A stretch of DNA of 44,452 bases from Candidatus Giovannonibacteria bacterium RIFCSPLOWO2_02_FULL_43_54 (lineage in GTDB: Bacteria > Patescibacteriota > Minisyncoccia > UBA11713 > 2-01-FULL-45-33): the NCBI GenBank assembly GCA_001778875.1, contig MFIK01000037.1, positions 1-44,452 on the forward strand. The letters run 5' to 3'. Shown here one piece after another: positions 1 through 44,452 of the stretch; within the stretch, counting starts at the first letter, position 1, and each line of letters begins with the position of its first letter. The notes under the pieces were generated by a model, which saw only the letters and a list, made by a program, of their open reading frames with translations, did not search any database and was not told the DNA's origin. The position numbers and the translations under genes were made by a program.

Positions 1-372
1 CGCGCGCATGATTTTGCTGGAAACTACAGGGAAGCTCATCAGAAATTGAAGATCGCCTACAGCATTTTGCAGAATTTAGGGCCCGACGGAATAAATGTGA
101 GAAGCAATGTGGTTTTGCCGTGGTCAGCGGTTTATGTTATTTTGGTGTTTTTGATAATTTTGACGCTTTACGCGGCGCATTTCGTCTTTGACCGCCACAG
201 GGAAATCGAGCGAAAATTGGCCATGGGAATTTTGAATCTTGTTGAACACTCGGTTTCGCAAAGACTTAACGTGCTGAAGCAAAAGCGGGAAGAATTTGAT
301 AAGGATAAATTTAAATCGTTCCACGATAAGCGGGAAAATTATTTTAAGGAACATTGGGATGAAAAGAAATAA
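1..372 (+). CDS. hypothetical membrane protein, C-terminal part (frame open to window edge)
   Basis: Frame 1 has no stop from nt 1 (RAHDFAGNYREAHQK...), so the TTG at 46 is probably not the start. It has one hydrophobic helix (VVLPWSAVYVILVFLIILTLYAA) and a K/E-rich tail. No family recognised. Confidence 0.4.
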   Translation, partial: RAHDFAGNYREAHQKLKIAYSILQNLGPDGINVRSNVVLPWSAVYVILVFLIILTLYAAHFVFDRHREIERKLAMGILNLVEHSVSQRLNVLKQKREEFDKDKFKSFHDKRENYFKEHWDEKK

Positions 373-373
373 T

Positions 374-1177
374 ATGACAAATCCTAAGCACGAAATCCTA
401 AATTCTAAACAAATTCAAAATTTCAAATTCGAAATTCAAAACGTTTTGAAATTGGGATTTTTGATTTTGGTATTGTTTAGTGTTTCGATGTTAGGATTTA
501 GTGTTTTCGCCCTGGCGGCGGAGCAGACTACCATCTCTCCTCCTTTGATTACGCTTGTCCCAAAAGATCTCGGAAATAACGAAATATGGTACATTGGCGG
601 CGCGGCATCCGTTCCCCAAGCCGAAGTCGTTATTTATCTTCAGGGCGCGCAGGGAGAAACTTTGAGTTTTACGGCCAAATCTAATGAAAAAGGCGAATGG
701 TTTTACACGCATAATTCGTTTCTCAAAGAAGGCGTTTATAAAAGCTGGGCGCAATTAAAGATCGGCGGGGAATTTTCCCCGCCTGGGCCGGAAGTGTCGT
801 TTGAGATCGTTCCAACCGCGCTCCGAATTGGGACATATCGTGTTAGCTACGAAATGCTTTATCTAGCGTTAGCATTAGCGCTTCTTATGGCGCTTATCGC
901 GTTGGCTTCGTTCGTCATATATCACTTTAGGAGTTTTAGAATAAAGAACGCGCGCTTGCATAAAGAAATAAGGGAAGCCGAGGAAGAAGCGCGGAGGGGG
1001 CTCGATCTTTTGAGAATGGATATTAAAGATGAAATAGAATTCATTTCCAAGATTCGGAAGTCACGGGAGCTCTCCATCGAGGAGCACAGGCGCGAAGAGA
1101 AACTGATGCACGACCTCGATCTGGTGGAAAGGCATCTCCTGAAAGAGATAAGTGACATAGAGCCCGCGTTGTCGTAA
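374..1177 (+). CDS. hypothetical single-pass membrane protein (beta-rich ectodomain, C-terminal TM, coiled-coil tail)
   Basis: I take the ATG at 374 because the track start at 296 overlaps the upstream ORF. The N-terminal ~44 codons are encoded by a palindromic repeat (379-503). A second TM is LYLALALALLMALIALASFVIY, followed by an E/R/K-rich tail. An alternative start is the ATG at 488. Confidence 0.5.
   Translation: MTNPKHEILNSKQIQNFKFEIQNVLKLGFLILVLFSVSMLGFSVFALAAEQTTISPPLITLVPKDLGNNEIWYIGGAASVPQAEVVIYLQGAQGETLSFTAKSNEKGEWFYTHNSFLKEGVYKSWAQLKIGGEFSPPGPEVSFEIVPTALRIGTYRVSYEMLYLALALALLMALIALASFVIYHFRSFRIKNARLHKEIREAEEEARRGLDLLRMDIKDEIEFISKIRKSRELSIEEHRREEKLMHDLDLVERHLLKEISDIEPALS
379..503 (+). 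repeat. palindromic repeat family, copy A (imperfect ~125-nt palindrome centred on caaaacgttttg at 442/443)
   Basis: The left arm is aaatcctaagcacgaaatcctaaattctaaacaa. The right arm ...ttgtttagtgtttcgatgttaggatttag is its imperfect reverse complement. The left arm matches copy B at 34 of the first 36 nt. Confidence 0.75.
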
Positions 1178-1183
1178 AATTAT

Positions 1184-1306
1184 AAAATCCTAAGCACAAA
1201 ATCCTAAATTCTAAATAAATCACAATTCTCAAAATCAAAAAGTTTAAAACATTAGAATTTCGGATTTAGAAATTGTTTAGGATTTAGATATTAGAAATTA
1301 GAATTT
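1184..1306 (+). repeat. palindromic repeat family, copy B (intergenic, between the 374-1177 gene and dnaG)
   Basis: aaaatcctaagcacaaaatcctaaattctaaataaa ... tttagaaattgtttaggatttagatattagaaattagaattt. It has the same orientation as copy A and starts 7 nt after the stop codon at 1177. Confidence 0.7.
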
Positions 1307-1329
1307 ATTCATAAGATATTCACAAAAAC

Positions 1330-3045
1330 GTGAGTCAAGTAGAGGACATAAAAACCAAAATAGATATCATTGATCTTGTCGGCTCCTATATTCGGCTTAC
1401 AAAAGCCGGATCTAATTTTAAGGCAAGATGCCCATTTCATAACGAGAAAACGCCGTCTTTTAATGTTTCCCCTGCCAGGCAGATATGGCATTGTTTCGGC
1501 TGCGGAAAGGGCGGGGATGTCATAGAATTCGTAAAAGAGATCGAAGGCGTCGAATTTTTTGAAGCGCTAAAAATGCTGGCTGACCGCGCTGGTGTAGAGC
1601 TGGTTCATGAAGACGCGTCCGCAAAAAACGAGAGAACGAGGACGTTTTCGCTTTTGGAAGATGCCGCGAAGTTTTATGAAGAGGAGCTCGCGCATTCCGA
1701 TTTTCTCGCGCTTAACCCTCTCTACGGGGGCTCCGACGCGTCTCCAAAATCGGAATGCGCTCGCTCTCCTCTTGCATACTTAAGATCTCGAGGCCTTATC
1801 GACGAAACTATCAAAGAATTCCGCATCGGCTACGCGCCGCAGGAATGGAAAAGCATATTTAATCATCTTTTGGAGAAGGGTTTTAAGGCGGATGAAATAG
1901 AATGCGCGGGGCTTATTGTAAAATCGCAAAATTCCAAAGTGGCTGCACAAAATTATTACGACAGGTTCAGAGGCCGGATAATGTTTCCGATATTTGATGC
2001 TTTGGGAAGGGTGATAGCTTTCGGAGGGCGCATGTTCCCGGATAGGGAGAACGAGGCAAAGTATGTGAATTCTCCAGAGACTAATTTATACCAAAAAAGC
2101 AAAGTTCTCTATGGTTTTAATAAATCAAAAAGCGCAATCTTAAAAGCCGGTGAATGCATTGTTGTTGAGGGCTATATGGATATGATCATGTCTTACCAGT
2201 CTGGCGTAAAAAATGTTGTGGCATCTTCCGGCACGGCGCTTACCGCTGACCAATTGAAAATTTTGCGCCGGCTTTCAGAGAAATTGATCACGGCGTTTGA
2301 TATGGATAAAGCCGGCGAGGACGCGGCGAGGCGCGGGATCGCGCTGGCGCTAACCGAAGGCTTCGAGGTGGGAGTCGCCGGCTCGCTTTCAGGATTAAAA
2401 GACCCCGCTGATGCTGTGCGGAAAGACCCCAAAATTTGGAAGGATGCCGTTAAAAACTCCAGGCATGTTATCCAATTTTATATCGATACGGCGCTTGCTA
2501 AATTTCCGGCGTCATCACACGAAGCAAAAAGGGAATTTCAAAGGACCGTAATACCGGCGATTGTATCGCTACCGGATTTGGAAAAAGCGCATTGGATAAA
2601 GCAGATCGGAAAAACACTGGATATCGCGGAGGAGGCCGTTTGGGAGGCGCTTCGGAAATTACAAAATCCAAATAACAAATTACAAACAGCGGAAAACGAA
2701 ATTAAGCAGGCAGCTCCAAATGACAGGAAGCTATTGCTTGAAGGCAAAATATTGGGTATATTGGCACAATATCCGATGTTGGCGGACAAGGTAGAATCGA
2801 ACTTCGAGCCATTACTCCAAAGAAAAGGCACTGCCGCAGTTTTCGCCGAACTTTTTTTAAACGGCGCGATCGAAGCAGAAACAGAATTAGCGCACTGTCA
2901 GCGAGAGTTAAAGAAAGAATATTTGAAAGCGCGGCTCGAGAATTTATCGCAAATCATGCGTGAAGCCGAGAAAAACGGGAATGGCGGCGACCGGAACATT
3001 TTAGAGTTCCAAAGACTGATGTCGGAACTTTCTAAAATGCAATAA
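1330..3045 (+). CDS. dnaG: DNA primase DnaG
   Basis: GTG start. It has a CHC2 zinc finger ([13 protein letters not shown]...[15 protein letters not shown]) and Toprim motifs ([20 protein letters not shown]). It sits directly upstream of rpoD, the classic dnaG-rpoD arrangement. Confidence 0.93.
1690..1760 (+). repeat. perfect 15-bp inverted repeat (41-nt spacer) inside dnaG
   Basis: gcgcattccgatttt (1690-1704) is the exact reverse complement of aaaatcggaatgcgc (1746-1760). The segment encodes aa 121-144, [24 protein letters not shown]. Confidence 0.9.
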
Positions 3046-3047
3046 TT

Positions 3048-4244
3048 ATGGCAAAAAAAATAAAAACGAAAAAAAAACCGAAAAAACTGATAAAGAAATC
3101 TGCTAAAAAATCAAAGCGGCCTGTTTCGCTTAAGGTCTTAAAGGCTGATTTAAAAAAAGAATTTAGTGGCGAGCGAGTTGAGACAATAATCAAAAAAGGC
3201 AAAGACCGAGGATTTATTACGTATTCGGAGATTTTAAGCGCGTTTCCGCATATCGAGCACGATATTATTTTTTTGGAAGATCTTTACAGTAGGCTGGACA
3301 ACGCCGGCGTTGATGTTCTTGAGGGAAGAGAATTGCTTGAATTGCCTAAGGAGCCGGATGTAAAGATAGGAAAGCGGGAAGCGAAGCGCTTGCTAAGAGA
3401 AGAACATGAACTTTTGGGTTCGGATTCAGTCCAGATGTATTTGAAGGAGATCGGCAGGATATCTCTTTTAAAAGGCGAGGAAGAAAGAGATCTCGCGAAA
3501 AGGATCGAGGCGGGAGACGAAGAGGCAAAAAATAAATTAGCGCAGGCAAACTTGAGGCTGGTCGTCTCTATCGCGAAAAAATATGTGGGCAGGACTCCGA
3601 ACCTCACCCTGCTCGACCTTATCCAGGAGGGGAATATCGGCTTATTCCGCGCGGTAGAAAAATTTGATTGGAGAAGAGGCTATAAATTCTCAACTTACGC
3701 TACATGGTGGATCCGCCAGGCCGTAACCCGTGCGATCGCCGACCAGGGGAAGACAATCCGAATTCCGGTGCATATGGTGGAAACAATTTCAAAATACCAG
3801 CAGGTTTACCGCAGATTGACTCAGGAATTGGGCAGGGATCCGCTGGCCGAAGAAATTGCCTCGGAGATGAGCATGGACGTAGAAAAGATACATCATATTC
3901 AAAAAATTTCGCAGGATACGGTTTCATTGGAATCTCCGGTTGGCGATGACGACGAGGACTCTATGCTCGGTGATTTTATCGAAGACGAAAAAACGCTCTC
4001 TCCTGAGCAGGAAGCGGCAAGAAAACTTTTAAAGGACCATATTTCGGAAATTTTAGTGGACCTTATGCCAAGAGAACAGAAGATTCTCGCCATGCGTTTT
4101 GGTCTGACGGACGGAATAACACACACCCTTGAAGAAGTAGGCAAAGAATTCGGCGTTACCCGCGAGCGCATACGGCAAATTGAAGCCAAAGCCATTGAAA
4201 AAATCCGCCAGCACGACAAAGTGGCAAAATTGCACGGATATTAA
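3048..4244 (+). CDS. rpoD: RNA polymerase primary sigma factor (sigma-70 family)
   Basis: Region 2 ([43 protein letters not shown]), region 3 and region 4 ([20 protein letters not shown]) are all present. The N-terminus is Lys-rich. Confidence 0.95.
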
Positions 4245-4255
4245 ACCGGCGCGTA

Positions 4256-4348
4256 TTATTTTTTGGCCAATATCACGATCATCGCGATAACGCCAAAACC
4301 AGAAGCTCCTCCCGCGCCCATGCCCAAGCCTCCATTATATCCCATCAT
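4256..4348 (-). CDS. possible 30-aa Gly-rich small membrane peptide
   Basis: MMGYNGGLGMGAGGASGFGVIAMIVILAKK. A TATAAT lies 6 nt upstream of the ATG. It is below the ORF-track size cutoff and supported by sequence pattern only. Confidence 0.25.
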   Translation of the reverse strand: MMGYNGGLGMGAGGASGFGVIAMIVILAKK

Positions 4349-4371
4349 AAGGTTATTATAACAAAGCGATC

Positions 4372-4767
4372 TTACTTATTCCAGCATTTTTTTGACCACT
4401 TCCAGGGTGCCGTGCCGTATTTTTCATAGATGGCGAGCGCCACAGCTTCGTTCCCTTCCTCGGTGTAGAGGTCATGCCCGAGCTTTTTGGCCAGGTCGCC
4501 CCAATAAAGGACATTAATCTGGAATTTTCCGATATCATATTTATTGCGTTCTCCCACCAAGACATTTCCGTCGCCGTCGAAATGCCGCCCCTGTGATTCG
4601 CAGGCTGCTATGCGAGTAAGGACATCTGGGAGGGGTTCTTTTGCAATAGCTTGTATTTCCTTCCGTTGCGGGAAAGGAAAGGCGGGTGACGGGCTCATTT
4701 GCTGTTCATAAGCGACCCTTGGTATCGATAATAGCGCGGCAATTGCCGCGAAAACCAGATAATTCAT
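4372..4767 (-). CDS. secreted lysozyme-like / transglycosylase-like domain protein
   Basis: Signal peptide MNYLVFAAIAALLSIP. The motifs IAACESQG and IGKFQIN...YWG resemble the catalytic Glu region of transglycosylase-like (Rpf/SLT-type) domains. Confidence 0.55.
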   Translation of the reverse strand: MNYLVFAAIAALLSIPRVAYEQQMSPSPAFPFPQRKEIQAIAKEPLPDVLTRIAACESQGRHFDGDGNVLVGERNKYDIGKFQINVLYWGDLAKKLGHDLYTEEGNEAVALAIYEKYGTAPWKWSKKCWNK

Positions 4768-4823
4768 ATATTTACCAATATAAAAACGCCTATCTAGGCG
4801 CTATCATATATGGTCTTTTAAGC

Positions 4824-5273
4824 TTACGTCCTTTGTCCGGAAATGTCAACCTGACTTCCTAAATATGTCAAGAAAAAACTCAATATAAAAAGCGTTGTTG
4901 AGGTTATCGCGGAGATGACGCAATAGGTGCAGAGGGCGTGTATAACGAATAGCTGTAGATAAACAAAATAGGCGGAAGCCAAAAAACCGGTGACCGGAAC
5001 ATATTTTAATATTTTAAAAGCCGGCTCGTTTTTAGTGTCAAAATAAAAAACCGAGATGATGAGCATAAATAAATAATATGCCGCGCCGTAAAGTGCCAAC
5101 GGCAGGCCGAAAACTTTTGAATAGGCGCTCGTTGTCACCTGTTCACACCCCTTAAAGATGACGCAGGGGAGAGTCGCATTTTGATAGTGCTCTATCGTAA
5201 GATAAGAAGCATCAAGAAAGCCCAAAAAGCTTACGACAATAAAAACAATAACGATCAGCCTCTGTCTATCCAT
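4824..5273 (-). CDS. vitamin K epoxide reductase (VKOR) family membrane protein
   Basis: Multi-pass membrane protein with a loop Cys pair (LPCVIFKGCEQV) and an in-membrane CxxC (CTYC). It overlaps the upstream dsbA-like gene by 8 nt. Confidence 0.8.
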   Translation of the reverse strand: MDRQRLIVIVFIVVSFLGFLDASYLTIEHYQNATLPCVIFKGCEQVTTSAYSKVFGLPLALYGAAYYLFMLIISVFYFDTKNEPAFKILKYVPVTGFLASAYFVYLQLFVIHALCTYCVISAITSTTLFILSFFLTYLGSQVDISGQRT

Positions 5274-5994
5274 TCGCTTCTTGAATAAGTTTTACGAAAT
5301 CTTCGTATGACCTCGGCTGTATTTTTTTGCCGTTCAAAAAGAATGTGGGAGTTGAATTTACGAAATTGGCAACTCCGCTTTTATATTGGTCCGACACTTT
5401 GTTTTCTATCGCGGGCAAAGAGATGTCCTCGTCATATTTGGTCATATCAAGCTTCAGGGCTTCGGCATATTTCCTGAATATTTCATCCGCGTTTCCCTTT
5501 TCGGCCCAGTCGGTTTGTTTGTCAAATATCATATCGTGCATCTCCCAAAATTTTCCCTGGTTCGCGGCCGCTTCCGAGGCGTAAGCGGCGGGCTTTGCCT
5601 GCGCGTGCTGGGGAAGCGGGAAGTGCCGATAGACGAACAAGAATTCTTGGCCATGTTCTTTTATAAGCTGCTTTACCAGAGGATGATAGGCTTTACAGGC
5701 AGGACACTGAAAGTCGCTATATTCGATAAGGATATTTTTAGAATCCTTGTTGCCTACGGTCAGGTCATCCGGCGATACCGCGGTAGTGATGATTGGCGAT
5801 GGCCCAGGGTCGGAAGATCTATTTGCGAGTATTATCAACCCAAAAACCGAGCCAACAACCAAAAGTCCTACAACGGACCAGATTATGGCGCTTTTCGCGC
5901 GCTTCTTTTTTGCCGCGGTTTCTGCCGCATTTTTCTTTGCGACCCTGTTTATCTCGTATAATTCTTTTTTTGAAAGATTTTGATTGTTTTCCAT
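5266..5994 (-). CDS. DsbA-family thiol:disulfide oxidoreductase, membrane anchored
   Basis: N-terminal TM (IIWSVVGLLVVGSVFGLIILA) and a thioredoxin-fold CxxC (DFQCPACKAYHP). Confidence 0.85.
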   Translation of the reverse strand: MENNQNLSKKELYEINRVAKKNAAETAAKKKRAKSAIIWSVVGLLVVGSVFGLIILANRSSDPGPSPIITTAVSPDDLTVGNKDSKNILIEYSDFQCPACKAYHPLVKQLIKEHGQEFLFVYRHFPLPQHAQAKPAAYASEAAANQGKFWEMHDMIFDKQTDWAEKGNADEIFRKYAEALKLDMTKYDEDISLPAIENKVSDQYKSGVANFVNSTPTFFLNGKKIQPRSYEDFVKLIQEANG

Positions 5995-6012
5995 ATGGAT
6001 GTTATACCTTTT

Positions 6013-6385
6013 TTATCTGTTTGCTGCAAGTTTTAAGATTGCGTCTGTTAACTCCGGAAAATCTTCCTGCAAAAAGTGCCCGCGGTTTTCAAAAATTTGG
6101 GTGTTTGCGCTCGGTAGCGCTTGTTTATATTTTCTCAAGTCCGCGAAGGGGACTACTGGATCATCTTTGCTTTGGTAGAGAAAAATTTTATCGGATTGTT
6201 TCGCAAGTTTTATAAGGTTTCGAGGAAGCTTAAAATCTGCCAAGGAATATTCCGAATTCGCGTCATCGTATGGCGCTGAGACCAAAAAAGTAGCAGTGAT
6301 TTTTTTCTGGAAATCATTTTCAGACAAATACTTTGCGAGTATCGAATGTATCCCCACCGTGTATTACAATTATTTGTTTTTTCAT
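6013..6385 (-). pseudogene. alpha/beta (YdeN/RBBP9-like) serine hydrolase remnant with internal deletion and frameshift
   Basis: The ATG at 6385 opens MKKQIIVIHGGDTFDTRKVFV* (stop at 6320-6322). The C-terminal part (6013-6357, ...AKYLSENDFQKKITATFLVSAPYDD...SKDDPVVPF...RGHF) is in another frame and has only a GTG start. No GxSxG nucleophile motif is left. Confidence 0.55.
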
Positions 6386-6405
6386 ATCGTTTTTGATTTT
6401 TTATT

Positions 6406-6444
6406 CAACATCATACTAACATCCTCAAGTTTATAAGTATGTTG
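6406..6444. promoter_or_regulatory. repeat copy 1 flanking the ArsR-family gene (CAACAT...ATGTTG dyad, core ACATCCTCAAGTTT)
   Basis: caacatcatactaacatcctcaagtttataagtatgttg. It lies between the arsR-like stop (6445) and the hydrolase remnant start (6385). Confidence 0.5.
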
Positions 6445-6750
6445 TCAGGAGCGTTGGAAGGATTGTAAAAAGCGTACGAATGTTTTCCCGTAGGGCGACA
6501 ATGAGTGTTCTACAAATTTACCGCGATATTTCTTGTTTAAAAGCCCGGCCTGATAAAGGCGCCGTGTGTGTTCGCCTATCGTTTTATCGTTCGCCTTAAG
6601 GGCTTCAGTAATGTCTTCAAGAGTAATGCCTTCCTGATCTGCCACCAAAAGCAGTATTTCAATGCGATGGTGGTTCGAAATACCTTTCAAATGCCTCTCC
6701 ATTTGCCTAGCTGTTTTTATATTTGTCATATTGATATGTTGCCACAACAT
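6445..6750 (-). CDS. ArsR/SmtB-family winged-helix transcriptional regulator
   Basis: ISNHHRIEILLLVADQEGITLEDITEALKANDKTIGEHTRRLYQAGLLNKKYRGKFVEHSL. An alternative start is the ATG at 6729 (MTNIKT...). Confidence 0.85.
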   Translation of the reverse strand: MLWQHINMTNIKTARQMERHLKGISNHHRIEILLLVADQEGITLEDITEALKANDKTIGEHTRRLYQAGLLNKKYRGKFVEHSLSPYGKTFVRFLQSFQRS

Positions 6751-6779
6751 TCTTACATTCTCAAGTTTGTTGGGATGTT
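6745..6779. promoter_or_regulatory. repeat copy 2 flanking the ArsR-family gene (core ACATTCTCAAGTTT)
   Basis: caacattcttacattctcaagtttgttgggatgtt. It overlaps the arsR-like 5' end and the stop codon of the kinase gene. Confidence 0.5.
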
Positions 6780-7350
6780 ACTTCAAAAGGTTAGTTGCTT
6801 CTTTGAAGGCATTTTCTACATCATCAAAAACAGGATAGCCGTATTTCTCCGCCTCTTCTTTGTAATGCGGGCGCTCGCCATAGAAAAATGCTTCTGCTTC
6901 AAGCTTTTGAAGCTCTTCGGTTTTACCCCATCTCGGGTCTTTTTTGTTTCTCTCAAAAGTTTCATCAAAAGATTTTCCGATGAGGACAATGCCGGGAAAT
7001 TTTAGATCCCTTTTGGCTAAGTGGGGAAGAATATTTACTCCTTCAAAAATCACCATTTTTTCATTGCTGACAGATTTATCAAGAATTTCTAATATGCCTG
7101 GCCATAAAGCTTCGGATTGTCTTACTAAATTTTGCCATTGTTGATCATGGTTCGTGGACGTATAGTATATTTTTTCGTCCTGATTTAGATAAAAGTTCAC
7201 CCAAGGTTCATATTTCGGATCATTTTCTAATTTTTCACGCAGATCGTCTGTAGAGATGGATTTTCCACCAAGCTCGTCGGTAATTCTTTTCGCCAGATAG
7301 GATTTGCCGGCGGTTGGTATACCGGTAATGAAAATTTTTTTACTACTCAT
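6778..7350 (-). CDS. P-loop kinase-like protein (AAA/2-phosphoglycerate-kinase-like)
   Basis: Walker A FITGIPTAGKSYLAKRI. The size and layout fit a small nucleotide/metabolite kinase. The substrate is unknown. Confidence 0.65.
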   Translation of the reverse strand: MSSKKIFITGIPTAGKSYLAKRITDELGGKSISTDDLREKLENDPKYEPWVNFYLNQDEKIYYTSTNHDQQWQNLVRQSEALWPGILEILDKSVSNEKMVIFEGVNILPHLAKRDLKFPGIVLIGKSFDETFERNKKDPRWGKTEELQKLEAEAFFYGERPHYKEEAEKYGYPVFDDVENAFKEATNLLK

Positions 7351-7838
7351 TTTTTCAATGATAATATCAATCGAGGTTCGCCGTCGCCGTAGTAATTTTC
7401 TTTGCGCGATTCGGTTTTGAAGCCGAATGGTTCATAGAGTTTGATTGCGGCCAAATTGTCCGGATGCGTTACAAGGTTGATTTTTTTTACGTCTTTTAAC
7501 TCATCTAAAATACGGCGAACGATCTTTTTGCCGACACCCTGTTTTTGGAAGCTGGGGAGTATCGCGAGCCCGCTTATGTATACTGAGCCGTCGTTCCGCT
7601 TTTCATAAGACACGTTGCCGAGTATTTCATAACCCTTTTTGACCAAATAGATCGTTTCACCTTTTTTAAAGGCCTCCTCCCATTCGCTTTTTTTCGTCAT
7701 CGCGGAATAAATTTTTGAGCCGGATAAATTGTTCTCTATCATCAACAACTTATCGATATCATTTAGCCCGGCCTTAACCAATTTAAGTTCGTTTGCCAAA
7801 GGTAACTTCATCATGCAGAGGTCATATTTGCCTTTCAA
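7347..7838 (-). CDS. GNAT-family N-acetyltransferase
   Basis: Acetyl-CoA binding motif LAILPSFQKQGVGKKIVRRILDEL. The start may be the internal MMKLPL. Confidence 0.85.
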   Translation of the reverse strand: MKGKYDLCMMKLPLANELKLVKAGLNDIDKLLMIENNLSGSKIYSAMTKKSEWEEAFKKGETIYLVKKGYEILGNVSYEKRNDGSVYISGLAILPSFQKQGVGKKIVRRILDELKDVKKINLVTHPDNLAAIKLYEPFGFKTESRKENYYGDGEPRLILSLKK

Positions 7839-8104
7839 TAAGTCAACGGTTTTTTTGAGATTTTCATATTTTGCTCTGGCGACTTCGATTGCGCCGATGT
7901 AGGTGTCGGTGTAACGCGCAGATCAGCCGTTCCGGCTGATGGAGCGGTGGCCGTGCCTGTGTCGGCAGGCGTGTTCCTGTCCGCGGGTGCGCCTACGGCG
8001 TCCGCGTTTCTCGCGGCGCTTTGTATTTCGTCAGCGGCAGGCGCAAATACGGGCATTATCAAAAAATTTATCGTGAGAATTATTGCTAGGCGCTTCGTCT
8101 TCAT
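7835..8104 (-). CDS. small secreted Ala/Thr/Pro-rich protein
   Basis: Good signal peptide (MKTKRLAIILTINFLIMPVFAPAADE) followed by a low-complexity A/T/P-rich region encoded by a locally GC-rich stretch. Confidence 0.4.
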   Translation of the reverse strand: MKTKRLAIILTINFLIMPVFAPAADEIQSAARNADAVGAPADRNTPADTGTATAPSAGTADLRVTPTPTSAQSKSPEQNMKISKKPLTY

Positions 8105-8165
8105 TAAAAAATATTAGCAAATATCGCCAAATAAAAAAAGCGCCCGGATTACGGCGCCGTTTGTG

Positions 8166-8537
8166 TTACAGCAAGCTTGTGGAAAGTTTTTCGTAAACTT
8201 CGCAGGCGGTTTTTCTGAAAAATTCGCGTTTCCTCCAAAAGACATTATTTTCGGAAACATCATTTTTTTTGATGCGTCCAAGGTCGAGCGCTGCCATGAC
8301 CCTTGCGTGCCCAAGGTCTTTATCCGAGAGCGTGGGCTTTCCGTCTTCTATGCCCTGATAGATATCTTTCAAATATTGATATTTTCCTGGGCGCGAAGCG
8401 CGGCGTGCCAAAAATTTTTGCGATTCAATATGCCAGACAAAATCGTGTATGGCCACGAAAAAATCATAATTTGCCGCGGCCTCTGATATTTTTTGATATC
8501 TTTTGTCAAGCTCCGAGCGTGTTTTTATCGTGTTCAC
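8166..8537 (-). CDS. hypothetical protein (start uncertain; GTG at 8537 proposed)
   Basis: The track ORF 8166-8792 overlaps the CYTH gene by 188 nt. The first in-frame start after the CYTH stop is GTG 8537 (MNTIKTRSELDKRYQK...), with TACAAT 9 nt upstream. No family recognised. Confidence 0.35.
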   Translation of the reverse strand: MNTIKTRSELDKRYQKISEAAANYDFFVAIHDFVWHIESQKFLARRASRPGKYQYLKDIYQGIEDGKPTLSDKDLGHARVMAALDLGRIKKNDVSENNVFWRKREFFRKTACEVYEKLSTSLL

Positions 8538-8604
8538 AGTGCGTAAATTGTAGCATGCAGACGTAAATTTTTCAATAGCAGGCCTTATATAAAAAAACAG
8601 GCGA

Positions 8605-9132
8605 TTAAACGCTCGTTTCCATTTTCTCGAGCAAAAGATCGCTGTAGGATTTTTCAATAAGATCTTCGCCGCGTATTCCGAACAGACCAATATATTCCAG
8701 GCATTGTTTGTACAATTTTTCTTTTCCGATAGAGCCATTTTTATCAATCGCCTCGATCTCGACGAAAGTTCCAAGTCCGTATACAAAATCAATGTGAAAT
8801 TTGATGTTGTCTACGAAATAAATTCCCCGCACTTTTTCGACAACAGCCAGCATTCCTAAAGATTTCACAAGCATTTCTTTAAGCGCGGAACCAGGCTGAT
8901 TATCAAACAATATTACCTTGGACTCTTTCGGGCATCCCTTGGCTTCTCTTTCATAAAAAATGAGACAGTTCTCGATATTTCCTTCCCGCAGCTTCATGCG
9001 TCCGCACGGAACATTAAAGTACGTGTCAATTTGATGGTCGATGCCTTTGTGCGGGGCATTTTTATCTTTTAATACGTTTCTGATCCGATAAAGGCTATCG
9101 AGCTTCGCCTTGATTTCAACATTAAGGTGCAT
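8605..9132 (-). CDS. CYTH-domain protein (class IV adenylyl cyclase CyaB / triphosphatase-like)
   Basis: It has the N-terminal ExExK signature (LNVEIKAKL), is ~175 aa, and has a C-terminal FVEIEA strand typical of CYTH barrels. Confidence 0.75.
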   Translation of the reverse strand: MHLNVEIKAKLDSLYRIRNVLKDKNAPHKGIDHQIDTYFNVPCGRMKLREGNIENCLIFYEREAKGCPKESKVILFDNQPGSALKEMLVKSLGMLAVVEKVRGIYFVDNIKFHIDFVYGLGTFVEIEAIDKNGSIGKEKLYKQCLEYIGLFGIRGEDLIEKSYSDLLLEKMETSV

Positions 9133-9271
9133 CCTATTTTCTATATTCCTGGAAATAATTTAGCACGGCGCCAACTATTTATCAATTCAAAAATGCTCCG
9201 CGCGCAGATATATCCCTAATTCGAACGAATTAAGCCTGTATAAAAAATAACTCGCCCGGTTTATCCGAAGG

Positions 9272-10372
9272 TTATTTAATGTAAGTTTTCAGTATGGGTG
9301 GCGTGTCTGTCTGAACAATATCAAATCGCAGTCTTCCGATGACCTGGCCGTCCGCGGTTTCTACGTTCACTCTCCACGAGCCCGGAGAAACACCGGTTTT
9401 CATTGAATAGATTCTCCACCCTTCATCGCGCCCTCCTCGCGCGGAGAGATTAACTCTAGTTACCACAACCCAGTCGCCGGCGTTTTCATCATATCTTTGC
9501 CATTCATGGATTATCTCGGTATTAAACAGCGCCGGAGAATAGATCGCGCTGTAAGCATAAATCGGCGAACCGGGAACCCAATGAAAATTCTCCGTTGAGA
9601 AAAATTTTTGAAAGCTCTCGGCAACCTCGCCACTCACAACATAATTTCCAGAAGCGTCTTTATAAAGCGAATGATAAATGCCGGCGTCCGCAATGGAGAG
9701 TGGAATTGGCGGAATGAGATTTAAAAAATATAAAATATTTGCGAGTAAAAAAATTCCTAATACGGACGCGGCAAGCATACTGCGCTGTTTTTTAAACTTT
9801 TCTTTCGCGAAAAAACCTATGGCGAACACAAAAATAAATATTGTGAAAAGACTTATGAGTCCGCTTATTAAAAATATGTCGGGCCCGATGCGGTCGATAA
9901 ACACCGGTACGATATAAATTGTGAATGTGAGCAGCATCAAATAAAAAAGGCAGATCTGGAATATCAACCGCTCATAATTTTTCTTGAACGATTCATTGGC
10001 GATGAACGCCGCGGCGAGGATGAGCAGGAAAGGCCAGGAGACGGCAAGCGTTGCGCTCCTGAAATAAAAAACAAGGAAAGTGGAGAGGAGCCCGCCAAAG
10101 AAACCCTGCAGGAATGTAAGGTACCAAAAATGCGTCTTTGAGGCGTCTTTATGACTGGGAAGATCCGCCGCTTTATTTTCGTGAAAATTTACTAGTATCA
10201 GCAGTATAGCGATTATCAAAAAATGCGCCGCGACCCACAAGTTTTCCCAAAATTGGTCGATGTGCTCGAGGGTGAACCATTCGAATATGAACCCAATGAC
10301 GAGTGATGCCGACGATATCGGCCGTTCATTTTTTCCGTACCAGTCCCTCGCGATTGCGATAAAGAATTTCAT
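9272..10372 (-). CDS. polytopic membrane protein with C-terminal DUF2914-like beta domain
   Basis: Roughly 7 TM helices, then EIIHEWQRYD...GGRDEGWRIYSMK...GSWRVNVETADGQVIGRLRF. The family name is from memory of that motif pattern. Confidence 0.55.
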   Translation of the reverse strand: MKFFIAIARDWYGKNERPISSASLVIGFIFEWFTLEHIDQFWENLWVAAHFLIIAILLILVNFHENKAADLPSHKDASKTHFWYLTFLQGFFGGLLSTFLVFYFRSATLAVSWPFLLILAAAFIANESFKKNYERLIFQICLFYLMLLTFTIYIVPVFIDRIGPDIFLISGLISLFTIFIFVFAIGFFAKEKFKKQRSMLAASVLGIFLLANILYFLNLIPPIPLSIADAGIYHSLYKDASGNYVVSGEVAESFQKFFSTENFHWVPGSPIYAYSAIYSPALFNTEIIHEWQRYDENAGDWVVVTRVNLSARGGRDEGWRIYSMKTGVSPGSWRVNVETADGQVIGRLRFDIVQTDTPPILKTYIK

Positions 10373-10453
10373 TTATCTTTTCTTTTTTCTCATATATATA
10401 GCTATACAAACCCGACGATATATTGTTCATGAGGGACAGCCATGTTTGTGATC

Positions 10454-11395
10454 TTACGAAGCTGAATCTAGTAAATTTGGATGTCCAAGCAAGTAAGCGT
10501 TTCCAGCCATCTCTTTTTTGCTTTCCGGCTGGACGATGAGTAATTTTAGCGCGTCTTTTCCGCAGGCGATGGCAGGGAAGCCACCGGATTTAAAAAACTT
10601 TCCCGGCTTGATGCTTTGCGGAGCATCGATGACCGCTGCTTTTATTATTTTTAATTTTTTCCCTCCGGCATCCGTAAAAGTGCCGGGCCATGGATTGTAC
10701 GCACGAACCATCTTTTCTATTTCTTCCGCGTTTTTTGACCAGTCGATCCTTCCGTCTTCTTTTTTTATTAATTTGGTGAACGTGGCTCGCGAATCATCCT
10801 GCGGATGCGGAATAATTTCGCCATTCATCCATTTTGGAATGGTTTCAAACAAAAGCTCGGCACCAAGTTCAGCGAGAGCGTCGTGGAGTTGGGTGTAGGT
10901 AATTGAGAATTGAGAATTGAGAATTGAGAATTCGCGCTTCGCGACAATCGACCCATGATCTGTTTTTTCATCCAATAAAATTATTGAAACGCCGGTTTCC
11001 GAGTCTCCGTTAAGAATTGCCGACTGGATAGGGGACGCTCCGCGGTATTTGGGAAGGAGCGAAGAGTGAATGTTCAAAATGCCTTGCGGAAAAATATCAA
11101 TAAGTTCTTTTGGGAGTATTTTACCATAAGCGGCTATGATGCCGATATTCGGCATTAAATTTGAAACACGAAGAATAAAATCATGATCAAGCTTTTCCGG
11201 CTGTATTAGTTTTTCGTTGTACGCTTCATACTCTATGATCCATGATTTAACAGGCGATGTCCTTAATTTCTTTTTGCGTCCGGCGGGCCTGTCGGGAGAT
11301 GTGACAACGGCGGCCGGAGGCATGCCGTTTTTAATAAGCGCTTTCAGCGCGGGCACCGCGAATTCGGATGTCCCAAAAAAAACTATCTTAGGCAT
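10454..11395 (-). CDS. fmt: methionyl-tRNA formyltransferase
   Basis: IVFFGTSEFAVP, NIHSSLLPKYRGASPIQ, and the C-terminal domain. It overlaps def by 8 nt (def-fmt operon). Confidence 0.93.
   Translation of the reverse strand: MPKIVFFGTSEFAVPALKALIKNGMPPAAVVTSPDRPAGRKKKLRTSPVKSWIIEYEAYNEKLIQPEKLDHDFILRVSNLMPNIGIIAAYGKILPKELIDIFPQGILNIHSSLLPKYRGASPIQSAILNGDSETGVSIILLDEKTDHGSIVAKREFSILNSQFSITYTQLHDALAELGAELLFETIPKWMNGEIIPHPQDDSRATFTKLIKKEDGRIDWSKNAEEIEKMVRAYNPWPGTFTDAGGKKLKIIKAAVIDAPQSIKPGKFFKSGGFPAIACGKDALKLLIVQPESKKEMAGNAYLLGHPNLLDSAS
10901..10932. repeat. heptanucleotide tandem repeat (AATTGAG)x4.6 inside fmt
   Basis: aattgag aattgag aattgag aattgag aatt. It is read on the minus strand as FSILNSQFSI. 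Confidence 0.9.
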
Positions 11396-11927
11396 CTTTT
11401 AGTTTTTTAACATTCTTTGCCTTATCGATAAAAAGCATTCCGTTCAAATGATCTAATTCGTGCTGGATGACTCTGGCAAATAAGCCGGAGAAGCCGCGTG
11501 AATGTTTTTTGCCGGTTTCATCGAAATATTCGACATTCAATTTTTCCGGGCGCGTTACCTCGCCGTAAAACCCGCGCACCGAAAGGCACCCCTCAACGTC
11601 TTTGTTTTTTTTCACGGAAAATTTTTTTATTTGGGGATTTATAAAAACCAAAAAATCCAGACCCGGAATGAAGTCCGACTTCTTTGGAGATCCGGAGTCG
11701 GATTTCGAGGATGGTCTGATTTTTTTATCCAACCGCATAACTTCTCCGGACACCAAAAAAATTCTCAAAGATTCGCCGATCTGCGGCGCCGCGATGCCTA
11801 TGCCGTCGGGCTCTTTGAACATGACTTCGGCCATTTTGAAGATAAGTTCCTTTAAGCCTGAGGCGCGTAAATCAGCAACAGGCTTTGCGATTGCGCGTAA
11901 AATTTTGTTTTCTTTTTGTAATATCAT
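11388..11927 (-). CDS. def: peptide deformylase
   Basis: Motifs GIGIAAPQIG, EGCLS and HELDHLNG are present. It carries an extra ~25-aa Ser/Lys-rich loop (aa 68-93). Confidence 0.93.
   Translation of the reverse strand: MILQKENKILRAIAKPVADLRASGLKELIFKMAEVMFKEPDGIGIAAPQIGESLRIFLVSGEVMRLDKKIRPSSKSDSGSPKKSDFIPGLDFLVFINPQIKKFSVKKNKDVEGCLSVRGFYGEVTRPEKLNVEYFDETGKKHSRGFSGLFARVIQHELDHLNGMLFIDKAKNVKKLKDA
11650..11726. repeat. imperfect nested palindrome inside def
   Basis: Outer arms aaaaaatccagacc / ggtctgattttttt pair with one bulge. Inner arms aagtccgact / agtcggattt match 9 of 10. It encodes KKIRPSSKSDSGSPKKSDFIPGLDFL. Confidence 0.7.
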
Positions 11928-12262
11928 TTCTTTTTAAATAACTCATTCAGCATCGTTTGTCTAGGAAAATAACGCTCATAAATTTCGTCCAATTCCTTCC
12001 AAAAAGCATGGTTTTTTAGCTTCAATTCAAGTTCTTCCATTAGTGCTTTTGAGAGCATTGTTCCGATAGCTGGCGCTAATTTCTGTTTTTTTGCGAGGAA
12101 CCAAACTGCCATCATTTCAAGCTGGGTCCGCGAGAATTTTTTCAGCGCCCGCTCGGTTAATTTGCCGTCTCTGCCACGTACGATCTTCGGCGAAACATCC
12201 CTAATCTTTTTCGAAGCTTCATGAAAAAAATCGATAAATTCTTTTATGTCGTTTTTCGGCAT
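11924..12262 (-). CDS. hypothetical protein
   Basis: 112-aa helical, basic ORF overlapping def by 4 nt. No motif recognised. Confidence 0.5.
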   Translation of the reverse strand: MPKNDIKEFIDFFHEASKKIRDVSPKIVRGRDGKLTERALKKFSRTQLEMMAVWFLAKKQKLAPAIGTMLSKALMEELELKLKNHAFWKELDEIYERYFPRQTMLNELFKKK

Positions 12263-12270
12263 GCCAATGC

Positions 12271-13218
12271 TTAGGGTAAAATTATTTCCAAATAATTTTC
12301 GTCGTCCAAAACAAAAACCTTGCCGTTCTTGATAGAAATTATTTCAGGTTTTTTTCCTTTGTAAATCGGTGCGATATTTTGCCCTCCGGAAGCATTCATT
12401 TCAAGAGCAAATATGCCGTTTTGCATAGCAATCAAAAGATAGTCTGCCCAGCCTGGATATTCAAAAACCTGCCTGATTATGGCGCCGCGGGGAGAAGTAT
12501 AAACGGTAATGGACGATCCTTTTTGCCACAAAGGCATTTTATCTTCGCTGTCAAGCCAAATTGAATCGATATTCCGGCCGTCCCAGAGAACAAGCCTCTG
12601 GTCGTTATCCTCGAACGCGGAGTTCGGATAGTTTTTTAGAGCATCCAGCGTTTCCGTGGGAAATTCATTAGTGATCCTTGCTTTATTGAGATAAAAATTC
12701 TCGTCTTCGCCCAAGATGACATATTTGCCGCTGGAAAGAGGCCAGAATTTTTTGACTCCGGAATAAGTCTCTTTCGCGATCTTGTTTTCATAATCATAAA
12801 GTGTCCCATTTTTTAAAAATGGCTCGAAAATTTCCGGTTTTTCACCAAGTATTTTTCCTTCCGGATTCATCGGCACAAGTAAGATATCTTTTGAGTTAAC
12901 TTCTTCGGAAACAACCTCAAGTTTCTTTTTCCATTCCCAAAATCCCTCTAATTTTACGGTAACTTCATGGATTCCGGGCGTAATATTTTTTATGAGAGCA
13001 CCTCCGGACAGATATGAGGTTGTTTTTTTCGGTTTCCCGTCGACATATATTTCCGCTCCAACCTGCGATGACTTTATGAAGATGCCTCCGGTTTTTTCAA
13101 AAACGAATCCGTTCCCAAGCCTATAGCCCAGGCTATAAATCAGCACCGCGCCGACTAGAAGAAAAAATACCGCGATAGAGATCCAAAAAAGCATCCTTCG
13201 TTTGCGAATAGTAAGCAT
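12271..13218 (-). CDS. membrane-anchored PEGA-domain protein
   Basis: N-terminal TM, then a PEGA-like segment (GAEIYVDGKPKKTTS...ITPGIHEVTVKLEGFWEWKKKLEV). Confidence 0.6.
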   Translation of the reverse strand: MLTIRKRRMLFWISIAVFFLLVGAVLIYSLGYRLGNGFVFEKTGGIFIKSSQVGAEIYVDGKPKKTTSYLSGGALIKNITPGIHEVTVKLEGFWEWKKKLEVVSEEVNSKDILLVPMNPEGKILGEKPEIFEPFLKNGTLYDYENKIAKETYSGVKKFWPLSSGKYVILGEDENFYLNKARITNEFPTETLDALKNYPNSAFEDNDQRLVLWDGRNIDSIWLDSEDKMPLWQKGSSITVYTSPRGAIIRQVFEYPGWADYLLIAMQNGIFALEMNASGGQNIAPIYKGKKPEIISIKNGKVFVLDDENYLEIILP

Positions 13219-13258
13219 AATTTGATTTCCTGTTCAATTTAGCATAAATTTTAAGTAC

Positions 13259-14503
13259 ATGCCAGCATTTTTGATTAAAGGAGGGGGCGCGTCCGTCCCA
13301 AATCTTGAGGGGGAGATCGCCGTCGGCAGTTCGAAAAACGCTTCGCTGCCAGCGCTTGCCTCGTCACTGCTTTTCGGCGATATGCCGCGTTTTTTAAACT
13401 TGCCCGAAATCGAAGACATCAAAAGGATGAGCGAGCTGATATTGTCAGTTGATAGCGAAGGAAATGTGGATCTGGACATCGCAAAAAGGTTCCGCGCTTC
13501 TATTCTTGTTGTAGGGCCGCTTTTGGCGAAGTTCGGGAGGGCATCTTTTCCTCATCCGGGCGGATGTCTGATCGGCGCGCGCCCAATCGACGTATTTATC
13601 AACGGCTGGGAAGCGATTGGCGGAAAATTGGTTAAATCCGGGAAAACCGACGGCGGAAATTTAATTTATACCGTTGAAGCGCCCGGAGGGCTTACAGGCT
13701 GCGACTATACTTTTAAAGTGCAAAGCGTAACCGGAACGGAGGGCATGATGATGACGGCACTTCTTGCAAAAGGGGATACCGTGCTCCGCAACTGCGCGAT
13801 GGAACCCGAAATAGAATATCTTGCCGATTTTTTAAATAAGAACGGAGCAGATATCCGCGGAGCGGGCACCACCGAAATAACTGTTGCAGGGCGGAGCGGC
13901 AAATTACTCCGCGCAGTTTCGCCTTTTTTGGCGCCTCCCGACAGGATTGAGGCGGGAACCCTTCTGATATTGGGGGCGCTTGCGGCACGTTCGCTCGAAA
14001 TAAAAAATATCAATAAATGCGAACTCGCGTCGTTATTTGCGGCGCTTGGCGAAGCAGGAGTTGAAACAATTGAAACAAAAAATGGCGTGCTTGTTAAAAA
14101 ACCTAAAAAAATAAATCCCGTAAACATTAAAACGAAAGAATATCCTGGGTTTGCGACGGACCTGCAGGCGCCGTTTTCGGTTTTGGCGACACAAGCCTCC
14201 GGCCAAAGCCTCATTCACGAAACTATCTTTGAAGGCAGGCTTGCTTACACGGAAGACTTGAACAGGATGGGGGCGAAAGTTACGTTGATGGATCCTCATC
14301 GCGCGCTGATTACGGGCCATACACCGCTCTACGGCAGGGAACTTACAAGCCCTGACTTGCGCGCCGGCCTCGCTTATGTTATCGCCGCGCTAATCGCTGA
14401 GGGAGAATCAAAAATCTGCAACATATACCAAATCGACCGCGGCTACGAAAAGATCGACGAACGTTTAAGAGCTATCGGCGCGGATATCGACAGAATTGAC
14501 TGA
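13259..14503 (+). CDS. murA: UDP-N-acetylglucosamine 1-carboxyvinyltransferase
   Basis: GEIAVGSSKNASLPALASSLL, catalytic Cys loop HPGGCLIGARPID, and C-terminal IDRGYEKIDERL. Confidence 0.93.
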   Translation: MPAFLIKGGGASVPNLEGEIAVGSSKNASLPALASSLLFGDMPRFLNLPEIEDIKRMSELILSVDSEGNVDLDIAKRFRASILVVGPLLAKFGRASFPHPGGCLIGARPIDVFINGWEAIGGKLVKSGKTDGGNLIYTVEAPGGLTGCDYTFKVQSVTGTEGMMMTALLAKGDTVLRNCAMEPEIEYLADFLNKNGADIRGAGTTEITVAGRSGKLLRAVSPFLAPPDRIEAGTLLILGALAARSLEIKNINKCELASLFAALGEAGVETIETKNGVLVKKPKKINPVNIKTKEYPGFATDLQAPFSVLATQASGQSLIHETIFEGRLAYTEDLNRMGAKVTLMDPHRALITGHTPLYGRELTSPDLRAGLAYVIAALIAEGESKICNIYQIDRGYEKIDERLRAIGADIDRID

Positions 14504-14553
14504 TAAAATGCTGGCTGTTCACTTTATTGTCTGGATTATACTTATAATCTGCT

Positions 14554-14577
14554 ATCGCAATTTATAGATACAAGGAA
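14554..14577. promoter_or_regulatory. 24-nt direct repeat, copy 1 (TATAATCTGCTATCGCAATTTATA)
   Basis: 22 of 24 nt are identical to 15233-15256. It is quasi-palindromic around TGCTATCGCA and lies 3' of the 14597-15226 gene. Confidence 0.6.
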
Positions 14578-14596
14578 AACATCAGATATAAAAAAA

Positions 14597-15226
14597 TTAA
14601 TCCAACAAATCCTGAAAATGTAATTTAAGTTTAGAATCGTCATCGAAATAATTTGCTTCAAAATAATTTACAAAATTTCCAACAGCAAAGAATTCCGACA
14701 CAAAATCTATTTCATCTTTGCAGGAATAAGGGTATGCAAACACGCTTCTTTGAAGCGGATAAAAACCCAATCTGTGAAGATTATGGCGCAAGGCCTCCCG
14801 CGCCTTTTTATGTTTTTCCGGAATATCAAATATTACAATTCTCCATTTGCCGTCCCATTTTGATGGTTTCTGAAGTACCAAATTCTCAAGCTGATAATTA
14901 AGCAATCTCTTTTTTCCGGATATCGTAAGTTCAATAAACAATTCTCCATTCTTTTCATACATGGCGACTAGCCTGTTTTTTTTAAGTCTTTTAATCGCGC
15001 GCATAATTCTTTCTTTTTTTTTCTGCTTTTCACGAAAATCAGCTCTCTCCATATCAAATAGTTTTAAAAGTTTTACTGTTCCTGGCGCGACAAGCAAAGT
15101 TAATAATACCGCGCCGGTACCTATCGCCGCTAAAACTTTTTTAGACAGCTCCCATCGCCCGCTTTGTGGGATATCGATTTCTGCAAATTTACCCTTATGC
15201 AATTTATATTTTTGCTTTAATGACAT
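14597..15226 (-). CDS. membrane-anchored PaaX-like / Cas2-fold-like putative regulator
   Basis: It has a TM helix, a wHTH-like segment (IKRLKKNRLV...LTISGKKRL), then WRIVIFDIPEKHKKAREALRHNLHRLGFYPLQRSVFAYP, the pattern shared by PaaX N-terminal and Cas2-like ferredoxin folds. Confidence 0.5.
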   Translation of the reverse strand: MSLKQKYKLHKGKFAEIDIPQSGRWELSKKVLAAIGTGAVLLTLLVAPGTVKLLKLFDMERADFREKQKKKERIMRAIKRLKKNRLVAMYEKNGELFIELTISGKKRLLNYQLENLVLQKPSKWDGKWRIVIFDIPEKHKKAREALRHNLHRLGFYPLQRSVFAYPYSCKDEIDFVSEFFAVGNFVNYFEANYFDDDSKLKLHFQDLLD

Positions 15227-15232
15227 TGTACC

Positions 15233-15256
15233 TATAATATGCTATCGCAGTTTATA
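15233..15256. promoter_or_regulatory. 24-nt direct repeat, copy 2 (TATAATATGCTATCGCAGTTTATA)
   Basis: It lies between the 14597-15226 gene start and mreB and contains a TATAAT on the + strand. Confidence 0.6.
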
Positions 15257-15364
15257 AGTCCAGAATTTATATATAAATGAATTACTCCATAGCTTGCTAC
15301 GGGTAATTCATTTTGTGAAGCCCATTCACAATGGTAAAATACAATGCTATAACGAAAGAGCAAT

Positions 15365-16378
15365 ATGCCATTTTTTATCAAAAAAATAGGGATAGATTTG
15401 GGAACCGCCAACACCTTGGTGTTTATTCCAAATAAAGGCATAATCTTGAATGAGCCTTCGGTTGTCGCCGTTGCCATGCCGGAAAATCGCGTTCTTGCCG
15501 TCGGCAACGAAGCAAAGACAATGATCGGAAGAACTCCAGAATCGATTATTGCTTATCGGCCGATGAAAGACGGCGTGATAGCTGATTATCGCGTAACGGA
15601 AGCGATGCTTCGGTATTTCATCGGAAAAACCGTGGGAAAATGGAATTTGCTGAAGCCCGATGTTTTAATTTCCGTGCCAGCAGGAGTTACTTCAACCGAA
15701 AGAAGATCCGTGGTGGAGGCAGCGATAAAAGCCGGCGCGAAAAACGCTTTCATTGTAAAAGAGCCGGTGCTTGCGGCGATCGGCGCTGGAATCCCTATTC
15801 ATGAGCCGCGGGGGCATATGGTGGTAGATATCGGCGGAGGAACAACAGATTCGGCGGTGATTTCCCTGGGAGGAATCGTCGCGTCAATGTCTTTGAAAGT
15901 TGCGGGAAATAAAATTGACCAGGCGATAGCGGATTATATAAAAAAACAATATAACTTGGCGATTGGCGACAGCACAGCGGAAACTATCAAAATTTCGATA
16001 GGATCCGCGATTCCGTTGGACGAAGAACTCACCATGAATATCAAAGGGCGCGATTTTCTTACGGGACTTCCACGGTCGCTCGACATTCGCTCAAACGACA
16101 TTGTAAAGGCTATCGAGAGCGAGTTAAGAGACATTGTAAAATCGATCAAGCAGGTTTTGCACAATACTCCTCCAGAGCTTGCCGCCGATATCATTGAACA
16201 GGGGATCACAATGACCGGAGGCGGCTCTTTGCTCCGGAATTTTAATGTTCTGATAAGTCGTTCGACGGGTGTTCCCACATCTGTCGCAAAGGATGCGCTC
16301 TACTGCGTCGCTAAAGGCACCGGAATCGCGTTGGAACACCTAGATATTTACAAACGAAGTATCATCGCAAAGAAGTGA
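15365..16378 (+). CDS. mreB: rod-shape determining actin homologue MreB
   Basis: IGIDLGTANTLV, VVDIGGGTTD, and TMTGGGSLLRN actin-fold phosphate motifs. Confidence 0.95.
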   Translation: MPFFIKKIGIDLGTANTLVFIPNKGIILNEPSVVAVAMPENRVLAVGNEAKTMIGRTPESIIAYRPMKDGVIADYRVTEAMLRYFIGKTVGKWNLLKPDVLISVPAGVTSTERRSVVEAAIKAGAKNAFIVKEPVLAAIGAGIPIHEPRGHMVVDIGGGTTDSAVISLGGIVASMSLKVAGNKIDQAIADYIKKQYNLAIGDSTAETIKISIGSAIPLDEELTMNIKGRDFLTGLPRSLDIRSNDIVKAIESELRDIVKSIKQVLHNTPPELAADIIEQGITMTGGGSLLRNFNVLISRSTGVPTSVAKDALYCVAKGTGIALEHLDIYKRSIIAKK

Positions 16379-17031
16379 GACCGCTTGAATTGATAAAATG
16401 CCAGTTAGCTAAAAAAACACTGCCACACGCGTATCTTTTTTCGGGGACGGATGAGATGGCAAAAAATGAGGCGACAGAATGTATTTTTGTGGAATTACTG
16501 AAAGTTGAACTGAAAAAAATCGGCAACCACCCCGATTTTTACCAGGTCGAATCAGACCCGATTACGATAGATGATGTTCGCGTTTTAAAAAGCAAGGCTT
16601 CCGTCGGACCGCTCGTCGGCAAAAGATGTGTTTTTTATATTAAAAAGATTGAAAACTTAAGCTGGCAGGCGGCCCCGGCGCTGCTCAAGCTTTTGGAGGA
16701 GCCCGGACCGAACAGTTTTATTTTGGCTTCAACGGAAAACGCGAACAGCGTTTTGCCTACATTGAGATCGCGCTTCGCGCATATTAAATTCACGGGACGC
16801 GCATCGTCAAAAAAAATCGAGAAACCGGCCATTCCCAAAAAAGCGCCCGAAGGGGACGAGGCGGCTGCATTTTTAATGGAAGCGCTAAATTACGCGCGAG
16901 TCCTCGCAAAAAAAGAATCGACACGCGAGAATGTAAGCAGATTTTCCGGCCTTTTGAAAGCTGTTTCAGAACTCTCTGATCCTACCGTAAACAAAAGACT
17001 TTTGGCGGAATACGCGATTATGTTATTATGA
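16375..17031 (+). CDS. holB: DNA polymerase III delta-prime-like clamp-loader subunit (short form)
   Basis: LPHAYLFSG, ALLKLLEEP and TLRSRF (sensor 1) are present. The GTG start overlaps the mreB stop. Confidence 0.7.
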   Translation: MRPLELIKCQLAKKTLPHAYLFSGTDEMAKNEATECIFVELLKVELKKIGNHPDFYQVESDPITIDDVRVLKSKASVGPLVGKRCVFYIKKIENLSWQAAPALLKLLEEPGPNSFILASTENANSVLPTLRSRFAHIKFTGRASSKKIEKPAIPKKAPEGDEAAAFLMEALNYARVLAKKESTRENVSRFSGLLKAVSELSDPTVNKRLLAEYAIMLL

Positions 17032-17041
17032 GCGATGAGAG

Positions 17042-17142
17042 CAAATCAAGGAATTTTGGATTGCCTTGCGAGCTCGACGGAGCGAACACGAGGAATTTTT
17101 TGGCAGAAAAATATCCGTGCAATCCAAAATTCTCTTGATTTG
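17042..17142. repeat. 23/24-nt inverted repeat with 54-nt spacer between holB and frr
   Basis: caaatcaaggaattttggattgc (17042-17064) pairs with gcaatccaaaattctcttgatttg (17119-17142). There is one bulged nucleotide and no U-tract. Confidence 0.8.
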
Positions 17143-17162
17143 ATCGAATATAAATAAAAACC

Positions 17163-17714
17163 ATGATAAATTTTATCGAAGAAGAAAAAGAATTTAAAAA
17201 GATACTCGATCACTTTACCGAGGAGTTAAAAGTTATCCGCACGGGCCGGTCTCATGCGTCGCTTGTTGAAAATATTATGGTAGATTCGTATGGCGCGCAA
17301 ATGCCATTGTCACATGTCTCGGCTATATCCACTCCCGATCCGAAAAGCATAATTGTTAAGCCGTGGGACAAATCAATGCTTCCCGCGATCGAATCGGCGC
17401 TCCAAAAATCCAATCTGGGATTTTCCATCATTGCCGAGGCCGGCCAAGTAAGGCTTACTCTGCCGCCATTGAACGAAGAAAGAAGAAAGGAATTTGTTAA
17501 GCTGGTAGGAAAAAAAATGGAGGATGCGAAAATCTCGCTTCGCAAAAGGCGAGATGACATCAGAAAAACCATTCTGGATGAAGAGCGCGCGAAAACCATA
17601 TCGGAGGATCAAAAATTCTCGCAAAACGAAAAGATGGAAAAAATGACCGAGGAATTCAATAAAAAGATAGAAGATGTGTCCGCGAAAAAGGAGAAAGAGC
17701 TGATGGAGGTTTAA
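17163..17714 (+). CDS. frr: ribosome recycling factor
   Basis: 183 aa with LKVIRTGRSHASLVENIMVDSYG and PPLNEERRKEFVK. Confidence 0.95.
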   Translation: MINFIEEEKEFKKILDHFTEELKVIRTGRSHASLVENIMVDSYGAQMPLSHVSAISTPDPKSIIVKPWDKSMLPAIESALQKSNLGFSIIAEAGQVRLTLPPLNEERRKEFVKLVGKKMEDAKISLRKRRDDIRKTILDEERAKTISEDQKFSQNEKMEKMTEEFNKKIEDVSAKKEKELMEV

Positions 17715-17757
17715 TGTTTAAATGATTGATAGCTATGGCGATGAAATGCGTTTTTTC

Positions 17758-19584
17758 CTAATTTTTCAGTACCACAAATCCCGGGCTTCCGTCTATACGG
17801 AGGTTCGGGATTTTTTCTTTAAGCGTTTCATAGATCGTAGGTCTGGATTCGACGGGAATTATTGTGCAAGGTGCACTACAGTCTATTTTATCAAATTCGG
17901 CGCTTCCAAAATAATAAATATTTTTTTCTTTTTGTTTATTTTCAAAATAGGTATCGGTAATAAAAATAATAGGCGCGAATGAAAGCGGGCGTCCGGTTAA
18001 ATCCACTGCGTCCGCGCTATTCGTTACGACGTATTTTTTAATAGATGATGGCTCATTGTTTAACCAATGAGCCATTTTTGTTTCGTTGCCCAAAAAAGAA
18101 TCATAAACTTCGGGATTCGGCGCCCAGCGGAAAAAATATTGGTTAAAAACGTTTGACGCCGCGGCGATAAAAAAAACGAACAAAACTATTTTGAGTTCTT
18201 TGTGGATACGGTGAATCTGTTTTTTGTGTTCAGGGAAATCAATTTCCCATTCTTCAAATTTCATATTTATACGGCCAATAAGGAATTCGAGGCCTAGTGC
18301 CGCGAAGATCATTGCGGGAGGAATAAGCACTATCGCGCGCAAGGCGTGAGGCAAGCCCTCGGAGGACATTATGACCGGGAGCATCATAACCGAAAACCAG
18401 AGCAAAATAAAATTGGAAGCGCTGCGCGGGAAAACACCCGGTGTTTTTTGGGATTTAACACCGGGTGTTGAGGAGCGCAGCGCTCTCCAAATTCCTATTA
18501 AAAATAAAATACCGACTGGCCACCAGAGCTGGGAGGAGCCGGCATAATTGTGCCTCCAGTTAAAGTCGCCAAAAAAGTTGAACATTTGGGCGGTTTTTAA
18601 AACATTCTCGGAAAATTGGCCCAAAGGCTGTGGCGAGGAAAAAATCGAAATACTTGAGGTCCGACCGAAAAAATCTGCCGGATTTTGCGCGTAATAAATC
18701 AAAAGGGGAGAGGCGGCAACAAGCGCCATAAAAATAAATAGAACGATCAGACACGGCGCGCAGATGCCGTCTTTTAACTTTTCTTCGCGATACTGCTTAT
18801 AAAAGATCCACAACGGATAAAGTGCAATCAGCGGAGCGATACGAAACGCAATGTAGGTGTGGAAGCCGAGGCCTAGTAGCAACCCACCAAGCGAAAAAAG
18901 GAGGGTTGCTGAAATCCGAAATCCCAAATCCGAAATCCCAAACAAATTCCAATTTCCGAAATTCAAAATTCCAAACCGTTTCCGATTTTGGTCATTGGGA
19001 TTTGGGTATTGTTTAGGATTTAGTGCTTGGGATTTAGGATTTTTGTGAGTCAGAAATGCGCTATCAGGCAGTGAAATCCTCATACCACGAAATAAAAAAT
19101 AGAATGCCAATACTAATAATAGCGGGGCCATTATCGCCCGGAAGCCCATTCTGGAAAAAATAATATGCCAAAACGAAGTTGCAAGAAAAAACGACGTAAA
19201 AAGCGCGATTCGTTTATTCGAACTAGATTCGCTATTCGCTGATAATCTAAATAATTCCCTCGTCATCAAATACAAACCCAAAACGGTCAAAATTCCGAAT
19301 ATCGCGGAGGGCAGCCGCAAAACCCACGGCTCATGCCCCAGAAATTTTACGAAAATTGCCTGGATATTTATAAACAAACCTTCTCTGCCGAAATTTTCCG
19401 GATAATAAACTTTCCAGTCACTCCCTTCCAGCGCCTGTATCGTATTTACCCCGTTCATCGCCTCGTCAGACCAAAGCCCCGGAGGAGCTGCTTTTAAATC
19501 ATAGAGGCGCAGAAAAATTGCTATAAAAATAATTAGCGCAATCCACAGCGAAGCCTTGTTTTTCTTCATGCTATATTCTATCAT
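17758..19584 (-). CDS. GT-C fold glycosyltransferase, family 39 (ArnT/PMT-like)
   Basis: About 12 TM helices with an N-terminal DE motif loop (GLWSDEAMNG). It carries two in-frame hairpin segments. An alternative start is the ATG at 19569 (MKKNKASLW). Confidence 0.8.
   Translation of the reverse strand: MIEYSMKKNKASLWIALIIFIAIFLRLYDLKAAPPGLWSDEAMNGVNTIQALEGSDWKVYYPENFGREGLFINIQAIFVKFLGHEPWVLRLPSAIFGILTVLGLYLMTRELFRLSANSESSSNKRIALFTSFFLATSFWHIIFSRMGFRAIMAPLLLVLAFYFLFRGMRISLPDSAFLTHKNPKSQALNPKQYPNPNDQNRKRFGILNFGNWNLFGISDLGFRISATLLFSLGGLLLGLGFHTYIAFRIAPLIALYPLWIFYKQYREEKLKDGICAPCLIVLFIFMALVAASPLLIYYAQNPADFFGRTSSISIFSSPQPLGQFSENVLKTAQMFNFFGDFNWRHNYAGSSQLWWPVGILFLIGIWRALRSSTPGVKSQKTPGVFPRSASNFILLWFSVMMLPVIMSSEGLPHALRAIVLIPPAMIFAALGLEFLIGRINMKFEEWEIDFPEHKKQIHRIHKELKIVLFVFFIAAASNVFNQYFFRWAPNPEVYDSFLGNETKMAHWLNNEPSSIKKYVVTNSADAVDLTGRPLSFAPIIFITDTYFENKQKEKNIYYFGSAEFDKIDCSAPCTIIPVESRPTIYETLKEKIPNLRIDGSPGFVVLKN
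18421..18481. repeat. 61-nt double-hairpin segment inside the GT39 gene
   Basis: The outer stem gctgcgc/gcgcagc encloses two hairpins, aaaacacc-c-ggtgtttt and aacacc-g-ggtgtt. It encodes LRSSTPGVKSQKTPGVFPRSAS. Confidence 0.8.
18911..19045 (-). repeat. palindromic repeat family, copy C: 135 nt (45 codons) in frame inside the GT39 gene
   Basis: The minus strand reads aaaaatcctaaatcccaagcactaaatcctaaacaataccc...gggatttcggatttgggatttcggatttc, an imperfect palindrome related to copies A and B. It is translated as KNPKSQALNPKQYPNPNDQNRKRFGILNFGNWNLFGISDLGFRIS. Confidence 0.8.
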
Positions 19585-19593
19585 AAAATCACT

Positions 19594-21258
19594 ATGGAAG
19601 AATCGCCAAAAGGCATTAACGAATGGGAAAAGGCATCCGACGAGGAGCGCTGGAAAATGCTGAACCCGGATAGCGGCGCCTCAAAGGCGGAAAACAAACC
19701 GCCAGAGCCGAAAGCATCCGAACCGGAAAGCAAGAATCAATATGACGCCGTTTTTTCTGCAAGGAGAGAGGCGGAAGAGGAGAGTAAGCCGGCCGGTAAA
19801 ATGCCCGAGCCGGAAAGCTCCGCGCCTAAAGAAGCGGAACCCAAAATAACTTCTCAAGTGAGTCCTGAAGACCGCATGGCTCAAATTGACGCGAGAACCC
19901 AGGAAATTGCCAAGGAAATCAGATTGCTTGATAAATCAAGCGCCGATTTTCGCCAAAAATCGGAAGAATACGAATTTTTGCGAAAAGAATATAACGATTT
20001 ATATCCGAAAACGGAAGATGATTTGAAATTTATGGATAATGCCAAAAACCCATATAACTATATGTCGATGTCTCCGGAGGAAAAAACAAAGCTTTATAAA
20101 ATTCAGACCGAAGTCGCCAGAGGAAAAGAATCAAAAGGGAAAACTATTGCAAGCCCCGAGGCAATAGAAAACTTTGTCCCGGCTGAAGACCGCGTTAGAA
20201 GTTTAAAAGAAAACATGGTTGTCGGTGCTCGCAACAAAGACACGGAAGATTTTCTTAAGATGATAGCTGAACCGTACGAAAGAGTCGGTAAAATGAAAGA
20301 AGACAAAAGCGGGAAAACTTTTTTGGAAAAAGCAAAAGAAGTTGTTTCCCGCGGAAAAGAATGGATTACAAAGCCGTCTTTGTTGCGCGAAAGATTGTTG
20401 GGTATCGCAACGGCCGGAATTTGGGATATACACCAAGCGGACAAATTCCGCAGAGGCAAGAAAAAAACTGGAAAAGAACTGGCGGAAGTGGCGAAAGAAA
20501 TACAGTCCAGGCGCGGTTTGTTGACTTATCCGGAAGCATTTGAACTGCACAATAAGCTTGCCGCAGGTGAAAAGCTGGGGGAAAGCGTTACCCGGGAAAA
20601 AATTGATAAAATTGCTTGCGAGATAAAACGCGAGCGGAATTTAAAATATATCAACGCGGTATTGCAATACGCAGATCACGCCTTACAGGAACGTTTAAAA
20701 GGTTATAGCGATGCTAAGGGAACACAGCTCCAGCTTGACCCGGAAAGAAGGCGCGCAATGCTGGGAGAACTTGGTAAAAAACTTGTGGCTATGCAAGATA
20801 GTCCAAAATCAGCAGATGCTAAAGAATTTTCTAAAATTATCAAAGATAATCTTAATCCGAAATATTGGACAAGGTATGCGTATGGCGGTTTGGAAGCCGC
20901 GCTTTGGGCTGTTGGTATTTGGTGGTATACGTCAGGTTCAGAATCGGCTTTGGTCAAAGGGCCGGTTAAATACATGGCTCCTTCGGGAAGCGAGGGCGCG
21001 CCTTCAAAACTAACTTTAAACGCAGGAGATAATCCATGGAATGCGCTTAAAGAATGGCTGCAGCAAAATGGCATTCCCAATCCTTCCGACATGCAGGTGC
21101 AGGCAACAGATACGATAGTCAGCCATTCGACGGGATATGGCGTTACTCCATGGGATATTGCGGGGTCGCCGCTAGACACACAACTGCCTGTCGGATACGA
21201 GCTTGATGTTTCTGAAGCTGCCAGGCAATTGGAATGGATTAAAAATCTGCACAAGTAA
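19594..21258 (+). CDS. hypothetical 554-aa protein: disordered K/E/P-rich N-terminus, long helical region, one TM near the C-terminus, ~110-aa C-terminal domain
   Basis: No signal peptide. The TM is GGLEAALWAVGIWWY. The C-terminus is rich in G/P/W (GDNPWNALKEWLQQNGIPNP...TPWDIAGSPLD). It is the first gene of the operon ending at the 24641 terminator. Confidence 0.6.
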   Translation: MEESPKGINEWEKASDEERWKMLNPDSGASKAENKPPEPKASEPESKNQYDAVFSARREAEEESKPAGKMPEPESSAPKEAEPKITSQVSPEDRMAQIDARTQEIAKEIRLLDKSSADFRQKSEEYEFLRKEYNDLYPKTEDDLKFMDNAKNPYNYMSMSPEEKTKLYKIQTEVARGKESKGKTIASPEAIENFVPAEDRVRSLKENMVVGARNKDTEDFLKMIAEPYERVGKMKEDKSGKTFLEKAKEVVSRGKEWITKPSLLRERLLGIATAGIWDIHQADKFRRGKKKTGKELAEVAKEIQSRRGLLTYPEAFELHNKLAAGEKLGESVTREKIDKIACEIKRERNLKYINAVLQYADHALQERLKGYSDAKGTQLQLDPERRRAMLGELGKKLVAMQDSPKSADAKEFSKIIKDNLNPKYWTRYAYGGLEAALWAVGIWWYTSGSESALVKGPVKYMAPSGSEGAPSKLTLNAGDNPWNALKEWLQQNGIPNPSDMQVQATDTIVSHSTGYGVTPWDIAGSPLDTQLPVGYELDVSEAARQLEWIKNLHK

Positions 21259-21267
21259 TCGATAAAT

Positions 21268-21555
21268 ATGAATAAAAAAGAAAAACAAAACAGAATAAAA
21301 GAATTGATCGGAAATTCTTTAATACCGAAAGAAGTTAAGCAAATTGTGCTGAAAAATCTCGTTAAATATGACGAAAAAATATTAGACGGCATGCTTGAAT
21401 CGCTTGCGCGCGAGAGCGTTGCCATGAATAAATTGGCTTCGGATTTGATGCGTTTTGACGTTGAATCGCAAAAGCGCTGGGACGACCTCGAAATTGAACA
21501 GTTAAAAGTTGCCGATGATTTTGTCGAGCAGGCTTTCAAAGATTTGACCGGTTAA
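21268..21555 (+). CDS. hypothetical small helical protein
   Basis: 95 aa, starting 9 nt after the previous stop. No motif recognised. Confidence 0.5.
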   Translation: MNKKEKQNRIKELIGNSLIPKEVKQIVLKNLVKYDEKILDGMLESLARESVAMNKLASDLMRFDVESQKRWDDLEIEQLKVADDFVEQAFKDLTG

Positions 21556-21586
21556 AATAGCGCCCGCCATATGCTATTATTTACAT

Positions 21587-21982
21587 ATGGCACAGGAATC
21601 GCTAAATGACGAAATAAAATGGCTTGAAGAACGGCTCTCCGCCAAAAAGACGGAGCTTTTGGAGGCAGGTGAATCCAAAGCCGAAAAAGAAGTCGTAAAA
21701 GACATTTTGAGAGAGACGGCAATTTTGCCGCCTCCGCCTAATTCACAGTCAGCGTCCGCACAAAGCGATGACGCGGCGCTAAAAGCGGCGCATGATTTGG
21801 AGGAAAAAGAACACTCGCAAATCGTTGAAACTCTGGTCGCGGACGCGCTAAAGAACGGAATAATCCACGCGATAAAGATTGCCGAAGCCATGAGAAATCC
21901 GCATTTGCTTGATGATTTTCACGATACTCTGGCGGATAAATATTATCAAAAACTTTTGGAATCGAGAAAGATCAAACAATGA
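21587..21982 (+). CDS. hypothetical small helical protein
   Basis: 131 aa. Its stop overlaps the ATPase start (ATGA at 21979-21982). Confidence 0.5.
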   Translation: MAQESLNDEIKWLEERLSAKKTELLEAGESKAEKEVVKDILRETAILPPPPNSQSASAQSDDAALKAAHDLEEKEHSQIVETLVADALKNGIIHAIKIAEAMRNPHLLDDFHDTLADKYYQKLLESRKIKQ

Positions 21983-24411
21983 CCTCGATTATCGATCTGA
22001 ATACGCTTTTGTTTTACGTCATCTCCGGCTTTTTCGCGGCGTTTGCCCTGTGGCTTGTTTTATTTTTATGGTACTTGAAAGAAAAACGCTCGCGTGACGT
22101 GGGAGGCGGATTGGGTCTCCGGCTTTTTTTGGTTTCAGCACCCGAAGGAATAATCGAAAAAGGCGGGAATATCGAAGAAGCGGTGAAAAATTTTATCTCG
22201 AAAATGGAGCAATTTTTGAGCGGGCTTTATTCAATAAAGAAAGAAGGGTTTTCTTCCAAACTTTGGAAAGGGCCTCTATTCGCTTTAGAAATTGCCGCGC
22301 ATAACAATGGCAATGAGATATTCTTTTATGTCGCCTTTCCGCGGGTTTATGAAAAACTTTTGGAAAGCAAGCTGCACGGCGCGTTTCCCGAAGCGAAAAT
22401 CGAGGCGGTGCCGGACTACAACATTTTTCATCCCACGGGTGCCACGGCGGGCGCTGTTGTCCTTTCTTCGGAATCGACCATTTTGCCGATAAAAACTTAT
22501 CAGAAATTAAATATCGATCCGCTGGAAACCATCACGGCCCCCTTTTCCAAAGTGGATGAATTCGGCGAGGGCGCCTCGATTCAGATCGTTTTGAGGCCGG
22601 CAGGAGAGGAGATCCAAAAGAGGGCCCATACGGCAGCCAGGCGCTTAAAAGAAGGCGAATCAAGGAAGGATGTTCTTGCAAAAAACAGTTTTTGGGACGA
22701 CCTCAAAAAATTCATGTTCCCTAAAACAGACAAAGAAAAACAAAAGCCGCTCGCGGTGGACGAGGATCTTGCGAAGCTTTTTGAAGAAAAAAGCGGCAAG
22801 GTTATTTTTGAGGCCAATATCAGAATAGTCGCATCCTCAAAAAACACGAATGAGGCGGATGAAATATTAAGAAATATTTCAGGGAGTTTTTCGCAGTATC
22901 AAAATCCGGAGGGCTCAAGCCTGAAAATAAAAGAGCTCGGAGGGAAAGCTTTACGATCCATGATCGAAAAATATTCTTTCCGCCTTTTTGACGAAAAAAA
23001 TAAGATATATCTGAACGTGGAGGAGCTCTCAAGCATTTACCATTTTCCATATTTAAAGCGCGCGGCTTCCCAAGTAAGAATGCTCAAATCGCAGGAATCA
23101 GCGCCTCCGGTGAATGTGCCGAAAGAAGGCATTTCGATAGGCCTATCTAAATACAGGGGCGAAGAGCGCGAGATTAGGATAAAAAAAGATGACCGCAGGC
23201 GGCATTTTTATTCGATCGGGCAGACAGGAACCGGCAAATCAACACTGATGCTAAAGATGATCATTCAAGATATACAAAACGGCGAGGGCATTGCGGTAAT
23301 CGACCCGCATGGGGATCTCATTGATAAAGTTTTGGGGCATATCCCCAAAGAACGAGCGGATGATGTCATTGTGTTTGACCCGGGCGACGTGCCTCATCCT
23401 ATGGGACTCAACATGCTTGAATACGACACTAAGTATCCGGAGCAGAAAAGCCTTATTGTGAATGAACTTTTTGAGATTTTCAATAAGCTTTTCAACATGT
23501 CGGTCGCCGGAGGCCCGATGTTCGAGCAATATTTTAGGAATTCAACCGCGCTAGTTTTGGAAGACCCGGAAAGCGGAAGCACTCTTCTTGAGATTTCTCG
23601 GGTGCTGTCAGATAAAGCTTTCCGCGACCATAAGCTTTCCAAATCAAAAAACATCGTGGTAAATATGTTTTGGCAGCAGATCGCGGAAAAGGCAGGAGGG
23701 GAATCGTCTCTAGCAAATATGGTGCCTTATGTTGTATCAAAAATTGACACATTTTTGTCTAATGAAATTTTGCGCCCTATTATCGCCCAGCAGCATTCCG
23801 CTTTCAATATACGCGACGTAATGGATCGGAAAAAAATTCTTCTACTCAATCTTTCAAAAGGAAAACTTGGCGAGCTCAATTCCAGCTTATTAGGTTTGAT
23901 CATGGTCGGTAAAATTTTGATGGCTGCCTTATCGCGCGTTGACATTCCGGAAGGAGAAAGAAAAGATTTCTATTTATATATTGACGAGTTTCAGAACGTG
24001 ACGACGAAATCCATCGCAACGATACTTTCAGAGGCAAGAAAATATAAATTGAATCTGATAATTACGCACCAATTCATCGGACAGCTGGAGGAGGACATCA
24101 AAAAAGCGGTTTTCGGGAACGTCGGCACATTGACCGCTTTCCGCATCGGCACCGATGACGCCGAATACATTGAAAAGCAATTTGCGCCGACTTTCACCGC
24201 GAAAGACTTGCTCAATATCGATAATCTGAACGCCTACATTAAATTGCTCATAGACGGCCAAACTTCAAAACCATTCAACATGTTCATCCCATTCCCGCCC
24301 AAAGGTAACGATGAAATCGCCGGCTACATAAAAGAGCTCTCCCGCCAAAAATATTCCCGTCCCCGTGAAGAAGTGGAGGAGGAGATAAGAACAAGGCATC
24401 AAGGAGTATAA
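21979..24411 (+). CDS. membrane-anchored FtsK/HerA-superfamily ATPase, type IV secretion coupling-protein (TraD/VirD4)-like
   Basis: N-terminal TM (LLFYVISGFFAAFALWLVLFLWY), Walker A (SIGQTGTGKSTLM...VIDPHGDL), Walker B (FYLYIDEFQNV), and ARKYKLNLIITHQ. Confidence 0.8.
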   Translation: MTSIIDLNTLLFYVISGFFAAFALWLVLFLWYLKEKRSRDVGGGLGLRLFLVSAPEGIIEKGGNIEEAVKNFISKMEQFLSGLYSIKKEGFSSKLWKGPLFALEIAAHNNGNEIFFYVAFPRVYEKLLESKLHGAFPEAKIEAVPDYNIFHPTGATAGAVVLSSESTILPIKTYQKLNIDPLETITAPFSKVDEFGEGASIQIVLRPAGEEIQKRAHTAARRLKEGESRKDVLAKNSFWDDLKKFMFPKTDKEKQKPLAVDEDLAKLFEEKSGKVIFEANIRIVASSKNTNEADEILRNISGSFSQYQNPEGSSLKIKELGGKALRSMIEKYSFRLFDEKNKIYLNVEELSSIYHFPYLKRAASQVRMLKSQESAPPVNVPKEGISIGLSKYRGEEREIRIKKDDRRRHFYSIGQTGTGKSTLMLKMIIQDIQNGEGIAVIDPHGDLIDKVLGHIPKERADDVIVFDPGDVPHPMGLNMLEYDTKYPEQKSLIVNELFEIFNKLFNMSVAGGPMFEQYFRNSTALVLEDPESGSTLLEISRVLSDKAFRDHKLSKSKNIVVNMFWQQIAEKAGGESSLANMVPYVVSKIDTFLSNEILRPIIAQQHSAFNIRDVMDRKKILLLNLSKGKLGELNSSLLGLIMVGKILMAALSRVDIPEGERKDFYLYIDEFQNVTTKSIATILSEARKYKLNLIITHQFIGQLEEDIKKAVFGNVGTLTAFRIGTDDAEYIEKQFAPTFTAKDLLNIDNLNAYIKLLIDGQTSKPFNMFIPFPPKGNDEIAGYIKELSRQKYSRPREEVEEEIRTRHQGV

Positions 24412-24439
24412 TTTAAAATATTACGTTATCCTAAAAAAA

Positions 24440-24643
24440 ATGGACGAAATCACAAAAAGAATGTCAGGCAGTATTTGCGGCCATTGCGGCGGACGGGCGG
24501 ATGATTGGAAATGCCCAAAATGCGGAAAATCATTAAAGCAGTTTGATCCGTTTCATTGGAAAAATTGCACGAAAGGCGGCAAAATGAAAGCTCAATGTAA
24601 CGCCTGCGCCGAAGCCGAAGATAACTGCAAATGCGCAAAATGA
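24440..24643 (+). CDS. Cys-rich small protein (zinc-ribbon-like)
   Basis: 67 aa with 10 Cys arranged as CGHCGG...CPKCG...C...CNAC...CKC. It is the last gene before the terminator. Confidence 0.6.
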   Translation: MDEITKRMSGSICGHCGGRADDWKCPKCGKSLKQFDPFHWKNCTKGGKMKAQCNACAEAEDNCKCAK

Positions 24644-24668
24644 CCTAAACCGAGTTTAGGTCATTTTT
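24641..24668 (+). terminator. rho-independent terminator
   Basis: tgacctaaac-cga-gtttaggtca forms a perfect 10-bp stem, followed by ttttt. It overlaps the stop codon of the Cys-rich gene. Confidence 0.85.
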
Positions 24669-24684
24669 GTGAACCTGATCGAAT

Positions 24685-24984
24685 TTAGCGAACGCCAACT
24701 TTTCGCTCTAAAACCCTTATGCGTTCTTCGTGTTTTTGATCTTTTATGTTTTCTTTAATTTCCGCAATATCGCCTCCTAAAACGCTGATGGATTTATTGA
24801 TGTCCGCAAATCCCTTTCTCATTTCTTCCCTAAACGGCTTAACTGCGTCATCAATAAGCGGCTTTACTCTTTCTTCTATTTTTTGCTCCACAATAGCTTC
24901 CACCCCTGGCAATATAACCTGCTCGGTAAATTCTCCCAAATCTTTCATCGTTATTGGTTTCGAGCTTAATCCTTTTTTAACCAT
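24685..24984 (-). CDS. hypothetical coiled-coil protein
   Basis: 99 aa, E/K-rich, heptad-like. No family recognised. Confidence 0.5.
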   Translation of the reverse strand: MVKKGLSSKPITMKDLGEFTEQVILPGVEAIVEQKIEERVKPLIDDAVKPFREEMRKGFADINKSISVLGGDIAEIKENIKDQKHEERIRVLERKVGVR

Positions 24985-25055
24985 ATATTTAGCTTATTCC
25001 TCCAAAAGACCGTCGTCAATATTGTAAATATGCGGGAAAATTGCTAAATTGGGTT

Positions 25056-25751
25056 ATGCTCGAACAAATGCCAAGAACTGAATTAGGAAATATTATCGCA
25101 TCGGACAAAAGAGTCGAAAAACAGCTTGCGTGGGAAAATAAATTGAAGGAATTAGATGAGGTTGGAGATTTGTTGGGAAATGGCTTGGATGAGCATATTA
25201 AAGACATAGTCGCCGCTTTTAATTTGAACGGCTTCAACACCAATCAATCATGCGAAGGGCATGATAATAGCGGTTTAGGCGCCCCGTGGGTATCAATTGA
25301 AGCGCCGGACGAGCCAGAAGAGAGGTATGTCGGCGAAAAGGAAGTTTATCAAGACGTTGCGGAACGATACGGAATTACTTTTGAAGATGTTAAAAGAGCC
25401 AATAATGAAGCTGCGTGGGTTGAAGCCATCGAATTAAGCTCAAAAAATGAGGAAACTTCGGAATGCCAAGATTGGAAGAAAGAAAATACAAAATTAAGAA
25501 AGAAAGCCGAAGAACTCGTAGAGGCGTTTTATAAGAACCGAACCATATCAGATACAGCGATGCGTTTAGAATTCGAAAATATCGGCGGAGGCGGTACATT
25601 CAGGGTTCATAATGGCGGAGAAGACTATTTGGATGTGCGAGAAATGACCGAGGCACAAAAAAGTGGTCTTGCGGAACGTCTGCCAAAATACAGAGAAGAA
25701 ATGGAGGCGTTCGGGAAATTTTTAAAAGATAAGTTTTTTAACCGGCAATAA
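25056..25751 (+). CDS. hypothetical protein
   Basis: I prefer the ATG at 25056 (MLEQMPRTELG) to the TTG at 25041. It contains NQSCEGHDNSGLGAPWVSIE and a GGGG turn. No family recognised. Confidence 0.5.
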   Translation: MLEQMPRTELGNIIASDKRVEKQLAWENKLKELDEVGDLLGNGLDEHIKDIVAAFNLNGFNTNQSCEGHDNSGLGAPWVSIEAPDEPEERYVGEKEVYQDVAERYGITFEDVKRANNEAAWVEAIELSSKNEETSECQDWKKENTKLRKKAEELVEAFYKNRTISDTAMRLEFENIGGGGTFRVHNGGEDYLDVREMTEAQKSGLAERLPKYREEMEAFGKFLKDKFFNRQ

Positions 25752-25756
25752 AACCT

Positions 25757-25888
25757 ATGAATGACGAAGGCAAAAACAAGGAATTGGAAAAGAATGCCAA
25801 GGCGCTATCTTTGGATTTGGCGGATAAATTGGAGAAAGATGAGATCGGCCTGGAAGAAATAGCCAGACAAATAGACAAAGGGCATTAA
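25757..25888 (+). CDS. possible 43-aa acidic helical peptide
   Basis: MNDEGKNKELEKNAKALSLDLADKLEKDEIGLEEIARQIDKGH. It starts 6 nt after the previous stop and is below the ORF-track cutoff. Confidence 0.3.
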   Translation: MNDEGKNKELEKNAKALSLDLADKLEKDEIGLEEIARQIDKGH

Positions 25889-25907
25889 TCAACTTAAAAT
25901 ATATTAA

Positions 25908-26501
25908 ATGGCCAAACAAAATGATTACTTTATCGCCAGCACCGCAGGGCTTGTGACCGCGCTGTTTTTAATGCCCGTCCTGCTTAATTTGGATGCCTTA
26001 AACGCGTTCTATGCGATAGGTGTGTTTGTCTTAATTCCCGTTCTTTGGATGGCCGGCATTTTACTTGGCAGGATATTGAGCAAGTGGATGAGATTTTTCG
26101 CCCAGTTTTCCAAATTCGCCGTTGTCGGATTCCTTAACGCCGCGATAGATTTCGGCATTTTGAACGGCTTAAGCTTATTTACCGGCGCAGTATCAGGATT
26201 CATCATAGGAGGCGTGAACGCGCCGGGGTTCATTATCGCCTCTATCAACAGTTATTTTTGGAATCGCCTTTGGGTTTTTCCGCAGACAAATGGCGAAGGG
26301 AAATTCGCCGATTTTCCGAAATTCGCGCTAATTTCGATACTCGGCGTTATTTTGAACAGCCTCGTCGTCATCTACTTTACCACTTATGTTCACCAATTCG
26401 GATTCAGCGACAAAGTCTGGCTCAACGCCGCGAAAGCCATTGCGTCAGCGATAGTGCTTACTTGGAATTTCGTCGGTTACAAATTTTTCGCGTTTAAGTA
26501 A
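25908..26501 (+). CDS. GtrA-family membrane protein
   Basis: 4 TM helices with FAQFSKFAVVGFLNAAIDFGILN and a C-terminal WNFVGYKFFAF. Confidence 0.85.
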   Translation: MAKQNDYFIASTAGLVTALFLMPVLLNLDALNAFYAIGVFVLIPVLWMAGILLGRILSKWMRFFAQFSKFAVVGFLNAAIDFGILNGLSLFTGAVSGFIIGGVNAPGFIIASINSYFWNRLWVFPQTNGEGKFADFPKFALISILGVILNSLVVIYFTTYVHQFGFSDKVWLNAAKAIASAIVLTWNFVGYKFFAFK

Positions 26502-26508
26502 ACTAAAA

Positions 26509-26530
26509 AGCCGGTAAATATTTACCGGCT
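26509..26530. terminator. perfect 22-nt palindrome between convergent genes (bidirectional terminator candidate)
   Basis: agccggtaaatatttaccggct, preceded by aaaaa. It overlaps the stop of the 26522-27478 gene. Confidence 0.6.
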
Positions 26531-27478
26531 CCATTCGGAAACCAACGGTCTTGTAGCGGTAAGTATTGTCTCCAGTATATCCGCCCTGGCGATTATCAAA
26601 GGAATCGTATCTCGCAAAGTATATTTGGCAACGTTATTGCCTTCGGCGTCTGTTACGGCAAGCCCGCATCCTATTGCCGTCGGCAAAACTCCCGCAATAT
26701 CATATGCCTGCAACATAGATTCTTTTTCTTCCCCGCGCTCATCTTTTGTAGACCAGAAATGCCGCATGTCTATGTAGGCATCAAATCCATTTCTAATTAT
26801 ATTAATCACGTCCATTGAAGACGCGCGGCATCCTTCGTAAGGCCGAAATCCTCTAGTCCACAAAGCATCTTCAAGCTCTGCTTTTTTCTTGCGGTGGCTG
26901 TTTGAATATCCTGCAACGCATACGCGTTTTTTGCTGTCGCCTTGAGTATATTTTAATTTTTGAGGATCAAGGATCCTACCGTTATGGAACGCCAGAAATA
27001 ATTCACGGCCGACTTTCATTGATGAAAAAATATCATCTGTATCAAGTGTAAAAACGGCGCCCACGGCTATGTCCCCGATATTTTCGGAAGCCGAAAGCGC
27101 CACAGAAATTGACGCGACAGGCCTCGTACGGATTGCACCGGAAAAAGCACGTTTCGTATTCGTGGTACCATCCAATTCATCAATGATAAGACAAAGACTT
27201 TCATCCTTTGGAGATTCCAGAGAAGTTTTTTTAAAAGGCCTGAGTTCGCACCTGATAATGCCCTGGAATAGCGGTAAATACCTCTCTATCGCGTTTTGCA
27301 TAAGTTCGCGCGCCGTTTCGTCAAGGGTTGAGGATTCGTGCCCGTTATAGGTATGCGTATCGGAAATTTCCTTAAAATTCGTCTCAAGCAGCGTTTTTCC
27401 GACATCTTTTACTATTTTTTCAATAGAGAAAAGGTATGCCTGGGTATCGCGCTCGGTAAGCTTGGCTACTTTGTTCAT
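26522..27478 (-). CDS. inositol monophosphatase / FBPase-family phosphatase
   Basis: Metal-binding motif LIIDELDGTTN and a distal AYDIAGV...GLAVTDAEGN motif. Confidence 0.7.
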   Translation of the reverse strand: MNKVAKLTERDTQAYLFSIEKIVKDVGKTLLETNFKEISDTHTYNGHESSTLDETARELMQNAIERYLPLFQGIIRCELRPFKKTSLESPKDESLCLIIDELDGTTNTKRAFSGAIRTRPVASISVALSASENIGDIAVGAVFTLDTDDIFSSMKVGRELFLAFHNGRILDPQKLKYTQGDSKKRVCVAGYSNSHRKKKAELEDALWTRGFRPYEGCRASSMDVINIIRNGFDAYIDMRHFWSTKDERGEEKESMLQAYDIAGVLPTAIGCGLAVTDAEGNNVAKYTLRDTIPLIIARADILETILTATRPLVSEWSR

Positions 27479-27592
27479 TTGGACTATCTTTGTTTGCTCT
27501 GAAAGATAGAACTACGCGGTCAATAAACGGTTGCTTGTCATACCTGCTTTTTCTTTTTAAATAATTGAATTATACTTGTGTTATTAACGCAT

Positions 27593-28639
27593 ATGAATAA
27601 CCCACAAAGCACGCAAAACTTGGTTTTTTACCGCAAATACCGCCCGCAAAAGTTCGATGAGATAATCGGACAGGAAAACACAGTTAAGATCTTAAAAAAC
27701 GCGATAAAAGAGAACCGGCTCGCGCACGCCTATCTTTTTGCCGGACCCAGGGGTACGGGCAAAACAACAATCGCAAGAATTTTGGCGAGAGAAGCAGGAT
27801 GCGCTGAAGAAGACATTGTGGAAATAGACGCGGCATCATCGCGCGGAATAGACGAAGCGCGGGCTTTGAGAGAAGCCGCGCATGTTTTGCCGATGCGTTC
27901 CGCGCATAAAATCTATATAATCGACGAAGTTCATATGTTAACAAAAGAGGCCTTTAACGCGCTTTTAAAAATACTTGAGGAGCCTCCGAAGCATACGATT
28001 TTTATTTTGGCAACAACGGAGCTTTCAAAAGTCCCTGAAACGGTCGTTTCCAGAACCCAGCGTTTTGAATTTTCAAAAATAAGCATTCCGGATATTTTAA
28101 AGGAACTGAATATCATAGCGAAAGCCGAAAATATTAAAGCGGAGGATGATGCGCTGAAACTCGTTGCGTTTTTCGCCGACGGTTCGTTACGGGATGCCGA
28201 GAATATTTTCTTCCAGATAACGAGCGCTGGCGAAAAAATCGTTAAAGAGGAGGATGTGAGGCTTCTGCTCGGGGCGCCTAAAGAAGAAGATGTCAATAAT
28301 ATTTTAAAATTCGTTTTTGAGAAGAATGCGGCGGAACTGATAAAAACGCTGGATGATGTTTTGGAGGAGGGAAGAGATCCCTCGCTCATTTTACGCCTGC
28401 TTTTAAGAAGCTTCCGCGCGATCTATTTTTTGGCGGTTGACGCAAAAATCGAATCCGTGCTCGCGCACGAATTTTCAGACGATGAAATAGTGTTGCTTAG
28501 AACTTTTGCACAAAAGGGCGCCAAGGCCGCCGAGTTCGCTTTCCGCGAAGTACTCGACGCCTCGCGCGTAAAAACCGATGACTATACTGCGTCTTATCCG
28601 CTGGAACTCGCGCTGATCAGAATAGCGACTAATCAATAA
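27593..28639 (+). CDS. dnaX: DNA polymerase III gamma/tau subunit (short form)
   Basis: YRPQKFDEIIGQE, GPRGTGKTT, IYIIDEVHML, and SRTQRF. I prefer the ATG at 27593 to the GTG at 27578. Confidence 0.9.
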   Translation: MNNPQSTQNLVFYRKYRPQKFDEIIGQENTVKILKNAIKENRLAHAYLFAGPRGTGKTTIARILAREAGCAEEDIVEIDAASSRGIDEARALREAAHVLPMRSAHKIYIIDEVHMLTKEAFNALLKILEEPPKHTIFILATTELSKVPETVVSRTQRFEFSKISIPDILKELNIIAKAENIKAEDDALKLVAFFADGSLRDAENIFFQITSAGEKIVKEEDVRLLLGAPKEEDVNNILKFVFEKNAAELIKTLDDVLEEGRDPSLILRLLLRSFRAIYFLAVDAKIESVLAHEFSDDEIVLLRTFAQKGAKAAEFAFREVLDASRVKTDDYTASYPLELALIRIATNQ

Positions 28640-28695
28640 GCGGCACATTTTTGTGGTATATCGAGGCAAGTTGAAGTCGCGACAAATACATAGAG

Positions 28696-28724
28696 TTGAC
28701 TTTTTCAGTGCACTTTGCTAGTAT
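28696..28724 (+). promoter_or_regulatory. sigma-70-type promoter (TTGACT-17 nt-TAGTAT)
   Basis: TTGACT at 28696-28701 and TAGTAT at 28719-28724, with an exact 17-nt spacer. It lies in the 313-nt dnaX-murB spacer. Confidence 0.55.
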
Positions 28725-28729
28725 GTGTT

Positions 28730-28813
28730 TGTGAGTGTTTTATCCTGAGAAATTGGGATAGTACGATCTATGTCTGTACAAAGCCCCGGCGTAAGCCAGG
28801 GTTTTGTATTTTT
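28730..28813 (+). ncRNA. candidate ~85-nt small RNA or terminated leader (unknown class)
   Basis: It starts just downstream of the promoter. It has an internal hairpin tatcc-N9-ggata and a terminal hairpin caaagccccggc-GTAA-gccagggttttg (GNRA loop) followed by tattttt. Confidence 0.35.
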
Positions 28814-28952
28814 ATAAATAGGTTATATACTATAAATTGCTGGCACTTTCACCCCGTAAAAACTTTTGCTTTTTCAGGGCTATAGAGCTGGCACTCACAT
28901 AAAGACATAAATTGGAGTATAAACCCTCTATAGCCCTGTGAGCGCAAAAGTT

Positions 28953-29807
28953 ATGAATATCAAGGAAAACATTCTGCTCGCTCCTTATACGGTTTTTAAT
29001 ATCGGCGGGCCTGCCGATTTTTTTTGCGAAGTAAAAAATAAGGAGGAGCTTGTTGAAGTTTTGGATTGGGCGCGAGACAACAAAACCCCGTTTTTCATTA
29101 TGGGCGCGGGGTCAAATTTATTGGTTTCGGATGATGGGTTTCGCGGGCTTGCGATCAAAATGAGTTCGCAGAATATCGATCTTTTGGGTGAAAATAAAAT
29201 TTTTGTGGCCGCGGGGGTGTCTATGGCGAGAGCGGTGAATTTCTCGATAGAAAAAGGTTTTGGCGGTTTTGAATGGGGGGTCGGCATTCCGGGAACCGTA
29301 GGCGGAGCCGTGTTTGGCAATGCTGGATGTTTTGGAGGGGAGATGAAAGACGCGGTGGATAGCGTATCGATCTTGGAGCGGAAAATTTTCGAGTTGCCAA
29401 ATGACGCCTGTGAATTTGCCTATCGCCACTCGGTTTTCAAAAGGCATCCAGAATGGATAATTTTGGGCGCGACTTTGAATTTTTTTCCGGGCGACAAAGA
29501 GAAATCGCGCGCCAAGGTTTTGGAATATACGAAAAAAAGGACAGCGTCGCAGGATATCGGGGAAAAGTGCGCTGGGTGCATTTTTAAGAACCCAAAGCAG
29601 GATCTTGCTGCCGGCTACCTGATCGATAAAGTCGGTTTAAAAGGCGCCAAAATTGGCGGTGCTATGGTTTCAGGAAAACATGCTAATTATATTGTGAACA
29701 CCGGCGGCGCTACGGCGCGTGACGTTAAAGAATTGATCATGGTTATAAAAGATGAAGTAAAAAAAGTTAACGGAATTTTAATGGAAGAAGAAATAAGAAT
29801 AATTTAA
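28953..29807 (+). CDS. murB: UDP-N-acetylenolpyruvoylglucosamine reductase
   Basis: FNIGGPADFF, FIMGAGSNLLV, and GGAVFGNAGCFGGE. I prefer the ATG at 28953 to the GTG at 28938. Confidence 0.9.
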   Translation: MNIKENILLAPYTVFNIGGPADFFCEVKNKEELVEVLDWARDNKTPFFIMGAGSNLLVSDDGFRGLAIKMSSQNIDLLGENKIFVAAGVSMARAVNFSIEKGFGGFEWGVGIPGTVGGAVFGNAGCFGGEMKDAVDSVSILERKIFELPNDACEFAYRHSVFKRHPEWIILGATLNFFPGDKEKSRAKVLEYTKKRTASQDIGEKCAGCIFKNPKQDLAAGYLIDKVGLKGAKIGGAMVSGKHANYIVNTGGATARDVKELIMVIKDEVKKVNGILMEEEIRII

Positions 29808-29817
29808 TATTAAATAT

Positions 29818-30171
29818 ATGAAAATATCGCTAAAAGGCACGAATATTCAAATATTGGAGTCCACCCGCGAATATGTGGATAAGAAGTTGGTCAAAGCCGC
29901 GGAAAAATATTTAAAGGACGGAGACGATGCCGTGAGCTTGGCGGTGGAAGTTGAAAAAACCACGAATCATCACAAAAAAGGGGCTGACGTTTTTTGCGCG
30001 GAAGCAAATTTGAGAATGGGTAAGGTCTCTTTGAGAGCCGAAGCGACTGCGGAAGCTTTGAACGACGCCATAGATCAAGTCGAAGAAGAATTAACAGGCG
30101 AGATCAAAAAATTCAAAGAAAAAAAACGAACAGAAATGCTGAAAGGCGCGCGGCGGGTGAGGGAGAAATAA
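29818..30171 (+). CDS. hpf: ribosome hibernation promoting factor / RaiA family
   Basis: MKISLKGTNIQILESTREYVDKKL... is a typical S30AE/HPF N-terminus. 117 aa. Confidence 0.85.
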   Translation: MKISLKGTNIQILESTREYVDKKLVKAAEKYLKDGDDAVSLAVEVEKTTNHHKKGADVFCAEANLRMGKVSLRAEATAEALNDAIDQVEEELTGEIKKFKEKKRTEMLKGARRVREK

Positions 30172-30236
30172 GAAAAAAGAGCGTTTCGGCGTTTTTTTGT
30201 TCGACAAAAAGCTATTTTTAGGCTAAAATACCCATC

Positions 30237-32873
30237 ATGTCATTTTTAGGAAAAATCTTCGGAGGATTGGGTTCAAATGAAGGGGTTATAGAGGAACTAA
30301 AGCCGATCGTGGAGCAAATTAACGCGCTTGAGCCTGAATTTAAAAAACTTTCAGATGCAAAACTGAAAGCAAAAACTTTGGAATTTAGAAAAAGATTGGG
30401 AGAGGGAGAAACCCTCGACGACATTCTCCCCGAAGCCTTTGCTGCTGTCCGAGAAGCTTCTAAAAGAACTTTGGGCCAAAGGCATTATGATTCGCAATTG
30501 ATAGGAGGGATGGTGATGCATCGCGGGCAGATAGCGGAGATGAAAACAGGAGAAGGAAAAACTTTGGTCGCAACCTTGCCGATGTATTTGAACGCGCTTT
30601 CAGGGGATGGCGCGCATCTGATAACAGTTAACGATTATTTGGCGCGGAGAGACGCTACCTGGATGGGGCAAATTTACAACGCGCTTGGGCTTTCCGTAGG
30701 AGCATTAAACCACGAGGTGAGCTATTTATATGACGCATCTGCAGTATCCGTCGCGGACGACAAAAATGAAGATACTCTTGGCGCTTTCAAAATAGTACAC
30801 GAATTTTTGCGCCCATGTTCGCGGAGCGAGGCTTATGGCGCGGACATTACTTATGGTACGAACAACGAATACGGTTTCGATTATTTGCGGGACAATATGG
30901 TCTACGCACCGTCGCAGCTTTCACAAAGACAAGGAGTCCATCATTTTGCGATAGTTGACGAGGTAGATTCCATTTTGATCGACGAAGCGAGAACGCCTTT
31001 AATTATTTCGGCTCCCGACACGGAATCCGGCGAACTTTATAAAACATTTGCCAAAATCGCACCGAGACTAAAAGAGGGAGCAGATTATAATGTTGATGAA
31101 AAAATGAAAGCGGTTTCAATTACCGAAGAGGGAATTGAAAAAGTTGAGAATATTCTGGGAGTAAAAGATATTTATACGGAAAAAGGGATAAAATATGTGC
31201 ATCATTTGGAACAGGCTCTGCGGGCGCAGGCATTATTTTTTCTGGATAAAGATTATGTCGTAAAAAACGGCGAGGTGATCATTGTTGACGAATTTACAGG
31301 GCGCTTGATGCCCGGTAGGCGCTGGTCCGAAGGACTTCACCAGGCGATTGAGGCAAAAGAAGGCGTGACAGTGCAGAAAGAATCAAGAACGCTAGCAACG
31401 ATAACATTTCAAAATTATTTCAGGTTGTACGAAAAGCTCGCCGGCATGACTGGGACCGCGCAGACTTCCGCCGAAGAATTCCATAAAGTTTATAAATTGG
31501 AAGTCGTCAGCGTGCCTACGAACCGCCCGATGCAAAGACGTGATCTGCCGGATAAGATTTTTCAATCTGAAAAAGGGAAATTCACCGCAATCGCGCGCGA
31601 AGTAAGAGCGATGCACGAAAAGGGGCAGCCGGTGCTCATCGGTACCGTTTCAATCGAGAAAAATGAAAGGCTGGCGGCGATATTGGGGAGAGAGGGGATT
31701 CCGCATAAAATATTGAACGCAAAAAATCATGAAGCCGAAGCCGAAATAATAGCCCAGGCCGGGCGGCTGGGCGGAGTAACTGTGGCGACGAATATGGCGG
31801 GTCGCGGAGTAGACATAATTCTTGGGGGCAATCCGCCGAACTTGAAGGAAGCCGAAAAAGTCAGAGAAGCTGGAGGTCTTGCGGTAATCGGCACCGAGCG
31901 CCACGAAGCTCGCCGGATAGACAATCAGCTAAGAGGGCGCGCGGGCCGTCAGGGCGACCCCGGCGCTTCGCAATTTTATGTTTCAATGGAGGACGACCTT
32001 ATGCGCATTTTCGGCTCCGACCGCATAAAAAATATGATGGGGCGCTTCGGGATTCCCGAAGACGAGGCCATAGAGAACAAGATGGTATCAAACGCCATAG
32101 AATCTGCGCAGGAGAAGATCGAAGGATACAATTTCGATTCAAGAAAGCATGTTCTTGAATACGATGACGTTATGAATAAGCAAAGGAAGGCAATTTATGG
32201 ACGTAGGTTCGAGATTCTTTTCGGCAAGGCGGAAGAAATTGAAGAAAAAGCAAAAATTATTTTAACGGATGTTTTAGCAAAGATCGTCGAAGTTCACACG
32301 ATATCCGAACTCGCAGAAGAATGGAACCGCGAGGAGATAGAGGAAAATATTAAAGCGATCTTCGGGGATATCAATTCTATTCATGAGGCATTTCATAAGG
32401 CGGAATCCAGAGAGGATTTAACTGATTTATTGAATAAATATCTTGAAGATTCTTTCTTAAAAAAGAAAGAATCGGTTGGAGAATTCGCTGAAGCCGTGAG
32501 AATGACGATGTTGCGCGCGATAGATGTTTTATGGATGGAACATCTTGAAGCGATGGAATACATGCGGGGAAGCGTGCGCTTGCGCGCCTATGGCCAGCGC
32601 GACCCTTTGATCGAATATAAAAACGAAGGCGCTAAAATGTTCCAGCAGCTGGAAGGGCACATTAACGCCTACATCGCGAATCTGATATTTAAAATCGGCC
32701 CTTCAGCCGGTATGTCCACAACACCGATTCAAAATCAGGGACTAAAATTGAATTTGAATAATGGTTCCAAAAATTTCCAACACTCGGTGTCGAACAAAAA
32801 AGGTGAGATCGGCAGGAACGACCCATGCCCCTGCGGAAGCGGGAAGAAATATAAGCGTTGTCATGGGAGATAA
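30237..32873 (+). CDS. secA: preprotein translocase ATPase SecA
   Basis: MKTGEGKTL Walker A, DEVDSILIDEARTPLIIS, TNMAGRGVDI, and the C-terminal zinc motif CPCGSGKKYKRCHG. Confidence 0.97.
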   Translation: MSFLGKIFGGLGSNEGVIEELKPIVEQINALEPEFKKLSDAKLKAKTLEFRKRLGEGETLDDILPEAFAAVREASKRTLGQRHYDSQLIGGMVMHRGQIAEMKTGEGKTLVATLPMYLNALSGDGAHLITVNDYLARRDATWMGQIYNALGLSVGALNHEVSYLYDASAVSVADDKNEDTLGAFKIVHEFLRPCSRSEAYGADITYGTNNEYGFDYLRDNMVYAPSQLSQRQGVHHFAIVDEVDSILIDEARTPLIISAPDTESGELYKTFAKIAPRLKEGADYNVDEKMKAVSITEEGIEKVENILGVKDIYTEKGIKYVHHLEQALRAQALFFLDKDYVVKNGEVIIVDEFTGRLMPGRRWSEGLHQAIEAKEGVTVQKESRTLATITFQNYFRLYEKLAGMTGTAQTSAEEFHKVYKLEVVSVPTNRPMQRRDLPDKIFQSEKGKFTAIAREVRAMHEKGQPVLIGTVSIEKNERLAAILGREGIPHKILNAKNHEAEAEIIAQAGRLGGVTVATNMAGRGVDIILGGNPPNLKEAEKVREAGGLAVIGTERHEARRIDNQLRGRAGRQGDPGASQFYVSMEDDLMRIFGSDRIKNMMGRFGIPEDEAIENKMVSNAIESAQEKIEGYNFDSRKHVLEYDDVMNKQRKAIYGRRFEILFGKAEEIEEKAKIILTDVLAKIVEVHTISELAEEWNREEIEENIKAIFGDINSIHEAFHKAESREDLTDLLNKYLEDSFLKKKESVGEFAEAVRMTMLRAIDVLWMEHLEAMEYMRGSVRLRAYGQRDPLIEYKNEGAKMFQQLEGHINAYIANLIFKIGPSAGMSTTPIQNQGLKLNLNNGSKNFQHSVSNKKGEIGRNDPCPCGSGKKYKRCHGR

Positions 32874-32874
32874 T

Positions 32875-33429
32875 ATGACCGAAAAAGATATTCTCAACCT
32901 AATAATCGAAGATAAGTGGATGATGAATATTCTGCATATTGCTGAAAAATTAGATTTACCGGATTGGGTTGTGGGGGCGGGATTCGTAAGGAATAAGGTT
33001 TGGGATTATCTGCACGGATATAATAAATTGGGAGTTGATACAGCCGACATAGATTTGGTTTATTATGATCCAAGCGGCAATGGTCAAGATGCAGATGAAA
33101 AATTATCGGAAAAGCTGAAGGGAGAAACTGGGGTTAAATGGGAAGTGGTGAACGAGGCGTACGCACATAAATGGAATAATTTGCCCCCATACAAATCTAC
33201 CGAAGACGCATTATCCCAGTGGCCGGAAACAGCTACCGCTATCGGGGTTAAGTTAGAGAATGGAGAGTTAAAGTTGATTGCTCCTCATGGCATTAGTGAT
33301 TTGGTTAATTTGATTATTCGTCCAAGTCCGAAATTTGCTGATACTAGCAAGGTTAAGGAAAGGGTGAGGCAGAAAAAGTGGTTAGAAAAATGGCCAAAGT
33401 TAAAAGTAGCCCCGTGGGGTAGTGAATAA
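32875..33429 (+). CDS. nucleotidyltransferase-family protein (DUF925/NTP_transf_6-like)
   Basis: The ATG lies 1 nt after the secA stop. Motifs are WVVGAGFVRNKVWDYLHG, DIDLVYYD, and WEVVNEAYAH. The family name is from memory of this pattern. Confidence 0.6.
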   Translation: MTEKDILNLIIEDKWMMNILHIAEKLDLPDWVVGAGFVRNKVWDYLHGYNKLGVDTADIDLVYYDPSGNGQDADEKLSEKLKGETGVKWEVVNEAYAHKWNNLPPYKSTEDALSQWPETATAIGVKLENGELKLIAPHGISDLVNLIIRPSPKFADTSKVKERVRQKKWLEKWPKLKVAPWGSE

Positions 33430-33512
33430 AAAGCAAAAGTGTCATGGGGCGTGAGAGCAAGAAAAATCAGTTGTTGAGAACGGCCGGGGGAAACTTATGA
33501 TATAATAAGCCA

Positions 33513-33731
33513 ATGGCAATAATTAAGAAAAAATATAATGTGGAAGGAATACATTGCGGGGCCTGCGCGACTGGAATACAGATGCTGGTCTCTGGCGAAG
33601 ACGGCGTAAAATCCACCTTTGTTGATTACAACACCAAAAAAGCTGAAATAGAATATGATGATACCGTGATCAACGACGAGAAGGTCGCCAAAGCCGTCTC
33701 AGAACTTGGCTATACGATCAAACCGGAATAA
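33513..33731 (+). CDS. copZ: heavy-metal-associated (HMA) domain metallochaperone, CopZ-like
   Basis: 72 aa with the GIHCGACATGI metal-binding loop. Confidence 0.8.
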   Translation: MAIIKKKYNVEGIHCGACATGIQMLVSGEDGVKSTFVDYNTKKAEIEYDDTVINDEKVAKAVSELGYTIKPE

Positions 33732-33774
33732 TTTTTAAATTTGTTGAGCTTGCTATTGCGCGCCAACTTAGTAT

Positions 33775-33797
33775 AATCGGACTATTATGGTCCGATT
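33775..33797. promoter_or_regulatory. 8-bp perfect inverted repeat spanning the Rrf2 gene start (candidate operator)
   Basis: aatcggac-tattatg-gtccgatt. It overlaps the TATAAT at 33772-33777 and the ATG at 33787. Confidence 0.5.
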
Positions 33798-34077
33798 TGA
33801 TTATGGAGTGGTTTTAATAGAGAATCTCAAAAAAGCCGATTTAACGCTCAGCGGATTTTTGGACGCGAAAGCAATTGCGCGGGCACATAAGCTATCGCCG
33901 TCTTTGATGGAGAAGGTTGCCCAGGAATTAAAGCGGGGCGGATGGTTTGAATCAAAGCGCGGTTCGGGTGGCGGGTACAAACTTATTAAAAATGAAGTTT
34001 CCGTGGCGGATGTTATTAATTTTTTCGAGAAGCCACGCAAAATTTGTCCAATTAATAGATTGAGATCAAAACTATAA
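33787..34077 (+). CDS. Rrf2-family (IscR/NsrR-like) transcriptional regulator, short form without Cys ligands
   Basis: wHTH region LDAKAIARAHKLSPSLMEKVAQELKRGGWFESKRGSGGGYKL. Only 96 aa, so it lacks the cluster-binding C-terminus. Confidence 0.7.
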   Translation: MVRFDYGVVLIENLKKADLTLSGFLDAKAIARAHKLSPSLMEKVAQELKRGGWFESKRGSGGGYKLIKNEVSVADVINFFEKPRKICPINRLRSKL

Positions 34078-34087
34078 ACTATCAACG

Positions 34088-35476
34088 ATGAACTATAAAC
34101 GTATTTACCTTGATCATGCCGCAACAACTCCGATAGACTCTCGCGTTAAGGACGCGATGGAGCCTTTTTGGGACGAGAAATTCGGGAATGCGGGAGGGCT
34201 TTATGAGGAAGGGCGGCTCGCAAAAGAAGCGATGCAAAATTCTCGCGAAACAATAACCAAATTTATCGGTGCGAAGCCCGACGAAATTATTTTTACTTCA
34301 GGCGGCACCGAATCTGATAATCTGGCGGTGTTTGGGGTAGCGGAAGCTGCTTTGAAAAATTTGCCGAAGGCAGAGATTTTTCAAGACTTTTCGCAGCGCG
34401 ACGGCGCGAGACTTAGCAATTCGCCAGCAGGCGAATATGCGGGTCTTAAAAAATCCTCTGCCGAGGCAAAAATAAAGCCACACATAATTACCACAAAATT
34501 CGAGCATCATGCAGTGCTGACGCCTTGCGAGCAATTGGCGCGTGAGGGTCTTGATGTCACGTTTTTAGACGTTGGTGAGGATGGCATTGTAAATCCAGAG
34601 GACGTGCGAAAAGTACTTCGGCCGGAAACCGTGTTGGTTTCAATTATGTATGCGAATAATGAAATCGGCACCATTCAGCCGATTGCGGAGATCGGGAAAA
34701 TTATTAAGGATTTCCGAATGGCGAAGGCACAAAACAAACAATATCCATACTTCCATACCGATGCCTGCCAGGCGGCGGGGTATTTGGATTTGAACGTAAA
34801 TAATTTGGGAGTGGATCTTATGACAGTGAATGGCTCAAAAATTTACGGTCCGAAGGGTATCGGATTTTTATATAAAAAAACGGGAGTAAAAATAAAGCCC
34901 CAGATAATCGGCGGCGGACAGGAAATGAGGATGCGTTCAGGAACTGAAAACATTTTGTTGATTGTCGGTATGGCAAAAGCGTTTGAAATTGCTCAAGCTG
35001 AACGCGAATCCGAAACTGACCGGCTTACGCCTTTAAGGAATTATTTTATATCAGAAATAGTTAAAAAAATTCCTAAAGTTGTTTTGAACGGACATGCCAT
35101 AAAGCGCCTACCGAACAATGTCAATGTGTCTATTTTAGACATCGAAGGGGAGGCACTGGTTCTTTATATGGATGCGAAAGGAATTTCATTTTCAACTGGT
35201 TCGGCGTGCACCTCCGAATCACTCGATCCGTCGCATGTTATTTTGGCTCTTGGTAAACCTTACGAATTTGCCCATAGTTCAATGCGCTTCACAATGGGCC
35301 GATCCACGACAAAAGAAGAGTTGGATAAAGTACTGGAAGTTTTACCGGCCACGGTCGAATGGCTCCGCAAAGTTTCCCCGGTTTCAATTGATATGAATGC
35401 CAAAAGCATGTCGCACCCCGAAGTGTTCGCGGGGGAAAATTTAATGGTTAAAGCGAAGAGTAAAAGTTATAAGTAA
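34088..35476 (+). CDS. nifS: cysteine desulfurase (NifS/IscS class)
   Basis: IIFTSGGTESDNLA, a PLP Lys region (NGSKIYGPKGIG), and the catalytic loop SGSACTS. It carries an extra ~36-aa insertion at aa 92-127. Confidence 0.92.
   Translation: MNYKRIYLDHAATTPIDSRVKDAMEPFWDEKFGNAGGLYEEGRLAKEAMQNSRETITKFIGAKPDEIIFTSGGTESDNLAVFGVAEAALKNLPKAEIFQDFSQRDGARLSNSPAGEYAGLKKSSAEAKIKPHIITTKFEHHAVLTPCEQLAREGLDVTFLDVGEDGIVNPEDVRKVLRPETVLVSIMYANNEIGTIQPIAEIGKIIKDFRMAKAQNKQYPYFHTDACQAAGYLDLNVNNLGVDLMTVNGSKIYGPKGIGFLYKKTGVKIKPQIIGGGQEMRMRSGTENILLIVGMAKAFEIAQAERESETDRLTPLRNYFISEIVKKIPKVVLNGHAIKRLPNNVNVSILDIEGEALVLYMDAKGISFSTGSACTSESLDPSHVILALGKPYEFAHSSMRFTMGRSTTKEELDKVLEVLPATVEWLRKVSPVSIDMNAKSMSHPEVFAGENLMVKAKSKSYK
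34361..34469. repeat. 27-nt-arm inverted repeat (55-nt spacer) inside nifS
   Basis: ttgccgaaggcagagatttttcaagac / gtcttaaaaaatcctctgccgaggcaa pair at about 23 positions. There is an inner perfect hairpin, attcgcc-agca-ggcgaat. Confidence 0.8.
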
Positions 35477-35477
35477 T

Positions 35478-36143
35478 ATGGATGTTATTAACCAATATAC
35501 CGGAGAAAAATGGTATTACACGGATATTGTAAAAGACCATTTTTTTCATCCGAGGAATCTGTTGATGGAGAAGCCGAAAAATGAAAACGAATTTGACGCG
35601 CGGGGGATGGTTGGATCGCCGGCATGCGGCGATATGATGGAGATGTGGATGAAAATTGGCAGCGCGGTCGGAAGCGATTCAAATAACAAAGAAGAAAGAA
35701 TAAAAGAATTAAAATGGAAAACGTTCGGATGCGCGTCGGCCATTGCCGCCACATCAATGTATTCGGTGATGCTGACTGAAAACGGCGGGATGACGCTTGC
35801 AGAGGCTTTAAAAGTCCGCCCACAAGACGTTATGAAGCGTTTGGGCGGGCTTCCCAACCGCAAAATCCACTGTTCGGTGCTTGCCGACAAAGCGTTCCAA
35901 AAAACCGCGAACGACTACTTCCGCAAAACCGGGCAAAATAGTAGAATAGTGATAGAAGGCGCGCGGGTTATCGACCCAAGACTGAATATTACCGATAAAG
36001 ATATCGAAGAGGCGGTCTTGGAAGGCGCGCAAAACTTGGAAGAAGTACAAAAAAAGCTCAAGGTCGGCATCGGCGCCTCCCAAGAGCTTATTACGGAGAT
36101 AGAACAGCTTATTCGCTTTTACGCGGATAAATATTATGGATAA
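35478..36143 (+). CDS. nifU: NifU/IscU-type Fe-S scaffold with C-terminal extension
   Basis: The three scaffold Cys contexts are present: GSPACGDMM, FGCASAIA and KIHCSVLA. Confidence 0.85.
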   Translation: MDVINQYTGEKWYYTDIVKDHFFHPRNLLMEKPKNENEFDARGMVGSPACGDMMEMWMKIGSAVGSDSNNKEERIKELKWKTFGCASAIAATSMYSVMLTENGGMTLAEALKVRPQDVMKRLGGLPNRKIHCSVLADKAFQKTANDYFRKTGQNSRIVIEGARVIDPRLNITDKDIEEAVLEGAQNLEEVQKKLKVGIGASQELITEIEQLIRFYADKYYG

Positions 36144-36360
36144 AAAAATAGCGAAAATTTATGTGGACAGGGATCTTTGCATCGGGGCCGCGAGCTGTGT
36201 TGCCATAGCGCCGGGAGTTTTCGCGTTGGATGATGAAAATAAGGCATTTGTGGTAAGTCCGACAGGCGCAGACAACGAGACGATACTTTTGGCCGCGCAA
36301 TCTTGCCCGACCAAAGCGATTATTTTATACGACGAGCAGGGAAACCAAATTTACCCTTAA
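36136..36360 (+). CDS. small ferredoxin
   Basis: DRDLCIGAASCVAIAPGVFALDDE...AAQSCPTKAI. It overlaps nifU by 8 nt. Confidence 0.8.
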   Translation: MDKKIAKIYVDRDLCIGAASCVAIAPGVFALDDENKAFVVSPTGADNETILLAAQSCPTKAIILYDEQGNQIYP

Positions 36361-36436
36361 TACCAATTACGAATCTATTACGAATTTACGAATTAGAAAA
36401 TTAGTATATTAGCAAATTATTAGTAATTAGTAATCT
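36361..36436. repeat. AT-rich short-motif repeat block (TTACGAAT x3, ATTAG x5)
   Basis: TTACGAAT occurs at 36367, 36378 and 36386. ATTAG occurs at 36392, 36400, 36408, 36419 and 36426. The block fills the whole spacer upstream of the SOD gene. Confidence 0.8.
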
Positions 36437-37036
36437 ATGAGAGAAATAAAACCACTCAAATACGCCGAGCTCGATGGTTTTTCGGAGAAACAACTAAAAG
36501 AGCATCACGATGTGCTCTATGTGGGGTATGTTAAGAAAACAGGAGAGATAGAGGAGAAATTAAAAAGCGTTGACTTATCAGCTGCAAATGCTTCTTATTC
36601 TGATTTGCGCGAATTAAAAATGGAGGAAACTTTCGCGCTAAACGGCGTGAAATTGCATGAAGGATATTTTGACAATATGTCGAAAGGCGGCAATCAACCT
36701 TCGGGCGCGATTATGGAAATGCTCGCGCGCGATTTCGGTTCATACGAAAAGTGGGAGGCAGAATTTAAGGCGATGGGATTATGCGCAAGGGGCTGGGTTG
36801 TTTTAGGGTATGACTTGGACGAGAAAAAGTTAAAAAATATTCTTTGCGATTCGCATAATCAAGGCGCGCCGTGGAACATGATAGCTGTGCTCATTATGGA
36901 TGTATATGAGCACGCTTACTTTATTGATTACGCCACCGCTCGCAAAGCATATATTGAGGCCTTCTTTAAAAATATCAACTGGCAATTCATCGACCACCGC
37001 ATCTCCGAATACGGTTTTCTTTTTTTGAAAAAATGA
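36437..37036 (+). CDS. sodA: Fe/Mn-family superoxide dismutase
   Basis: KEHHDVLYVGYV (metal His pair) and DVYEHAYFIDY (Asp/His ligands). Confidence 0.8.
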   Translation: MREIKPLKYAELDGFSEKQLKEHHDVLYVGYVKKTGEIEEKLKSVDLSAANASYSDLRELKMEETFALNGVKLHEGYFDNMSKGGNQPSGAIMEMLARDFGSYEKWEAEFKAMGLCARGWVVLGYDLDEKKLKNILCDSHNQGAPWNMIAVLIMDVYEHAYFIDYATARKAYIEAFFKNINWQFIDHRISEYGFLFLKK

Positions 37037-37263
37037 GTCAAGAGATAGAAAAAATTAAAGAAGTTTTAGAAAAAGAAATAAAACCGATGCTGGCGATGCA
37101 TTTGGGGTCTTTAGATTTTGTAGGATTTGAGAACGGCGTAGTTTCAATCCGCTTTCAGGGGACTTGCGTGGGGTGCCCGCTTTCGAACCTTACGCTAAAA
37201 GCCGGTATAGAAAGCATTTTGAAGGAAAAAGTCGAGGGAGTGATATCGGTTGAGGCGGTTTAG
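37033..37263 (+). CDS. NifU C-terminal (Nfu) domain protein
   Basis: 76 aa containing GTCVGCPLSNLTLK (the CxxC of Nfu). It overlaps the SOD gene by 4 nt. Confidence 0.8.
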   Translation: MSQEIEKIKEVLEKEIKPMLAMHLGSLDFVGFENGVVSIRFQGTCVGCPLSNLTLKAGIESILKEKVEGVISVEAV

Positions 37264-37299
37264 CTGAAACTTTTTTAAAGGAATTTCGTATATATTTTT

Positions 37300-38586
37300 A
37301 TGAAGGATATAGAGGACATGTCAAAATATCAGCTGGTTTTATTGCTTATTTTAGTAAGCGTTGTTACGGCTTTGGTAACAGGCATTGTTGTAGCAACACT
37401 GGTCAGCCAGGCTCCACAGCCTGTCACGCAGACGATTCAGCGGGTCATCGAGAAAACCATAGGCGAAAACAAACCATTACCGCAAGATGACGCAAAAATG
37501 CTGGAGGAAAGCGCCCTAGCGCGCGATATTCTGATCGAGGATATTGTTGCGCGGGTATCTCCAGCTGTTGTCAGCGTCGTGGCCTCAAAAGATGTCCCGG
37601 TAATAGAACAATGCTACGGAAGTCTGCTTCCGGAAGATGATTTTTTCCGACAATTTTTCCAGGATTTTCAAATTCCGCAACTTTGTCAAAAAGGCGTAGA
37701 GCGGCGCCAGGTCTCTGCGGGAAGCGGATTTTTCGTTTCATCGGACGGCATGATTTTGACCAACAAGCATGTTGTTGAAGATACAGTCGCCGAGTACACG
37801 GTAATAATGAACAATAGTAAAAAGGTCCCCGCAAAAGTATTGGCGAGAGATCCGCTAAAAGATATAGCGGTACTCAAAATTGACGGCGAAGGTCATTCAT
37901 TCATATCGCTTGGCGATTCAGACGGCGTTAAGATCGGCCAGACTGCGATTGCGATAGGAAATGCTCTTGGTGAATTTCAAAACACCGTTTCAGCCGGCGT
38001 AATTTCAGGTTTAAAACGCACGCTTATAGCTTCCGGCGGGACTTCCGGGCCGGAAGAGCTTGCCGGAGTAATGCAGACGGATGCCGCAATCAATCCGGGA
38101 AATTCCGGAGGCCCGCTGCTTAATTTGAAAGGCGAAGCCATAGGATTAAATACCGCCATAGCGTATGGTGCACAAAACATAGGATTTGCGATTCCGATAA
38201 ACCAGATCAAGCGATCCATTTCCAGTGTAAAAACATCCGGCAAAATATCTTATCCATACCTCGGCGTAAGATACATGATAATTACAGCGGAATTTAAAGA
38301 AAAAAATAAATTGGCCGCAGATTACGGGGCTTTTGTGGTGAAAGGCTCTGGCGGAGAACCCGCGGTTATGCCTGATTCGCCGGCGATGAAAGCCCGTCTG
38401 CCGGATGGACAGACGGGCTTTAAAGAAGGGGATATAATTTTGGAATTTGGCGGAGTAAAGATTACAGCTGACAATTCTCTTGGAAAACTCATCGAAAACC
38501 GCTGGATCGGAGACAAAGTAACTTTAAAAATACTGCGCGACGGCAAAGAGCTGAATGTTGAAGTAATGCTGGAAGAAAGGAAATGA
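37300..38586 (+). CDS. htrA: HtrA/DegP-family serine protease with PDZ domain
   Basis: N-terminal TM, catalytic triad contexts (TNKHVV, DIAVLKI, GNSGGPLLN), and a C-terminal PDZ domain. Confidence 0.9.
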   Translation: MKDIEDMSKYQLVLLLILVSVVTALVTGIVVATLVSQAPQPVTQTIQRVIEKTIGENKPLPQDDAKMLEESALARDILIEDIVARVSPAVVSVVASKDVPVIEQCYGSLLPEDDFFRQFFQDFQIPQLCQKGVERRQVSAGSGFFVSSDGMILTNKHVVEDTVAEYTVIMNNSKKVPAKVLARDPLKDIAVLKIDGEGHSFISLGDSDGVKIGQTAIAIGNALGEFQNTVSAGVISGLKRTLIASGGTSGPEELAGVMQTDAAINPGNSGGPLLNLKGEAIGLNTAIAYGAQNIGFAIPINQIKRSISSVKTSGKISYPYLGVRYMIITAEFKEKNKLAADYGAFVVKGSGGEPAVMPDSPAMKARLPDGQTGFKEGDIILEFGGVKITADNSLGKLIENRWIGDKVTLKILRDGKELNVEVMLEERK

Positions 38587-38597
38587 AGCAATAAAAA

Positions 38598-38741
38598 TCA
38601 GAGCCCAAAATAAATATATATTGCCGCGGCCGCTCCAGTTAAAACGGCCGTGGCGAGAGCTTTGATAAAGTTTCTTGTTTCAACAAAAACAATAATGAAT
38701 ATGATAGCCACCGGCCAAAGTATTCGCGCGATGTCAATCAT
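38598..38741 (-). CDS. possible 47-aa two-helix membrane peptide
   Basis: MIDIARILWPVAIIFIIVFVETRNFIKALATAVLTGAAAAIYIYFGL. Its start lies within the last codons of the upstream small ORF, an 8-nt overlap (38734-38741). Confidence 0.35.
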   Translation of the reverse strand: MIDIARILWPVAIIFIIVFVETRNFIKALATAVLTGAAAAIYIYFGL

Positions 38742-38877
38742 AGATTACCGTCCCAGTCAGAGCTAAAATAATTACAACCAAAATCACAATCGCATATCCG
38801 GCAGCCGCGGTTTTCGGATGTTCCGGCAGAAAAATATTTTCACCTTGTGCAATCAGCCAAGCCATGTGTCTGTCCAT
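38734..38877 (-). CDS. possible 47-aa membrane peptide
   Basis: MDRHMAWLIAQGENIFLPEHPKTAAAGYAIVILVVIILALTGTVIYD. There is a Shine-Dalgarno-like AAGGGA 4-5 nt upstream of the ATG. Confidence 0.4.
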   Translation of the reverse strand: MDRHMAWLIAQGENIFLPEHPKTAAAGYAIVILVVIILALTGTVIYD

Positions 38878-39059
38878 ATTGTCCCTTGTTTAAACTTAAT
38901 TTCATCTGAAAATTATGCTAGCATGGTTAGATAATAAAGTCCACGATATAGCTAAAAATAAACTGTTACCACCGCGCAATGAATACCCGGCTATTTTGGA
39001 GAAAATTTAGGTGTTGTATAATGAATTTATTAAAAAGCAATAGAGGAATTAAAAATTTA

Positions 39060-39134
39060 ATGCCCCACTTACACGAAGAAAAAATTAAATTCTTAGAAAA
39101 AAAGGCGAACGATATTCGTGAGTCGATTATCTAG
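39060..39134 (+). pseudogene. 24-codon fragment of a transketolase N-terminal subunit gene (second, divergent copy)
   Basis: MPHLHEEKIKFLEKKANDIRESII* versus MPHLHDDKIKFLEQKANDIRQSIIE at 39713. 59 of 75 nt are identical, and 12 of the 16 differences are at third codon positions. Confidence 0.75.
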
Positions 39135-39173
39135 GTACTGGTATTGTTTCGGAAATTGTGTTAGGATAAGCAT

Positions 39174-39389
39174 ATGATTAATGAGTTTATAGAGAAAAAG
39201 CTTAAAGAGGCCAAATATAAAATTCTTAAGAATGGCTCCTATTTTGCCGAAATACCGAGTATAAAAGGCGTTTGGGCGGATTCGCATAATTTAGAAGATT
39301 GCAGAAAAGAACTCAAAGAAGTTTTAGAAGATTGGTTACTGCTAAATGTAAGGGATAGAAACCGAATTCCAGGTTTTAGCCTAACATAA
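39174..39389 (+). CDS. hicB: HicB-family antitoxin-like protein
   Basis: YFAEIPSIKGVWADSHNLEDCRKELKEVLEDWLLL matches the HicB N-terminal domain pattern. 71 aa. Confidence 0.65.
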   Translation: MINEFIEKKLKEAKYKILKNGSYFAEIPSIKGVWADSHNLEDCRKELKEVLEDWLLLNVRDRNRIPGFSLT

Positions 39390-39468
39390 ATATATTTCTA
39401 AACACTTACTTTCCGAAATTTTGCGACAAGCCGGGATTTCAGCTAAGGAGTGGAACAGACCTGATTGA
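39385..39468 (+). pseudogene. C-terminal remnant of a HicA-like toxin gene (no start codon)
   Basis: The open frame HKYISKHLLSEILRQAGISAKEWNRPD* resembles the conserved HicA C-terminus (...L..ILKQAGI...). The N-terminal ~40 codons are missing. Confidence 0.45.
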
Positions 39469-39536
39469 TACAAAATTGCCATTATTTGATATAATATATT
39501 TATTATTAAAAAAGCGATAGAGGAGTGAAAAAATTT

Positions 39537-39713
39537 ATGACCATAAAAAGTTATTTTCAGTTGGGTACAGTGTTTCTTGTTATAACTTTTTTGGCTTTAA
39601 TGGTTGGAGTTGATTTAAGACGCGCTTACGAGTTTTATATATTTATTGGCACACCCTTAGCGTTAAGTATGATATTCTTTATAATTGGGAGTTTAAGATA
39701 TTTTAAAAAATAA
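39537..39713 (+). CDS. 58-aa two-TM small membrane protein, translationally coupled to tkt
   Basis: AGAGGAG lies 11 nt upstream of the ATG at 39537. The stop overlaps the tkt start (TAATG). Confidence 0.45.
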   Translation: MTIKSYFQLGTVFLVITFLALMVGVDLRRAYEFYIFIGTPLALSMIFFIIGSLRYFKK

Positions 39714-40573
39714 TGCCCCATTTACACGACGACAAAATAAAGTTTCTTGAGCAAAAGGCCAACGATATCCGGCAGTCGATTATTGAGATGCTTGTTGAGG
39801 CGGGGAGCGGACATACCGCTGGGCCGTTGGGGATGACGGATATTTTTACCGCATTTTATTTTCATATTTTAAATCACGATCCAAAAAATCCGGCGATGGA
39901 AGATCGCGACCACCTGATTTTATCTAACGGCCACATCTGTCCTGTGCAATATGCCGCTATGGCGCATGCTGGATATTTTCCAATTGAAGAATTAAAAACT
40001 CTGCGAAAATTTGGTACCAGATTGCAGGGACACCCGCACCGCGGTTCTTTGCCCGGAGTTGAGACAACTTCCGGTCCTTTGGGTTCCGGGCTTTCGCAGG
40101 CTGCCGGGTACGCTTATGGCGCGCGGATGGATAATAAAAAATTTCGGGTTTATTGTCTGATGTCGGACGGCGAGCAGGATGCTGGCAATACGTGGGAAGC
40201 AGCGATGTTTGCTGGCAAAAATAAATTAAATAATCTTACGGCTCTTATAGATCGCAACAATATCCAAATAGATGGAATGACTGAAGATATTATGCCTTTA
40301 GAAAATTTGCGCGCGAAATACGAAGCGTTTAACTGGCATGTTTTGGAAATTAACGGGCATAACTTTGAAGAAATCGTGAACGCGACTGAAGAAGCAAAAG
40401 CCATATACGAAAAACCGACTTTAATAGTCGCGCATACTATTCCCGGAAAAGGGATAAAAGAGATAGAATTTGATTACAAATGGCATGGCATTCCGCCGAA
40501 TAAAGACCAAGCCGCGAAGTTTTTGTCGGAACTTCGCACGCTGTCAGGCAAGATTACCAGCGGACATCAATAG
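39713..40573 (+). CDS. tkt: transketolase, N-terminal (TPP-binding) subunit
   Basis: GSGHTAGPLGMTD, SNGHICPVQYA, and MSDGEQDAGNTWEA (ThDP motif). The gene is split. Confidence 0.92.
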   Translation: MPHLHDDKIKFLEQKANDIRQSIIEMLVEAGSGHTAGPLGMTDIFTAFYFHILNHDPKNPAMEDRDHLILSNGHICPVQYAAMAHAGYFPIEELKTLRKFGTRLQGHPHRGSLPGVETTSGPLGSGLSQAAGYAYGARMDNKKFRVYCLMSDGEQDAGNTWEAAMFAGKNKLNNLTALIDRNNIQIDGMTEDIMPLENLRAKYEAFNWHVLEINGHNFEEIVNATEEAKAIYEKPTLIVAHTIPGKGIKEIEFDYKWHGIPPNKDQAAKFLSELRTLSGKITSGHQ

Positions 40574-40578
40574 TTTTT

Positions 40579-40785
40579 ATGTTTAATTTATCAGTAAGAA
40601 TGGACATAAGGGCGAAGGATTTCGAATCAAAAGCCTATTTTATTATCTTCGGGCTTGTCGCCGCCCTTCTTGCGTTGCAGATCTATAATGTCGCATTTGG
40701 CGCGCTTGTAAGCGACCCGGTGGCCGCGGCGCAAAATCTCGGAGTATTTAGGCCTCATATTGAAAACAGCGATCTCGGCCGATAA
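40579..40785 (+). CDS. 68-aa small membrane protein between the two tkt subunit genes
   Basis: One TM (YFIIFGLVAALLALQIYNVAF). The gaps to the flanking genes are 5 and 9 nt. Confidence 0.4.
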   Translation: MFNLSVRMDIRAKDFESKAYFIIFGLVAALLALQIYNVAFGALVSDPVAAAQNLGVFRPHIENSDLGR

Positions 40786-40794
40786 TAATTTTTT

Positions 40795-41835
40795 ATGCCA
40801 ATAAATCCAAACGCCAAATTAGTTTCGAATCTTTTAGACCTCAAAACGATTGAGCAGGCGCCGACGCGGAAGGGCTATGGCGAGGGTCTTTTGGAAGCGG
40901 GGGAGAAAAATGAGAAGGTTGTCGCGCTTTGCGCGGATTTGACAGAGTCCACCCAAATGCATCTTTTCGCCAAAAAATTTCCGGAAAGATTTATCGAGAT
41001 AGGCGTGGCCGAGCAAAATATGGCAACGGTTGCTTCGGGCCTCGCGAACTACGGCAAAATTCCGTTTATATCCAGCTATGCCATGTTTTCCCCGGGAAGA
41101 AATTGGGAACAGATCCGAACAACAATTTGCTACAACAACGTCCCAGTAAAAATCGCGGGATCGCACGTGGGCGTTTCCGTCGGACCCGATGGAGCTACGC
41201 ACCAAGCGATTGAGGATATCGCTATCACGCGCCCAATCCCAAATATAACGGTGATTAATCCGTGCGATATGCATGAGGCGAAGAAGGCGACTCTTGCCGC
41301 TGTCAGCATTGATGGTCCGATTTACTTAAGATTTCATCGCGAAAAAACTCCGGTTTTCACAACACCGGATACGCCATTTCAGATTGGTAGGGCGGAGGTG
41401 GTTTGGGATCCAGAAAAAGGTAGCCCCTCGTCTGATGACTCGGGACGATTATCGCTCCTGGATGTCGCGATAATCGCTTGCGGTCCGTTAGTTCACAACG
41501 CGATTTTAGCGGCAGCTGAATTGGAAAAAGCGGGGATTAAGGTTAGAGTAATAAATAACCACACAATAAAACCAATGGACGAAAAGACGATAATACAGGC
41601 CGCGAAAGACGCAGACGCGATTGTGACAGTTGAAGAGCACCAAGTCCAAGGCGGAATGGGCTCGGCTGTGGCAGAGGTTTTGGCAAGAAATTATCCGGTG
41701 CCAATCGAATTTATCGGAGTTCAAAACCGCTTCGGTGAATCAGGAGCTCCAAACGAACTCATTGAGCATTTTGGGATGGGTGTTTCGCATATTATAGGGG
41801 CCGTAAAAAAAGTTTTAGCAAGAAAACATGTCTGA
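40795..41835 (+). CDS. tkt: transketolase, C-terminal (pyrimidine-binding) subunit
   Basis: RKGYGEGL, FIEIGVAEQNM, and GPDGATHQAIEDIA. It has an extra GSPSSDDSGRLSLL loop. Confidence 0.92.
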   Translation: MPINPNAKLVSNLLDLKTIEQAPTRKGYGEGLLEAGEKNEKVVALCADLTESTQMHLFAKKFPERFIEIGVAEQNMATVASGLANYGKIPFISSYAMFSPGRNWEQIRTTICYNNVPVKIAGSHVGVSVGPDGATHQAIEDIAITRPIPNITVINPCDMHEAKKATLAAVSIDGPIYLRFHREKTPVFTTPDTPFQIGRAEVVWDPEKGSPSSDDSGRLSLLDVAIIACGPLVHNAILAAAELEKAGIKVRVINNHTIKPMDEKTIIQAAKDADAIVTVEEHQVQGGMGSAVAEVLARNYPVPIEFIGVQNRFGESGAPNELIEHFGMGVSHIIGAVKKVLARKHV

Positions 41836-42304
41836 TCTAAAAATCACAGATATAATGACAAAAGAAGTTGTTTCTGTTGATCCGGAGGCGCCTCTTTTTG
41901 AAGCGGCAAAAATTTTAGCAGATCATAATTTTAACGGCGTGTCCGTTGTTGATAAAGAAAATAAATTGATCGGAATTCTTACCCAATACGATTTAATTTC
42001 ACAAGGTTCTTTTATTCATCTCCCGACACTCCAAAAGATCTTAAAAGACATGAATGTCTTGGGTCAAGACAAATCGCATTTTAAAAAAGAATTCAAAGAC
42101 ATTATCGCACTCAAGGTTAAAGACGCGATGAACACGGAGCCGCTTACTTTGCGAGATGACGCAAGTTATGACGAAGTCGTAAAGATTTTCCGGGAACACC
42201 ACAGGGTTAATCCTATTCCGGTTGTAAACAAGGAAGGCAAGATTGTCGGTGTTGTGAGCAGGTATGATGTTTTGAAACCTTTAGGCGAGTTTTTTGGTAC
42301 TTGA
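41828..42304 (+). CDS. CBS-domain pair protein
   Basis: Two CBS repeats (IMTKEVVSVDPEAPL...GVSVVDKENKLIGILTQYDL and AMNTEPLTLRDD...IPVVNKEGKIVGVVSRYDV). Confidence 0.85.
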   Translation: MSDLKITDIMTKEVVSVDPEAPLFEAAKILADHNFNGVSVVDKENKLIGILTQYDLISQGSFIHLPTLQKILKDMNVLGQDKSHFKKEFKDIIALKVKDAMNTEPLTLRDDASYDEVVKIFREHHRVNPIPVVNKEGKIVGVVSRYDVLKPLGEFFGT

Positions 42305-42336
42305 CTTTACATATTCTCGTGCTAATATAGAAGTAT

Positions 42337-43584
42337 ATGATAAAACGCGAGCTTTTTAACGAGCTTAAGGCTCATCTTGTACAAAAGGAGATGACATTTA
42401 TTGTTGGTCCGCGCCAAGCCGGCAAAACCACGCTAATGTTTCTTTTAAAGGATGATCTGGAAAAGAATGGACAGAAAACCGTCGTTTTGAATTTAGATAT
42501 TGAGGCAGATCGCCAACATTTTACGACGCAAGAAAATCTTATAAATAAAATCCGTTTAGAAATAGGCGCGAAAGGCTACGTATTTCTTGATGAAATTCAA
42601 AGAAAAGAAAACGCCGGGCTATTTTTGAAAGGGATTTACGATATGAATTTGCCATATAAATTTATAGTTTCCGGATCCGGCAGCGTTGAGCTTAAAGAAC
42701 AAATTCATGAATCGTTGGCTGGAAGGAAAAGAATATTCGAACTCCACACAGTGTCTTTCAGAGAATTTATAAATTTTCGCACAGAATATCGCTATGAAAA
42801 CAAGTTACATGATTTTTTAAAAATAGAAAAAAATAGACGCAAAACGCTTCTCGATGAATATATGAATTTTGGCGGATATCCGAGGGTAGTGCTGGCAGAA
42901 ACAGAAAGCGAAAAGTTAAAAATTATAGAAGAAATTTATCAAAGTTATGTTGAGCGCGATATTTTTAATCTTTTGGGTATACAAAAAGAGGAGGCTTTCA
43001 CGAAATTGGTCAAAGTTCTCGCCTCGCAAATAGGAAATTTAATTAATGTTTCAGAATTGTCAAATACGGTCGGAGTCGCGCGAAAAACAATCGAGCAATA
43101 TGTTTGGTATTTGGAAAAGACTTTTGTTATCGGTAAAGTTACGCCGTTTTATAAAAATATAAGAAAAGAAATTACTAAATCTCCAAAAGTATATTTTACT
43201 GATCTCGGTTTGAGAAATTACTCAATTGGCGAGTTTGGCAGGGGTGTTTCTTCGCGAGATGCGGGCTTTTTGTTTGAAAATTTTGTTTTTTTAATGCTGG
43301 CGGATACAATAAAAAATCAAAACGCTAAAATTCAATTTTGGCGCACCAAGGATGGATCTGAAGCGGATTTTATAATCATTTCAGAAAATAAGGCAATTCC
43401 CATCGAAATTAAATTTTCTTCTTTGCTGGACGCGTCTATCGGCCGGCCGCTTAAAAACTTTATCGAAAAATATCGTCCGGAGCGGGCCTACGTGGTGAAT
43501 TTAGATTTGGACAGCGAGACGGTGCATTTCGGCACCAATGTTTTTTTTCTGCCGTTCTATAAAGTTTTGAATTTAAAATTATGA
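42337..43584 (+). CDS. AAA-family ATPase with C-terminal DUF4143-like domain
   Basis: Walker A IVGPRQAGKTTL, Walker B VFLDEIQ, and a C-terminal nuclease-like tail EADFII...IPIEIKF. Confidence 0.8.
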   Translation: MIKRELFNELKAHLVQKEMTFIVGPRQAGKTTLMFLLKDDLEKNGQKTVVLNLDIEADRQHFTTQENLINKIRLEIGAKGYVFLDEIQRKENAGLFLKGIYDMNLPYKFIVSGSGSVELKEQIHESLAGRKRIFELHTVSFREFINFRTEYRYENKLHDFLKIEKNRRKTLLDEYMNFGGYPRVVLAETESEKLKIIEEIYQSYVERDIFNLLGIQKEEAFTKLVKVLASQIGNLINVSELSNTVGVARKTIEQYVWYLEKTFVIGKVTPFYKNIRKEITKSPKVYFTDLGLRNYSIGEFGRGVSSRDAGFLFENFVFLMLADTIKNQNAKIQFWRTKDGSEADFIIISENKAIPIEIKFSSLLDASIGRPLKNFIEKYRPERAYVVNLDLDSETVHFGTNVFFLPFYKVLNLKL

Positions 43585-43742
43585 TGTTTTGAAGCATTAG
43601 GCGGGCCTTGATAATTGTGGATAGCTATTTCATGCTAAATCTTGGTATTATAAACACATGGATATATTTTACAGTCTAATAGCCTTGAGCCTGGTGGGGG
43701 GTTCTTTGGCCTTATTTATCGAAAATAAATAATAAAAAGGTC

Positions 43743-44000
43743 ATGGCTGACGTGATTTTTAACGAGCCAAAGATACCATCCGAGGCGCACTTGGAGTATT
43801 CGAATTCGGCGCGGATCGCCAAATGGATCATGCGAAATTCCGGAGGTGCCATCAAGGATGAAAAGCAGGCAAATCTCGCGCTGTTCATTTTTTCCGTGGC
43901 GGTTATTTTAGTTTCTTTATACTTTATATTATTCGGGTCGATATCCAAACCGCCTGACGAGGCTTTGAGAAACCCAACCATAGGTTTACCCGAAAAATAA
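43743..44000 (+). CDS. hypothetical single-TM protein
   Basis: AAAAGG lies upstream of the ATG. The TM is LALFIFSVAVILVSLYFILFG. I prefer it to the antisense ORF 43712-44008. Confidence 0.4.
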   Translation: MADVIFNEPKIPSEAHLEYSNSARIAKWIMRNSGGAIKDEKQANLALFIFSVAVILVSLYFILFGSISKPPDEALRNPTIGLPEK

Positions 44001-44001
44001 T

Positions 44002-44452
44002 ATGCCAACGCGTCTAAGACAAAAAAAAGGTTTTACGATCATCGAGCTCTTGGTCGTGCTTGCGATAATCGGCATTATGGCGAGTATCGCGATGGTAAGC
44101 ATCAGGGTCGCGAGACAAAAAGGCCTGGTGGCGCGCGCGAATGCCGATATGTATACGTTGCGCACGGCGATTTTACAGCTGGAAGGGAATAGCGCGAAGT
44201 TCCCGAACCATTTAAGTTCGGCTTCGTGCGTCGAGAATGTTGCCGCCGTCCTATTGGATAATTCCGGCCCGGTAGGCATTGTTCAAAACGATTCAGGCGC
44301 TCCCTATCCAAATTGGCAGGGTCCGTATATGAGCGCGGTTCCGAACGACCCGTGGCTGACTGCTTACCGCTTCAATAAGTGGGCAACTTGTAACGGCCAG
44401 GAAGGATGTTCGGGAATCGCTAACGGCACAAGAGTGCAGGCCATTGTTTCTT
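44002..44452 (+). CDS. type IV pilin / pseudopilin-like protein (5' part; runs off window)
   Basis: Read manually, as it is not in the ORF track. MPTRLRQKKGFTIIELLVVLAIIGIMASIA carries the prepilin cleavage/N-methylation motif (G|FTIIE). The frame is open to nt 44452. Confidence 0.8.
   Translation, partial: MPTRLRQKKGFTIIELLVVLAIIGIMASIAMVSIRVARQKGLVARANADMYTLRTAILQLEGNSAKFPNHLSSASCVENVAAVLLDNSGPVGIVQNDSGAPYPNWQGPYMSAVPNDPWLTAYRFNKWATCNGQEGCSGIANGTRVQAIVS

Follow-up and report, generated by a model that had tools for sequence, protein, structure and literature searches.

The window analysed here, i.e., the whole stretch of 44,452 nt, carries three copies (A, B, and C) of an imperfect palindromic repeat. 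Copy A lies in the 5' end of a gene that we call gene X, copy B between gene X and dnaG, and copy C within a glycosyltransferase gene read from the other strand. The genes and features are as follows.

46 to 372, plus strand: upstream gene, with its stop TAA at 370-372, 1 nt before ATG 374.
374 to 1177, plus strand: gene X, a conserved hypothetical secreted or membrane protein of Patescibacteria with 29 homologues.
379 to 506, plus strand: copy A, in frame in gene X (nhmmer E = 3.8e-25, model positions 1-132).
~379 to 441 and ~443 to 506, plus strand: the A/C-rich left arm and the G/T-rich right arm of copy A.
509 to 520, plus strand: signal-peptide c-region and predicted cleavage site A-L-A / A-E-Q, just beyond copy A; AxA/A aligns in orthologues.
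1185 to 1306, plus strand: copy B, full length (nhmmer E = 4.8e-19), intergenic between the gene X stop at 1177 and the dnaG start GTG at 1330.
1330 to 3045, plus strand: dnaG (primase; Pfam Zn_ribbon_DnaG, DNAG_N, and Toprim), which bounds the copy B junction downstream.
17758 to 19584, minus strand: family-39 glycosyltransferase (GT39, PMT_2-like, 608 aa) with a weak Pfam PMT_2 match, host of copy C.
18912 to 19042, plus strand in the canonical orientation: copy C (nhmmer E = 2.6e-29), in frame in the minus-strand GT39 gene.

All three copies were recovered by direct and inverted repeat searches of the whole window, and a profile HMM made from other organisms' copies only covered model positions 1-133 in copies A, B, and C, with the plus strand scoring best. 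The same kind of scan found no fourth copy, full or half, in the window and no additional copies in a further ~8 kb of this genome. When up to two mismatches are allowed, the 13-mer AAATCCTAAGCAC occurs five times in the window where 1.25 occurrences are expected, and 0 of 100 shuffles reached five. Each copy is predicted to form a long hairpin (-38 kcal/mol for copy A), with z-scores against dinucleotide shuffles of -6.2 (A), -4.3 (B), and -4.5 (C), and the window copies share the ends AAATCC...GGATTT, a 7-nt CTAAA/TTTAG period, and an asymmetric core, AAACAAAT / ATTGTTTAG. An initial annotation of this DNA had described ~125-nt palindromic copies in the same orientation, and this description was borne out with better ends (379-506, 1185-1306, and 18912-19042), while its reading of each copy as an imperfect, hairpin-forming palindrome agrees with folding z-scores of -4.3 to -6.2 relative to shuffled controls. 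Its finer observations were likewise confirmed on the sequence: the left arms of A and B are identical at 34 of 36 bases, a gap of 7 nt separates the stop of the 374-1177 ORF from copy B, copy A lies within that ORF and is translated there as NPKHEILNSKQIQNFKFEIQNVLKLGFLILVLFSVSMLGFS, and the third copy stands in frame in another gene, to which we add that this gene is on the minus strand.

The element extends far beyond this genome. A 30-nt degenerate pattern of the right arm, run against one genome for each GTDB species, matched at least 120 genome loci spread over more than 20 phyla of bacteria and two groups of archaea, several of them on contigs or chromosomes of at least 1 Mb, these assignments being subject to the fact that taxon labels of MAG contigs can be wrong. 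Among the matches listed, hosts include many CPR lineages, Omnitrophota, Planctomycetota, Nitrospirota, Chloroflexota, Desulfobacterota, Bacteroidota, WOR-3, Elusimicrobiota, Cloacimonadota, Acidobacteria, Actinomycetes, and Clostridia and, from the archaea, ANME-1/Methanophagales and Nanoarchaeota; the pattern is also present in eight IMG/VR viral contigs. Conservation runs well past the search pattern, taking in the opposite arm as well as the inner arms. These loci, together with the window, yielded 93 elements with sharp ends (AAATCC...GGATTT), mostly of 120-145 nt, and because they were picked by the right-arm pattern, statistics on that arm are biased. An arm is an array of ~7-nt units of ~65 nt in all, with invariant CTAAA (TTTAG in the other arm); a 2-nt internal mismatch is conserved (AAACAAATTC versus AAACAATATC), and the inner-arm motif TTTTGGTCATTTG is found in many copies.

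A profile HMM from 54 copies of other phyla, with the window excluded, recognised the window copies at E = 1e-19 to 1e-29. By this cross-phylum match, the copies belong to one family that is not lineage-specific, and the expectation that the element might be peculiar to this kind of genome gives way to a distribution over more than 20 phyla, archaea, and a few viral contigs. Nucleotide conservation across domains points to horizontal spread, strong constraint on the arms, or both. The literature that we searched, mostly outside subscription journals, gave no description of heptad arms, their ORF-less derivatives, or palindromic elements of CPR, and the earlier remark that such behaviour is not established for this kind of genome therefore appears true.

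Another explanation for the similarity would be that the copies are homologous coding sequence (e.g., a signal peptide or low-complexity domain in common) and not a DNA element. Two of the copies do lie inside ORFs, but copy B lies in non-coding DNA, A and C are read from strands that are opposite with respect to the canonical orientation and yield unrelated peptides, and a 46-aa profile of the translated element, a query too short for such a search, found no protein family in a database of 5.8 billion sequences. We regard this explanation as extremely improbable.

In most cases, a copy occupies the very short gap between two genes of the same direction. Where an ORF of at least 100 codons runs into a copy, it ends at or within the first 23 nt in 34 of 37 cases, and 25 of those 34 stops are inside the element, all 25 being TAA; on the other side, for 28 of 71 downstream genes the start is no more than 15 nt from the element's end. 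Canonical copies have stops in all six frames because TAA or TAG recurs every 7 nt, the median copy holds 21 stop triplets, and an open frame of any kind exists in only 15 of the 93. A start codon or Shine-Dalgarno sequence as the target signal was considered and dropped, there being no position-specific signal in the flanks and no read-through by the ORFs. Direct repeats in the flanks, looked at for the target-site signatures that the initial annotation had proposed, equalled a shuffled-partner control, i.e., there was no target-site duplication.

Placement at operon junctions resembles that of REP, ERIC, and Correia elements, which affect mRNA fate, and together with the strong predicted folds and the conserved 2-nt mismatch it would suit a functional structured RNA or DNA hairpin (e.g., a regulatory stem, terminator, mRNA stabiliser, or processing site) kept for its base pairing. 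The pairing itself, however, does not look selected. There is no arm-to-arm covariation, as 80.5% of cells pair versus 82.4% with partners shuffled between copies, and double changes between arms are fewer than in shuffles. The arms are alike via the family consensus, as in protein-recognised terminal repeats. Further, no Rfam family matched the window at the gathering score (0 matches), permissive Rfam thresholds gave only chance-level miRNA-like matches over the hairpin (E of at least 0.4), there is no terminator-like T-run, and copies inside ORFs would go unexplained. We therefore consider selection for a paired structure an unlikely reason for the element's existence, while a secondary effect of the hairpin on transcripts, which is compatible with the absent covariation, may occur.

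What the arms belong to is indicated by their longer relatives. In some copies the partner arm stands 470-640 nt away, and four of these (L018, L088, L096, and L100) enclose an ORF of ~120 aa that in each of the four is a PF05635 protein, at 46-59 bits against a gathering threshold of 33.8. PF05635 is the 23S rRNA intervening-sequence (IVS) protein, whose function has been unassigned since rRNA IVSs were described in the early 1990s. In the reverse test, relatives were collected from metagenomes by protein similarity alone, starting from an alignment of the four proteins; among the matches listed, 573 of 600 candidate stretches encode a relative, and 80 loci were retained. Arm-only HMMs found arms on both sides of the gene at 60 of these loci, on one side at 17, and on neither at 3, so that 77 of 80 carry arms on at least one side. 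As a rule, the left outer arm runs exactly up to the PF05635 ATG, and the right outer arm begins ~35 nt past the stop. The inverted repeat takes in the first ~7 codons (MTENQNSK...), which lie in the inner part of one arm, and removal of the ORF would consequently leave a near-palindrome of ~130 nt like those in the window; many short copies retain a relic of this region (AAATGACC / GGTCATTT).

Full-length copies, i.e., those with the ORF, are co-oriented with both flanking genes at 31 loci and opposed to both at 1, which fits dependence of the PF05635 ORF on the host operon transcript; ORF-less copies show no orientation bias (29 vs 26). All 10 full-length loci checked lack an rRNA context and are flanked by protein genes, and the Rfam scan found no rRNA in the window either. 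The arm-associated subfamily has a single solved relative, PDB 2RLD, which is uncharacterised and was deposited with five chains, and the L002 protein scores 35.8 bits against a bAvd-like family, below that family's 40-bit cutoff. A tblastn search with the same L002 protein against the window and all loci returned almost nothing, owing to the divergence of the arm-associated subfamily. A PF05635 gene is absent from the window copies, from the rest of the window, and from the ~8 kb of extra sequence; given that the arms of relatives enclose this gene, the window copies are derivatives and not full members. We know of no catalytic activity of PF05635, and calling the full-length form autonomous is for that reason an assumption.

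The arrangement recalls a classical MITE, a deletion derivative of an IS that is moved in trans by a DDE or HUH transposase. The repeats are small, multi-copy, and bounded by terminal inverted repeats, they have a longer ORF-bearing relative, and in L007 the gene X orthologue has an IS200-type Y1 transposase gene at a distance of 2.3 kb. Yet target-site duplications do not exceed the shuffled-partner control, the ORF between the arms is PF05635 and not a transposase (four of four long copies, and 77 of 80 loci in the reverse test), and a transposase linked to the arms is absent from the loci examined, which makes a MITE very unlikely. We instead judge it probable, for the explanation as a whole, that the window repeats are non-autonomous, ORF-less copies of an inverted-repeat element of the PF05635 IVS type.

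Copy B sits in the usual habitat of the family. In L005 and L007 the junction is empty, with the gene X stop and the dnaG start overlapping as ATGA and no spacer between them. Copy B has 24 stop triplets over both strands, typical for the family, and no terminator-like site or T-run was found over it; by comparison with these relatives, it is a typical junction insertion. Relatives also supply a separate, directly observed example of ORF loss: the gene X-dnaG junction of L002 contains a different PF05635 gene with heptad arms of its own, and in the same junction insertion of L001 and L003 an internal deletion has cut the ORF down to a stub of 35 aa. That gene X is bracketed by repeats had raised the possibility of a mobilisable cassette, which is refuted by relatives that lack one or both repeats and keep the order upstream gene, gene X, dnaG; the bracketing arises because both boundaries of gene X are operon junctions, where the family usually resides.

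Copy A begins 5 nt past ATG 374, has few stop triplets, and is open in the host frame. Among the 29 gene X homologues, conservation holds from AEQTTISPP onward and signal peptides are variable, and in 26 of 26 orthologues the signal peptide has 16-50 residues and ends in AxA/A. The T-rich right arm of copy A reads LGFLILVLFSVSMLGFSVF, which forms the hydrophobic core of the predicted signal peptide, in line with the initial proposal that this arm provides the N-terminal hydrophobic segment. Both n- and h-regions come from the element, only the c-region ALA/AEQ being outside it. The segment would thus act as a signal peptide, with cleavage predicted at ALA/AEQ.

This reading depends on where translation starts. 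An alternative in-frame start, ATG 359, lies 15 nt further upstream, and its equivalent is used by the public gene call for L218. The upstream stop and gene X start overlap as ATGA in L005 and L007, and in P0018 the upstream gene and gene X are fused. These arrangements indicate that the gene X start is coupled translationally to the upstream stop, in all orthologues examined. Initiation at ATG 488 would leave a leader of 10 residues, MLGFSVFALA, with no charged n-region; both this short leader and the upstream coupling in the orthologues make ATG 488 implausible. With a start at the in-frame TTG 446, the leader (MKLGFLILVLF...) would look normal, and its h-region would again be encoded by the element.

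At the orthologous site, a full copy (E = 2e-23) is found in L005 (P0006, 70% identical) and only the right half (E = 3e-7) in L001 (P0002, 86-88% identical), and P0011 has element-like residues, while the remaining orthologues have ordinary leaders such as MKNIKFKKLILLSIVCLLVFGVQADA. The half-copy of L001 looks as though the non-hydrophobic left arm had been deleted. In a neighbour-joining tree, the element-bearing orthologues fall into three separate clades, a distribution that would require either repeated insertion at one site or recombination.

Copy C occupies a loop of the GT39 protein after a transmembrane segment, and both flanks remain in frame, the predicted translation having the element/host junction peptides ...THKNPKSQALNPK... 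and ...GFRISATLLF.... Comparison drew on 2672 GT39 homologues with PF13231/PF02366; the named ones, together with those of gene X, suggest a Patescibacteria (CPR) genome near Candidatus Giovannonibacteria. Most of the 20 closest have nothing at the site (...LFLAMRKSK-EWIFALAGL...), and some homologues have unrelated inserts at the same spot; the weak PMT_2 score of the window protein is probably due to inserts. Copy C has kept the register and core of the family although T has been replaced in all four left-arm heptads. These T's are present in 69-94% of the family, and their joint loss would have a probability of ~6e-4 under independence. Its 8 stop triplets are the lowest count among the 93 copies, for which the median is 21, and the minimum is 10 among the 90 copies from outside the window. 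Such stop depletion matches what selection for read-through would produce.

Residence inside genes is uncommon in the family at large, with 7 of 148 profile hits (about 5%) in 831 kb falling in long ORFs. A Patescibacteria LeuRS (L020) has a full copy immediately ahead of the VDWYLGGAEHA motif along with two partial ones, and further in-frame pieces occur in SecA (L028), a FolD-like gene (L069), and a radical-SAM-like gene (L027); a hit in an ORF of L010 is probably spurious. A palindrome of ~100-150 nt in frame in a protein gene is thus what copies A and C and the LeuRS copy present. Empty or different orthologous sites exist for all three window copies, and the presence/absence comparison that the initial annotation had suggested showed copies A and C missing from most orthologues and differing among relatives.

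That annotation had likened the repeats to Rickettsia palindromic elements (RPEs). The likeness stands for multi-copy occurrence, hairpin formation, presence/absence variation, and tolerance of in-frame insertion, but in-frame residence proves to be the exception (15 of 93 copies open in any frame and ~5% of 148 hits). The data support the statement that copies A and C work like an RPE, with translation of both predicted from their open frames, and across the family RPE-like behaviour is a real but minority outcome that is not restricted to CPR. A lineage-specific, RPE-like family of selfish palindromes in CPR, spreading within the genome and defined by in-frame insertion, could draw on the two of three window copies and the Patescibacteria LeuRS copy that are in frame, and on the variable presence among orthologues. 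It is nevertheless quite unlikely, as one profile recognises the element in archaea as well as in over 20 phyla, most copies lie between genes and have every frame closed, and the arms belong to elements with PF05635 genes. The element is also unlikely to be an RPE proper, on host range, RPEs being found in Rickettsiales and the present family throughout prokaryotes. The comparison is one of behaviour: RPEs are likewise multi-copy palindromes of 100-150 nt, in frame in conserved genes, presumably translated and tolerated in loops or termini, whereas in-frame residence is rare here, and we know of no ORF-bearing parent element for RPEs, such as the present family possesses.

Returning to ORF-less PF05635 elements as the probable source of the repeats, the history of the locus might be pictured as follows. 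Deletion of the PF05635 ORF would produce a near-palindrome of ~130 nt. The element would normally occupy the few bases between two operon genes, full-length copies being co-oriented with the host operon and presumably riding on its transcript, and copy B would have inserted at such a junction, between gene X and dnaG. Copy A would have landed 5 nt inside the start of gene X and copy C in the GT39 loop, both surviving through an open host frame, with stops out of frame or mutated away, and being translated as extra peptide; the T-rich arm of copy A would now serve as the hydrophobic core of a signal peptide. Copies would presumably be co-transcribed with their neighbours, and RNase III may process the hairpin.

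The closest known system is the 23S rRNA IVS, as in Leptospira and Coxiella burnetii, in which a PF05635 ORF lies between terminal inverted repeats that form a long stem, with a sporadic, horizontal distribution and ORF-less versions. The differences concern location and arms: IVSs are at helix 9, 25, or 45 of 23S rRNA, whereas the window copies and their relatives (10 loci checked) are outside rRNA, between protein genes, and the IVS stem is 28 bp, compared with the ~65-nt heptad arrays here. Excision by RNase III defines an IVS, and inside an mRNA coding region such excision would be destructive. An old idea holds that the PF05635/S23p ORF, which accompanies the terminal inverted repeats of 23S rRNA IVSs, serves mobility (PMC4990558). 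PF05635 ORFs are also carried by rRNA insertions in CPR (PMC11270868), and PF05635 genes have been found wedged between cas genes (PMC3936711).

Other dispersed repeats share some of these traits. Like the present family, Correia elements of Neisseria and ERIC elements of enterobacteria are imperfect palindromes of ~100-150 nt at gene junctions. Both are co-transcribed with their neighbours, and their hairpins are RNase substrates that alter mRNA stability, a mode that by analogy offers a plausible model for copy B. Correia elements differ in their TA duplication and restriction to a genus, and to our knowledge neither has an ORF-bearing form with PF05635. In REP/BIME-RAYT systems (REPtrons), a small gene lies between inverted copies of repeats that are also dispersed between genes without the ORF, and there is no target-site duplication. 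The present family resembles them in having a gene flanked by inverted repeats that are dispersed without it, and in lacking target-site duplication, but has a four-helix-bundle PF05635 protein and heptad arrays in place of a Y1/HUH transposase and single REP hairpins. Cyanobacterial STRRs also consist of 7-nt units in intergenic regions and even inside RNA genes, and the STRR2 unit TTGGTCA is one that we take to resemble the inner-arm motif TTTTGGTCATTTG; they are, however, tandem arrays of heterocystous cyanobacteria and not palindromes of ~130 nt.

A wider proposal, which we put forward tentatively as a possibility, is that PF05635 proteins and heptad-array inverted repeats constitute a distinct class of mobile element in both prokaryotic domains, with no recognisable transposase. 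The four-helix-bundle protein would act on the 7-nt arrays, e.g., as a pentameric nucleic-acid binder like its relative bAvd, and thereby promote spread or retention. Such elements would be harmless at operon junctions by virtue of their stops in every frame and their co-transcription, and 23S rRNA IVSs and in-frame peptide inserts in housekeeping proteins of CPR would be two side products.

Whatever the fate of the wider proposal, a PF05635 subfamily framed by arms leads to the hypotheses that the protein binds the arms and that deletion generates the palindromes. The family may explain odd peptides in proteins of CPR and other metagenomic lineages (NPKSEILNSKQ..., ...FGISDLGFRIS), as well as odd N-termini. 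Copy A would be a case of selfish DNA recruited as a segment of a protein, in a role predicted from its sequence. Finally, the thousands of gene-less derivatives of ~130 nt distributed over bacterial and archaeal phyla would be useful for studying mobility and horizontal spread.

Across phyla, copies of the element retain a 2-nt internal stem mismatch (columns 35-36 and 123-124 of A4, our alignment of element copies), the left arm reading AAACAAATTC and the reverse complement of the right arm AAACAATATC, at window positions 413-414 and 472-473 in copy A; this conserved mismatch gives the near-palindrome a defined orientation. In other organisms, the element was also found associated with the following genes:

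L020:427-3231, LeuRS with full or partial in-frame copies, three pieces
L028:2557-5281, SecA with a full or partial in-frame copy
L069:1028-1820, FolD-like protein with a full or partial in-frame copy
L027:437-1463, radical-SAM-like protein with a full or partial in-frame copy
L110:~2330-2976, rpmF-like (ribosomal protein L32) gene between two copies

At the last of these loci, the rpmF-like ORF extends into the downstream copy (...TYTRNSNVSNPKS), and a GC-rich sequence unrelated to the element is inserted within one of the pair.

The junction between gene X and dnaG, where window copy B lies, is occupied in another locus by a distinct PF05635/bAvd-like gene, with counterparts in two further loci:

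L002:5757-6205, PF05635/bAvd-like gene (139 bits)
L001:5757-5932, counterpart of the L002 insertion
L003:1621-1796, counterpart of the L002 insertion

The L002 gene has heptad arms of its own, arranged the opposite way round so that the G/T-rich arm precedes the other. In L001 and L003 an internal deletion has shortened the ORF to a stub of 35 aa, which captures the formation of ORF-less palindromes in progress. The gene X locus of L007 is without the palindromes; in that genome an IS200-type Y1 transposase gene (PF01797; L007:5024-5722) lies upstream of the gene X orthologue, at a distance of 2.3 kb, and no link between this transposase gene and the element was seen.

Further repeats were detected in the window:

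17039-17145, intergenic palindrome between a holB-like gene and frr, 14-nt perfect arms, unrelated to the main family
28861-28952, intergenic palindrome upstream of a murB-like gene, 27-nt arms, 85% complementarity, unrelated to the main family
18418-18484, palindrome in frame in the GT39 (family-39 glycosyltransferase) gene, 28-nt arms, 82% complementary, unrelated to the main family
1684-1766, palindrome GAGCTCGCGCATTCCGATTTT / AAAATCGGAATGCGCTCGCTC in frame in the dnaG linker, encoding a 28-residue peptide
39049-39142 and 39702-39795, 94-nt direct repeat, 77% identity, 653 nt apart

The direct repeat most likely represents two adjacent paralogous coding regions. The in-frame GT39 palindrome, which codes for ...STPGVKSQKTPGVFPRS..., is an indel relative to most GT39 homologues and is also present in P0035 and P0036. 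At the dnaG linker site, the L001 DnaG carries a different insert and that of L005 almost none. A peptide similar to the linker one occurs, at another position, in the GT39 homologue P0031. The GT39 family has several insertion hot spots (columns ~173-235, 270-285, and 404-460 of the homologue alignment A3; window gene 17758-19584, reverse strand), and because these are filled by unrelated repeat-like peptides in different homologues (SPRSPTSDLQRSRTSSR, EVRLQSVSDGSRTSI, and KAQILQDLAQRDGASRAI), the sequences suggest that other palindromic families are likewise translated in CPR proteins.

Follow-up and report, generated by a model that had tools for sequence, protein, structure and literature searches.

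A conserved pair of a coupling-protein-type ATPase and a small helical partner within a composite five-gene locus of Candidatus Giovannonibacteria

The DNA analysed here, a stretch of 44,452 nucleotides from contig MFIK01000037.1 of Candidatus Giovannonibacteria bacterium RIFCSPLOWO2_02_FULL_43_54 (assembly GCA_001778875.1), is referred to below as the window. Among housekeeping genes, it carries a run of five same-strand open reading frames separated by 9, 31, -4 and 28 nt, the overlap between the third and the fourth being formed by ATGA, as a preliminary description of the sequence had reported. The genes and features are the following.

19594-21258, plus strand: p554 gene (554 aa), an ORF; lineage-specific accessory outside the conserved core
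21268-21555, plus strand: p95 gene (95-aa helical protein), an ORF; constant companion of the 554-aa gene
21552-21580, plus strand: promoter-like element with TG extension, listed by a promoter scan
21587-21982, plus strand: p131 gene (131 aa), an ORF; conserved partner of the ATPase
21979-24411, plus strand: gene of a membrane-anchored ATPase (810 aa) of the type IV coupling protein (T4CP) type, from the ORF, Pfam, an AF2 model and Foldseek
22006-22074, plus strand: N-terminal transmembrane (TM) helix of the ATPase, residues ~10-32, from hydropathy and the model
22114-23103, plus strand: DUF8128 domain of the ATPase, residues ~46-375, from the model and Foldseek
23131-24303, plus strand: T4CP nucleotide-binding domain (NBD) with an inserted all-alpha domain, from motifs, Pfam/NCBIfam and alignment with TrwB
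23218-23241, plus strand: Walker A motif GQTGTGKS, in invariant columns of 54 homologues
23965-23991, plus strand: Walker B motif DFYLYIDEF, in invariant columns of 54 homologues
24440-24643, plus strand: p67 gene (67 aa, 9 Cys, possibly a zinc ribbon), an ORF; strain-specific addition
24637-24672, no strand assigned: hairpin and T-run resembling an intrinsic terminator, from an inverted repeat and folding; between convergent genes

The hairpin claimed as a strong terminator at the end of the operon is present. A perfect 14-nt inverted repeat (24637-24650 and 24654-24667) with a 3-nt loop is followed by TTTTT and folds at -19.3 kcal/mol (z = -5.65), a stability matched by 0 of 200 shuffled sequences; a consensus terminator scan did not include the hairpin at 24637-24672 in its list. 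Since the genes on either side converge on it and an A-run precedes it, this terminator-like element could work bidirectionally. The assumption of a single operon fares less well, because a conserved promoter-like element lies inside it, just 5' of the 131-aa gene. The element consists of a -35 hexamer TTAAAA, a 17-nt spacer and an extended -10 TGcTATTAT, and ends 6 nt before the p131 ATG. A TAnnAT hexamer stands exactly 6 nt 5' of the p131 start codon in nine of 24 related loci, in seven of them with the TG, and at any other spacing in at most two of the same 24. Judged from this sequence pattern, a leaderless-type promoter of their own appears to serve p131 and the ATPase, which would be transcribed from it as a leaderless mRNA.

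Pfam scanning covered the larger ORFs of the window, at ~9.3-38.6 kb (ORFs at 296-9132 and 39713-43584 were left out), and in these no gene for VirB4, a relaxase, an integrase or a pilus was found, in agreement with the preliminary description. In Pfam, NCBIfam, PADLOC and PHROG, none of p554, p95, p131, p67 and two ORFs further downstream had a match above threshold. The window contained no tRNA or Rfam match, and no flanking direct repeats that might mark insertion scars were seen around p67, p99 and p236.

The ATPase is a relative of the VirD4/TraD/TrwB class of T4CPs with an unusual build: one TM helix, a DUF8128 domain of ~330 aa, and a TrwB-like NBD that contains an all-alpha domain and has its Walker motifs intact. 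The claimed membrane anchor is borne out by a single strong N-terminal hydrophobic helix, with a hydropathy of 2.37 at residue 10 (Kyte-Doolittle, 19-residue window) and a long helix at residues 7-45 of the AF2 model (pLDDT 85.5). The TraD/VirD4-like Walker motifs were likewise recovered, GQTGTGKS at residues 414-421 and YIDEF at 667-671, both invariant across 54 homologues, and a highly conserved helical block at residues ~488-616 of the model forms the all-alpha domain inside the NBD. Pfam matches to T4SS-DNA_transf (2.2e-8), TrwB_AAD_bind (5.4e-8), DUF87 and TraG-D_C are weak though above the cut-offs, while NCBIfam TraD and VirD4-like matches fall far under the equivalog cut-offs. The family, which had been described as unrecognised, is defined by Pfam DUF8128 together with T4CP domains: more than 7,600 homologues share the combination of PF26449 (DUF8128), TrwB_AAD_bind, DUF87 and T4SS-DNA_transf; a precomputed PF26449 match is on record for the cluster of the window protein and for all its close relatives, and DUF8128 is carried by 1,172 clusters at 50% identity.

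The preliminary description had named grouping with a characterised family whose partners are known, for example as a chromosome-segregation FtsK or SpoIIIE paralogue, as a case that would overturn its reading. The ATPase is not such a paralogue: Pfam and NCBIfam revealed neither an FtsK_SpoIIIE nor an FtsK gamma domain, and in place of the multi-span N-terminal domain of FtsK there is a single TM helix. Replacement of FtsK was considered as the main reading and set aside, given this lack of FtsK domains and the FtsK/TcpA-like 't4cp2' matches tabulated for a Paceibacteria genome (PMC12102498).

Structural comparison relates the protein to both the VirB4 and the VirD4-type ATPases of type IV secretion systems (T4SS). 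Foldseek with the whole model retrieved TrwK/VirB4 (E 2e-14) and TrwB (E 1.6e-12, TM-score 0.64-0.68), and Cagbeta-CagZ structures were among the matches; the sequence profile searched against PDB retrieved TrwB (6.6e-8), DotL (4e-4) and HerA, with VirB4 not among the matches. For the DUF8128 domain modelled separately (residues 40-380, pLDDT 85.7), the top 14 PDB matches are all TrwK/VirB4 (E 8e-8 to 6e-6), followed by the next at 4.5e-3, with a modest TM-score on the query of 0.43-0.48. These scores and the collinearity of the two proteins indicate that DUF8128 is predicted to fold like the N-terminal domain of VirB4. The ATPase resembles VirB4 (TrwK of R388) in its two-domain size and collinear fold, and its N-terminal domain matches VirB4 structures only; unlike in VirB4 itself, there is no sequence-level VirB4 signal, and neither AAA_10 nor CagE_TrbE_VirB of Pfam matches it. 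With TrwB (R388), VirD4 and DotL it shares a P-loop NBD into which an all-alpha domain is inserted. Canonical T4CPs, however, have their N-terminal TM domain straight on the NBD and are linked to relaxase or T4SS genes, whereas here the ~330-aa VirB4-like domain intervenes and no such linkage was seen at the window or at related loci.

The comparison set comprised 90 related loci (91 with the window), fetched with flanks of up to 8 kb. No T4SS or relaxase gene was found near the ATPase in the scanned parts of the window or in the 90 related loci; a tblastn search of the whole window and the flanks of the 90 loci with a Bacillus VirB4 also gave nothing, at a sensitivity so low that the homologous ATPase was missed as well. 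Among viral contigs there was one weak match, confined to the C-terminal ATPase domain (L091).

The only unit conserved across the Patescibacteria loci is p131 plus the ATPase, which are translationally coupled in the window, and of the partners proposed in the preliminary description the 131-aa protein is the true one. HMM and tblastn place p131 directly upstream of the ATPase, or as an in-frame fusion to it, in 75 of 87 loci; the 12 loci without it are mostly contig ends or artefacts of ORF filtering. An amphipathic helix at its N-terminus is followed by a variable linker rich in Pro and by a conserved helical domain at the C-terminus, in which D109 and H112 (LDxFHD) are invariant; p131 has no TM segment. 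Its 83 database homologues are all small hypothetical proteins; no Pfam or PDB relative was found, and a profile search of PDB and a Pfam scan of 36 members of the family yielded only scattered chance matches. The arrangement of the pair follows the membrane anchor: where p131 is a separate gene, the ATPase has an N-terminal TM helix (34/34 loci), and where p131 is fused to the ATPase, the product is one TM-less protein of ~920 aa (41/41 loci). The fused forms make up a single clade in the neighbour-joining tree; since the fusion arose only once, the 41/41 versus 34/34 split is not independent replication.

p131 and the ATPase would belong to one complex, probably a ring such as TrwB forms. 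In this picture p131 would contact the VirB4-like domain of the ATPase through its conserved helical C-terminal domain and, with its N-terminal helix, anchor the motor at a membrane or a partner complex; if so, the TM helix would become dispensable once p131 is fused. VirB4 also has a small partner, VirB3, which some systems encode separately and others as a fusion, and from which p131 differs in having no TM segment. Small helical proteins that work with a T4CP are known as well in CagZ-Cagbeta, TraM-TraD and DotM/N-IcmSW-DotL; the likeness to p131 is one of functional analogy only, no sequence or structural relation to these adaptors having been found.

The other three genes behave differently, and three of the four proposed partners fail the test of neighbour co-conservation across related loci. 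The 554-aa protein is K/E/P-rich and mostly helical. The late TM segment ascribed to it did not hold up: its hydropathy peaks at 0.76 (ALWAVGIWWYTSGSESALV, residue 436), against a conventional cut-off for TM helices of ~1.6 in a 19-residue Kyte-Doolittle window, and the L009 and L089 homologues show no conservation of the segment. With the TM segment so weak, the proposed outward orientation of the C-terminal domain loses its support, and a LysM-like impression of this C-terminus was dropped for want of a profile match. Neither p554 (Pfam, NCBIfam, PADLOC, PHROG) nor p95 could be assigned to a family. Only five homologue clusters of p554 exist among 5.8 billion proteins, and an HMM search found it in five of the 91 loci (the window, L009, L089, L090 and L021), in all of which p554, p95, p131 and the ATPase adjoin directly in this order; homologues of p95 are confined to the same five loci and the same position.

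It could be argued from this pattern that a single dedicated translocation system is made up of p554, p95, p131 and the ATPase, either with p67 or without it, and that its partners act together. The tight same-strand packing fits such a system, as does the recurrence of the four-gene order in a Yanofskybacteria genome with an ATPase only 47.5% and a p554 ~34% identical, and every p554 homologue whose genomic place is visible occupies the slot upstream of p95-p131-ATPase. Yet 86 of 91 loci lack the p554-p95 pair, among them that of the closest relative (ATPase 87% identical), where a 129-aa gene and a ClpB-like AAA+ gene fill the slot; in L007 (76%) a 485-aa AAA protein is found there. The conserved promoter-like element moreover separates p95 from p131, the TM segment of p554 is unsupported, and p67 has no homologue in any locus by tblastn against the 90 related loci. 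A four- or five-gene system is accordingly considered unlikely. p67, which contains nine cysteines and not the ten reported earlier, gave zinc-ribbon Pfam matches below threshold only. The five-gene locus is thus a composite of a conserved two-gene core and lineage-specific additions, in which p554-p95 would be an optional accessory pair inserted upstream in few lineages and p67 probably a strain-specific neighbour.

Outside the core pair, the neighbourhood varies between clades, and the patescibacterial ATPase gene is chromosomal and set among housekeeping genes. The ancestral order is a PMT_2 glycosyltransferase gene (opposite strand), p131, ATPase, GtrA and dnaX, and in the TM-type clade PMT_2 and GtrA recur in 21 and 18 loci, respectively. 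In the fused clade the ATPase gene follows secY-adk-map and precedes ndk, and in L001 it adjoins ftsA. A functional tie to PMT_2/GtrA glycosylation was considered and not retained: because the fused clade sits in the secY-adk-map/ndk context, the synteny is read as inherited gene order, not function.

Another reading takes the cluster for what is left of a mobile element, or for a defence system around a HerA/mad8-like ATPase. PADLOC models of mad8 (1.3e-15) and HerA do match, PHROG 5156 matches over the full length (4.6e-80), gp156 of phage G is homologous, and variable slots flank the core pair. The PADLOC matches, however, are limited to the P-loop domain, the chromosomal synteny is stable over very divergent lineages, no integrase, nuclease, Sir2, NurA or methylase partner occurs among the window ORFs scanned, and the GC profile has no obvious deviation over the five-gene region. 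This reading is regarded as highly improbable.

The nearest relatives outside Patescibacteria are proteins in the T4CP position on conjugative-type Bacillus plasmids, annotated as 'DUF87 domain-containing protein' (e.g., NZ_CP154917.1 and NZ_OX419568.1), 24% identical over ATPase residues 58-790 (E 7e-46). The homology takes in both the N-terminal domain, which is DUF8128-like, and the NBD together with the all-alpha domain; unlike the window ATPase, these proteins are without a TM helix and end in a long acidic C-terminal tail. Their gene lies directly 5' of a Replic_Relax relaxase gene and a T4SS operon (AAA_10 VirB4, a TcpE-family protein), so that linkage to relaxase and T4SS genes is found among these plasmid homologues, and on its upstream side no gene resembling p131 was seen.

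Within the phylum, the ATPase family most probably corresponds, at family level, to the VirD4-like 't4cp' homologues surveyed by Quinonero-Coronel et al. (2025, PMC12102498), which are likewise chromosomal, relaxase-less and usually far from virB4. T4CP homologues were reported there in 2,918 of 3,035 Patescibacteria genomes (96%) and VirB4 in 2,417 (80%), with only 148 of 5,713 T4CP homologues near virB4. The near-universal presence of VirD4-like homologues in Patescibacteria and their location away from virB4 have thus already been reported. The study covers them only as 't4cp' profile matches; the p131 partner, the split and fused architectures and the VirB4-like N-terminal domain are unmentioned there. 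Its table lists a Giovannonibacteria genome with VirB4, VirB3 and VirB2 ~80 genes from the t4cp1 match. The term 'orphan' given to the ATPase in the preliminary description is therefore apt as far as the window goes, but probably does not fit the genome as a whole.

The ATPase is most likely a coupling or translocation motor, working either for a chromosomal T4SS or independently of one. As an explanation of the whole, a composite locus whose p131-ATPase core is a T4CP-type module, likely coupling or energising a chromosomal T4SS, is put at somewhat better than even. The motor would then couple substrates, DNA or protein, to a patescibacterial T4SS encoded elsewhere on the chromosome, or energise that T4SS. 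Several observations count against coupling to a T4SS: T4CP homologues are more widespread than VirB4, and VirB4-negative drafts still have t4cp1 matches (PMC12102498 table); in Southlakia epibionticum the T4CP homologue is dispensable while the T4SS is essential (PMC12102498), and the original Tn-seq paper recognised no coupling protein in its T4SS cluster.

It is conceivable, though rather doubtful, that the pair is instead a domesticated, plasmid-derived T4CP that has become a near-universal, T4SS-free translocase of nucleic acid (or protein) in Patescibacteria. Possible roles include DNA uptake alongside ComEC, TraB/FtsK-like pumping of chromosome or plasmid DNA, and cell-to-cell DNA transfer; the tether would be the motor's own TM helix or the p131 adaptor, and add-ons like p554-p95 would plug in. 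The wider occurrence relative to VirB4 favours such a role, but many of the genomes are incomplete MAGs, and the difference of 96% and 80% may reflect detection sensitivity. The ATPase is more conserved by identity than DnaX in 10 of the 10 loci that have both, the contexts of the gene are of the housekeeping kind, the all-alpha domain is highly conserved, a whole clade has no membrane anchor, and exaptation cannot be ruled out according to PMC12102498. On the other hand, the 't4cp2' matches make a replacement of FtsK unneeded, and the nearest non-patescibacterial homologues work inside T4SS operons.

Coupling to a chromosomal T4SS remains the preferred reading, and it touches on what the T4SS of these bacteria transports and how its substrates are chosen. 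The ultra-small Patescibacteria depend on other cells, and the sole genetically tractable species cannot grow as an epibiont without its chromosomal T4SS; the published patescibacterial T4SS clusters contain no recognisable coupling protein. A near-universal coupling-type ATPase is now defined as a two-part module, in which a VirB4-like N-terminal domain is joined to a VirD4-like motor and accompanied by an obligate small partner, fused to it in a whole clade. The family is also tied to little-studied, TM-less plasmid coupling proteins of Bacillus, and its mix of VirB4 and VirD4 features bears on the divergence of the two T4SS ATPases. The two parts of the module offer handles for finding the substrate of the motor or for showing that it has been re-used.

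The window carries five plus-strand open reading frames, named here by product length except for the ATPase, at the positions claimed in the preliminary description, with gaps of 9, 31, -4 and 28 nt between them.

Genes of the cluster
19594-21258, plus strand: p554, open reading frame of 554 aa
21268-21555, plus strand: p95, open reading frame of 95 aa
21587-21982, plus strand: p131, open reading frame of 131 aa
21979-24411, plus strand: ATPase, open reading frame of 810 aa
24440-24643, plus strand: p67, open reading frame of 67 aa

The terminal hairpin also exists: its 14-bp stem is a perfect inverted repeat around a 3-nt loop, with a T-run behind it (folding energy -19.3 kcal/mol, z = -5.65). 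A consensus terminator scan does not list it. These initial observations were thus largely correct, with two details to be amended: p67 has nine cysteines rather than the ten reported, and the supposed late transmembrane (TM) segment of p554 has a peak hydropathy of no more than 0.76 and is not kept in homologues. Among the five proteins, a robust TM helix is found in the ATPase only (hydropathy 2.37 at residue 10). The gene caller starts p554 21 codons later (533 aa); the first 21 residues are kept in its homologues at the related loci L089 and L090. A divergent PMT_2 glycosyltransferase gene starts at 19584, or at 19569 if Met6 is used, leaving 9-24 nt before the p554 start at 19594 (window 19569-19600), so that both promoters must lie within neighbouring coding sequence.

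Comparison of 90 related loci, 80 from a one-genome-per-species scan and the rest from contigs encoding particular homologues, singles out p131 and the ATPase. By tblastn and HMM search, p131 lies immediately 5' of the ATPase gene or is fused to it in frame in 75 of 87 loci, and the 12 exceptions are mostly contig ends or ORF-filter artefacts; at locus L005, for example, tblastn reveals a p131 that is 92% identical. A stand-alone p131 gene always goes with an ATPase bearing an N-terminal TM helix (34/34). The other 41 loci encode a single protein of 905-970 aa in which the p131 domain precedes the ATPase; it invariably lacks a hydrophobic segment (41/41). The fused forms, from Nomura-, Taylor-, Campbell- and Zambryskibacteria-like genomes, make up a single clade in a neighbour-joining tree, and hence reflect one fusion event inherited by a large group and not repeated convergence. 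In each of the ten loci having both genes, the ATPase shows higher conservation than DnaX (for example, 52% vs 44% and 48% vs 36% identity). One p131 homologue, the 140-aa P0279, carries the JGI name "replicative superfamily II helicase"; this is probably spurious, as a protein of that length with no recorded Pfam domain is unlikely to be a helicase. Two short contigs of 2.5 and 2.9 kb (L036 and L087) with this typically patescibacterial ATPase gene come from MAGs bearing the labels Planctomycetales and Bacillota, probably through binning errors.

The idea of a five-gene system does not survive this comparison, in which the p131-ATPase pair emerges as the real unit. No relative of p67 was found in any of the related loci, and p554 and p95 co-occur in five loci only (the window, three Giovannonibacteria-like relatives and one Yanofskybacteria genome), always in the slot immediately upstream of p131. 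In that slot, the relative closest in ATPase sequence (87% identity) carries a 129-aa gene and a ClpB-like AAA+ gene, and another relative a 485-aa AAA protein; a search of 5.8 billion proteins yielded five homologue clusters for p554. A functional four-gene system with p554 and p95 as members, confined to the few lineages having them, is regarded as unlikely. The slot downstream of the ATPase is generally variable, holding p67, p99 and p236 in the window, with GtrA following directly in L007 and L008. L089 has, at 14698-14769, an additional 24-aa stretch that matches the extreme C-terminal end of the ATPase at 83% identity. It is placed about 2.7 kb 3' of the intact gene, after five inserted small genes, one of which is homologous to the 99-aa ORF of the window (24685-24984), and has the appearance of a scar left by insertion at the 3' terminus of the ATPase gene.

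The proposed TraD/VirD4-like nature of the ATPase is borne out. Its Pfam matches are T4SS-DNA_transf, TrwB_AAD_bind, DUF87 and TraG-D_C, its NCBIfam matches to TraD and VirD4-like models falling far under the equivalog cut-offs. Among solved structures, a 54-sequence profile retrieves TrwB (6.6e-8), DotL (4e-4) and HerA, with no VirB4 match. In the AF2 model (pLDDT 85.5) the C-terminal half aligns to TrwB with a TM-score of 0.64-0.68, and the best E-values for the model belong to TrwK/VirB4, collinear over 850-930 columns. The N-terminal half is covered by PF26449 (DUF8128) in precomputed Pfam annotation, a domain with 1,172 clusters at 50% identity. When residues 40-380 were modelled separately (pLDDT 85.7), the top 14 matches were all VirB4 chains (E 8e-8 to 6e-6, TM-score on query 0.43-0.48; next match 4.5e-3), so that DUF8128 is a VirB4-NTD-like domain preceding a VirD4-like motor.

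The module is embedded among patescibacterial housekeeping genes, and the named closest relatives of its ATPase are from Candidatus Giovannonibacteria. A Pfam scan of the window ORFs at about 9.3-38.6 kb revealed a MurA-type (EPSP-synthase family) enzyme, MreB, the DNA polymerase III delta' subunit, ribosome recycling factor, the PMT_2 GT-C glycosyltransferase, GtrA, DnaX, MurB, SecA, IscS/NifU, SOD and HtrA, and no VirB4, relaxase or integrase. For the TM-type clade, the ancestral arrangement is PMT_2 (opposite strand), p131, ATPase, GtrA and dnaX; in the fused clade the gene sits after secY-adk-map and before ndk. Several other features of the region may be recorded. A gene for a PaaX_M/Cas2-like domain protein neighbours the PMT_2 genes in the window (14597-15226, minus strand) and recurs in L008 (4418-4939), with no CRISPR array in sight. 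An NTP_transf_6 nucleotidyltransferase ORF, listed at 32761-33429, shares 113 nt (32761-32873) with the 3' end of secA (30237-32873); as its Pfam match begins at residue 60, translation probably starts further downstream. A short ORF at 38979-39134, ending "...MPHLHEEKIKFLEKKANDIRESII", duplicates the N-terminus of a transketolase-like gene starting at 39713 (MPHLHDDKIKFLEQKANDIRQSII; 39713-39790), and the next ORF (39174-39389) looks HicB-antitoxin-like by eye; together with the low GC content of the region (0.346), this suggests a small insertion with target duplication.

Beyond Patescibacteria, homologues occur on 322 plasmid records from Bacillus, Streptomyces, Clostridium, Staphylococcus, haloarchaea and Sulfolobus and in a few Bacillus phages, and PHROG 5156, a family of unknown function with the same architecture, covers ATPase residues 72-804. 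A Bacillus plasmid "DUF87 domain-containing protein" aligns with residues 58-790 (E 7e-46) but lacks a TM helix and carries a long acidic tail. On two different plasmids it is followed directly by a Replic_Relax relaxase and a Gram-positive T4SS operon including an AAA_10 VirB4 and a TcpE-family protein, and so occupies the classical coupling-protein position. For the chromosomal patescibacterial module itself, a defence or mobile-element role is very improbable. Jumbo Bacillus phage G (L093 4249-8391) encodes a VirB4-like gp155 (AAA_10 and TraG P-loop matches) directly upstream of gp156, which is homologous to the window ATPase over its full length (25% identity, 91% coverage).

The 31-nt gap upstream of p131 contains a promoter-like element detected by a promoter scan, TTAAAA-17-TATTAT with a TG extension (window 21552-21589), whose -10 hexamer ends 6 nt from the p131 ATG, with no Shine-Dalgarno sequence in between. 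A TAnnAT ending exactly 6 nt 5' of the p131 start codon is found in 9 of 24 loci, seven with TG (extended form TGnTAnnAT), no other spacing exceeding two; the loci with this element, among them the window, L089, L090, L009, L021, L008 and L010, include ones with p554-p95 upstream. This sequence pattern suggests conserved leaderless transcription of p131 in these Patescibacteria. The p131-ATPase pair may then be the ancestral transcription unit, starting as a leaderless mRNA, with p554-p95 forming a putative unit upstream of it, either separate or additional.

The pair most probably belongs to a T4CP-type family already flagged in the literature. VirB4 is present in 2,417 of 3,035 Patescibacteria genomes, and 5,713 VirD4-like T4CP homologues are known from 2,918 genomes, 148 of them near virB4 (Quinonero-Coronel et al. 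2025, PMC12102498). In the table of that study, the t4cp1 hit of a Giovannonibacteria genome lies about 80 genes away from its VirB4, VirB3 and VirB2, t4cp1 hits also occur in VirB4-negative drafts, and a Paceibacteria genome has FtsK/TcpA-like t4cp2 hits. The essential T4SS cluster has been described as being without recognisable coupling and relaxase proteins (Wang et al. 2023). The S. epibionticum T4CP homologue is reported to be non-essential and the T4SS essential, and exaptation cannot be ruled out according to the authors (PMC12102498). Such dispensability, together with the wider distribution of the module, its high conservation and the existence of a TM-less clade, favours the main rival, a domesticated translocase independent of T4SS, which we consider possible but rather doubtful. 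DUF8128 is not mentioned in the literature searched. Nor do the papers searched describe p131 as an obligate ATPase partner, the split-with-TM and fused-without-TM architectures, a VirB4-like domain at the N-terminus, homology over the full length to Bacillus plasmid coupling proteins that lack a TM helix, or the leaderless-type promoter.

Taken together, p131 and the T4CP-type ATPase form a two-part, sometimes fused module that is chromosomal and strongly conserved and has intact catalytic motifs. The C-terminal domain of p131 is conserved in the alignment, with D109 and H112 invariant. We infer that p131 would act as a subunit or adaptor of the ATPase, its C-terminal domain possibly binding the VirB4-like domain, its fusion neighbour in the fused clade, and its N-terminal helix possibly tethering the motor to a partner; such a tether would make the TM helix dispensable once fused and explain its loss. 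The most economical role, which we put forward tentatively as somewhat short of an even prospect, would be that of a coupling or energising ATPase of a patescibacterial T4SS encoded elsewhere.

Follow-up and report, generated by a model that had tools for sequence, protein, structure and literature searches.

A toxin-less HicAB cassette between two copies of the rpe–tkt junction in a groundwater Giovannonibacteria genome, and the cassette arrays of its relatives

In a groundwater genome of the Giovannonibacteria (CPR), a toxin–antitoxin (TA) cassette that has lost its toxin sits between two copies of the junction of rpe and tkt. The best reading of this segment is that of a short cassette array, located where related Parcubacteria have these two pentose-phosphate genes abutting. 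To explain the locus as a whole, we consider it probable that homology to the junction makes this site a recombination hotspot that gathers cassettes, with the toxin lost afterward. We found no account of the rpe–tkt cassette locus in the literature consulted. Here, the window is the entire 44,452-nt stretch of DNA that was analyzed (contig MFIK01000037.1), and related loci are given L numbers. The repeat unit is the rpe/tkt junction, with R denoting a relic of the rpe 3' end (last ~11–17 codons) and T a relic of the tkt 5' end (first 24–28 codons).

Results

The segment upstream of and including tkt comprises the following features:

39017–39059, plus strand: R_A, rpe 3'-end relic, in frame K A I E E L K I stop; its TAATG overlaps the next ATG
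39060–39143, plus strand: T_A, a foreign tkt fragment of 28 codons from the start, with the T fragment L081:2371–2453 as its orthologue
39144–39173, plus strand: spacer specific to the cassette, with a ribosome-binding region, ahead of hicB (…TTGTGTTAGGATAAGCAT-ATG), conserved with L081 and L001
39174–39389, plus strand: hicB antitoxin gene, 71 aa (PF21748, E = 2.8e-24, model positions 1–64 of 64)
39385–39468, plus strand: hicA remnant, last 27 codons and stop, no start codon
39484–39536, plus strand: R_B, second rpe 3' relic (…I I K K A I E E stop K N L)
39537–39713, plus strand: 58-aa ORF with two predicted transmembrane (TM) helices, between R_B and tkt; its stop overlaps the tkt ATG (TAATG)
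39713–40573, plus strand: functional tkt N-terminal subunit (PF00456, E = 6e-59), whose first ~84 nt are the repeat copy T_B

The sequence-only reading of this DNA had described a duplicated tkt promoter and leader. The repeat itself is present, with 78% identity between 39025–39065 and 39502–39542, but it originates from the last ~11, possibly ~17, codons of rpe (…KAIEELK and a stop). R_A aligns with the real rpe 3' ends of L004, L006, L008, L010, L002, and L003, and its core (39034–39056) has three mismatches to the R consensus, in direct orientation and with a chance expectation of 0. R_B shares 94% identity with the real rpe 3' end of L124 over 35 nt, and the rpe 3' end of L010 differs from R by one mismatch in 23–25 nt. 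TATAAT (39017–39022) precedes the R_A reading frame, while R_B holds the extended −10-like box TGATATAAT (39487–39495) and GAGGAG (39520–39525). Modules made of TGnTATAAT and R close three different cassettes in relatives, and judging from these motifs, the TGnTATAAT box and GGAGG ribosome-binding site of the R fragment may keep the small ORF and tkt expressed. A simple consensus scan for promoters (sigma-70) and terminators called no promoter at the TATAAT boxes, and its 7 promoter-like sites were not above the 4.8 in shuffles. An Rfam scan of 38500–40000 returned nothing relevant, and the locus was not found in the metatranscriptome runs searched.

One layout is common to at least six Giovannonibacteria lineages, with the arrangement T–cassette–R for TA cassettes and R–ORF–T for unrelated small membrane ORFs. 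Bracketing by T and R applies to hicBA in three loci (the window, L081, and L129) and to other cassettes in L126 and in L003 and L116, which keep to the same pattern. Apart from TA genes and small ORFs the cassettes encode nothing, as many as five R copies occur in one array, and cassette order varies between genomes, as in these three:

L126: rpe-TM67-T-hicB2-hicA2-R-TM54-tkt
L129 (one 105-kb contig): rpe-pilin-like-T-hicB-ΔhicA-R-TM144-T·R-T'·R-TM72-R-TM52-tkt
L081: T-(two-gene pair)-R-224aa-T'-hicB2-ΔhicA2-R-TM62-T-hicBA-R-pilin-like-tkt

The hicBA part thus reads T(28 codons)-hicB-hicA(intact)-R in L081-type genomes and T-hicB-ΔhicA-R in L001/L129, and the pilin-like ORF changes sides, preceding hicB in L001/L129 and following it in L081. 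Every relic is in direct orientation, with none on the minus strand (chance expectation 0), and relic lengths are 24, 36, 42, or 84 nt for T and about 30–50 nt for R. Across 80 related Parcubacteria loci, rpe is adjacent to tkt (within 120 nt) in 34, separated from it by an insert of 122–3216 nt in 19, and missing from the available upstream flank in 27. For the 11 closest loci, the corresponding picture is rpe abutting tkt in four, rpe upstream with 379–2853 nt between in six, and, at L001, a contig that ends before rpe, the full array being on L129. The content between rpe and tkt differs in nearly every Giovannonibacteria locus. The phenomenon is limited to a small clade: of 19 other loci where inserted DNA separates rpe and tkt, only one showed strong relics in self-similarity scans. 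No T/R relics were found in other contexts of the same hicBA family (L017, L119–L123), and the relics therefore belong to the hotspot rather than to the cassette.

We propose that a hicB–hicA module traveling bracketed as T–hicB–hicA–R would have entered through recombination guided by homology to the rpe/tkt junction. This could have happened by a single (Campbell-type) crossover of a circularized cassette with the R/T junction or by double-crossover import of a ready T–cassette–R unit from a relative, and in both cases the left side would end up with a displaced 5' piece of a foreign tkt and the right side with a 3' piece of rpe. A later deletion of ~160 bp would then have taken the end of hicB and the first 46 hicA codons, leaving a toxin-less HicB with its domain intact. 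Since the left R is only a relic and no intact rpe is present in the whole 44-kb window, at least one further rearrangement is needed. The homology now available at the junction (about 40 + 84 nt, only ~78% identical) would also make a poor RecA substrate unless the copies were once more alike. Neither a circular or excised cassette form nor a cassette-free allele of the strain was seen in Logan contigs.

That a single TA cassette arrived just once by homologous recombination, carrying a foreign tkt flank and leaving repeats that are a duplicated tkt promoter and leader, as originally suggested, now seems unlikely. Its “leader” is the rpe 3' end, and the notion of a one-off import is contradicted by the recurrence of the T–cassette–R layout in at least six lineages, where T/R bracketing is found in permuted order for at least three to four unrelated cassettes and many small ORFs. 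Such an import does accommodate the foreign-like T_A and the greater similarity of the cassette (87–90% identical between the window and L081; 86.7% nt identity for T plus hicB) than of tkt (only ~77–80%), and double-crossover entry of a ready-made unit is possible for the window genome; this step, however, explains how T–cassette–R units spread and not how they form.

The foreign character of the upstream tkt fragment, which had been noticed from the letters alone, is well borne out. Positions 39060–39134 and 39713–39787 are identical at 59 of 75 nt, and the homology extends to ~39143, or 28 codons, beyond the 24 first noted. A 17-nt tkt-start motif has just two sites in the window, one in each copy (those starting at 39060 and 39713; chance expectation 0.01). 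The orthologous T fragment of L081 (2371–2453) lies upstream of the same hicB as in the window, and comparison with it indicates that GAG ATG became TAG GTA, codon 25 being mutated to TAG (39132–39134) and codon 26 from ATG to GTA. The 16 differences between T_A and T_B include 12 at third codon positions, four at first, and none at second (binomial P = 8e-4 for at least 12 of 16 at position 3). Amino-acid variants of the fragment match real orthologues, in agreement with its derivation from a functional tkt of another lineage: KFLEKKANDIRESII of T_A is identical in the L002 tkt, and T_A is 82% identical to the tkt of L001, 80% to that of L002, and 76% to that of its own genome. T relics beside the same hicB differ in source, being L001/L002-like in the window and L008-like in L081, as crossovers inside T would produce. 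Sliding identity along tkt was too noisy to prove a mosaic 5' end of the gene.

This pattern bears directly on an in-place tandem duplication of the rpe/tkt junction (long target duplication or replication slippage), in which a cassette was then inserted between the copies and the nonfunctional one decayed. We judge such an origin quite improbable given the third-position bias with no second-position differences, the presence of every T_A amino-acid variant in real tkt genes, the fact that T_A matches its own genome's tkt less closely than it does that of others, and the different sources of T relics by the same cassette. In the present small sample, relics do not appear to cluster with the tkt of their own genome. 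“Empty” T·R units do exist (L001:963–1015 and the T'-hairpin-R unit), as this origin would have it, and the L003 R relic is 26/27 identical to its own rpe 3' end.

We are about equally doubtful of a dedicated site-specific system, with an integron-like or Xer/dif-module-like recombinase encoded elsewhere moving cassettes via a core of the junction. Direct repeats between small, often promoter-poor cassettes, a cargo of TA genes and ORFans, and permuted order are all consistent with one, and the visible part of the genome is just 44 kb. Against this, relic lengths vary (T 24–84 nt, R about 30–50 nt) with no constant crossover core, and no attC hairpin was detected in the R/T junction (z 0.41 and −0.03 for the two strands) or in R_B (z 0.90 and 0.52). 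By eye, no recombinase-like ORF is evident among the 40 ORFs of at least 110 aa in the window, and no intI integrase is evident there or in the L081/L129 flanks. An apparent transposase C-terminus at the start of contig L081 (also in L082–L083 and L088) was a resemblance by eye that Pfam did not confirm.

Under the junction-homology hotspot that we prefer, toxin loss is a later event, and its end points can be read from the alignment. The window and L081 align up to L081:2695 (window 39384), with resumption placed from the sequences at L081:2862; 166 nt of L081-type sequence (2696–2861) are replaced in the window by 7 nt of filler (39385–39391) at the junction 39384/39385. This ~160-bp deletion spans the final 11 codons of hicB and codons 1–46 of hicA. 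Alignment of the remnant with intact HicA proteins of relatives covers their final 24–27 residues, with 58% identity to residues 46–69 of one of them (pairwise E = 1.3e-5). The PF07927 profile matches the remnant alone only weakly (E = 0.12, model positions 39–58 of 58, residues ~47–71 surviving), as compared with E = 5e-11 and 6e-7 in the orthologous cassettes of L081 and L126, but because of the pairwise and orthologue evidence its proposed identity as HicA stands. The accompanying suggestion that the toxin was deleted and the antitoxin left is likewise supported, by the match to the end of HicA and by intact hicB–hicA pairs at the same locus in L081-type genomes. A check for an intact hicA found no second copy elsewhere in the 44-kb window. 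Judged on sequence, the window locus is taken to be the remnant of a HicAB member and not a working TA pair. HicA was lost three times independently, through deletions of ~160 bp that differ in their end points: in the window, in L001/L129, and in L081. A 69/87-aa gene pair in L081, L002, and L009 has no Pfam or NCBIfam hit but may, to go by its look, be RelE/ParE-like, and a possible fourth toxin deletion (L009) was not counted.

The neighboring HicB-like gene had been described as intact, which holds for its domain and not for its full length. The UPF0150 domain, the only one that Pfam detects, is complete (residues 4–66), while the C-terminal 11 residues of the 81-aa orthologues are missing and replaced by a single Thr. 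Its upstream spacer shows only two differences between the window and L081, and several of the 304 HicB homologues found are named HicB family. At the protein level, the window HicB is 98.6% identical to that of L001, and the gene is 90% nt identical to the L081-type. Synonymous codon changes outnumber nonsynonymous ones 22 to 1 between the window and L001 and 17 to 3 between the window and L081. hicB is under strong purifying selection (dS >> dN), and this selection as measured may predate the toxin deletion.

Between this cassette and tkt, the 58-aa ORF is an ORFan, its sole match among 5.8 billion proteins being itself, and it shows no relationship to the small TM ORFs that relatives have in this position. 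All 24 contigs read with this ORF have the same gene order and the 71-aa HicB, and the deletion allele is the only form among them. Positions 38700–40100 are contained in single Logan contigs with 0 differences in runs X3 and X5 and are covered without differences by two contigs meeting near 39840–39866 in X6 and by several overlapping contigs in X7, these runs coming from four studies and the evidence being Logan contigs rather than raw reads. Both junctions that an assembly chimera would have left unspanned are thus spanned by contigs, and although a chimera of two co-occurring strains is conceivable in that L086 switches from window-identical to L081-identical inside hicB, so that chimeric or recombinant joins do occur here, agreement without a single difference in contigs of four studies, together with that of the 24 contigs, rules it out for the window to near certainty. 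L086 had been considered as a 99.4% identical sister strain with an undeleted hicB, and this was rejected: all 19 of its mismatches fall after 39237, from where it is identical to L081 (with a shared run of only 37 nt), and its contig ends 144 nt on. It is either chimeric or a true recombinant and was left out of the dating of the deletion.

Discussion

These data place the gain, reordering, and degradation of small cassettes across groundwater-metagenome strains at one defined site, between two genes of the pentose-phosphate pathway. The relic gene ends are a built-in record of past insertions, such that the recombination history of an uncultured lineage can be read from sequence alone. The genomes of CPR bacteria (Patescibacteria) are tiny, and mobile elements and TA systems are often said to be scarce in them. 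It is tempting, though tentative, to go further and regard the rpe/tkt junction of this Giovannonibacteria clade as a cassette-capture platform, integron-like without attC hairpins. Each cassette of such a platform in these ultra-small bacteria would bring its own copy of the junction, which might double as a site for recombination and as a portable promoter plus ribosome-binding site maintaining tkt expression, with TA genes and fast-evolving ORFan membrane peptides as cargo moved by host recombination or by an unrecognized recombinase.

HicAB is a type II TA system in which HicA is an mRNA interferase and HicB the antitoxin. As in that family, a small HicB-fold antitoxin (PF21748) is followed in relatives by a 70–71-aa HicA (PF07927, E = 5e-11) with overlapping stop and start, and the module is mobile and found in many contexts. 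The present members differ in having hicB before hicA and a short, 81-aa HicB, and the window toxin is down to its last 27 codons. Chromosomal ccd is reported to act against plasmid ccd, and orphan antitoxins are said to act as anti-addiction modules. The window antitoxin resembles these in being kept without its toxin, with closely related intact hicBA modules in L081-type genomes that, like the window, come from groundwater metagenomes, and an anti-addiction role for the orphan HicB may be envisaged. With HicA lost three times and hicB kept, the locus amounts to a natural replicate experiment on TA decay, in which antitoxin retention, through anti-addiction or a simple decay lag, is testable.

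Vibrio super-integrons are chromosomal cassette arrays rich in TA cassettes and ORFans. The Giovannonibacteria arrays similarly have small cassettes parted by direct repeats, a TA and ORFan cargo, and an order that differs between relatives; their repeat, however, is a piece of two housekeeping genes rather than attC, with variable boundaries and no hairpin. Islands at tRNA and tmRNA genes and SCC elements, which target the rlmH 3' end and stack in tandem, carry a copy of the target-gene end and leave it partly duplicated. Here too, direct repeats of a target-gene end flank the insert, the target gene is regenerated with a displaced partial copy left behind, and insertions stack into composite arrays, but two gene ends are duplicated, the 5' end of a protein-coding target and the 3' end of the gene just upstream, and the inserts are only 0.3–0.8 kb with no recombinase. 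Finally, hotspots of horizontal transfer reportedly lie between conserved core genes and are turned over by homologous recombination in their flanks. The rpe–tkt locus shares their constant flanks and variable content across genomes, and differs from the usual hotspot in that each cassette is marked by copies of the flank ends lying inside the locus.

The duplicated tkt start and its relation to rpe

The arrangement at 38700-40100 is reproduced with 0 differences in single Logan contigs from sequencing runs X3 and X5 and, again with 0 differences, in two or more overlapping contigs each from X6 and X7, the four runs representing four studies, and each of the 24 contigs examined with the 58-aa ORF shows the same gene order and the 71-aa HicB. 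This recurrence disposes of the assembly chimera that the sequence-only reading had kept in view. All runs with the locus derive from groundwater or soil metagenomes, and the protein of the tkt N-terminal subunit is 92% identical to that of a Candidatus Giovannonibacteria MAG and 73-87% identical to those of 79 other Parcubacteria/CPR loci.

Features of the window
38598-38877, minus strand: a pair of overlapping membrane ORFs, 47 aa each, next to the upstream end of the array; no family match, also predicted as genes in L086 and L134, which are independent assemblies
39025-39065: upstream copy of the "leader"
39060 to about 39143: upstream tkt fragment (T_A), 28 codons by comparison with the orthologous fragment of the related locus L081
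39174-39389: hicB, 71 aa
39385-39468: hicA remnant, 27 codons
39484-39536: downstream rpe relic
39502-39542: downstream copy of the "leader"
39713-40573: tkt N-terminal subunit

As previously counted, the two tkt-start copies (39060-39134 and 39713-39787) are identical at 59 of 75 nt. The 16 differences fall 4, 0, and 12 at codon positions 1, 2, and 3 (P 8e-4 for that many at position 3). The window has the motif ATGCCCCAYYTRCACGA in these copies and nowhere else (0.01 expected), and the two "leader" copies share 78% identity. Relatives carry rpe (ribulose-phosphate 3-epimerase) immediately upstream of tkt, at most 120 nt away in 34 of 80 loci and separated by 122-3216 nt in a further 19. Read in the rpe frame, the leader AAAGCGATAGAGGAGTTAAAAAA gives K-A-I-E-E-L-K; it has 1 mismatch to the real rpe 3' end of L010 and aligns with the rpe ends of L002, L003, L004, L006, and L008, while the downstream relic and the L124 rpe end (…KAIEELKNL*) share 94% identity over 35 nt. 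These alignments identify the leader as the end of rpe, and since rpe normally lies directly upstream of tkt, they identify the repeat unit as the rpe|tkt junction. What had been called a promoter and leader is thus a real recurring sequence, but its origin lies in the rpe 3' end. Across the 44 kb of the window there is no rpe, only its two 3' relics. On the reverse complement of L124 (12296-13400), a ClpB-like gene rather than tkt follows rpe, meaning that the rpe-tkt linkage has been broken more than once in the group; a tkt lacking rpe is also what the window shows.

T_A encodes MPHLHEEKIKFLEKKANDIRESII, and all of its differences from the resident tkt are variants found in real orthologues, with the tkt of L002 carrying an identical KFLEKKANDIRESII; relative to L081, its codons 25-26 are mutated from GAG ATG to TAG GTA. 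It is closer to the tkt of L001 (82%) and L002 (80%) than to its own gene (76%), consistent with the earlier proposal that the fragment diverged elsewhere. The L081 fragment beside the same hicB is closest to an L008-type tkt (84.5%), and between the window and L081 identity is 87% for fragment plus hicB, 90% for hicB alone, and 77-80% for tkt. This pattern fits relics that began as ends of functional genes in other lineages and that underwent crossovers within the tkt fragment during transfer. Decay in place is a misfit with both the foreign affinity of T_A and the differing sources beside one hicB.

Loss of the toxin from hicBA cassettes

The window's hicB matches PF21748 (UPF0150/HicB-like) over the whole model (E 2.8e-24). 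Intact pairs are found in L017, where hicB (79 aa) precedes hicA (70 aa), and upstream of tkt in L081-L090, where hicB (81 aa) overlaps hicA (71 aa, PF07927 E 5e-11). The putative HicA remnant alone gives a weak profile match (PF07927 E 0.12, model positions 39-58 of 58), but its sequence HKYISKHLLSEILRQAGISAKEWNRPD aligns to residues 46-69 of the L017 HicA (58% identity, E 1.3e-5 against the window) and to HRGDISKYLLSEILRQAGIVSKEWNKHD of L081. Homology to L081 ends at 39384 and restarts at 39392, such that 7 nt stand in place of 166 nt of the L081-type sequence and HicB residues 71-81 and HicA residues 1-46 are lost. These end points and the intact L081-type pair at tkt bear out the suggestion that the toxin was deleted and the antitoxin left; no other hicA was found in the window.

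The closest relative, L001 (whole array on the 105-kb contig L129), carries the same cassette with another lesion, its hicB intact at 81 aa and its hicA reduced to codons 1-11 and the last few. A second, unrelated pair is intact in L126 (hicB2, 93 aa; hicA2, 76 aa, PF07927 E 6e-7), and in the L081 copy of that pair a ~165-nt deletion has removed the 3' end of the antitoxin gene together with the first ~48 codons of the toxin. Toxin genes have therefore been disabled three times independently in the same manner (window, L001/L129, and L081 hicA2). Codon changes in hicB, 22 synonymous and 1 nonsynonymous against L001 and 17 and 3 against L081, indicate strong constraint on the antitoxin gene.

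Two further observations concern these genes. L086 (3880-4355; window 39053-39384) shows no difference from the window as far as 39237, whereas from 39238 it matches the L081-type cassette exactly; the shared run at the switch is only 37 nt, and the contig stops after a further 144 nt. Either the contig is chimeric or true recombination inside hicB has joined two lineages that co-occur. Relative to L126, hicB2 of L081 (1960-2000) has a +1 then a -1 frameshift 37 nt apart, recoding 12 residues, which could be real decay or sequencing error.

An array of cassettes between rpe and tkt

Layouts at the locus (R, relic of the rpe 3' end; T, relic of the tkt 5' end; TMnn, predicted membrane ORF of nn aa)
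Window: R T [hicB ΔhicA] R [TM58] tkt
L129: rpe [pilin-like 187 aa] T [hicB ΔhicA] R [TM144] T·R T'·R [TM72] R [TM52] tkt
L081: [TM120] T [two-gene pair] R [224 aa] T' [hicB2 ΔhicA2] R(decayed) [TM62] T [hicB hicA] R [pilin-like] tkt
L126: rpe [TM67] T [hicB2 hicA2] R [TM54] tkt
L003, L116: rpe (TM40) T-fused ORF + DUF6036 nucleotidyltransferase, R, TM ORF, tkt

Relics occur in direct orientation with tkt only, with none on the opposite strand and none in shuffled controls. Toxin-antitoxin modules always appear as T-cassette-R and small predicted membrane ORFs always as R-ORF-T, a fixed layout that characterizes this cassette hotspot. Cassette order varies, the pilin-like ORF preceding hicB in L129 and following it in L081. 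The small membrane ORFs are nearly all mutually unrelated, L003 TM72 and L081 TM62 being the sole detectable similarity, and a search of 5.8 billion proteins gave no homologue of the window's 58-aa ORF. Members of the hicBA family are also present in pilus clusters, in toxin-antitoxin islands, and next to argS, in each case with no T or R relics beside them, which implies that the relics belong to the site and not to the cassette. Strong relics were found only in this Giovannonibacteria clade; of 19 other loci with rpe-tkt inserts, 18 had none.

Some cassette genes have acquired start codons and N-termini from tkt by fusion, as at L003:381-584 (MSHLHEDKIKLLEDK…), at L116:3691-4335 (minus strand; MPHLHESKIKFLEDK…), and in a 523-aa trypsin-like protease (L007:2427-2465; start (GTG)SYLPDSKIKFL). 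The L116 nucleotidyltransferase ORF ends inside R-like sequence in another reading frame. A two-gene pair (about 68 + 85 aa) is conserved at L081:510-989, L002:3531-3997, and L009:2202-2615; its GYRxRxGxWRxLF motif looks RelE/ParE-like, with no match in Pfam or NCBIfam. In L009, about 20 internal codons are missing from the larger gene, a gap that may represent a fourth toxin-inactivating deletion.

Other features near the arrays
L081:2975-3004: double GC-rich hairpin CCGCCTTGGGCGG ACCAGCCTAAGGCTGG inside R, in AT-rich DNA (fold z -4.7)
L001:1124-1186: ~60-nt imperfect GC-rich palindrome between a T' and an R
Window 40579-40785 and L081:4508-4714: second variable spot, between the halves of a split transketolase; 68-aa membrane ORF, no Pfam match
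L129 (reverse complement) 4474-5452: the same spot, L001/L129 type; 87-aa + 237-aa ORFs
L081:1-140: shared start of four independent L081-type contigs (L081, L082, L083, L088; also L089-L090 starts)

The hairpins could be terminators or miniature elements. By eye, the shared contig start resembles the C-terminus of an IS4/IS5-type transposase (…NRFRGILIRWSKKAENYLALLHLSCA…), the 43-aa piece having no Pfam match, and a repeat at that point probably breaks the assemblies.

Proposed origin of the units

From the anatomy of repeats and cassettes, which is seen directly, we infer an origin of the T-cassette-R units in homologous exchange. If a circular DNA with an R|T junction recombined with the chromosomal junction by a single crossover, the product would be exactly R|T(fragment)-cassette-R(fragment)|T; recombination between flanking copies would release such circles and reorder cassettes, and double-crossover import from relatives would spread ready-made units. 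This model is weakened by junction homology that is short and now diverged, by the window's left R copy being a stump without rpe, and by the fact that neither circles nor empty alleles were seen in the contigs available. Movement of cassettes by a dedicated site-specific system is an alternative, with several points against it: relic lengths vary (T of 24, 36, 42, or 84 nt), folding shows no hairpin at the junction, and no recombinase was seen among the 40 large ORFs of the window, judged by eye.

A TGnTATAAT box lies 8-11 nt upstream of the R core and is common to the right-hand R of three different cassettes (window 39487-39495; also L001, L081, and L126). With the GAGGAG site it could form a portable promoter and leader, such that the earlier functional idea may hold though the sequence is rpe-derived; a consensus promoter scan gave no support for the box, and the locus is absent from metatranscriptome runs.

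Comparison with known systems

The window module is a HicAB remnant, with a recognizable antitoxin and a toxin that is complete only in orthologues. The array is like chromosomal integrons in architecture and cargo but was negative in the attC test, and no integrase was seen. Genomic islands at tRNA genes and SCC at rlmH leave a second copy of their target gene's end; the array shares such duplicated ends, without a recombinase or fixed core. We found no description of this locus in the literature consulted. The array fits the general concept of a transfer hotspot flanked by core genes, to which it adds internal flank-end relics marking each cassette, and the recurrent toxin-only deletions together with this readable insertion record are the most useful features of the locus.
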